From: Candidatus Pacearchaeota archaeon
GTDB taxonomy: Archaea; Nanobdellota; Nanobdellia; Pacearchaeales; GW2011-AR1
Direction: 5' to 3'
DNA: 24,000 bases
NCBI GenBank assembly: GCA_050124795.1
Contig: JASFEO010000006.1
Coordinates: 19,597 to 43,596, forward strand
This document shows positions 1-24,000 of this stretch, in pieces. Numbering within the stretch: position 1 is the first letter of the stretch; the number at the start of each line of letters is the position of its first letter. The translations under genes and the position numbers were made by a program. The notes below the pieces were generated by a model. It was not told the DNA's origin. It ran no database searches and was given only the letters and a program-made list of their open reading frames with translations.

Positions 1-527
1 ATCTAAGTGCAAATGTTTTTACTCTCTACGGTGAATCTGCATCTTCTCTTGACAGAATACTTGAAAAAACAATTGATGTTAATACAGTCGAGGTTTTAGA
101 TAATTGTGAAATTGATTTAACAGAAGCAAAATACAATAAACAAAAAAAAGAATTTAAAATAAGGGCAGAAAATCTAGCAGATGTTGATTGTTGGGCAAAC
201 ATTGAAATAACTAACCTAAAAGTGGGTTACAATGAAATAACTTCAGGAACAATCACTGCGGAAAAAATTTCTGCAAAAAAAAGTAAGACAATTTCAATAA
301 AAGAAGAATTAAATGAAGAGGATCTTTTGCAAAATCAAATTATTGAAGTAACTGCGAGATATGGTGAACGAGAAGACGGACTTGTAAAAACCAAAACCAA
401 GACACTAACTCTTGCAACAGAATTTTTTTCAGGAATTAGCTATGGGATAATGACAATTGTCCTGACAATAATAATCCTGCTTATCACAATCTGGATACTA
501 AGAAAAAAAGATGAAGAAGGTTATTAA
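1..527 (+). CDS. C-terminal part of a larger surface or secreted protein with a C-terminal TM anchor (5' end lies outside the window)
   Basis: The frame is open from nt 3 to TAA 525-527 with no stop, so the GTG at 222 in the ORF track is probably not the true start. The C-terminus GISYGIMTIVLTIIILLITIWIL is a hydrophobic helix followed by RKKDEEGY (positive-inside). I recognise no family. Confidence 0.6.
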   Translation, partial: LSANVFTLYGESASSLDRILEKTIDVNTVEVLDNCEIDLTEAKYNKQKKEFKIRAENLADVDCWANIEITNLKVGYNEITSGTITAEKISAKKSKTISIKEELNEEDLLQNQIIEVTARYGEREDGLVKTKTKTLTLATEFFSGISYGIMTIVLTIIILLITIWILRKKDEEGY

Positions 528-528
528 A

Positions 529-948
529 TTATTTTTTCGCCGCAATATTTTTTTCTTTTGATTCAATCACATCCAATTCTTTTTTTACGTTATCCAAAAT
601 CAAAACAACCTGATTAAATGATTGTTCATCTAAATCAGACTTAAACAATTTAATTTTAAATTTAACAGAACTTAATTTTAAACTTAATTCGATCAGGTCT
701 TTTCCTTTTTTCCTCTCCACACTTATTCGTGTATGCAAATCAGAATACTTTTCATTTAGATAACTAATAACAATATTTTCAAGAAAGACCATAAGTTCTT
801 TTTTGCCCCCATATGCCCTTTTCACTTTTTCGTCAGGAATAAGATTATATTTTTTTAACAAAATCAAAACTTTTCCAAAATCTTCATTAACAAATTTTAA
901 AACATCTTCAAAATTATTTATAACGATCTCTTTTTCTTCGTCACTCAT
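529..948 (-). CDS. Small acidic/lysine-rich, predicted helical cytosolic protein; last gene of the ATPase operon; function unknown
   Basis: 139-aa ORF. Its ATG (946-948) overlaps the TGA (945-947) of the upstream ATPase gene in an ATGA arrangement, implying translational coupling. It has no TM segment and no recognisable motif. Confidence 0.6.
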   Translation of the reverse strand: MSDEEKEIVINNFEDVLKFVNEDFGKVLILLKKYNLIPDEKVKRAYGGKKELMVFLENIVISYLNEKYSDLHTRISVERKKGKDLIELSLKLSSVKFKIKLFKSDLDEQSFNQVVLILDNVKKELDVIESKEKNIAAKK

Positions 949-3338
949 TCTTTACTTTTTCCTTTATTCTCTTTATTTTGCGGGTTTTCTTTTTTTCCAG
1001 ATGAAAATTTTTCTTCCCTTTTTCCCAATTTACCTAGGGCGGTGATCATCCTTTGCTTATCTAAAATAGATTTTAATTTTTCCCCTTCATCTTTTGATAA
1101 ATTTTTCTCCACCCATTGTGCAATATCATTCTTGTTTTCATTTACATGAATTCTAAAGACTTCTTCATCCATCGTCGGAAGAGCCCCCAAAAGTTCAGCT
1201 GCACTACTAACCATAATTCCATTGTCAAAAGTTAGGGCAGCTACTTCTTTTTTTAAGATATCTTCTTTTTTTTGAACAACTTTTTCTGCAACTTCACTTG
1301 CTTTTTCCTTTTTCTCAAACTCCTTCCTCGACTCCTGCGCCTCCTTAACGGATTTCTTAATTTCATCCTCGCTGACAAGTTTAATCTCTCTCTTTGGCGG
1401 AGTCTTCCCCAAAGTTTCCCATGCCTTCTCCACCCTCGGCTTCAGTCCTTCCAGATAAATTTCCACGACGCTAAAATTCCCGCTCATCACTTTATCCTTA
1501 ACAAGTTTCAATTCCATTCGAAGATCAAAAACATCCTGCTTTTCACGCTCAAGCGCATCAATCGAAAACTCCAAATCATCAACAATATCATTATACTTAT
1601 TATATTTCTCAAGTTCCTCATCAGGCAATCGACGGGTATTATGCAGGATGGGCCTGAAATTTATGAAATAAGGTCGACCCCGATTATACTCTGCATTCTG
1701 AAACATCGCAACTCCAACTTCAGCACGAATCAAAGATTTCAAAAACCCCTCACCATACTTTGTTTTTATCCTCTCCAAATCTCCTTCCTCCAATGTTCTC
1801 GTCTGAACCTCAGTATTAATATTCGCTTTAATCTCTCCAACAAAATCATTCAAAACCTGACTAATCAACATCATCCCTAATCCCCATTTCCTGAATTCAC
1901 GACACGCTCTCTCAACCTGCAAAAATCCCTGCCCGCTTCCACCAAACTTACTTAATAACCTATGAACCTCATCAAACACCAAAAGAACTTTCAATACAGG
2001 AGATTCCTTGGGATCAGACTTAAAAACTTGCCTGATAACATTTGAAACAAAAATATCCATATCTTTTGGATCAAGTTTATTCAAACTAAAAATCTGAATC
2101 TGTCCGGGGGAAACATATTTATTAATATCAATTAATTCCCTTGCATGAGTAACCTGCCGAACATTTCCTTTAAACGCCCGTGCATCAGTCTCTTTTAATC
2201 CGAACTTGGGATAATAACTCATCATTTTTTTGTCAGTGCATTTTCTAAGCATCCCGCTCCACTGCGCAGTCGGATCAAACACAATCACAGCAATATTATT
2301 CATCAAAGCCTCTTCAATTATAACCTGCGCAGAAATACTTTTCCCCCCGCCTGTTGCTCCTGCAACAATTGTGTGTGTTGTCAGCCTCGCCGGGTCAAGA
2401 TAAGAAGAAACTTTCTTCTCTGCGATGTTTCCTAAATGCAAAAAACCATCTTCTTTTTTAGGAAGAGTCTTCAAATCAAGAACCATCTTGTATTTTTTCT
2501 TTGATTCTATATGTCTCTTTATAAAATAAAAAATCAAAAACCCCAAAATAAAAATCCCTGCAATAAGAATTAAAACCCAAAGAGGCAAAACACCAAAAAG
2601 AAGGATCTGCCAAAAATGCTTTTTCAAAACAAAACCTGCTTTATTCTCAATAACAAAAGAATCACTCTCCAAAACAACCTTCAGAATACAATCACCAAAA
2701 TTTATTTCATCAGGAAAGGAAAATGTCTTAAGAATTTGAAAAGAATTCGTTACATTAATCGTTTCTGTTTTAAGGGGAAAAGAATTATTCAAAGAATCCT
2801 GCATGGAATAAGTAAAAGAAACGTTTTCAATTGCTTCTTTTTTCAACTTATTAATTTTTAAATTAAATTGAAAAAGTGCTCCTTTTACAAAACTTGTTTT
2901 TATGGGCTTAATTTCCATTAAAAAAGGCGAAGTTATTTCCTCTTCAACAACATTTACATTTATAGGAATTTTTTCAATTATATCGCCTTTTATTTCCAAA
3001 AGACCATTGTAGACACCAACATCTTTCCCAACTATTGTAAAATAAAAAAGAGATTTATTTTCAGAAGAAATTGAAAATCCAACATCGTACTTATCAATGA
3101 CCTGCCCAATATCCCCTGAAAAAGAAAAAGAGATTGTTATTCCTGTTTGCTTCAGATTGTTAATTTCAATAAAATCCTCCAAAATAGTTCCGTGCCCAAT
3201 TGTTCTGTTAAGACTATTTGTGGAAATAGAATAATCATCAGTCTTTATAGCTGAACCATAAGAAGCTTCTGTTAATGGGTAAAAATTAAAAATTAAAAAA
3301 AGCCCAATAAAAATTAAAATATTTCTTCTAAGAATCAT
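945..3338 (-). CDS. Type-I membrane-anchored HerA/FtsK-class (DUF87-like) P-loop ATPase with an N-terminal extracellular beta-rich domain
   Basis: 797 aa. N-terminus is signal-peptide-like (MILRRNILIFIGLFLIFNFYPLTEA). An ectodomain with N-x-S/T sequons follows, then a hydrophobic segment at aa 241-273 (nt 2520-2618) and KRHIESKKKYK. ATPase motifs are Walker A GATGGGKS (nt 2340-2363), VIVFDPTAQW, Walker B LLVFDEVH (nt 1962-1988) and EFRKWGLGMMLISQ. This motif order is typical of HerA/DUF87 ATPases. The tail is charged and coiled-coil-like, ending in a module with FRIHVNENKNDIAQW. Confidence 0.8.
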   Translation of the reverse strand: MILRRNILIFIGLFLIFNFYPLTEASYGSAIKTDDYSISTNSLNRTIGHGTILEDFIEINNLKQTGITISFSFSGDIGQVIDKYDVGFSISSENKSLFYFTIVGKDVGVYNGLLEIKGDIIEKIPINVNVVEEEITSPFLMEIKPIKTSFVKGALFQFNLKINKLKKEAIENVSFTYSMQDSLNNSFPLKTETINVTNSFQILKTFSFPDEINFGDCILKVVLESDSFVIENKAGFVLKKHFWQILLFGVLPLWVLILIAGIFILGFLIFYFIKRHIESKKKYKMVLDLKTLPKKEDGFLHLGNIAEKKVSSYLDPARLTTHTIVAGATGGGKSISAQVIIEEALMNNIAVIVFDPTAQWSGMLRKCTDKKMMSYYPKFGLKETDARAFKGNVRQVTHARELIDINKYVSPGQIQIFSLNKLDPKDMDIFVSNVIRQVFKSDPKESPVLKVLLVFDEVHRLLSKFGGSGQGFLQVERACREFRKWGLGMMLISQVLNDFVGEIKANINTEVQTRTLEEGDLERIKTKYGEGFLKSLIRAEVGVAMFQNAEYNRGRPYFINFRPILHNTRRLPDEELEKYNKYNDIVDDLEFSIDALEREKQDVFDLRMELKLVKDKVMSGNFSVVEIYLEGLKPRVEKAWETLGKTPPKREIKLVSEDEIKKSVKEAQESRKEFEKKEKASEVAEKVVQKKEDILKKEVAALTFDNGIMVSSAAELLGALPTMDEEVFRIHVNENKNDIAQWVEKNLSKDEGEKLKSILDKQRMITALGKLGKREEKFSSGKKENPQNKENKGKSKE

Positions 3339-5178
3339 CTGATTTTTCTCCTTTTAATTTATCTCCATTATTTTCTTTTCCATCTGAATTTTTTTGATTT
3401 CCCTCTTTAACATTTTTTTCTTGTGAAGTTTTTTCTGTAGAAGAATTACCCCAAAAACCAGATTCCCCGCCCAGGTCAAATTTCTGCGCAAGATTTTCCA
3501 TTTGAATCTTCAATGCCTCCTTATTTTCAAGCATCTCTTTTGTAACTGGTTCGCCATAGCGGTTTTTCATCTTTATAAAAAGGTTAACAGCCTCATCAAA
3601 TTTCTTCATTGCCATTAATTTGCGAAGTTCAAGAGATTCAACATACAAATTCAAACCTTTCTTTCTTTCTGCAAGATTTTTATACCTTAAAACAAAGAGA
3701 ATTGAAAAGAAAGAAAGAAAAACAATTAACAAAAAAACAGATGAAGATTTGACAAAAGCTAAAAATTTAAACCTTGCTCCTACCTCGAATTCATCTGAAC
3801 TAATAGAAAGGATCGAATCTTCCTGAAATGCTCTGGCATAAAAAAGATAATCCCCAAGAGACATATCTTCAGGAAGAGTAAAATTCCTCATCAAACTTAT
3901 TGGAGATGTTAAGACAATCTCCTCATCAGATGAATCATAAACCCGCCCATAAAAATCAATAATAAAAAAATGAAGACCAATAGTTTCCTCAATTAAATCC
4001 CCTAAATTTTCCAGAGAAATATTGGCAACAATAGTTTCACCGGGTTTTACAAATTTATATTTCTCTGGAATTAAAACCGAAACTTCAATATCACTTTCAA
4101 GAGGATTGACTTCAAACACAATTGGAATTGAAAGATTAGATACAGATTCAACTAAAACCTCTCCAAAATAATGCCCGGGAATAGTCTCTTTTTTTGCGAA
4201 AAAATCAATTGTAATTTTTTTTGTTTCTCCTGCGGAGACAACAAGGGAATTGTGGCTTAGGATAACAAATTCCCCCAGACCATCAACACTAAAATTAAAA
4301 GGTAATTCTGTATTTCCAGTATTTGTAATTTCAAGGATTTTTGTTTGCGCCGAACCTTGCTTTACTGAAACAAAAAAAGAAGAAACACTGAGTTTAAACT
4401 CATCAAAATCTTTTTTGAAAATTTTTTTAATTTTCGCTGTAATTGAATCTTCGTCATCGTCGTCGTCAGGGACGATTGTTGAAGGTGGAACAACTCTTGC
4501 TGAAACTGAAAAATTTTTTACATCGGTGCAATTACTATTGCTGCTTGAATCTCTTGCACAAAAATACCATGATACTATCTGTCCGGAAGACGCGCTTATT
4601 TGAATTGTCTTTGTAGATTCATTTGTTAATCCTGCAAAATTTCCATTATATCCAAAAGAGCTGGAACTTTGATTAACAAAAAGCGTGTAATTTTTAAGCA
4701 AAAGATTATCTGTCCAGTTTGCACTAAAAACAACATAATCGTTTTGATAAATAACCCCCTTATCTTTTTCAGGATTATTCCATTTTGGGGGTTCATCATC
4801 AACTGCAATAAAAAGCGAAACTACATTACTACTGGCATTCCCTGCCCCATCATCTGCATAAAAAATAATCTCCCTTATTCCTGAAAATGAATCATTTGGA
4901 TAAAAAGAAACTTCTCCCTCGCTAATTACAATAGTTATATCTTCAACAACAGAAGAAGAGTAAATCAGGGTTGCATTTATTGCAGATCCAAAATAATCAT
5001 CTAAATCAAATGCACCCAATAAATTCCCCCCAGACCATGACTGATTAGGGATTATCCCCACAAAAAACGGTGGAGAATTTTCTATTTCTAAACCTGTGCT
5101 AACTGCTAAAAGAGAGTTCATAAAAAAAATAAAAATGAATGCAAGACATATAAATAAAATACCTCTTTTCTCCATCAT
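3328..5178 (-). CDS. Multi-domain surface (adhesin-like) glycoprotein candidate with a C-terminal TM anchor and helical cytoplasmic tail
   Basis: The longest ORF begins at TTG 5229. I prefer ATG 5178 (MMEKRGILFICLAFIFIFFMNSLLAVSTG, a canonical signal peptide) because an A/T box lies about 25 nt upstream. Ectodomain features: a module ending AVDDEPP (cadherin/tandem-repeat-like), a Cys-containing Ig-like module (nt 4501-4794), a poly-Asp linker PDDDDDEDS (nt 4444-4470) and two CARDB/Ig-like beta modules. TM is at nt 3685-3747, followed by the tail RYKNLAERKKG... The stop overlaps the ATPase gene start by 11 nt. Confidence 0.75.
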   Translation of the reverse strand: MMEKRGILFICLAFIFIFFMNSLLAVSTGLEIENSPPFFVGIIPNQSWSGGNLLGAFDLDDYFGSAINATLIYSSSVVEDITIVISEGEVSFYPNDSFSGIREIIFYADDGAGNASSNVVSLFIAVDDEPPKWNNPEKDKGVIYQNDYVVFSANWTDNLLLKNYTLFVNQSSSSFGYNGNFAGLTNESTKTIQISASSGQIVSWYFCARDSSSNSNCTDVKNFSVSARVVPPSTIVPDDDDDEDSITAKIKKIFKKDFDEFKLSVSSFFVSVKQGSAQTKILEITNTGNTELPFNFSVDGLGEFVILSHNSLVVSAGETKKITIDFFAKKETIPGHYFGEVLVESVSNLSIPIVFEVNPLESDIEVSVLIPEKYKFVKPGETIVANISLENLGDLIEETIGLHFFIIDFYGRVYDSSDEEIVLTSPISLMRNFTLPEDMSLGDYLFYARAFQEDSILSISSDEFEVGARFKFLAFVKSSSVFLLIVFLSFFSILFVLRYKNLAERKKGLNLYVESLELRKLMAMKKFDEAVNLFIKMKNRYGEPVTKEMLENKEALKIQMENLAQKFDLGGESGFWGNSSTEKTSQEKNVKEGNQKNSDGKENNGDKLKGEKSDDS

Positions 5179-5196
5179 AATATTGATTAAACGCAA

Positions 5197-5206
5197 TTTA
5201 AATAAT
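5197..5206 (-). promoter_or_regulatory. TATA-like box for the surface-protein/ATPase operon
   Basis: The minus strand reads aaaattatttaaatt, ending about 24-27 nt upstream of ATG 5178. This is consistent with a leaderless or near-leaderless archaeal transcript. Confidence 0.3.
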
Positions 5207-5295
5207 TTTATTAATAAGATTGTCAACAATGGAATCCTTCTTGCGGGATATTTATCAGAGTAATTGAAAAGCTCTCGAAAGAATTGTTAACAACA

Positions 5296-5317
5296 TTATA
5301 AACAATAATGTTTATAA
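5296..5317. promoter_or_regulatory. Perfect 9-bp inverted repeat (TTATAAACA-N4-TGTTTATAA) in the divergent promoter region; candidate operator overlapping a TATA box
   Basis: I read 5296-5304 as ttataaaca and 5309-5317 as tgtttataa, which are exact reverse complements. The right arm contains the TATA box of the + strand operon. Confidence 0.5.
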
Positions 5318-5318
5318 A
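5311..5318 (+). promoter_or_regulatory. TATA box (TTTATAAA) 29 nt upstream of ATG 5340; leaderless-type promoter
   Basis: The same box and spacing recur at 23340 to ATG 23369 (29 nt) and 23615 to ATG 23645 (30 nt). No Shine-Dalgarno-like sequence is visible. Confidence 0.5.
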
Positions 5319-5339
5319 GTCTTAAATCAAACCTTTAAT

Positions 5340-5549
5340 ATGCCAAAAAAAGACTCTAAAAAGACCAAAATAGGCTCAAAAGAAAAACCCCGAGCAGAAA
5401 CAGTGATTGTCAAGGGCACAATAACAAAAAAACAGAGGGAAGTTCTTCAAAAATTCGTGGGGATAATTGGAAGTAATGAACAGGATGTTGTTGGGAAAAT
5501 CCTGACACTCTGGATGTATAATGAAGGACACTTAAAAAACTTAAAATGA
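5340..5549 (+). CDS. Small basic protein, possible ribbon-helix-helix (RHH/CopG-like) DNA-binding regulator
   Basis: 69 aa. It has a Lys-rich N-terminus, then a strand-like VIVKGTI, helix KKQREVLQKFVGIIG, a G-S-N turn and helix EQDVVGKILTLWMY, which fits the beta-alpha-alpha RHH pattern. Its TGA overlaps the ATG of the downstream giant gene (ATGA at 5546-5549). Confidence 0.45.
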   Translation: MPKKDSKKTKIGSKEKPRAETVIVKGTITKKQREVLQKFVGIIGSNEQDVVGKILTLWMYNEGHLKNLK

Positions 5550-8500
5550 AAATAAAAAAATATCTTTCAATAGGTGTGATACTCTTTTTTGTAATGAATA
5601 TTGTGATTGCAAATGAAGCCATGACCTCTTCAATAACTCAGGATGAAAGTTCAGAACAAATAAATTCAAACAGTGAACAAGCTTCAGAAGAGATAAATAC
5701 AGAATCGCAAACTCAAAACATAGAGCAGAAAGTAAACCCCGAAGACAATGAAATAAATCCCAAAACAACTAGCCAAGAAAATGATGTAACCCCCCCAACA
5801 AAAATAACTTCTGAAGAAATTACGGAAAATCCTGAAGAGGTCGCAACAGATACAGAAAATGGAGATATTAATTTAGAAATTGTTTCAAATGCAATAAATG
5901 AAAAACAAGAAAATGCTTCTAAAGAAGAAGTTGAAAATACAACCGAGATTCAGGAAATTTCTTCAAAAACAAATCAATCATCCGAAATTAAAATAGGTTC
6001 AAATGATTCTTCCAAAATTAAAGAAATTAATTCACCATCTAAAACCGTGGAGAATTTTTCAGAAGAAAACAATTCAGAAATAGAAAATTTATCTTTAAAA
6101 GAAAATCAGGGTTATTATATTAATATTGATAATGTCGAAAATTCAAAAAGTTCTCCCTTATCTAATATTGCAAAAACACAAGAAAAGGATGAAAATAATT
6201 TTGAAAATAAAACCCAACTCCTTGCTCTTTACAATAATGATGGAAAAATTGCAATCAAAGGAGAAATCCCTGCAAACTTCACAAATGCCATTACAAAAAA
6301 AGAAAAAATTATAGACTCAAAAAATTTTTCAAAAGAATTCACAATAAAAAGTTCAGAACACCTCAATAGTGAACTAATTGTTTATTCAGATATCCCTGAA
6401 TCAAAAAAAGAAAATATAAAAGTTTATTGGAAAAATGAAGATAAAGAAGTAAAAATAAAAGAATATCTTGATGAAAATAATAATGAATTAATTGAAAGAA
6501 TCTCATGGATAGTTCCGCATTTGTCTGAACAGGTTTTTGAAATAAGGATTGAAACAGAAATCTTAGGCAATTCAACAAGTGGAGAAATAGAATTAAACGT
6601 TATCAATTCTCCAAACATAAATGCAAAAAACCCAATTAATTTTAAATTTAGTATTGATTACAATGGAAACAAAACATTAAACTGCAGTTTAAGATTATAT
6701 AATTCAACAGATAGCCTAACATACAGCTTTTCAAATGAAAAACCAATTAGTGAAGAATTAGAAATTCCAAATGGAGATTATAATTGGACTGCAACATGCC
6801 TTGAAGAAGAAGACTCTTCAAATAAAGATAGTAAATCAGGAAATTTTACAATAAATGAAGAACCATTAACAATCTATGGAATGCAGGAGATATATTTAAC
6901 AAATGATGATATTGATTTTTCACTTACAGGGGGGTATGATTTAAGCAACATTACATTATTTTACGAGGATGATTCAAATATTGCCTATCAAAAAAATAAT
7001 ACCTCTGAAAAAAATATCCCTTCTTCAGCAATTCAAAATCCAGGAAAATATATTTTAAAAATTAAATCAACTGGTAATGAAAAACCAACGCAGATAACAA
7101 CAAAAGAATTTTCAGTCGCTTCTGCAGAAATAAATCTTGAAAAAGAAAAGATAGAAATTGATGAAGATGCTAAAATAACTATTAAAATAAATTCACCTGA
7201 TGAAAAGATCCTATTTGCTAAATTAGAATACGGGGATGAAAATTATGATTACATAGCAGAGAACCAATCTAACTTTATAGATACCTTTACTTATAGTTAC
7301 CTGGAAGAAAAAATATATAATCTAAAATTAACAATTTATTTTGACAGCCAACAATTCTCAATAACAAAACAAATAACTGTCTCTGATTCTGACAACACTG
7401 ACAATGAAAAACCAAAGATAACATTAATAGAACCTGCAAATAACGCAAAATTCACAGACCAAACAATAAACTTCAAATACAATGCAACTGACAACACAAA
7501 ATTAAAGAACTGTACTTATGATTTAAACTATTATTCCTGCCCGTCATGCTGGGGGAGCGTGGACTACTCAGAAAATAAATCCTTCTCATCAAATGCTGGA
7601 GAAGCGACAATCCATCTTCATGATTTTGATGTTGGAAATTATACCTGGGTTGTGACTTGCTATGACAATTCCAGCAATTCAGAATGGGAATCGAGAAAGT
7701 TTGAAATCATCCCTTCGGGTTTTGAAGCTTTGACTTACTCCGAAGAAACAGAAGTTGAAGAAGCCCAATCAAGGCTCGAGGATTTTCTCACTAAAATAGA
7801 TTCACAGGGACCTGAAGTAAAAGAGGCCTTAAAAGATCTGGGAGTTTATAATGACCTATCAAAAGTCTATTCCGGAAGAATCCAGGCAATAAAAATTTAT
7901 TTCCAAACAGGATACAAAACAATTTCCCCAGACAAAAGAGAAGAAAAAAATAAAGAATACTTAGAAGAATTAGAGGAAATTAAAGAAAAAATTCCTTTAG
8001 ATATTGAAATTATAAAAGCAAATGAATATGTAAAAAATTCTGTTTCAGAAAACTTAAAAGAAATAATAAAACAAGCCATTCTCTCAACAACACCGTTAAT
8101 TGAAAAAAGATCTCTAAATAAGTTAACTGAAAATATTTTCACAATTCAAAATAAATTCACTGCTTCAGTCACAAGTAAAAAATTAAAAATCAAGTACCAA
8201 AATGAAACCAGAGAAATAACTCTCATCACAAAAAAAATTAAAACAGATGAAGAAGATGCAACTTTTTTTGAATACACTCCAAAAGAATTCGGAAAAATAA
8301 TATTCATAACAAAAACAAAAGAACTTGAAAACAATATTTTTGAAATTAATAAAGAAAATATTGAAGATAATAAAATAATTTACTATATTGATGACTTTGT
8401 CGATATTGATGAAGTCAAAAAAACAGAAACAATTTTAGTATTAGAAGTTTCTGAAAAAAACAAAAACAACATAACAGGATTCTCAATAATTGATTTAAAA

Positions 8501-8965
8501 CCAAACAATATGTTTAACTATCTTATCTACATTGTTTTTTTAATTGTCCTCCTTTACTCTGCTATTAAAATAAAAGAAAAAATTGATTGGAAGAAATTAA
8601 GTAAAAAAGAAGAGATTTCAAAAAGTCTTGAGTTTATAAAAGAAGCAAAAGAAGCTTTGAAACAAAACCGCCTGGAAGCTGCTAAATATTCTTATTACAA
8701 AATAAAAGAAATTTATTCAAAGCTCTCTGAAAAATGCAAAATTAAAATGCAAAAAGAAATAATTAAAATAAAAATTGGAATTGATAAAAGAGAAATTATA
8801 AATTTAGTAAAAGAATATGAAAACTTAAGGAGGGAAAATCAAATAAGCGAAGCCAAAATAATTTACAGTAAAATACAAAGAACATATAAAACATTGCCAA
8901 AAAAATACCAGGAAAAAATTTACAGGAGAATTTGCCCGGCATCTGTTGATGATTTTTTTAAATGA
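5546..8965 (+). CDS. Giant (1139 aa) surface glycoprotein candidate: signal peptide, acidic low-complexity stalk, Ig-like Cys modules, C-terminal TM and helical cytoplasmic tail
   Basis: Signal-like N-terminus is KIKKYLSIGVILFFVMNIVIANEA. An E/N/S/T/Q-rich region spans nt 5618-6220. Two homologous Cys-pair modules lie at nt 6611-6853 and 7409-7711. I count more than 20 N-x-S/T sequons by eye. TM MFNYLIYIVFLIVLLYSAI is at nt 8507-8569, followed by the tail KIKEKIDWKK... Confidence 0.8.
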   Translation: MKIKKYLSIGVILFFVMNIVIANEAMTSSITQDESSEQINSNSEQASEEINTESQTQNIEQKVNPEDNEINPKTTSQENDVTPPTKITSEEITENPEEVATDTENGDINLEIVSNAINEKQENASKEEVENTTEIQEISSKTNQSSEIKIGSNDSSKIKEINSPSKTVENFSEENNSEIENLSLKENQGYYINIDNVENSKSSPLSNIAKTQEKDENNFENKTQLLALYNNDGKIAIKGEIPANFTNAITKKEKIIDSKNFSKEFTIKSSEHLNSELIVYSDIPESKKENIKVYWKNEDKEVKIKEYLDENNNELIERISWIVPHLSEQVFEIRIETEILGNSTSGEIELNVINSPNINAKNPINFKFSIDYNGNKTLNCSLRLYNSTDSLTYSFSNEKPISEELEIPNGDYNWTATCLEEEDSSNKDSKSGNFTINEEPLTIYGMQEIYLTNDDIDFSLTGGYDLSNITLFYEDDSNIAYQKNNTSEKNIPSSAIQNPGKYILKIKSTGNEKPTQITTKEFSVASAEINLEKEKIEIDEDAKITIKINSPDEKILFAKLEYGDENYDYIAENQSNFIDTFTYSYLEEKIYNLKLTIYFDSQQFSITKQITVSDSDNTDNEKPKITLIEPANNAKFTDQTINFKYNATDNTKLKNCTYDLNYYSCPSCWGSVDYSENKSFSSNAGEATIHLHDFDVGNYTWVVTCYDNSSNSEWESRKFEIIPSGFEALTYSEETEVEEAQSRLEDFLTKIDSQGPEVKEALKDLGVYNDLSKVYSGRIQAIKIYFQTGYKTISPDKREEKNKEYLEELEEIKEKIPLDIEIIKANEYVKNSVSENLKEIIKQAILSTTPLIEKRSLNKLTENIFTIQNKFTASVTSKKLKIKYQNETREITLITKKIKTDEEDATFFEYTPKEFGKIIFITKTKELENNIFEINKENIEDNKIIYYIDDFVDIDEVKKTETILVLEVSEKNKNNITGFSIIDLKPNNMFNYLIYIVFLIVLLYSAIKIKEKIDWKKLSKKEEISKSLEFIKEAKEALKQNRLEAAKYSYYKIKEIYSKLSEKCKIKMQKEIIKIKIGIDKREIINLVKEYENLRRENQISEAKIIYSKIQRTYKTLPKKYQEKIYRRICPASVDDFFK

Positions 8966-8981
8966 TTCGATTACAATAATT

Positions 8982-8990
8982 TTTTTAAAA
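8982..8990 (+). promoter_or_regulatory. Possible TATA-like box (TTTTTAAAA) about 29 nt upstream of ATG 9011
   Basis: The spacing matches the other leaderless-type promoters in the window. The background is very AT-rich, so this is weak. Confidence 0.25.
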
Positions 8991-9010
8991 CAATTTTTTA
9001 TTAAACCTAA

Positions 9011-10198
9011 ATGTTAATTCAAATTATTTTATTTTTGTTCCTTGGAATCCTTGCAGGCACTCTCACTGGCCTTATCCCTGGAATACATATAAATACAATC
9101 GGAGTTTTTTTAATTGCACTCTCAGCCTCGCTGTTAACAAATTTAAATCCAATTTATTTTGTAGTTTTTATTTCCTCAATGAGCATAACCCACACATTTC
9201 TTGATTTTATTCCTTCAGTATTTTTAGGTTGCCCAGATAGCGACACAGAACTCTCAATACTCCCAGGACATGATTTATTAAAACAAGGAAAAGCATATGA
9301 GGCAATAATCTTAACTGCATATGGAAGCATTTCTGCAATTTTTATTTTAATATTAATTTCCTATCCTTCAATACTAATAATTTCAAAAACATACTTTTTA
9401 ATTGAAAAATTAATCCCATATATTTTAATTCTTGCCTCATTAATTTTAATCTTAATTGAAAACAAAAAATTCACTGCAAGTTTTGTATTTATCATTTCAG
9501 GAATATTAGGATATATTGTGCTTAATTTAGAAAATTTAAATCAACCCCTACTTCCACTCTTAACAGGTTTATTTGGTTCATCAGCTTTAATTTTAAGCAT
9601 AAAAAACAAAACAAAAATTCCTGAGCAAAAAATAACAAAGCCAAAAACAAAAATTCTAAAGCCAGTTTTTCGTTCTTTAATTGCCTCCCCATTATGCAGT
9701 TTCTTGCCTGGCATGGGTTCTGGACAAGCAGCAATAATTGGAAACATAAATTCAAAATTAGATAACAAAGGTTTTTTAGTTCTCATTGGAGCAACAAATA
9801 CTCTAGTCATGGGTTTTTCATTTATTTTGCTTTATATAATTTCAAAAACAAGAACAGGTGCAGCAGTTACAATTAAAGAAATCTTAGGAAATATTGAAAC
9901 AAATATTTTAATATTAATCTTAACAATAGTTTTTATTTCAGGAATAATTTCATTTTTTCTAACAATTAATCTGGCAAAATTTTTTTCAAACAAATTTAAA
10001 AAAATTAATTACACTTTTCTTTCAACAATTACATTAATTATTCTTCTAATAATAGTTTTTATTCTCTCAGGATTCTTAGGAATTTTAATTTTAATAATTT
10101 CAACATTCACGGGAATCTATTGCATTCAATTAAATATAAGAAGAACTTTTATGATGGGATGTTTAATGATTCCAACAATTTTATTTTATTTTCTTTAG
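9011..10198 (+). CDS. Polytopic membrane protein, TctA-family/DUF112-like (COG1784-type) putative transporter
   Basis: 395 aa and almost entirely hydrophobic helices. The N-terminal GTLTGLIPGIHINT and the ILPGHDLLKQGKAYEAI segment resemble the conserved G-x-IPG and LPG...G...A motifs I recall from archaeal DUF112/TctA-like proteins. Confidence 0.6.
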   Translation: MLIQIILFLFLGILAGTLTGLIPGIHINTIGVFLIALSASLLTNLNPIYFVVFISSMSITHTFLDFIPSVFLGCPDSDTELSILPGHDLLKQGKAYEAIILTAYGSISAIFILILISYPSILIISKTYFLIEKLIPYILILASLILILIENKKFTASFVFIISGILGYIVLNLENLNQPLLPLLTGLFGSSALILSIKNKTKIPEQKITKPKTKILKPVFRSLIASPLCSFLPGMGSGQAAIIGNINSKLDNKGFLVLIGATNTLVMGFSFILLYIISKTRTGAAVTIKEILGNIETNILILILTIVFISGIISFFLTINLAKFFSNKFKKINYTFLSTITLIILLIIVFILSGFLGILILIISTFTGIYCIQLNIRRTFMMGCLMIPTILFYFL

Positions 10199-10207
10199 AA
10201 TAGAAAT

Positions 10208-11695
10208 TTAAAAAAAGAAAAATAAAACCTTGGGCACATAAAGGATTTTATCTTTTTGGACAACCCCCTTAGAACTATCCAAAATTATCCCATACTTTGA
10301 CTCAACTCGCTCCATACTTTTTTTTACTTGGGACATCCCCTTTGAACCCCAACAACATTCTATCGGAACGGCACCACTATTTAATTTAATTATAAAATCT
10401 GCTCCCTTTTGATTTGCATCATCAAAACCTAAATCTTTTATTGGCGAAGTGGGTTTTTTTAAATTTAATAAAAGGGTATTAAATACACTTTCTTCAAAAA
10501 AAGTGCCTAATTGTGAACTATCTAAAATATTCAACCTTCCCATATTCCATAGTAAAACACTTCTTATATTAGGATGTTTAAAGTAATATTTTGGAGGTCT
10601 GGCAACACGCTTTAAAGGATTATTGCTATAATATTTTTCTTCTTCAATTAAACAAGCCATTTTCAATGATTCTAAAATATTAAAAACAGTTCCTTCAGGC
10701 ATTCCATCAAGCTCCCCCGAAATAGACTTTACACTATTTGTTGCAGGAGGCAAACTATTTGCCAGATATTGTAACATTGCGAAAACTTTGCTTGAAGACC
10801 TTTGCCCGATTTTGGAATAAACAGGTATGTCCTGTGTTATAACTTTATCAAAAATATTCATCCACCAATTAAAAATATTATTTGTATCATATTCTTCTAA
10901 AGAAACTGGCGAAGCTCCAGAAATTAGATAATCTTCTAACAACTTGTTTAAATTAATATTCTCCAGTGAAGATTTTTTCATCAACTCATTATAAACAGTA
11001 TCTAAAGTATATTGTGCGCTTTCTATATCACTATCTAAGGCAATCCTTATTCTCTCTGCAGTTTTTTTTGGGGGCAAAAATCTATATTTTAAATAAAGAT
11101 ATTCTTGAAAATTTAAAGGGCTAACTTCATCCCTTATCATTCTTCTACTTGCATCAACACTACTTTTGAGACCTAATGCAGAAGAGCCACTAACAAAAAT
11201 TAAAACATTGTTTTCCCCATCACTCCTATTGAATAAACTTGTTGAAAAATCCAGCCAACTTGGGTCATTATGGGCTTCATCTAAAAACAAAATAATTGAT
11301 TCATTTGTTTTTTCTAAAGGTTTGGCTAAAAAAAATTGTTCATATAATTCAAAAAGTTCTTGAAGAGAAGCATTGTAAATCCGATTCAAATCCCCAACAT
11401 CAACATAAATCAATCTTTCTACAGGGATTTTAAAATTATCCCTCAAATACCGATAAGTTTGAAACAACAATGTAGTTTTGCCTACACCCCTCAACCCTGG
11501 AAAAACTACAATTCTCTGCTTAAGAGATTTATCAATAAATTTTCTTACATACATCTCAGGCTTCAAAATAAAACTTCTTCTTGGAAGAAGGTTGCTAGTT
11601 TTAGGGTTTGTTATCTTCTTATTACACCGTTCACTTCCAGTGGAAATAAGATGATTCAAATAACTTCTCAACTTGTTTTTCTTATCAAATTCCAT
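10208..11695 (-). CDS. AAA+ ATPase of the AAA_14 + DUF4143 (COG1373) type with a degenerate nuclease-like C-terminus
   Basis: Walker A is GLRGVGKTT and Walker B is ILFLDEAH. SGSSALGL...SRRMIRDEVSPLNFQEYL matches the family signature TGSS...L.GR.....PLsF.Efl. The C-terminus GADFIIKLNSGAVPIECCWGSK resembles the D...E.K core of the family with K replaced. The ORF track starts at TTG 11701; the first ATG is 11695. Confidence 0.7.
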   Translation of the reverse strand: MEFDKKNKLRSYLNHLISTGSERCNKKITNPKTSNLLPRRSFILKPEMYVRKFIDKSLKQRIVVFPGLRGVGKTTLLFQTYRYLRDNFKIPVERLIYVDVGDLNRIYNASLQELFELYEQFFLAKPLEKTNESIILFLDEAHNDPSWLDFSTSLFNRSDGENNVLIFVSGSSALGLKSSVDASRRMIRDEVSPLNFQEYLYLKYRFLPPKKTAERIRIALDSDIESAQYTLDTVYNELMKKSSLENINLNKLLEDYLISGASPVSLEEYDTNNIFNWWMNIFDKVITQDIPVYSKIGQRSSSKVFAMLQYLANSLPPATNSVKSISGELDGMPEGTVFNILESLKMACLIEEEKYYSNNPLKRVARPPKYYFKHPNIRSVLLWNMGRLNILDSSQLGTFFEESVFNTLLLNLKKPTSPIKDLGFDDANQKGADFIIKLNSGAVPIECCWGSKGMSQVKKSMERVESKYGIILDSSKGVVQKDKILYVPKVLFFFF

Positions 11696-11744
11696 ATTCA
11701 ATTTTTTTGAATGATTTTAGTTAATATTATTCAATTTTTTTGAA
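11696..11744. promoter_or_regulatory. Two identical copies of the 17-nt palindrome ATTCAAAAAAATTGAAT flanking the presumed TATA region of the ATPase gene
   Basis: Copies lie at 11696-11712 (abutting ATG 11695) and 11728-11744. Each is self-complementary (ATTCAA-N5-TTGAAT). An A/T-rich TATA candidate lies between them, about 29 nt from the ATG. Confidence 0.45.
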
Positions 11745-11821
11745 TATATAAATCTTACGCTTTCCAATTCCTAAGCAACTTTTATTTTTTAATTTCTTCA
11801 ACAACCTCAATATTTATAATC

Positions 11822-12190
11822 CTACTTTGATTCTTTCTTTTTCTTAGAAAATTCAAGATATTTTTCATCTGTATATTTATCATAACTTCTATTTAAAAGA
11901 TATATTGAAAGAAGAACAATTAAAATAAATAAAAGATATAAAAAATAAAGAGAAAACGCCACTTTCCAATTAGGAATATTTAAAGAAAGTAAAGCAAGAT
12001 TAAAAATGAAAGAAATTAAAACAAATACTATAGGTAAATTCATAGAAGAATGAATTGCATGTTGAGTAGAAATCCAAGATAACTTTAAATCATTCTCAAG
12101 TTGATTATAAACCTTATCTTGATTTTTTTTCCATAAAGAATATTTTATTGGAAAAAGATCATTATGCAAAATTTCAAATATTTTTTTCAT
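11822..12190 (-). CDS. Small membrane protein (two predicted TM helices), function unknown
   Basis: 122-aa ORF with hydrophobic stretches LPIVFVLISFIFNLALLSL and VAFSLYFLYLLFILIVLLSIYLL. A box aaagtttaag starts about 29 nt upstream of ATG 12190. Confidence 0.5.
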   Translation of the reverse strand: MKKIFEILHNDLFPIKYSLWKKNQDKVYNQLENDLKLSWISTQHAIHSSMNLPIVFVLISFIFNLALLSLNIPNWKVAFSLYFLYLLFILIVLLSIYLLNRSYDKYTDEKYLEFSKKKKESK

Positions 12191-12259
12191 AAATTTTAAA
12201 TAGAAAATCTTTTCTTAAACTTTTCCAAAAAAACCAATAACATTAATTATTCAGTGCAG

Positions 12260-12287
12260 AAAAAAATTTTGCCAAAGGCAAAATTTT
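12260..12287 (-). terminator. Hairpin plus U-tract terminator at the 3' end of the uppS-fusion gene
   Basis: A perfect 11-bp stem (12263-12273 aaaattttgcc and 12277-12287 ggcaaaatttt) has a 3-nt loop. On the minus-strand RNA the 3' arm runs into a 7-U tract. The stem overlaps the stop codon at 12286-12288. Confidence 0.5.
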
Positions 12288-13290
12288 AACTATTCCCACC
12301 AAACCTTCTTTTTCTTTTTGAAAATTCTTTTATTGCAAAATCAATATCTTTTTTTGTAAAATCAGGAAAATGTTTTTTTAAAAAAATTAATTCTGCATAA
12401 ACCCCCTGCCAAGGCATAAAACCACTAAGTCTTTTTTCACCACTTGTTCTAACAATTAAATCAGGATCAGGAACACCTTTTGTATCAAGAATTTCTCCAA
12501 ATTGTTTTTCATTAACTTTTTTTGCCTTTGCAGAAAGTAACTTATTCACATTTCTTAAAATTTCATCCCTACCACCATAATCCAAACATAACTGCACATT
12601 ATAATTTTCATAATTTTTTGTCTCATTTTCTAAAACAATCAAAGCATCTCTAACTTCCTTACTAAATCTCTCTTTTCTTCCAATATGCCTAAACCTAACT
12701 TTATTTTCTTTTGCATAATTTCTAAAATCATTTATTCCTCTTAAAAAAACATTAAACAATTTTTCATTTTCCTCTTTCTCGCGTTTCCAATTCTCAGTTG
12801 AAAAACCCCAAAAAGAAACACAACTAACACCTAAATCTCTTGCTTCTTCAAAAAGAGAAATTAAATTTTCAGACTCTCCAGCTTTTTCATGTCCACGAAA
12901 TCCAAGCAAACCCCTTCTCTTAGCCCAGCGACGATTTCCATCAGGAATAATTGCAATATGAATAGGAATATTTTCCAAGCCTCTTCTTAAAAAAACTAAA
13001 TTTCTAAAACCCCTTAACTTATCAATAAAAAAATTAAAATCTTTTTTAACTTCAAAATTTTCATAATCTAAATCATCTATTTTACTTTTTTTAATTTCAG
13101 TTACCTTTGAAAAACCAGGACTCATCTTAACCCAATCAATAAATTCATTAAAATTTTTATCAATAACAACTAAAACACTTCCATCAAAAAGATTTTTCAC
13201 ATAACCATTAATTTTATTTTCAATACAAAAATTTTTTACTTTATTTCTAAATCCAACAAACTGAACTCTTCCATAAACTTTGATTCTCAT
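12286..13290 (-). CDS. uppS: Fusion protein: N-terminal acylphosphatase-like domain plus cis-prenyltransferase (undecaprenyl/polyprenyl diphosphate synthase, UppS family)
   Basis: aa 1-83 (VYGRVQFVGFR...INGYVKNLFDGSVLVVI...FEVKK) match the acylphosphatase pattern V.G.VQGVGFR / G.V.N..DGSV. From about aa 100 the UppS hallmarks appear: HIAIIPDGNRRWA, RTSGEKRLSGFMPWQ..YAEL and RKRRFGG. Confidence 0.85.
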   Translation of the reverse strand: MRIKVYGRVQFVGFRNKVKNFCIENKINGYVKNLFDGSVLVVIDKNFNEFIDWVKMSPGFSKVTEIKKSKIDDLDYENFEVKKDFNFFIDKLRGFRNLVFLRRGLENIPIHIAIIPDGNRRWAKRRGLLGFRGHEKAGESENLISLFEEARDLGVSCVSFWGFSTENWKREKEENEKLFNVFLRGINDFRNYAKENKVRFRHIGRKERFSKEVRDALIVLENETKNYENYNVQLCLDYGGRDEILRNVNKLLSAKAKKVNEKQFGEILDTKGVPDPDLIVRTSGEKRLSGFMPWQGVYAELIFLKKHFPDFTKKDIDFAIKEFSKRKRRFGGNS

Positions 13291-13389
13291 TAAACTAATT
13301 AAAAAATTTAATTTTTAAAACTTATGAAACTAAAAAAATAATTAATCTAGAACATAAATTATTTTAAATAATAAAAATTTAATTAAATT

Positions 13390-13689
13390 ATGAACTCTTT
13401 AGAAAATATGAATGAAAGAGATGCTTTCTTAAAAATACTTGATGAAACAAGAAAACCAGGAGACACTCTTCTAAAAAAAATTGATTATTATTTTATTCCA
13501 TTTAGTTTAATAAGAAGGGAAAAAAGGTGGGTTGATTTAAGAAGAATGGGTGTAAAAGAAGGAATTATTTATAATTTAAATGAAGAACAAGTAAAAAAAA
13601 GAAAAGATCAAATTACTCAATCAAAAATAATAGAAACAATTAGATGTATAGATTATATGACTATGATTTATTTTTTATTTTGTTTATAA
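13390..13689 (+). CDS. Hypothetical small protein
   Basis: 99-aa ORF. A box ttttaaata starts 28 nt upstream of ATG 13390, the same geometry as other promoters here. No motif recognised. Confidence 0.4.
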   Translation: MNSLENMNERDAFLKILDETRKPGDTLLKKIDYYFIPFSLIRREKRWVDLRRMGVKEGIIYNLNEEQVKKRKDQITQSKIIETIRCIDYMTMIYFLFCL

Positions 13690-13693
13690 TTTA

Positions 13694-14260
13694 TCAACCA
13701 AAAAACATTGAAAGAGGTCCTTTAGGTCTTTTTATAACAGGAATTATTTTTCCCTCTTCAGATTGTTTATCTCTAAAAATTGCAAAATCTTTTGCTAAAT
13801 CTTCCTTAGAATTTCTCCAATCAAACTTCAATTTATTAGGATTATATGGAAGATAAGATACAGGATAAACTCCTCTTTTTTCCAGAGCATCAAAAAATAA
13901 ATTTGAAATTGCTTTTTTAGTTTTTGCAGAAAAATAACCATTTAATTGAGGTATTGCAGAATGACTAAAAGAATGATATAAATCATCTTTTTTAAGAATA
14001 AAAATTGAATGACCATAAAACCCCTTTCTAGTTTGTCCAAAAAGGTCCACTATCCTTTGTTCGTAACTAAATTTTTCCATAGAATATGCTAAAGCTAAAG
14101 AAAATTCCAAAGCATGAGCTTTTCCAGAATCCAATACCTCTTTTGCAGATCTTACTCTATAAGGTTTAGGACAGGAAAATTCAATTTTAGCAAGATTATC
14201 AAAAACAAGTTTTTCCCTAATTGAAAAAGGATTTTGATTTGACTTCTGAAAACTAAACAT
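13694..14260 (-). CDS. Hypothetical protein (188 aa), function unknown
   Basis: ATG-initiated ORF with a tttaaata box starting 29 nt upstream of ATG 14260. It lies 66 nt downstream of the PolD large-subunit gene. No convincing family assignment. Confidence 0.5.
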   Translation of the reverse strand: MFSFQKSNQNPFSIREKLVFDNLAKIEFSCPKPYRVRSAKEVLDSGKAHALEFSLALAYSMEKFSYEQRIVDLFGQTRKGFYGHSIFILKKDDLYHSFSHSAIPQLNGYFSAKTKKAISNLFFDALEKRGVYPVSYLPYNPNKLKFDWRNSKEDLAKDFAIFRDKQSEEGKIIPVIKRPKGPLSMFFG

Positions 14261-14326
14261 ACACTTATTAAAAAAACATTATATTTAAAGATTATTATAA
14301 TAAAAAATATACTTTTTTAAAAATTT

Positions 14327-17300
14327 CTAGAACCACTTTTCAATACTTTCCTGTTTTTCAAGTTCTTTGCCAAAAATAGAATCAATATATCTTTTTGTTA
14401 ATTCCAAATTTTGTTTCATATAATTTGACAAATTATATTTCTCTGCCAGATTAATTGCAATTTCCAAATATTTTTTTATTCCCCCTTCATGAATTGTAAA
14501 AATAATTTTTCCCCCGCACTTTGGACAAATTCCCTTTAAAGGAGGCCGCCTCATAATTTCATTGCAAGCCACACACCTAAAACCCTGCATTGAAAACTTT
14601 CTTAAATTACCCTTCATATCTCGCAAAAAATGCCTCTCAATCATAAGCCTCGCAGTATCACTTGCATCAACTGCCCGAATTTTCTCAACCAAAGCCATCT
14701 GGTGCTCAACCTTTTCCTGCATTGTCCCCAAAGATTTATACGCTGAGCAAATAACCCCGTTATTAAAATCAGTTGTGTCATGAGTATAACCTAAATTAAC
14801 AAAAGGATTCTTTCCACACCTCATGATATCTTTGCACGTCGTGATATTCTTAACTTCTGAGGAGTGCGCACCTTTTTCAGCTAATTCATATAATTCAATT
14901 GTATAAGTTTTATTTTCAATAAATTCAAAATCCAAAATCTGGTCATCAACTTCTCCTGCATCAATCTTTGCATTTAAAACTAAAGGCGCATCTTGTGTTC
15001 CGCCTCGGTGGCTTGGCAAAAACTTTCTGGAAAAATTTAATAAAACATCTCCTAAAAGCATAACTGCTAATTCATCTCCATCACAATCACGCCTGATAGC
15101 TGCATGCATATAAGGACTTGCATAAAGACCCAAAGAATTTGAAAAACCAATAAACCTGCAAATAACACCTGCGCAATTATGCGGCGCCATGCAAACACCA
15201 AGCTTTCCAACCAAGTCATCCTTGGTTTTAAGATTATAAAAAGAATCCAATCCATAAAAACGAGTGAGTTCATCATCAACAAAATTCGAAACATTTGTAA
15301 ATACATCATCTGCTCTTTCATCCAAAGTCTCAGGAGAACTTGGCAAAAGAACATCATGCGGCATTAATTCCAAAATCTGCTCTTCATTAGTTAATTCCCT
15401 TCCTTCAATATCTTCAGTATATCCAAGTTCTTTTAATTTAAGAACTCCAACCCCAATTTCTTTTGGCTTAAAAGAAACCAAAGGCAATTCAGTTGCATCA
15501 AAGCGAATTGTCCCATCCTTGTTTACCTGCAAATTATGTTTTGCCCTTAAAATCCCCTTAGCCAAATTCTCCATTGTGTGTCCTTCTGAAGAAGTTCCCC
15601 TAACACCTTTAATTAAAAGCGGCAGCATTTCATTAGTAAAATTAATTTTTTCCTTAGCCTTTTTAAAATAATGATTTATATCAATTGACTGAAAACAAGA
15701 ATCCATTCCCTCTCTCTCACTTGACTCATTTCTCTTTTCAAATGATTTTTCTTTTGTATCTGTAAAATAAAATTTCTTTCTTGTTTTTGCCTCACAAATT
15801 TCACAAACTGGATAAATAGTTTCCTTGTCGCACTTCTCACAATAATAAAGTGGAAACTGACTTTTAACACAACCAACTTCCATTGCAGCCTGAACACTCC
15901 TTAATCTTCCTCCCTGAGAAGAAACAGGAAATAAAACATTCGGACTTCCTGTTAATTTTCTTAATTTTGCTTTTTCAGGACGACCCATTCTCGTTCCAAT
16001 AAAATCTCCGGACTTATCTTTAATTTCAAAGAAAGACAAACTATCAACAATTTCTAAAACATCCTCACTCTCAATTAACTTCATTTTTTCAACTTCTTCT
16101 TTTAATAAAAATTCTTCTTTTTCTAAAATCCATAAATCAATTCCCAAATTAACAAATAATGCTTTTGAATTTTTTTCATTTATCACAACATTCTCAATTG
16201 TAACTTCATGCTCCATTCCAATTAATTCAAGTGCTCTTTTTCCAAGGCTGAATTTTTCTTCCTCAGTTTTATTAAACGGCAAAATAATTTTTCCTCCTCG
16301 AACAATTGAATTTCCTAACCAATTAATTAAGCCTAAAAATTTTTCATGATTTATTTCCTTCCAATAAAAAATAAATTCAGGATAAAAAGGGATTTTATAT
16401 TTTTCACTAAATAAAATTGCGTCATCAATTAATACATTAAAAAAATCCTCAATTTTTTCTCCTGCTTTTTCTAAATCTAATTTCCACCATTCTTCAACAT
16501 ACCCTGATTTTAGCAAACCAGCATTTCTATTTATAACGTCGCTAAAAGGAAATAAAATATCTCCCAAATAAATTATTTCTTCAACATCTTTGTAAAGTTC
16601 CTTTGCTTCATCTTTTGTTTTTAATTTTCTTACACTTCCATTTTTGAGTTTTACAATCGGCCCGTCGATAAAGTCACACACAGTTGTAACACACCCCTTA
16701 GTTGGCTTTTCAATTTTTAACTGTGTTCCAATAGCAATAAAAGAATCAGTAATTGCCATTGTCGCAGGATGCAAACTAACTGCACTAAAGCCATTTACTC
16801 TTCCTCGCCCATATCTAAATCTAAAACCTCCGGACCTCGAGGGATGACCATAAACAGGTCTGCCTGCAACCAAATCCTTAATATAAGTTGGAACAGCATC
16901 TCCTATTTTTTTTCCTTTGGCACTTGTTAGTTTTTCATGAAGTTCTAAATATTCACTTAAAAAATCAAAACCAGTTGCATTAATTCCATTTTTCTTAGCA
17001 CCATTAAGAAGTCGAAAACCTTTTGCAGCTTTTTGAGCCAGGCCTTCAGAAAAAATTAAACACATCCCCCCCCGAATATTATTTGTCTCAACTCTATCCA
17101 AATTCTTATAATTTGATACTTCAAGTTTTTCTGTTGGTTCTCCTGCAATTTGAATTGGAAGGTGTTTTGCTAAAAATTCCATCTCCTCTTCCAAAGGAAA
17201 ATATTGCAAATTCGTAACCCTCTCATGATAATCAGTATTCTCAGTAACATATCTTTTCACTTCTTCATCATTTGGGTCATATTTTGCATATCCAAATAAT

Positions 17301-17809
17301 TCCCGTAAATAATCAATTAACATTAGAACAATACAAGAAGCAGTTGTTCCTGCTGAACGAATTGGTCCTGAAAAATAAGCCTTAAAATATTCTTTGCCGT
17401 CGCGGGTTTTTTCAATTTTTAATTCTGTATATCCTTCAATTGGACTTGCAACAACTGCAATAGTCTGATATGCAAAACCAACCCTTATCCCTGCATCAAT
17501 TGCCTCATGCAAACTTGCAAACTTGCAAAACTTTTGCTTTGCCACTTCTTCTGCAATTTTAAAAGTAACAGTCGTATCAAGCTTTCCATACTTTTTTTCA
17601 AGTTCAATAATTCTTTTATCAACCCCTGAATCCAAAAGCTGAGGATAAAGAACAGAAATTAAACCAACAACTTTTTCAGCCATACTCATTGCAAGAGGAA
17701 TCTCAACTTTTTCCGAAGGATCATATCCTAAAGCTCTGGCTTCATTCATAACCTTGTAAACTTTTTTTACATCTTTTTCTAAATCCTTAAAATATTTTTG
17801 AGTTTCCAT
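14327..17809 (-). CDS. polC: DNA polymerase II (PolD) large catalytic subunit DP2
   Basis: 1160 aa, the typical intein-free DP2 length. It has the acidic catalytic motif RRDCDGDE and Cys4 clusters CEKCDKETIYPVCEICEAK and CVACNEIMRRPPLKGICPKCGGK. It also has GTRMGRPEKA and a C-terminal PIP box. It is syntenic with DP1 and cdc6. Confidence 0.95.
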   Translation of the reverse strand: METQKYFKDLEKDVKKVYKVMNEARALGYDPSEKVEIPLAMSMAEKVVGLISVLYPQLLDSGVDKRIIELEKKYGKLDTTVTFKIAEEVAKQKFCKFASLHEAIDAGIRVGFAYQTIAVVASPIEGYTELKIEKTRDGKEYFKAYFSGPIRSAGTTASCIVLMLIDYLRELFGYAKYDPNDEEVKRYVTENTDYHERVTNLQYFPLEEEMEFLAKHLPIQIAGEPTEKLEVSNYKNLDRVETNNIRGGMCLIFSEGLAQKAAKGFRLLNGAKKNGINATGFDFLSEYLELHEKLTSAKGKKIGDAVPTYIKDLVAGRPVYGHPSRSGGFRFRYGRGRVNGFSAVSLHPATMAITDSFIAIGTQLKIEKPTKGCVTTVCDFIDGPIVKLKNGSVRKLKTKDEAKELYKDVEEIIYLGDILFPFSDVINRNAGLLKSGYVEEWWKLDLEKAGEKIEDFFNVLIDDAILFSEKYKIPFYPEFIFYWKEINHEKFLGLINWLGNSIVRGGKIILPFNKTEEEKFSLGKRALELIGMEHEVTIENVVINEKNSKALFVNLGIDLWILEKEEFLLKEEVEKMKLIESEDVLEIVDSLSFFEIKDKSGDFIGTRMGRPEKAKLRKLTGSPNVLFPVSSQGGRLRSVQAAMEVGCVKSQFPLYYCEKCDKETIYPVCEICEAKTRKKFYFTDTKEKSFEKRNESSEREGMDSCFQSIDINHYFKKAKEKINFTNEMLPLLIKGVRGTSSEGHTMENLAKGILRAKHNLQVNKDGTIRFDATELPLVSFKPKEIGVGVLKLKELGYTEDIEGRELTNEEQILELMPHDVLLPSSPETLDERADDVFTNVSNFVDDELTRFYGLDSFYNLKTKDDLVGKLGVCMAPHNCAGVICRFIGFSNSLGLYASPYMHAAIRRDCDGDELAVMLLGDVLLNFSRKFLPSHRGGTQDAPLVLNAKIDAGEVDDQILDFEFIENKTYTIELYELAEKGAHSSEVKNITTCKDIMRCGKNPFVNLGYTHDTTDFNNGVICSAYKSLGTMQEKVEHQMALVEKIRAVDASDTARLMIERHFLRDMKGNLRKFSMQGFRCVACNEIMRRPPLKGICPKCGGKIIFTIHEGGIKKYLEIAINLAEKYNLSNYMKQNLELTKRYIDSIFGKELEKQESIEKWF
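14330..14353 (-). other. C-terminal PCNA-interacting peptide (PIP box) QESIEKWF of DP2
   Basis: The last eight codons before TAG read Q-E-S-I-E-K-W-F. This matches Q-x-x-[ILM]-x-x-[FYW]-[FYW] exactly. Confidence 0.7.
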
Positions 17810-17810
17810 T

Positions 17811-18779
17811 TTATTTTGGGGTTATTTTTATTTTCCTAACAAGTTTGGATTTTTCTTCCTGCTTACCAATAATCTCTGCATATTCATCAGATAAACAACT
17901 TAACCTTTCATAAGAACCATTAACTGAAACCTCGGGATCAACATACCTAAACTTTTTCTTTAATCCAATTCCATTTTCAGTTTCGTAAATATCAGAACCA
18001 TTTTTTAAAATTTTCAATTGATTTAAAATATCTTTATCATTTGAATTTCTTAAAATATTTAAAACATAATTATCAGTTTTATAAAAATCTTCAAAAGAAA
18101 TAATTTTTTTTTCTAAACCTTTTTTTAATAATTCAGATAAAAGATAATATCTTGTTCTTGCTTCATCACTTGCCAAGGAATTTTCCTGAAGATTTGAATA
18201 TTCTTTAAAAAAAATCTCTGCGATATTTTTATTTTTAAAAACTATTTGATTGCTTTTAACAAAAAGATTATTAAAAATTAATTTTGGGTTTTTAGAACCC
18301 TTATTATAAAACAGTTCTCTCAAAGAATAATCAATTCTATCTGCACACAAACTTGGAGCCTCTTTTTCTAACAAAAGAAAATTTTCTAACTTAGAAATGT
18401 ATTCAAAAGAAAAATTATATCTGTTTAAAATTTCGGGAATTTCAGAATTTTTAATCACCTCTAAATGATTATTATCCTGGTAATCTTCTTTAATTGGGTC
18501 TCCAAAAATCCAATCAATCACATGCGAAAAAGCAGTATGGGAAACATCATGAAGTAATCCTGAAATCTGTTCATCTAAATCAGATCCTAATTTTCTTAAT
18601 AAAAGAAAAACTCCTAATGAATGCTCAAATCTCGAAAATCCTTTTTTGTAGTAATATTCATCAGGCATACCTAATTGAGAAATTCCTTTCAATCTTTGAA
18701 TAGATTTTGAATTAATTAATTCAATTAAAACTGGCTCATCAATTTTTTCTTTTCCATAAATACTATCTATAATTTCCAT
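17811..18779 (-). CDS. HD-domain metal-dependent phosphohydrolase (COG1078-like, SAMHD1/dNTP triphosphohydrolase superfamily)
   Basis: The H...HD...D set is present: RFEHSLGV, GLLHDVSHTAFSH, CADRIDYSLRE. The N-terminus has D.IYG...QRLKGISQLG, typical of this family. The stop lies 1 nt from the DP2 ATG, and the start overlaps the upstream HAD gene by 17 nt. Confidence 0.75.
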   Translation of the reverse strand: MEIIDSIYGKEKIDEPVLIELINSKSIQRLKGISQLGMPDEYYYKKGFSRFEHSLGVFLLLRKLGSDLDEQISGLLHDVSHTAFSHVIDWIFGDPIKEDYQDNNHLEVIKNSEIPEILNRYNFSFEYISKLENFLLLEKEAPSLCADRIDYSLRELFYNKGSKNPKLIFNNLFVKSNQIVFKNKNIAEIFFKEYSNLQENSLASDEARTRYYLLSELLKKGLEKKIISFEDFYKTDNYVLNILRNSNDKDILNQLKILKNGSDIYETENGIGLKKKFRYVDPEVSVNGSYERLSCLSDEYAEIIGKQEEKSKLVRKIKITPK

Positions 18780-19383
18780 TTTTAAAAATATCCTCCTGCA
18801 CTTCTAACAAATTATTAACAGGAATTATCTTTTTTTCTTGTCTTCCATTTGCCCACAAATATTTATTCCAGGGTCTTTTTGGAAAATAACATTTAATTCC
18901 TGAATCAGAACATTCAGAAATAGTCTCTCCTCTATCATCAGTTAAATATTGAACATTATTTTCTAAGCAAAAATTTAATTTTGAATGATTGCTGCAAGTT
19001 TTATTGCCATTGCAAATAACTTTTTTTATCTCAGGAAAATATTCTTCAACAAATTCTTCAGTTTCTTTTTGTAAAAAAACAGGTCTTGCAGTAATTAAAA
19101 TTTGATATTTTACTTTTGATAAATTCTTAACAACACTTTGCGCTTCAGGATAAGGCCTTAAATTTTCAAAGTCCTGAGATTTATAAAAACAATTAAGCAT
19201 CTCCAAAAATTCTCCCCTTAAAATTTTAAAAACTTCCCAAGGGAAAAAATTAGTAAAATCTTCAAATTTACAATTAGTCCCAAAAACACGATTTCCATAA
19301 ACAACTAATCCCTTCTCAAAAGTAGGAATAAGGGTATCATCCAAATCCCATGCTAAAACTTCTAAATCACTTTTTATTCCCAT
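18763..19383 (-). CDS. HAD-superfamily hydrolase, 5'(3')-deoxyribonucleotidase (NT5C-like) family candidate
   Basis: HAD motif I is WDLDDTLIPTF, motif II ILITARP and motif IV YLTDDR. The C-terminus has KRPWN. It is a paralogue-like match to the ORF at 21085-21666. Confidence 0.6.
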   Translation of the reverse strand: MGIKSDLEVLAWDLDDTLIPTFEKGLVVYGNRVFGTNCKFEDFTNFFPWEVFKILRGEFLEMLNCFYKSQDFENLRPYPEAQSVVKNLSKVKYQILITARPVFLQKETEEFVEEYFPEIKKVICNGNKTCSNHSKLNFCLENNVQYLTDDRGETISECSDSGIKCYFPKRPWNKYLWANGRQEKKIIPVNNLLEVQEDIFKNGNYR

Positions 19384-19465
19384 TTTAAAAAAAAACCTTT
19401 CTCCTTTTTATTGATTTATATTTTCTAACAATAGTTTTCTAATTTCTATTTAATAATTTCAAACA

Positions 19466-21088
19466 TCATACTTCAATCTTTTCCTCTTCTTCAAAATCTA
19501 AAATCTTAATAGATCTGGTTTTCAAATTTACCATTGGAACCTTACAGTGATCAGGCGTGTTTCCAAACTTTTCCTGATAAGGAGTCATTGCTTCCCAGCA
19601 TGAAGTTGAAACTAATAAAATATTATTATAATATGTCACTGCACTTTTATGGGTATGAGCAGAAACTAAAATATCCGGAATATTAGAAATTAAATGATAA
19701 TCAGTATCAACAGAGGGAAAATATTGAACAGATGCATGAGTCGGTGCCAGATGCCTTTGCCTAAGTAGATACTTCATAATTTCTTCAGGAGAATTTGCTG
19801 CCTTCATTTTCATGAGCCTTGCAACATTATTCACATAATAAAAATAAGAAAACCCATGATAAATTAAAACATTAAAACCATTAAAATTTTTATTAAGTCC
19901 AATTTTTACTTCACTTGGATTTGGAACCAAAATTACATTGTCAAGTTCATAAAGCGGCCATGCATATTTTTCATCAAAAATAGGCTGCGGCTCCATTAAC
20001 CTAACACCCTCATGATTTCCAGGAGAAATAATTATTTTTATATCAGATCTTATTTTTCTAAAAAGTTCTGCAACCTGCAAATATTGTTCTTCCAAATCCA
20101 TTACTTTTAAATCATTTTCCTGATTAGGATAATTTCCAACCCCGGTAATAATGTCTCCTGCAACAATTAAATATTTTATTTTCTCAACTTCTTCTTTTGT
20201 TCCTGCAACTTTGCCATTTAAATAATCAATAAATTTCAAAAAACTTTTTTCCAAAAACCTCTTGCTTCCATAATGCAAATCTCCAATAAACAAAGCATAT
20301 TCCTCTTTTGGCGACTTTTTTCTCGTCAATAAAATTGCCTCTGGAAAAATAACCTCATTTGCAAAAAGAATTTCACGATTTCCAGAACCCTTAAAACCAA
20401 CAATACTATCAAGTGCAATTTCCTCTGCCTTTTCATAAATTTCTTTTTTATCTTTATTAATTAAAACCCGAATTGTTCCTGTCAAATCCTCAATATCTAA
20501 AATTATATTTTTATTTTTAGTAACTCTTTTCTCACTAACTAAACCAATTACTGAAACCCTGCTTCTATCATTTAAAATTTTATTTATTGAAACTAAATTA
20601 TCTAATTCACTATGCTCCTGCAAAATTTCTCTCATTTTATTAAACCTGTTTCTAAAATATTTTACAAAATCAATAACTTCAAGTTTTTTTCCAGGCGTCG
20701 GATTTTGAAAACTAACTTCCACATTCTCATTTATTTTTTCTGTTTTAATTTTTTCAGAATTTTTAACAAAAGAATTTTTTGAATTATCAAAATTATCAAT
20801 AATTTCAGACTCATGAGAAATTTCAATACTAAGACCCAAATTAATTTTCAGTTTTTCTAATTTTTTTTGATTCTCCCTCGGCAAATCCATAAAAAACTTA
20901 TTCACTATCGCGCGATTTTTCTGAAAAACATTTTTTGTAATAATTTTCTGATTAGTATGACTTCTTATTTTTTCCAAAATAATTTTCACAGCCTCTGCGT
21001 CATTAGTCTCACTAAATAAATTCAATACTTCACTATCTAATAAAAATCCTTTTTCAAAACAAAATTTCAAAATTTCCTGAGTATTCAT
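19466..21088 (-). CDS. polB: DNA polymerase II (PolD) small subunit DP1 (Mre11-like phosphoesterase/proofreading exonuclease)
   Basis: Calcineurin-like phosphoesterase motifs are present in order: FIGDLHYGS, VAGDI, PGNHEG, YHGFS, SAHTHK. An OB-fold-like segment precedes them (VSVIGLVSEKRV...ILDIEDLTGTIRVLI). 540 aa. The start overlaps the upstream HAD stop (ATGA at 21085-21088). Confidence 0.9.
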   Translation of the reverse strand: MNTQEILKFCFEKGFLLDSEVLNLFSETNDAEAVKIILEKIRSHTNQKIITKNVFQKNRAIVNKFFMDLPRENQKKLEKLKINLGLSIEISHESEIIDNFDNSKNSFVKNSEKIKTEKINENVEVSFQNPTPGKKLEVIDFVKYFRNRFNKMREILQEHSELDNLVSINKILNDRSRVSVIGLVSEKRVTKNKNIILDIEDLTGTIRVLINKDKKEIYEKAEEIALDSIVGFKGSGNREILFANEVIFPEAILLTRKKSPKEEYALFIGDLHYGSKRFLEKSFLKFIDYLNGKVAGTKEEVEKIKYLIVAGDIITGVGNYPNQENDLKVMDLEEQYLQVAELFRKIRSDIKIIISPGNHEGVRLMEPQPIFDEKYAWPLYELDNVILVPNPSEVKIGLNKNFNGFNVLIYHGFSYFYYVNNVARLMKMKAANSPEEIMKYLLRQRHLAPTHASVQYFPSVDTDYHLISNIPDILVSAHTHKSAVTYYNNILLVSTSCWEAMTPYQEKFGNTPDHCKVPMVNLKTRSIKILDFEEEEKIEV

Positions 21089-21666
21089 TTTAATTTATCA
21101 ATTATTTCATTCCAATTTTTAACTCTTGTAATATTTTCATGTTCGCAATTTTGATTCCAAGGTTTATCTAGTAAAAAAACTTTAATTCCTTTTTCTGCGC
21201 AATTATAAGAAAAAAATTTATTATCTTCTATAAGAACATCTACACCAATTTCACTGCAAATTTCATCTTTCGTTTTTCTTCCTGAATAAATATCTCCTGA
21301 AAAATAAACTTCATAAGGTTTATTTAAAAAATATTTTTTTAAAAATTCTTTAGTTATTTCTTCATTTGAAACCCTTCTGGAAGTAATAAAAAAAATTTTA
21401 TGTAAAAAAAATAATTTATTCAAAATTTCTTCAACACCTTCAATTAATTTCATTTTTTTAAAATAATTTGTTTTATGAAATTCTCCCAAAATTTCAATAA
21501 CATCTTCACAAGTATGACCAAAAGGTTCTCTTAAATAAATATCTTCAATATCCTCAACATTAAACTCTTTTCCAAATCTGAATTTATAAAAATCCAAATA
21601 ACTATTAATAAAATCAGCTACAGTATCATCAATATCAATTCCAATTTTTAATTTTTCTTTTTTCAT
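21085..21666 (-). CDS. HAD-superfamily hydrolase, 5'(3')-deoxyribonucleotidase (NT5C-like) family candidate
   Basis: Motif I is IGIDIDDTVADF (very like the NT5C D-x-D-x-[TV]-L-A-D-F start), motif II FFITSRR and motif IV VLIEDN. The C-terminus has LLDKPWNQ. 193 aa. Confidence 0.65.
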   Translation of the reverse strand: MKKEKLKIGIDIDDTVADFINSYLDFYKFRFGKEFNVEDIEDIYLREPFGHTCEDVIEILGEFHKTNYFKKMKLIEGVEEILNKLFFLHKIFFITSRRVSNEEITKEFLKKYFLNKPYEVYFSGDIYSGRKTKDEICSEIGVDVLIEDNKFFSYNCAEKGIKVFLLDKPWNQNCEHENITRVKNWNEIIDKLK

Positions 21667-21701
21667 TTTAAAAATTTAATCTTTCAATTACTAAATCTAA
21701 T

Positions 21702-22934
21702 TTAATAATTAACCACTTCACTAATAATTTCCTTTGCCTTGTCAATAATATTTTTTGTTATTGCAAGTTTTATTTCTCTCATTCTTCCACCCCTGCCTTT
21801 TGAAATAACCCTCACATTAATAATTCCCAGCATATCAAACTCCTGGATAATATCACTAACCCTTCTCTGAGTCAAAACCTCAACATGATTTTTCATGCAA
21901 ACATCCTGATAAAAATTATAAACATCTCCAGTAAAAATAGGTTCATTCCCTTGTTTTTCAGACAAAGTTATAATCGAAGACAAAACAAACTGAAACTGTT
22001 TAGGTTCACTTCTGATAACATCCAAAATCTTATCTTTTTCCATTTTCTCATTTGCTAAATCAATATGACGAAGTAAAATTTTTTTTGAAGAATCCCTTTC
22101 AGCAAGTTCCCCTGAAATCCTCAATAAATCAAGAGCCCGCCTTGCATCACCATGTTCCCTTGCAGCATATGCAGCGCATTTTGCAATAACACCCTCCTCA
22201 ACAACATTCTCTTCAAAAGCATCACAAGACCTTTTATTTAAAATTTCCTGCAGCTGCAAAGCATTATAAGGTGAAAAAACAACCTCTTCCTCAGAAAGTG
22301 AACTTCTTACTCTTGGATCAACCCCATCCAAAAAAGTCAAATCATTACTTATCCCAACAACACAAATCTGGGTTTTTGCTAATTCTGAATTAAGACGAGT
22401 TAAATTATATAAAAAATCACTTGAAATTTTCTTAACAGTCTGGTCAATTTCATCTAAAACCAAAACCAAAAGCTGCTTTTCGGAATCAATTAATTCAATA
22501 AACTTGCTGTAAACCGCCTCAGTGGGCAGGCCAGTCGCAGGAATATTCCCATTAAGTTTTTTTATAAGTTCAGCCAAAATCCTGTATTCAGTATCAGAAA
22601 TTTTTTTTAACTTGCAATTTAAATAAATAATTTTTAATTTATGAGGAGAATCCTCACCAACCCTCTTTAAAAGTTCATCTTTAACATAATTAATTGAAAG
22701 AGTTTTTCCAGTCCCGGTCTTTCCATATAAAAATAAATTGCTTGTTCTCTCACCCCTTAAAACCGGCGCTAAAATAGATGCAATCTGCTTTATCTGCTCC
22801 CCACGATGAAGAATATTATCCAAATCATTTGGCTGATAATTTGCCTGCAAAACTTCTTTTTTCCTAAACAAACTTTTACTATTACTAACAGAATCAAAAA
22901 TTTCATTTAAACTTTCTATTTGTGTTTTTGTCAT
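21702..22934 (-). CDS. cdc6: Orc1/Cdc6 replication initiator (AAA+ plus C-terminal winged helix)
   Basis: Walker A is LYGKTGTGKT and Walker B is LVLVLDEID. It has sensor-like GDARRALDLLR and a C-terminal wH-like region (RVSDIIQEFDMLGII...GRGGRMREI). 410 aa, directly adjacent to the ORB repeats. Confidence 0.92.
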   Translation of the reverse strand: MTKTQIESLNEIFDSVSNSKSLFRKKEVLQANYQPNDLDNILHRGEQIKQIASILAPVLRGERTSNLFLYGKTGTGKTLSINYVKDELLKRVGEDSPHKLKIIYLNCKLKKISDTEYRILAELIKKLNGNIPATGLPTEAVYSKFIELIDSEKQLLVLVLDEIDQTVKKISSDFLYNLTRLNSELAKTQICVVGISNDLTFLDGVDPRVRSSLSEEEVVFSPYNALQLQEILNKRSCDAFEENVVEEGVIAKCAAYAAREHGDARRALDLLRISGELAERDSSKKILLRHIDLANEKMEKDKILDVIRSEPKQFQFVLSSIITLSEKQGNEPIFTGDVYNFYQDVCMKNHVEVLTQRRVSDIIQEFDMLGIINVRVISKGRGGRMREIKLAITKNIIDKAKEIISEVVNY

Positions 22935-22964
22935 TTCCCTTTTTTAAAATAAATAAATTATTCT

Positions 22965-22994
22965 ACCCCTCCCAGCATGATTTCTTATGGAAAA
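22965..22994 (-). repeat. ORB1: core plus G-string
   Basis: The minus strand reads TTTTCCATAAGAAATCATGCTGGGAGGGGT. The core TTTCCATAAGAAAT (22980-22993) is followed by the G-string GGGAGGGGT (22965-22973). It abuts the cdc6 promoter. Confidence 0.7.
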
Positions 22995-23077
22995 TAAAGT
23001 TTATTTTTATTTTTCGTTGAGAAAAATATAATTTATTATATAAATGATTATAACTACTAAAAAAGAAAAACACCTAT

Positions 23078-23093
23078 ATTTCTTGTGGAAAAA
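23078..23093 (-). repeat. ORB2: mini-ORB without a clear G-string
   Basis: The plus strand reads ATTTCTTGTGGAAAAA, differing from the ORB1 core at one position (A to G). It contains GTGGAAA, as in the TCCAGTGGAAA mini-ORB consensus I recall from Pyrococcus and Sulfolobus. Confidence 0.6.
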
Positions 23094-23095
23094 TG

Positions 23096-23294
23096 AAAAT
23101 TCTAATTAAAATATTTAAAAACATAAAAAAGAATGAAAAAAATCTTATTTTTTATAATAATATAAATAAAATAAACTTCTAATAAAGTATTTTTATATTT
23201 ATTTAATATAAAATAATTAATCTATATACTATATAATATAAATTTTTTTAAATAAATAATAAATAATAAAAACTTAAATTTTTATTTTTAAATG
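23096..23294. other. Candidate duplex unwinding element (DUE)
   Basis: About 200 bp of almost pure A/T lie between ORB2 and the inverted ORB3, for example tatatactatataatataaa and aaataaataataaataataaaa. There is no credible ORF. Confidence 0.6.
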
Positions 23295-23323
23295 TTTCCA
23301 TAAGAAATTAAAGGGTCAGGGTG
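23295..23323 (+). repeat. ORB3: inverted copy of ORB1 with a G-rich tail
   Basis: The plus strand reads TTTCCATAAGAAATTAAAGGGTCAGGGTG. The 14-nt core (23295-23308) is the exact reverse complement of 22980-22993 and is followed by GGG..GGG. Confidence 0.7.
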
Positions 23324-23368
23324 TTAAAAAATCCAAAGTTTTATAAAATATTCATTATTAAAAATTCT

Positions 23369-23566
23369 ATGAAAACATCTCTTGAAGATTTAAATCTAGA
23401 TGAACCTGTTGTTGAAAGTTCTCCCATTAATTCTATTAATTATCTAAACCAATATTCTAAATATCTTTCAAATTCTTTAGAAGATTCTAAAAAGAAAATA
23501 AAAAAGAATAATAAAAAATATGGTGGAGAAGAAATTCCTTTAGAAGGAATTAAACCTCTTTTTTAA
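23369..23566 (+). CDS. Hypothetical small protein (65 aa from ATG 23369)
   Basis: The ORF track starts at GTG 23321, inside ORB3. ATG 23369 has TTTATAAA starting at 23340, exactly 29 nt upstream, matching the other leaderless promoters. No motif recognised. Confidence 0.4.
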   Translation: MKTSLEDLNLDEPVVESSPINSINYLNQYSKYLSNSLEDSKKKIKKNNKKYGGEEIPLEGIKPLF

Positions 23567-23614
23567 TCATTTTTTATTTATATTCTTTAATGTATATTTA
23601 ATTTCATAGAAAAG

Positions 23615-23622
23615 TTTATAAG
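23615..23622 (+). promoter_or_regulatory. TATA box (aaagTTTATAAG) 30 nt upstream of ATG 23645
   Basis: The sequence and spacing match the boxes at 5311 and 23340. Confidence 0.45.
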
Positions 23623-23644
23623 TTATTTTCTTGTTGTTTTTAGC

Positions 23645-23905
23645 ATGCAGGAAAATAAGAATACATTTAATGATATCTTTGGAAAAATGATTGTAACAAA
23701 AGAAGGAAAAAGACTTGGGTTTGTCAAGGACCTGACTTTTGAGACAAAATCAGGAGAACTAATAAATATTGTTGTAAAAGATTCAACACTTTATACTAAA
23801 AATCTTAATTTAGAAAAAACAAATTCAAATAACCATTTAATACCCCATAGCGCAATTATTGCAATTGGAGATTTTGTAATTGTTTCTGAAGAAGATTTAA
23901 TATAA
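23645..23905 (+). CDS. PRC-barrel domain protein
   Basis: 86 aa. The pattern G..V....G..LG.V.D..F....G.I..IVV ... IP...I..IGD.VIV is present (GKMIVTKEGKRLGFVKDLTFETKSGELINIVV...LIPHSAIIAIGDFVIVSEEDL). This is typical of small archaeal PRC-barrel proteins. Confidence 0.6.
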   Translation: MQENKNTFNDIFGKMIVTKEGKRLGFVKDLTFETKSGELINIVVKDSTLYTKNLNLEKTNSNNHLIPHSAIIAIGDFVIVSEEDLI

Positions 23906-24000
23906 AATTTATTTATTAAGAAGATAATATTATTTTTATAAAATTAAATATAACTTTTTTTATAGAAATACTTAAAAACAAAGATTTTATTAAATCAATA

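Follow-up and report, generated by a model that had tools for sequence, protein, structure and literature searches.

A short SPEARE-cassette ATPase and its operon in a Pacearchaeota archaeon as a candidate polymer-translocating motor of the cell envelope

A 24,000-nt window of a Candidatus Pacearchaeota archaeon genome (GCA_050124795.1, JASFEO010000006.1:19597-43596) contains an operon whose central gene encodes a 797-aa protein that is well supported, by sequence homology, as a short member of the SPEARE-cassette family of DPANN archaea (Table 1). In the reading that we favour, with a probability of about 0.6, this short SPEARE-family ATPase operon would act as a hexameric, polymer-translocating motor of the envelope. 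The three overlapping minus-strand ORFs of the original prediction were confirmed by their coordinates, and every motif that it had cited for the 797-aa protein was found in the translation: GATGGGKS (aa 327-334), VIVFDPTAQW (aa 351-360), LLVFDEVH (aa 452-459), EFRKWGLGMMLISQ (aa 481-494) and KRHIESKKKYK (aa 274-284). The genes are genuine rather than chance ORFs: full-length homologues of the 797-aa protein number in the hundreds (50-62% identity), and the neighbours of its gene are homologous from locus to locus. This layout supports a coupled, presumably co-expressed unit of the ATPase, a multi-domain surface protein and a small cytosolic protein, although its extent had been drawn too small, as a coupled gene pair and further cluster genes continue on either side.

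Table 1 Features of the operon and its flanks, with positions counted from the first nucleotide of the window
Feature	Position	Strand	Remarks
p558-family type I surface protein, about 555-560 aa, 3' end (about 174 codons)	1..527	+	Cut by the window edge
Small protein, 139 aa	529..948	-	Start codon overlaps the ATPase stop (ATGA, 945-948, 4 nt)
SPEARE-type membrane-anchored ATPase, 797 aa, whole gene	945..3338	-	
Small C-terminal alpha/beta domain, aa 700-770	1029..1241	-	Conserved motif TFDNG..HVN..KNDIA.W
Helical/coiled-coil region, aa 573-688	1275..1622	-	Long AF2 helices
HerA-clade P-loop ATPase domain, cytoplasmic, aa 300-561	1656..2441	-	Walker A 327-334, Walker B 452-459
Single TM helix, aa 253-280, then KRHIESKKKYK	2499..2582	-	Hydropathy and AF2
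Ectodomain, two Ig-like beta-sandwiches, aa 30-131 and 139-239	2622..3251	-	AF2
Signal-peptide-like N-terminus, aa 1-25, MILRRNILIFIGLFLIFNFYPLTEA	3264..3338	-	Hydrophobic N-terminal helix; predicted
Surface protein ORF, 633 aa from mechanical TTG start	3328..5229	-	Overlaps the ATPase gene by 11 nt (3328-3338)
Surface protein, about 616 aa from ATG 5178 (most likely start)	3328..5178	-	Signal peptide, Ig/cadherin-like ectodomain, TM, cytoplasmic tail
Divergent intergenic region, about 160 nt	5179..5339		Between ATG 5178 and the 69-aa ORF
69-aa small protein	5340..5549	+	ATGA overlap couples the 69-aa gene to the 1139-aa gene
Type I surface protein, 1139 aa	5546..8965	+	Signal peptide, Ig-like domains, TM 989-1007

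[quoted passage not shown] S18b of Hamm et al.), in an alignment that extends from the last Ig domain, matched to the membrane-proximal domain of SPEARE, through the TM and the ATPase into the coiled coil (to aa 633). Beyond this homology to the conserved intracellular SPEARE region, the order of parts is the same, i.e., a secreted adhesion-type ectodomain (here two Ig-like beta-sandwiches), a single TM directly N-terminal to the cytoplasmic P-loop ATPase region (hydropathy, AF2) and, behind the ATPase, a coiled coil (here the long helices at aa 573-688), the last of these noted in SPEARE by La Cono et al. 2023 (PMC10266531). Separate HerA subclades for SPEARE and the 797-aa family are unlikely given 545 colinear residues at this E value. 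Hamm et al. 2019 (PMC6642349) described the cassette, including versions of 655 and 717 aa and homologues in Woesearchaeota, gave homologues of the intracellular region (Fig. S17 and Table S3), which make up the family, and showed by proteomics that Ca. Nha. antarcticus makes the SPEARE protein. The cassette was later annotated anew as a VirB4/TraG-like ATPase by La Cono et al. 2023 (PMC10266531), who suggested a secretion channel. The claim of an undescribed system in the original prediction thus falls, the cassette having been published in 2019 and a secretion role proposed in 2023, although what has been described is an architecture rather than a function, and the contact-dependent import or export machine of that prediction stays a hypothesis.

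The 797-aa protein is nevertheless not a SPEARE in the strict sense of a giant protein with serine protease, laminin-G/adhesion, toxin-like and 'restriction endonuclease' regions. No Laminin_G, peptidase or toxin domain was matched in it by Pfam at E<=1 (features disputed even for the founding members; PMC10266531), and its ectodomain is far shorter, with two Ig domains only (about 215 aa) as opposed to 3,000-9,000 aa. It carries an extra C-terminal domain (aa 700-770), before which the Nha. antarcticus SPEARE ends, and the gene downstream encodes a small helical protein rather than a second VirB4/TraG-type ATPase. The adhesin role appears to have passed here to separate co-operonic proteins. 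A weak Pfam match to ResIII in the 797-aa protein (E 1e-3) probably explains why SPEARE was first labelled a 'restriction enzyme'.

Hydropathy and the AF2 model (pLDDT 80; two beta-sandwiches and one TM helix) bear out the signal-peptide-like N-terminus, the beta-rich, sequon-bearing ectodomain and the single TM that had been predicted, and place the ATPase inside the cell. One stretch of the protein is strongly hydrophobic (core aa 255-273, KD 3.02), with one K/R before it and six after, a positive-inside distribution from which the ATPase domain is assigned to the cytoplasm, and five N-X-S/T sequons fall in the ectodomain versus two in the 517-aa cytoplasmic part. Pfam and AF2 together agree with an FtsK-HerA-superfamily ATPase of type I topology with an Ig-like ectodomain, whose best Foldseek matches are tandem Ig/ASH-type domains (e.g., RbmA, HYDIN-like, Cep192). 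Identity to relatives is 74% in the ATPase region and 62% in the helical/coiled-coil region, and only 32% in the ectodomain. Across an alignment of 45 ATPase sequences the Walker A/B residues, with K333, D456 and E457, and many Arg and Glu are invariant, and the C-terminal domain motif corresponds to conserved columns in the family alignment. That domain gives a weak, sub-threshold Pfam match to DUF5752 (E 0.049), and a PF19027 match is precomputed for one family member (P0210).

The nearest sequence and fold relatives of the SPEARE-type cassette are HerA proteins and not VirB4, which is new here. When HerA/DUF87, FtsK_SpoIIIE and VirB4-type profiles were compared, only the DUF87/HerA central domain (PF01935, 48.1 bits vs a cut-off of 23.2, E 2e-12) and HerA_C (PF05872, 26.1 bits vs 22) passed their cut-offs. 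The best matches in a PDB sequence search are all HerA (top, Sulfolobus 4d2i, E 1e-8), and the same structure ranks first in a fold search with the cytoplasmic model (pLDDT 79.6; E 5.6e-7), with FtsK (4e-4), TcpA (1e-3), EccC (3e-3) and VirB4 (4.9e-3, rank 31) below it. However, the protein is no canonical HerA equivalog (NCBIfam HerA models 38 and 29 bits vs cut-offs of 800 and 970). It is membrane-anchored with an ectodomain, and lacks the N-terminal HAS-barrel of the HerA-NurA helicase, with just about 45 residues between TM and Walker A. As the original prediction had noted, no NurA, Mre11, Rad50, pilin or secretin was detected among the scanned window ORFs, and the Pfam annotation precomputed for related loci shows no NurA, Mre11 or Rad50 either.

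Other members of the superfamily are more distant. FtsK/SpoIIIE is a hexameric, membrane-anchored dsDNA pump, but has four N-terminal TMs and a gamma domain, whereas the 797-aa protein has a single TM preceded by an ectodomain, no polytopic N-terminal anchor, no Pfam match to the winged-helix (gamma) domain in its C-terminus, and a score of 16.9 against a cut-off of 24 for PF01580. The VirB4/VirD4 (TraG, TrwB, TcpA) and Ced proteins are membrane-associated trans-envelope DNA/protein motors; their anchors, however, are N-terminal and polytopic or hairpin-like, in contrast with a type I anchor bearing an Ig ectodomain, and their family models all remain below cut-off (AAA_10, 23.6 vs 27.5 bits; TrwB_AAD_bind, 12.6 vs 20.5; TraC/TraD models, at most 25 vs 366-648), with PF03135 absent and the CedD model giving a weak match of 30 bits. 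No VirB2/B3/B6/B8- or CedA-like protein was matched by Pfam or NCBIfam in the window and cluster proteins, small proteins of this kind being hard to detect by sequence. EssC/EccC of type VII systems resembles the operon in that a membrane-anchored FtsK-like ATPase is encoded beside small helical proteins, but has three ATPase domains and FHA, as opposed to one ATPase domain without FHA here, and no WXG100 relationship of the 139-aa partner was detected by Pfam.

These comparisons bear on what La Cono et al. 2023 called a 'T4SS-like straw', in which the ATPase would drive protein export into a host cell by way of the ectodomain or alongside it, the cargo possibly being small co-encoded helical proteins or other effectors. 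Already published for the SPEARE cassette (PMC10266531), it draws support from the use of FtsK-HerA ATPases to power type VII protein export, with the EccC fold match, and from the gene for a small helical cytosolic protein that directly follows most long-class ATPases and half of the short-class ones. We nonetheless consider it unlikely, if the least so of the alternatives: the VirB4/TraG markers are absent or below cut-off, the fold search places HerA and FtsK above VirB4 and EccC, VirB2/3/6/8-like families were not detected in the window, the cluster surface proteins carry their own Sec-type signal peptides, and a two-Ig ectodomain is far too short for a 'straw'.

The operon partners and flanking genes suggest a second alternative. 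The TTG at 5229 is a mechanical start of the 633-aa ORF, and since homologues align from residue 18, translation most likely begins at ATG 5178; from there a signal peptide is predicted (MMEKRGILFICLAFIFIFF), and the ORF has weak Ig-like Pfam matches (best, HYDIN/VesB-like Ig, E 2.9e-5), a TM at aa 496-514 and a cytoplasmic tail of about 115 aa (hydropathy). Its homologues in the related loci L001, L002 and L004 show 34-43% identity. Residues 277-531 are paralogous to the ATPase ectodomain (E 1e-3 to 2.5e-5) and, judged by this similarity, the two proteins have a membrane-proximal Ig+TM module in common, which is new here. The 139-aa protein is helical and cytosolic, without a TM (hydropathy) or a match in Pfam, NCBIfam or PADLOC. 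It belongs to a family ('sm') found in 55 of 83 sources (82 loci and the window) with an iterated profile, with a conserved core of about 100 aa (..LRKKGKDV..PLKIK.F..DFYKVKK..) and homologues of 171-177 aa downstream of the ATPase in L001 (E 6e-21) and L002 (E 3e-9). The operon is partly conserved in Pace-/Woesearchaeales, also new here: the expected triad recurs, but incompletely, with a 633-aa family member directly upstream of the short ATPase in 34 of 46 loci and an 'sm' gene directly downstream in 22 of 43 (21 of 27 for long ATPases). In close relatives synteny extends to the housekeeping genes PolD, Cdc6 and TctA, and so partly reflects relatedness.

On the divergent side, an AT-rich, TATA-like stretch lies at about 5204-5221 (minus strand) upstream of ATG 5178, and TTTATAAA (5311-5318, some 22 nt ahead of the ATG of the 69-aa ORF) is covered by inverted repeats (5287-5299 with 5305-5317; 5293-5304 with 5309-5320). 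These elements of an AT-rich spacer are candidate promoter/operator sequences, and on the TATA-like and palindromic sequence the single divergent promoter proposed for the operon is plausible. The 69-aa protein has no Pfam match, belongs to a family found in 32 loci, is 64-77% identical to proteins of 66-72 aa encoded at the corresponding position in L001, L002 and L004, and is a candidate ribbon-helix-helix-like regulator from its beta-alpha-alpha sequence pattern. The 1139-aa protein has an acidic, low-complexity N-terminal region, a weak Big_7 match in Pfam and a helical cytoplasmic tail of about 130 aa, and homologues at the same divergent position in these three loci (28-38% identity, E 1e-80 to 4e-130). 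Convergent with the operon is the p558 gene, with a C-terminal TM (hydropathy); the product of 222-527 is similar to the C-terminal ends of 558-560-aa proteins encoded in L001, L002 and L004 (E 3e-14 to 4e-9), and other assemblies of the same organism have a 555-aa gene at this position. The cluster runs on past the left window end into a supercluster, found in another assembly of the same organism, with a second module that has a longer paralogous ATPase, another finding that is new here. This supercluster is rich in beta-rich proteins, secreted and anchored, and also includes polytopic proteins, among them a SpoIIM-like and a 9-TM protein.

The ATPase ring could be imagined as a surface organiser that moves no cargo, but clusters, anchors or remodels adhesins and S-layer-like proteins through their cytoplasmic tails and so controls adhesion from the inside out. 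All the large partners (633 aa, 1139 aa, p558 family) are type I, the helical tails of the 633- and 1139-aa families are related (hhalign probability 70%, E 4e-5), and the paralogous membrane-proximal module, the fast-evolving ectodomains beside a conserved motor and the many secreted or anchored beta-rich proteins of the supercluster fit as well. This nonetheless seems improbable, as no HerA/FtsK-clade ATPase is known to work in this way and the resemblance of the 139-aa protein to the helical region of the ATPase is uncertain (hhalign probability 34%).

The distribution of the family weighs on the remaining alternatives. An exhaustive search with the 797-aa ATPase returned 366 clusters at E<=1e-30, and in the best 150 of these the cassette is located in the C-terminal part of proteins that measure about 250-6253 aa and is joined to ectodomains of up to about 5,600 aa. 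At least 568 matches occur in GTDB species genomes, nearly all carrying the label Pace-, Woese- or Nanoarchaeota or unclassified archaeon, with two or three paralogous ATPase modules per genome and two copies often on one contig. An FtsK-like membrane-anchored DNA pump for chromosome segregation or division would agree with the superfamily, the FtsK fold match and a core-genome neighbourhood conserved near PolD and Orc1/Cdc6 in several genomes, but is very improbable in view of the sub-threshold FtsK_SpoIIIE match, these multiple modules and giant ectodomain fusions, the operon shared with surface proteins, and the different neighbourhood of L004, which contains an integrase. Least credible is a HerA-based anti-virus defence module: PADLOC HerA models match (E 4e-13; mad8, 2e-11) and the HerA of Sir2-HerA and DUF4297-HerA systems is among the top fold matches, but Sir2, DUF4297 or nuclease effectors were not found adjacent, the ectodomain and surface-protein partners fit poorly, the family is widespread with conserved gene order and often two copies per contig, and phage records yielded no relatives while plasmids gave nothing closer than distant DUF87 matches.

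A polymer-translocating envelope motor is the reading that we favour, with some observations against it: about half of the short-class loci have no small partner encoded directly downstream of the ATPase; the accessory genes differ around the giant SPEARE-like gene of L083, where a soluble paralogous ATPase accompanies two small proteins with several TMs; and no recognisable DNA-binding domain was found in the 797-aa protein, its C-terminal domain having only the sub-threshold DUF5752 match. By analogy with all structurally known HerA/FtsK relatives, the ATPase would form a hexameric ring beneath the membrane, bundling six TM helices and six ectodomains, and ATP hydrolysis would thread a polymer through this ring. 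Nucleic acid (DNA) is favoured over protein as the cargo because the nearest sequence and fold relatives are dsDNA translocases. Six TM helices, one per subunit, are a small number for a pore that admits DNA, so that further membrane partners would be required; with its paralogous partner and additional membrane proteins from the cluster, the ring may build a complex that spans the envelope, at the cell surface or at a site of host contact.

The three minus-strand ORFs of the original prediction, with their 4-nt and 11-nt overlaps, are present in this low-GC window (~29%) exactly where they had been placed, and all the sequence motifs quoted for them are found in the translation. Translational coupling ties the ATPase to a small cytosolic protein and to a paralogous surface protein that has no motor. 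Since homologues of the 633-aa protein align from residue 18, its TTG start is replaced by a likelier one at ATG 5178. Nor does the unit stand alone: a second ATGA-coupled pair, encoding a 69-aa protein and a 1139-aa surface protein, adjoins it.

Kyte-Doolittle and positive-inside analysis of the ATPase indicates a signal-peptide-like N-terminus and a single strong transmembrane segment (TM; core aa 255-273), and the ATPase domain is placed in the cytoplasm because a K/R-rich stretch comes after the TM. The AlphaFold2 model (45-sequence alignment, pLDDT 80.4) gives the domain limits tabulated below. An intact and strongly conserved motor is joined to a fast-evolving ectodomain (74% versus 32% identity to relatives), with catalytic residues invariant across the 45 relatives. 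The C-terminal domain carries a nearly invariant motif, TFDNG...HVN..KNDIA.W, and matches DUF5752 only below threshold (E 0.049); one member of the family, P0210, has a precomputed PF19027 match.

Features of the window and domains of the 797-aa ATPase (positions in nucleotides of the window, or in ATPase residues where marked aa)
Feature	Position	Strand	Remarks
3' end of p558 gene	1-527	plus	C-terminal end of a conserved ~558-aa type I protein
139-aa ORF (small partner)	529-948	minus	overlaps ATPase ORF by 4 nt (ATGA)
797-aa ATPase ORF	945-3338	minus	11-nt overlap with 633-aa ORF
ATPase beta-sandwiches	aa 30-131 and aa 139-239		AlphaFold2
ATPase TM helix	aa 253-280		AlphaFold2
ATPase alpha/beta motor domain	aa 300-561		AlphaFold2
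ATPase long helices	aa 573-688		AlphaFold2
ATPase small C-terminal domain	1029-1241 (aa 700-770)	minus	AlphaFold2
633-aa ORF (surface protein)	3328-5229	minus	mechanical TTG start
Nested inverted repeats	5283-5320		5287-5299 with 5305-5317; 5293-5304 with 5309-5320
69-aa protein	5340-5549	plus	across 160-nt spacer; ATGA-coupled to 1139-aa gene
1139-aa surface protein	5546-8965	plus	second member of ATGA-coupled pair
497-aa AAA_14 + DUF4143 ATPase	10208-11701	minus	between TctA-like transporter and UPP synthase gene
334-aa fusion protein	12286-13290	minus	N-terminal acylphosphatase (E 7e-14); cis-prenyltransferase / undecaprenyl-diphosphate-synthase (E 1e-64)
HD-domain protein	17811-18779		between DP2 and DP1 genes
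NT5C-type 5'(deoxy)nucleotidase	18763-19383	minus	paralogue at 21085-21666
PolD small subunit gene	19466-21088		between the two nucleotidases
NT5C-type 5'(deoxy)nucleotidase	21085-21666	minus	paralogue at 18763-19383
orc1/cdc6	21702-22934	minus	
Non-coding stretch	22935-24000		~1.1 kb, GC 18%; directly upstream of orc1/cdc6
Exact 14-nt inverted pair	22980-22993 and 23295-23308		ATTTCTTATGGAAA / TTTCCATAAGAAAT

Pfam, PDB sequence and fold matches all rank HerA first, which puts the ATPase core in the HerA clade of the FtsK-HerA superfamily and upholds the type of motor originally proposed. At aa 301-368, DUF87/HerA-central (48.1 bits against 23.2) and HerA_C (26.1 bits against 22) both score above their Pfam cut-offs, all AAA_10, FtsK_SpoIIIE, TrwB and ResIII matches fall below theirs, and the NCBIfam equivalogs HerA, CedD, TraC and TraD score far under cut-off. 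Single-sequence and profile searches of PDB return HerA proteins only, the best being Sulfolobus HerA 4d2i (~E 1e-8). Foldseek against PDB with the whole model is dominated by the Ig ectodomain and uninformative on the motor; with the cytoplasmic part modelled separately (pLDDT 79.6), 4d2i ranks first (E 5.6e-7), directly followed by HerA-NurA and defence-system HerAs, and FtsK (E 4e-4), TcpA (E 1e-3), EccC (E 3e-3) and VirB4 (E 4.9e-3) are also matched. The protein is nevertheless no HerA orthologue, as it lacks the HAS-barrel and any NurA/Mre11/Rad50 context. A viral or plasmid origin was considered and rejected: there is no phage match, plasmid matches are limited to DUF87 proteins of 23-27% identity on haloarchaeal megaplasmids, and a BFVD search gives generic HerA-like and packaging-ATPase matches only.

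Searches of the literature on DUF87 or HerA in DPANN archaea and on FtsK surface proteins of Woesearchaeota found nothing relevant. The architecture has nonetheless been published, together with the transport idea, under the name SPEARE, for giant surface proteins of Nanohaloarchaeota, so that of the earlier interpretation the architecture and the recurring partners stand while the claim to an undescribed system falls. Hamm et al. 2019 (PMC6642349) introduced the name, identified the intracellular part as the most conserved region and labelled it a type III restriction enzyme, listed versions of 655 and 717 aa, and reported that Woesearchaeota, Aenigmarchaeota, Micrarchaeota and Altiarchaeales have similar sequences. 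La Cono et al. 2023 (PMC10266531) described a Sec signal peptide, ~75 Ig-like domains, a TM, a cytoplasmic 'VirB4/TraG-like' ATPase and a coiled coil, and proposed the nanohaloarchaeal proteins as secretion channels.

When aligned with the Ca. Nha. antarcticus SPEARE, printed in full in the SI of Hamm et al. 2019, the window ATPase matches its last 569 residues at 38% identity over 552 colinear columns (E 1e-115), from the membrane-proximal Ig domain through the TM and ATPase to the first part of the coiled coil; the C-terminal domain of the window protein is absent from this SPEARE. Searched exhaustively by phmmer against 1.84 billion representatives, aa 285-640 retrieve 366 clusters at E<=1e-30; among the best 150 of these, the cytoplasmic P-loop cassette lies towards the C-terminus of proteins of continuous size from ~250 to 6253 aa, and among the best matches listed the N-terminal portion joined to it ranges continuously from none to ~5,600 aa. 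On the strength of the colinear alignment and this size continuum, the 797-aa ATPase is, by sequence, a short member of the SPEARE family, whose own function is only putative. Two published annotations are corrected: the cassette is not a restriction enzyme, a label likely explained by the weak ResIII match, and HerA, rather than VirB4/TraG, is its closer relative.

Full-length homologues number in the hundreds (50-62% identity), in two size classes of ~800 aa and ~1250 aa; the larger form has an additional region at its N-terminus, which is CarboxypepD_reg-like. At least 568 matches come from GTDB species genomes; their labels are almost always Pace-, Woese- or Nanoarchaeota or unclassified archaeon, and a contig often has two. 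Anchor-only and soluble paralogues of 366-443 aa are also found. One soluble paralogous ATPase (399 aa) is encoded downstream of a 3395-aa SPEARE-like gene (locus L083), with two small genes in between, echoing the 'second ATPase' noted beside SPEARE by La Cono et al. Those small genes were examined as possible small-partner members and rejected, as they encode multi-TM proteins (7252-7918 of that locus, 103-112 aa); the accessory set there, which also includes a 444-aa protein with a helical, coiled-coil-like C-terminus, differs from that of the window.

The operon partners are partly conserved. Among three loci fetched for comparison (L001, L002 and L004, in this order), the 633-aa protein has counterparts of 740, 699 and 663 aa (34-43% identity) and the 1139-aa protein of 822, 1053 and 847 aa (28-38%), while the 69-aa protein (69, 72 and 66 aa) is the best conserved neighbour, at 64-77% versus 28-43% for the surface proteins; the 139-aa protein has counterparts in the first two loci only (177 and 171 aa, 31-36%). 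A word-indexed homologue search with the latter returns only itself, and its family was recovered by running HMMs iteratively on the ORFs of the 82 loci fetched. The triad recurs there in part: the 633-aa family is directly upstream of 34 of 46 short-class ATPases, and the small partner directly downstream of 22 of 43 short and 21 of 27 long ones. Gene-order conservation partly reflects relatedness, since synteny among the closest relatives takes in PolD, Cdc6 and TctA; the core of five genes is nonetheless retained in L004, where identity is 50% and the neighbourhood differs.

Three recurrent module types appear among the 82 loci. Type A, that of the window, consists of the 1139-aa and 69-aa genes, the divergent 633-aa gene, ~800-aa ATPase and small partner, then a convergent p558 gene; Type B is centred on a ~1230-aa ATPase; and the more distant Type C (44-48% identity) has ~1300-aa ATPases and surface proteins of 1900-2700 aa. 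Beyond the left end of the window, another assembly of the same organism carries a 555-aa p558-family gene, a SpoIIM-like gene, a 54-aa gene, a CARDB protein gene, DUF2080 and three further genes, then a 1190-aa paralogous ATPase. Most cluster proteins have no Pfam family; several are secreted and beta-rich, and two are polytopic membrane proteins. Secreted anchor-less beta-rich proteins of a neighbouring module (L005 14840-15616 and 16424-17137; L001 14269-16134) may be fibre or surface-layer subunits; the two from L005 have a common extreme C-terminus, ..HDFEMLVLEDGH..TTPY[YF]FYVELE, and the L001 CARDB protein ends more loosely in ..TIYLYYDLV.

The ATPase ectodomain (aa 32-259) resembles the membrane-proximal part of the 633-aa family weakly but reproducibly (E 1e-3 to 2.5e-5). 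The idea of one helical-hairpin motif common to the small partner, ATPase coiled coil and surface-protein tails was rejected as a whole: by hhalign the cytoplasmic tails of the 633-aa and 1139-aa families alone match moderately (probability 70%, E 4e-5), the match of small partner and coiled coil is equivocal at 34%, and the remaining pairings are negative. The 69-aa protein matches no Pfam family, and its sequence suggests a ribbon-helix-helix-like fold. The nested inverted repeats, overlapping a TATA-like TTTATAAA ~22 nt upstream of its ORF, are a candidate autoregulatory operator, and its transcript is possibly leaderless.

By analogy with all solved relatives in the fold search, the ATPase would form a hexamer, whose ring would bundle six TM helices and six ectodomains into an envelope-spanning assembly with the partners, and ATP hydrolysis would thread a polymer through it. 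We consider, at a probability of roughly 0.3, that the cassette, its paralogous non-motor partner and the small cytosolic subunit form the core of an unrecognised class of HerA-derived archaeal trans-envelope conduit, compositionally unrelated to T4SS, Ced and T7SS, that carries nucleic acid (DNA or RNA) or protein between host and symbiont. Species genomes of Pace-/Woesearchaeales commonly encode it, and it has relatives in other DPANN lineages; the 800-aa Pacearchaeota form would be its minimal, structurally tractable version. As cargo, nucleic acid is at best tentatively favoured, because the nearest relatives (HerA, FtsK and coupling proteins) are DNA translocases. Protein secretion, as in the model of La Cono et al., is the foremost alternative, followed by a non-translocating role in organising adhesins. 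Roles in FtsK-like division or in HerA-based defence are unlikely, given the surface-protein context with multiple paralogues and the absence of effectors.

Further along, the window encodes PolD DP2 and DP1 and Orc1/Cdc6. The extremely AT-rich non-coding stretch, where GC skew switches sign, qualifies as a candidate origin of replication, with ORB-like elements. Across all 24 kb the plus strand shows a strong, steady negative skew with a cumulative value of -5.5, as fits the minus-strand location of most genes. The paralogous nucleotidases and the HD-domain protein hint at nucleotide salvage in the vicinity of the replication genes, and the 497-aa AAA_14/DUF4143 protein scores E 5e-30 against PDC-S01, a candidate defence family of PADLOC.

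DPANN archaea are mostly unable to make their own nucleotides, lipids and amino acids; how they take up material from the host is an open problem, and the SPEARE cassette is among the few lineage-wide candidates. Known SPEARE examples, of 4,000-9,400 aa, are impractical to study. At 797 aa, the version in the window is compact, and its set of partners is defined and partly conserved: an Ig+TM surface protein that is paralogous to it, a helical cytosolic protein of small size, a candidate regulator and, as a second module, a paralogous one. This makes the uptake question testable, in a complex of a size suited to AF-Multimer, recombinant expression and cryo-EM. To the knowledge of SPEARE are added the HerA assignment, as opposed to VirB4 or a restriction enzyme, the continuous range of ectodomain lengths, the operon partners, which are conserved in part and show paralogy to the motor's ectodomain, and the multi-module supercluster; with the 800-aa form, this unsolved problem of DPANN biology gains a model that is tractable.

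What the first reader, a model, noticed from the sequence alone, without database searches (positions are those of the whole stretch)
14327..22934. Three nucleotide-phosphohydrolase genes intercalated into the conserved oriC-proximal cdc6-DP1-DP2 replication operon
Seen: the gene order on the minus strand is cdc6 (22934-21702), a 35-nt gap, NT5C-like HAD (21666-21085), an ATGA overlap, DP1 (21088-19466), an 82-nt gap, a second NT5C-like HAD (19383-18763), a 17-nt overlap, HD hydrolase (18779-17811), a 1-nt gap, and DP2 (17809-14327). Established knowledge: in Pyrococcus-type genomes cdc6, DP1 and DP2 sit together next to oriC. NT5C-family HAD enzymes dephosphorylate dNMPs, and COG1078/SAMHD1-type HD enzymes hydrolyse dNTPs. 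Inference: the replicative polymerase is co-expressed and translationally coupled with enzymes that degrade its own substrates. This may be a dNTP-pool sanitising or balancing module, a salvage route in an organism lacking de novo nucleotide synthesis, or a built-in dNTP-depletion antiviral brake. The two HAD paralogues flanking DP1 are particularly odd.
Basis: partly seen in the sequence, partly recalled or inferred. Interest (0 to 1): 0.6.

Follow-up and report, generated by a model that had tools for sequence, protein, structure and literature searches.

The report
Nucleotide-hydrolase slots in PolD operon
In this tiny uncultured archaeon, and in about half of its order, the genes for the main DNA-copying enzyme are interleaved with interchangeable enzymes that break down DNA building blocks; I found no paper describing this link, which suggests that upkeep of the building-block pool is tied to replication.

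Summary
On the minus strand the window carries cdc6, HAD1, DP1, HAD2, HD and DP2, with the stated gaps and overlaps.

- **Family assignments hold.** Both HADs pass Pfam NT5C and keep all four HAD motifs. The HD protein is a compact, confidently modelled member of the EF1143/SAMHD1 dNTPase fold with the metal-binding residues intact.
- **The arrangement is a recurrent theme, not an assembly oddity.** In 151 genomes of the same order, DP1 and DP2 are neighbours in 141. In 72 of those a gene sits between them. In about 61 of the 72 it is a phosphohydrolase: NT5C-HAD, a second HAD family, long HD, short HD, Nudix or HIT, including Nudix-HD and HAD-HD fusions. The occupant changes even within genera.
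- **The cdc6-DP1 junction is a rarer second slot.**
- **HAD1 is the orthologue of the usual slot HAD, displaced upstream of DP1.** HAD2 is a fast-evolving copy.
- **Likely role.** The enzymes are probably made with the replicase to police the deoxynucleotide pool. No deoxynucleoside kinase was found, so hydrolysis looks like a one-way sink.

Substrates and co-transcription are untested. The scan had noted the same theme in other genomes. I found no published description.

The parts
22980..23308 (.). Putative oriC core: an exact 14-nt inverted pair (ATTTCTTATGGAAA and its reverse complement) flanking about 300 nt of very AT-rich DNA, just upstream of cdc6
   Evidence: pair I11; G+C 0.18 in 23001-24000. 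No origin activity was tested.
21702..22934 (-). orc1/cdc6 replication initiator, 410 aa
   Evidence: Cdc6_C, Cdc6_lid, TIGR02928 at 398 bits
21085..21666 (-). HAD1: NT5C-family HAD phosphatase, 193 aa, likely a 5'(3')-deoxyribonucleotidase. It is the orthologue of the HAD that normally sits between DP1 and DP2, here placed between cdc6 and DP1.
   Evidence: PF06941, 40.7 bits; motifs D11, D13, T95, K133, D148; pLDDT 94.7; best folds 3bwv and human mdN; tree, 99/95 clade of slot HADs; phrog_420
19466..21088 (-). PolD small subunit DP1 (OB fold plus Mre11-like phosphoesterase), 540 aa
   Evidence: NF003118 at 1e-120
19384..19465 (-). 82-nt spacer with TATAAAT about 36 nt upstream of the HAD2 start codon. 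This is a possible internal promoter for HAD2-HD-DP2.
   Evidence: the promoter reading is inference only
18763..19383 (-). HAD2: divergent NT5C-family HAD phosphatase, 206 aa, in the DP1-DP2 slot
   Evidence: PF06941, 33.4 bits; all HAD motifs kept; nearest relative only 37% identical; that relative lies in cdc6-DP1-NT5C-DP2; long branch
17811..18779 (-). HD: compact 322-aa HD-domain phosphohydrolase of the EF1143/SAMHD1 (COG1078-like) fold, likely a dNTP triphosphohydrolase, in the DP1-DP2 slot
   Evidence: invariant H53, H77, D78, D147, R148, Y151; pLDDT 94.9; TMq 0.74-0.78 to EF1143
14327..17809 (-). PolD large catalytic subunit DP2, 1160 aa, starting 1 nt after the HD stop codon

Best explanation
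The stretch is the origin-adjacent replication operon of a Woese-/Pacearchaeota-type DPANN archaeon (1.06 Mb, about 29% G+C). Three accessory genes sit in two 'slots' of the operon: HAD1 at the cdc6/DP1 junction, and HAD2 plus HD at the DP1/DP2 junction.

All three look catalytically intact as Mg-dependent phosphohydrolases. The two NT5C-family HADs most likely remove the phosphate from deoxynucleoside monophosphates. The EF1143/SAMHD1-fold HD most likely cleaves dNTPs to deoxynucleoside plus triphosphate.

Across the order these slots are filled, emptied and refilled by functionally similar but unrelated hydrolases: HAD, HD, Nudix and HIT. The conserved unit is therefore 'a nucleotide hydrolase made together with PolD'.

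The most likely role is policing of the deoxynucleotide pool during replication: removal of surplus or non-canonical dNTPs and dNMPs, including the dNMPs released by DP1 proofreading. The genome shows no deoxynucleoside or thymidine kinase, so the nucleosides produced are probably not recycled and hydrolysis is a one-way sink.

Shown: gene order, family and fold, intact motifs, and recurrence with turnover across genomes. Inferred: co-transcription, substrates, and the link to replication fidelity.
For: - Anatomy and families.
- HD: the metal quartet and neighbouring residues are invariant across 43 homologues. The sequence blocks align to EF1143, Aq_1910 and SAMHD1. The full-length fold matches the EF1143 dNTPase.
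- HADs: motifs I-IV are kept, and the nearest folds are deoxyribonucleotidases.
- Order-wide tally: DP1 and DP2 are adjacent in 141 of 151 genomes, the slot is filled in 72, and about 61 occupants are HAD, HD, Nudix or HIT.
- Fusions: Nudix-HD (L072) and NT5C-HAD-HD (L171) tie the families to one task.
- Turnover: the occupant varies within genera (g24: empty, NT5C, long HD, short HD), and G105 holds a decayed HD remnant.
- Second slot: in other genomes the cdc6/DP1 junction holds HIT or short HD.
- Nearest HD relatives: 11 of the closest archaeal loci have cdc6-DP1-HD-DP2, and the 1-nt HD/DP2 gap recurs in three relatives.
- Slot Nudix proteins are closest to MutT, NudG and NudI types.
- Outside PolD contexts the HD family sits next to Nudix genes, and next to a weak Nuc_deoxyrib_tr-like gene scoring below its Pfam cut-off.
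- Enrichment, counting each family only once: P about 5e-6 at a 3% background (background).
- Pool context: RNR, a ThyA-like gene and dUTPase are present, and dNK and TK were not found.
- PolD is known to stall on template uracil (PMC3627576).
Against: - No enzyme was assayed, so the substrates rest on family and fold resemblance only.
- The commonest slot occupant in the order, the 19 HAD-IB proteins, is closest (below cut-off) to phosphoserine-phosphatase-like models. It is not evidently a nucleotidase.
- The short HD is YedJ-like with unknown substrate.
- About half of the genomes have an empty slot, so the function is dispensable or supplied from elsewhere in the genome.
- Eleven of the 72 occupants are not phosphohydrolases of these four superfamilies (AP endonuclease, glycosyltransferase, adenylosuccinate synthetase, unknowns).
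- No RNA run was listed, and a possible internal promoter precedes HAD2, so a single transcript is unproven.
- The genome already has a dUTPase and about nine other Nudix genes.
- The tally was made by hand from coordinate tables and is approximate.
- The genome is 90% complete, so absence of the kinases is not proven.
Confidence: 0.55

Rival explanations
1. Salvage rather than disposal. The NT5C-type HADs act as nucleoside phosphotransferases, or as part of a scavenging route. They would convert imported deoxynucleosides or nucleotides into usable precursors for a symbiont that lives on scavenged nucleic acids, and the HD and Nudix enzymes would feed the same route.
For: The fold neighbours of HAD1 include cdN/mdN and the AphA phosphatase/phosphotransferases; that cdN has phosphotransferase activity is my recollection. 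No dNK or TK was found, so another way to phosphorylate deoxynucleosides would be useful. Pacearchaeota and Woesearchaeota are proposed to live on scavenged nucleotides (PMC8204110 abstract). In three other loci the HD family sits next to a weak Nuc_deoxyrib_tr-like gene that scores below its Pfam cut-off.
Against: The genome has RNR, a ThyA-like gene and dUTPase, so it can make dNTPs from ribonucleotides. A dNTP triphosphohydrolase and MutT-like Nudix enzymes destroy precursors rather than make them. No nucleoside transporter or phosphorylase is linked to the operon.
Confidence: 0.12
2. A defence or counter-virus hot spot. The slots behave like a small variable island, and the hydrolases deplete dNTPs or destroy virus-made modified nucleotides during infection.
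For: The occupant turns over rapidly even within genera. Slot Nudix proteins hit the PADLOC candidate PDC-S07, and a slot HIT hits ThsC. HAD1 and HAD2 match a large phage family, phrog_420. SAMHD1 and bacterial dGTPases are known antiviral dNTP depleters (my own knowledge).
Against: PADLOC has no hit for HAD1, HAD2 or HD. The genes lie inside the operon of the essential replicase with 1-nt gaps and overlaps, with no sensor or regulator nearby. Constitutive dNTP depletion coupled to the cell's own replicase would harm the cell. Many occupants are ordinary housekeeping-type families.
Confidence: 0.1
3. Neutral hitch-hiking. The DP1/DP2 and cdc6/DP1 junctions are simply permissive insertion sites in a strongly expressed operon. 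Small abundant genes land and persist there without any tie to replication.
For: Half of the slots are empty. Unrelated genes also occur there: glycosyltransferase, adenylosuccinate synthetase, peptidase S51, an NTP transferase and several unknowns. Outside this order the slot is mostly empty, or holds an MFS transporter and DUF2797.
Against: About 85% of occupants come from four nucleotide-hydrolase superfamilies that make up only about 2-3% of genes in the window's genome. Even counting each family once, P is about 5e-6. Fusions among the slot families (L072, L171) and the recurrent 1-nt HD/DP2 junction argue for selection.
Confidence: 0.12
4. A phosphate-handling role not centred on deoxynucleotides, for example removal of pyrophosphate or triphosphate produced at the fork, or dephosphorylation of a replisome protein or another small molecule.
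For: No family-I pyrophosphatase was found in the genome. A HAD-type pyrophosphatase (BT2127) is among the more distant fold neighbours of HAD1 (ranks 48-49). The commonest slot family in the order is phosphoserine-phosphatase-like HAD-IB.
Against: HAD1 and HAD2 pass the NT5C model, and the best fold hits are deoxyribonucleotidases. The HD keeps the blocks that align with the nucleotide-binding region of EF1143 and SAMHD1. Other pyrophosphatase families (family II, membrane-bound) were not searched, so absence of a pyrophosphatase is not shown.
Confidence: 0.08

Closest known systems
Pyrococcus/Thermococcales-type origin island oriC-cdc6-DP1-DP2 (reviewed in Berthon et al. 2008, PMC2643942)
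   Same: The order cdc6, DP1, DP2 on one strand next to an AT-rich region with an inverted repeat. cdc6 and DP1 are tightly linked in the relatives.
   Different: Here, and in about half of the order, hydrolase genes are wedged between the subunit genes. That paper, which covered the 27 archaeal genomes then available, reports no hydrolase in this position.
EF1143 (Enterococcus faecalis) and SAMHD1 dNTP triphosphohydrolases (PDB 2o6i, 3irh, 4lrl; SAMHD1 entries)
   Same: HD fold over the whole model (TMq 0.74-0.78 to EF1143, about 0.6 to SAMHD1). The H...HD...D metal quartet and the flanking RFEHSLGV, LLHDxxHxxFSH and DRxDY blocks are kept.
   Different: The protein is only 322 aa against 430-626, with 17-22% identity. 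No SAM domain is present. The allosteric sites and the tetramer interface were not assessed. The family is named only 'HD domain-containing protein' in databases.
Mitochondrial and cytosolic 5'(3')-deoxyribonucleotidases mdN/cdN and the S. epidermidis deoxyribonucleotidase-like protein 3bwv (Pfam NT5C, PF06941)
   Same: Scores above the Pfam threshold, HAD motifs I-IV, similar size, and best fold matches (TM 0.71-0.81).
   Different: Identity is 18-20%. Sequence-only PDB matches are marginal (E about 0.1 for HAD1, none for HAD2). No NCBIfam model matches. Substrate preference is unknown.
'House-cleaning' nucleotide hydrolases (MutT, NudG, dUTPase, ITPase; concept recalled from memory)
   Same: The proposed logic is the same: hydrolysing unwanted (d)NTPs before the polymerase can use them. 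Slot Nudix proteins in relatives are closest to MutT, NudG and NudI models.
   Different: Known house-cleaning genes are not described as embedded in the replicase operon. Here several unrelated folds alternate at one genomic position.
Phage replication modules that carry nucleotide-metabolism genes (for example phage 5'-deoxyribonucleotidases; recalled from memory)
   Same: A nucleotidase encoded beside a DNA polymerase. HAD1 and HAD2 match phage family phrog_420, and weakly phrog_2643 '5'-3' deoxyribonucleotidase'.
   Different: This is the cellular chromosome's origin-proximal replicase operon, not a mobile element. No phage genes were seen in the window.

Membership tests
Pfam NT5C (PF06941) 5'(3')-deoxyribonucleotidase family | Score above the curated gathering threshold (24.8 bits) | tested here: met
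   HAD1 40.7 bits, covering profile positions 4-172 of 180. HAD2 33.4 bits, covering profile positions 3-115.
Pfam NT5C (PF06941) 5'(3')-deoxyribonucleotidase family | HAD catalytic motifs: I DxDxT, II T/S, III K, IV D/E-D | tested here: met
   D11 and D13 are invariant, T95 is kept in at least 90%, K133 is invariant and D148 is kept in at least 90% of 30 aligned sequences. Both HAD1 and HAD2 keep them all.
Pfam NT5C (PF06941) 5'(3')-deoxyribonucleotidase family | Fold with the NT5C-type cap, closest to solved deoxyribonucleotidases | tested here: met
   HAD1 model pLDDT 94.7. Top hits are 3bwv (TMt 0.81), mdN (TM 0.72) and cdN. HAD2 was not modelled.
Pfam NT5C (PF06941) 5'(3')-deoxyribonucleotidase family | Preference for 2'-deoxynucleoside monophosphates | not testable with these tools
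   Needs an enzyme assay.
EF1143/SAMHD1-type (COG1078-like) dNTP triphosphohydrolases | HD metal-binding quartet H...HD...D | tested here: met
   H53, H77, D78 and D147 are invariant in 43 homologues.
EF1143/SAMHD1-type (COG1078-like) dNTP triphosphohydrolases | Overall fold of the catalytic core | tested here: met
   Model pLDDT 94.9. Foldseek gives EF1143 at TMq 0.74-0.78 and E 5e-11, then BT4208, Aq_1910 and SAMHD1.
EF1143/SAMHD1-type (COG1078-like) dNTP triphosphohydrolases | Substrate-pocket residues (Q-L before the first His, R before the first His, H-x4-H after HD, R/K and Y in the DRxDY block) | tested here: inconclusive
   Q35, R50, H81, H86, R148 and Y151 are conserved and lie in blocks that HMMER aligns to EF1143 and Aq_1910. 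The one-to-one mapping to SAMHD1 numbering is from memory, not from a superposition.
EF1143/SAMHD1-type (COG1078-like) dNTP triphosphohydrolases | Allosteric nucleotide sites and tetramer assembly | not tested
   The protein is 100-300 residues shorter than characterised members. No oligomer model was made.
EF1143/SAMHD1-type (COG1078-like) dNTP triphosphohydrolases | dNTP to deoxynucleoside plus triphosphate activity | not testable with these tools
   Needs an enzyme assay.
Pyrococcus-type oriC-cdc6-DP1-DP2 replication island | cdc6, DP1 and DP2 co-oriented and adjacent | tested here: met
   and in 141 of 151 genomes of the order for DP1 and DP2. cdc6 is next to DP1 in nearly all of them.
Pyrococcus-type oriC-cdc6-DP1-DP2 replication island | Origin with ORB repeats beside cdc6 | tested here: inconclusive
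   An exact 14-nt inverted pair flanks AT-rich DNA. No comparison was made with verified ORB elements, and there are no functional data.
Known anti-phage nucleotide-depletion systems (PADLOC-DB 2.0) | Match to a defence-system protein model | tested here: not met
   No hit for HAD1, HAD2 or HD at E up to 0.01.

The most novel reading that the evidence does not exclude
The PolD operon of this DPANN order carries a fast-evolving 'nucleotide quality-control cassette'. Enzymes of unrelated folds replace one another at the DP1/DP2 and cdc6/DP1 junctions to match the replicase to whatever damaged, modified or unbalanced deoxynucleotides a scavenging symbiont takes from its host or surroundings. They may work docked on PolD. 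Occupant type would then track host or habitat chemistry, and would be a readable marker of it.
Probability: 0.3. Interest if true: 0.75.

Novelty: new variant of a known kind. Interest (0 to 1): 0.6.

Why it matters
PolD is the essential replicase of most archaea, and little is known about how its substrate pool is controlled. Here four hydrolase superfamilies recur inside the replicase operon and are exchanged for one another. This is comparative evidence that pool policing is tied to replication in these reduced, symbiotic cells.

The finding also assigns a testable function to a large uncharacterised HD family. That family has more than 3,600 relatives across DPANN and CPR and is annotated only as 'HD domain-containing protein'. 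The same applies to a phage-shared HAD family.

The system is simple enough to test in vitro: PolD with and without the slot enzyme, on contaminated dNTP pools.

Tried and rejected
- **RNA evidence.** I looked for RNA support for co-transcription. Only one DNA run (a wetland metagenome, probably the source) holds the locus, and no RNA run was listed.
- **HAD2 relatives.** The word-based search found nothing but HAD2 itself. The exhaustive search found only distant relatives, at most 37% identical. Long fusion hits to HAD2 (P0128, P0221) were unrelated multi-domain proteins, not replication proteins.
- **Recent duplication.** I considered that HAD1 and HAD2 were a recent tandem duplication and rejected it: they are 26% identical and sit in different places in the tree.
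- **Assembly artefact or unique event.** Rejected by the order-wide survey.
- **Spread beyond the order.** Other families of the class mostly have DP1 and DP2 directly adjacent, divergent or far apart. One family instead has an MFS transporter, a HIT-like gene and DUF2797, so the hydrolase slot is mainly a feature of this order.
- **Neighbours of the HD family outside PolD contexts.** No strongly conserved partner was found, only recurrent Nudix genes and a weak deoxyribosyltransferase-like gene.
- **Literature.** Four searches and three papers read gave no description of the association.


Full report
**1. The observation**

I read every junction from the sequence:
- cdc6 stop, then 35 nt, then the HAD1 start.
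- HAD1 and DP1 share ATGA.
- DP1 stop, then 82 nt, then the HAD2 start. TATAAAT lies about 36 nt upstream of the HAD2 ATG, so an internal promoter is possible.
- HAD2 and HD overlap by 17 nt.
- The HD stop TAA, one A, then the DP2 ATG.

Pfam and NCBIfam identify the following:
- cdc6: Cdc6_C, Cdc6_lid, TIGR02928.
- DP1: NF003118 at 1e-120.
- DP2: all three PolC_DP2 domains.
- The two small proteins: NT5C (PF06941) at 40.7 and 33.4 bits against a 24.8-bit cut-off.
- The 322-aa protein: HD domain at 31.9 bits against a 22-bit cut-off.

Upstream of cdc6 the DNA drops to 18% G+C and carries an exact 14-nt inverted pair 301 nt apart. This is compatible with an origin.

**2. The organism**

The window's assembly is 1.06 Mb in 38 contigs and 90% complete. 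Its relatives have genomes of 0.4-1.3 Mb. Public records with the nearest homologues are labelled Woesearchaeota, Pacearchaeota, Nanoarchaeota or Nanobdellota. It is therefore a DPANN archaeon. The only sequencing run that holds the locus is a wetland metagenome.

**3. The three accessory proteins**

*HD.* The sequence-only PDB search puts EF1143 (2o6i), Aq_1910 (2hek), BT4208 (2q14) and SAMHD1 on top. The alignments run through the RFEHSLGV, LLHDxxHxxFSH and DRxDY blocks. In an alignment of 43 homologues from DPANN, CPR bacteria and a few Bacillota, these residues are invariant: H53, H77, D78, D147 (the metal quartet), R29, Q35, H86, R148, D150 and Y151. R50 and H81 are kept in at least 90%. 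The AlphaFold model is confident (pLDDT 94.9). It superposes over its whole length on the EF1143 dNTP triphosphohydrolase (TMq 0.74-0.78) and less well on SAMHD1 (about 0.6). The protein is 100-300 residues shorter than characterised members, and I did not assess allosteric sites or oligomer contacts. The family is large, with 3,672 hits at E up to 1e-10, and carries only the name 'HD domain-containing protein'.

*HADs.* An alignment of 30 relatives shows D11 and D13 (motif I), T95 (motif II), K133 (motif III) and D148 (motif IV) conserved, plus an invariant R97 and a PWN motif. Both HAD1 and HAD2 keep all of them. The HAD1 model (pLDDT 94.7) is closest to the S. epidermidis deoxyribonucleotidase-like protein 3bwv (TMt 0.81), then to human mitochondrial and cytosolic 5'(3')-deoxyribonucleotidases (TM about 0.72). 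Both HADs also match a large phage family of unknown function, phrog_420. HAD1 matches a phage '5'-3' deoxyribonucleotidase' family weakly.

HAD2 is an outlier. No relative shares words with it among 5.8 billion proteins, and its nearest relative in an exhaustive search is 37% identical. That relative sits in a cdc6-DP1-NT5C-DP2 locus.

**4. Comparative genomics**

This is the main result. I searched 151 genomes of the window's order with DP1, with the first 400 residues of DP2, with HD, with HAD1 and with cdc6. I then fetched and annotated the DNA between the genes. The tally below was made by hand from the coordinate tables and is approximate.

- DP1 and DP2 are co-oriented neighbours in 141 genomes.
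- In 69 of these the gap is 170 bp or less.
- In 72 a gene, or occasionally two, fills the gap on the same strand.

| Occupant of the DP1-DP2 slot | Genomes |
|---|---|
| NT5C-type HAD | 17 |
| NT5C HAD plus long HD (this window) | 1 |
| Long HD like the window's | 9 |
| Long-HD decayed remnant lacking the N-terminal catalytic part (G105) | 1 |
| Nudix-long-HD fusion (G116) | 1 |
| Short YedJ-like HD | 9 |
| Second HAD family, subfamily IB | 19 (two in tandem in one genome) |
| Nudix | 2 |
| HIT | 2 |
| Endonuclease-IV-like AP endonuclease | 2 |
| Nucleotidyl transferase | 1 |
| Glycosyltransferase plus an unknown protein | 3 |
| Adenylosuccinate synthetase | 1 |
| Unknown | 4 |

Three further genomes, broken by contig ends, agree with the pattern. 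One of them, G108, carries an NT5C-HAD fused to a short HD directly upstream of DP2.

About 61 of the 72 occupants (85%) therefore belong to the HAD, HD, Nudix or HIT superfamilies. In the window's own genome these superfamilies account for roughly 20 of about 1,100 genes. Genomes are not independent, so the conservative count takes each gene family once. That gives 6 hydrolase families among about 16 families ever seen in the slots, with P about 5e-6 at a 3% background.

**5. Turnover**

The occupant changes inside single genera as labelled by the tool.
- g24: empty slots (G023, G142, G150), NT5C (G090, G107, G127), long HD (G096) and short HD (G112).
- g44: long HD, empty, Nudix-HD, NT5C, and adenylosuccinate synthetase.
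- g45: empty, HIT and long HD.
- g57: empty, NT5C and AP endonuclease.
- g60: empty, long HD and Nudix.

The truncated HD in G105 shows decay in place.

**6. The second slot**

The cdc6-to-DP1 gap is normally 5-50 nt. Besides the window (HAD1), it is filled as follows:
- G166 and G070: HIT proteins.
- G156: a short HD.
- G162: a peptidase S51.
- G158 and G012: unknown proteins.

HAD1's position is therefore unusual but follows the same rule.

**7. Where HAD1 and HAD2 come from**

I built a maximum-likelihood tree of 36 NT5C-type HADs.
- HAD1 falls inside a well-supported clade (99/95) made up only of HADs that sit between DP1 and DP2 in other genomes.
- Seven HADs encoded elsewhere in their genomes form a separate clade (99/97).
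- HAD2 is a long, unresolved branch near the slot HAD of L177.

HAD1 is thus the orthologue of the usual slot gene, moved one junction upstream. HAD2 is a fast-evolving or acquired second copy. They are not a recent duplicate pair, being only 26% identical.

**8. Spread beyond the order**

Among the 80 best genome loci for the HD family, the closest archaeal ones (at least 45% identity) nearly all read cdc6-DP1-HD-DP2. One, L076, reads cdc6-DP1-HAD-HD-DP2. More distant homologues in other DPANN phyla, CPR bacteria and Bacillota are not next to PolD.

The 1-nt gap between HD and DP2 recurs in three relatives.

In a sample of 107 genomes from other orders of the class, DP1 and DP2 are mostly directly adjacent, divergent or far apart. 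One family has an MFS transporter, a HIT-like gene and DUF2797 between them.

Where the HD family lies outside a PolD context, its recurrent neighbours are Nudix genes (5 loci) and a weak nucleoside-deoxyribosyltransferase-like gene that scores below its Pfam cut-off (3 loci).

**9. Metabolic context in the window's genome**

Found: a class I/II ribonucleotide reductase, a ThyA-like gene, a dUTPase-family gene and a Nudix gene, clustered on another contig. Also found: a third NT5C gene lying about 1 kb from a Nudix gene.

Not found, in a 90% complete genome: ThyX, class III RNR, deoxynucleoside kinase, thymidine kinase and family-I pyrophosphatase.

The cell can therefore make dNTPs by reduction. 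As far as seen, it cannot re-phosphorylate deoxynucleosides.

**10. Interpretation**

The simplest reading that covers all the slot families is that a nucleotide hydrolase is made together with PolD. The window's three enzymes most likely act on deoxynucleotides:
- HD: dNTP to deoxynucleoside plus triphosphate.
- HADs: dNMP to deoxynucleoside plus phosphate.

Without kinases this is a sink. That suits removal of unwanted or surplus precursors, including dNMPs released by DP1 proofreading, better than it suits recycling. PolD is known to be inhibited by template uracil (PMC3627576), which gives a reason to keep the pool clean.

Several weaknesses remain:
- No assay was done.
- The commonest slot family, HAD-IB, is nearest to phosphoserine-phosphatase-like models below their cut-offs.
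- The short HD has no known substrate.
- Half of the genomes do without a slot gene.
- Transcription is unmeasured.

The rivals I kept are salvage by phosphotransfer, a defence-like variable island, neutral hitch-hiking, and a non-nucleotide phosphate role. PADLOC gives no hit for the window's three proteins. Some slot Nudix and HIT proteins of relatives do hit candidate or accessory defence models.

**11. Novelty**

The genes themselves are new members of known families. In the literature I could search, I found no description of a hydrolase slot in the PolD operon. This includes a genomic-context study of archaeal replication genes (PMC2643942) and a DPANN protein-family survey that looked at the PolD neighbourhood for another reason (PMC8204110).

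The scan itself has noted the same theme in at least seven other genomes, as unchecked first-reader notes: HD; HAD; HAD plus HD; Nudix-HD; HAD plus Nudix. My survey agrees with those notes and puts them into one picture.

Noticed in passing
window 12286-13290 (-): A 334-aa protein joins an N-terminal acylphosphatase domain (PF00708, 7e-14) to a full UppS-type cis-prenyltransferase (PF01255, 1e-64). A relative, L077, has a UppS homologue directly after DP2.
   Followed up: partly
window 13694-14260 (-): The 188-aa ORF just downstream of DP2 has no Pfam or NCBIfam match. tblastn did not find it next to DP2 in five relatives.
   Followed up: partly
L171 (G108:C31:1-1242): An NT5C-type HAD is fused to a short HD domain in one 375-aa (5'-open) frame directly upstream of DP2. 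Its HD part is 70% identical to the short HD that sits between cdc6 and DP1 in G156.
   Followed up: partly
L072 (G116:C55:42280-44025): A 480-aa Nudix-long-HD fusion lies between DP1 and DP2. L055 (G129) holds a 305-aa double-Nudix protein in the same slot.
   Followed up: partly
L173 (G105:C14:4990-5986): The 263-aa slot ORF aligns only to residues 86-319 of the HD protein and has no Pfam HD hit. It appears to be a decayed remnant that has lost the catalytic N-terminus.
   Followed up: partly
L157 (G271:C7:29536-30480): There is a 744-bp gap between DP1 and DP2 with no ORF of 80 aa or more on either strand. It could be non-coding RNA, a decayed gene or another genetic code; I did not examine it.
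   Followed up: no
L159-L165 (family f11 of the class): In another family of the class, DP1 and DP2 are separated by an MFS transporter, a HIT-like 155-aa protein and a DUF2797 protein.
   Followed up: partly
relatives; L177: Many relatives have DP2 open frames of 1,600-2,190 aa against about 1,160 here. In L177 the extra part is an intein (Intein_splicing plus LAGLIDADG) inside the catalytic domain. The window's DP2 has none.
   Followed up: no
G000:C1:22316-28832: The window's genome has a deoxynucleotide-synthesis cluster on another contig: a ThyA-like gene, a dUTPase-family gene, a Nudix gene and a class I/II ribonucleotide reductase within about 7 kb.
   Followed up: partly
G000:C5:8518-10270: A third, very divergent NT5C-family gene (47.8 bits) lies about 1 kb from a Nudix gene in the window's genome.
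   Followed up: no
L056, L057 (G137, G141): In two genomes of one genus, the slot between DP1 and DP2 holds an endonuclease-IV-like AP endonuclease. This is a DNA-repair enzyme rather than a nucleotide hydrolase.
   Followed up: partly
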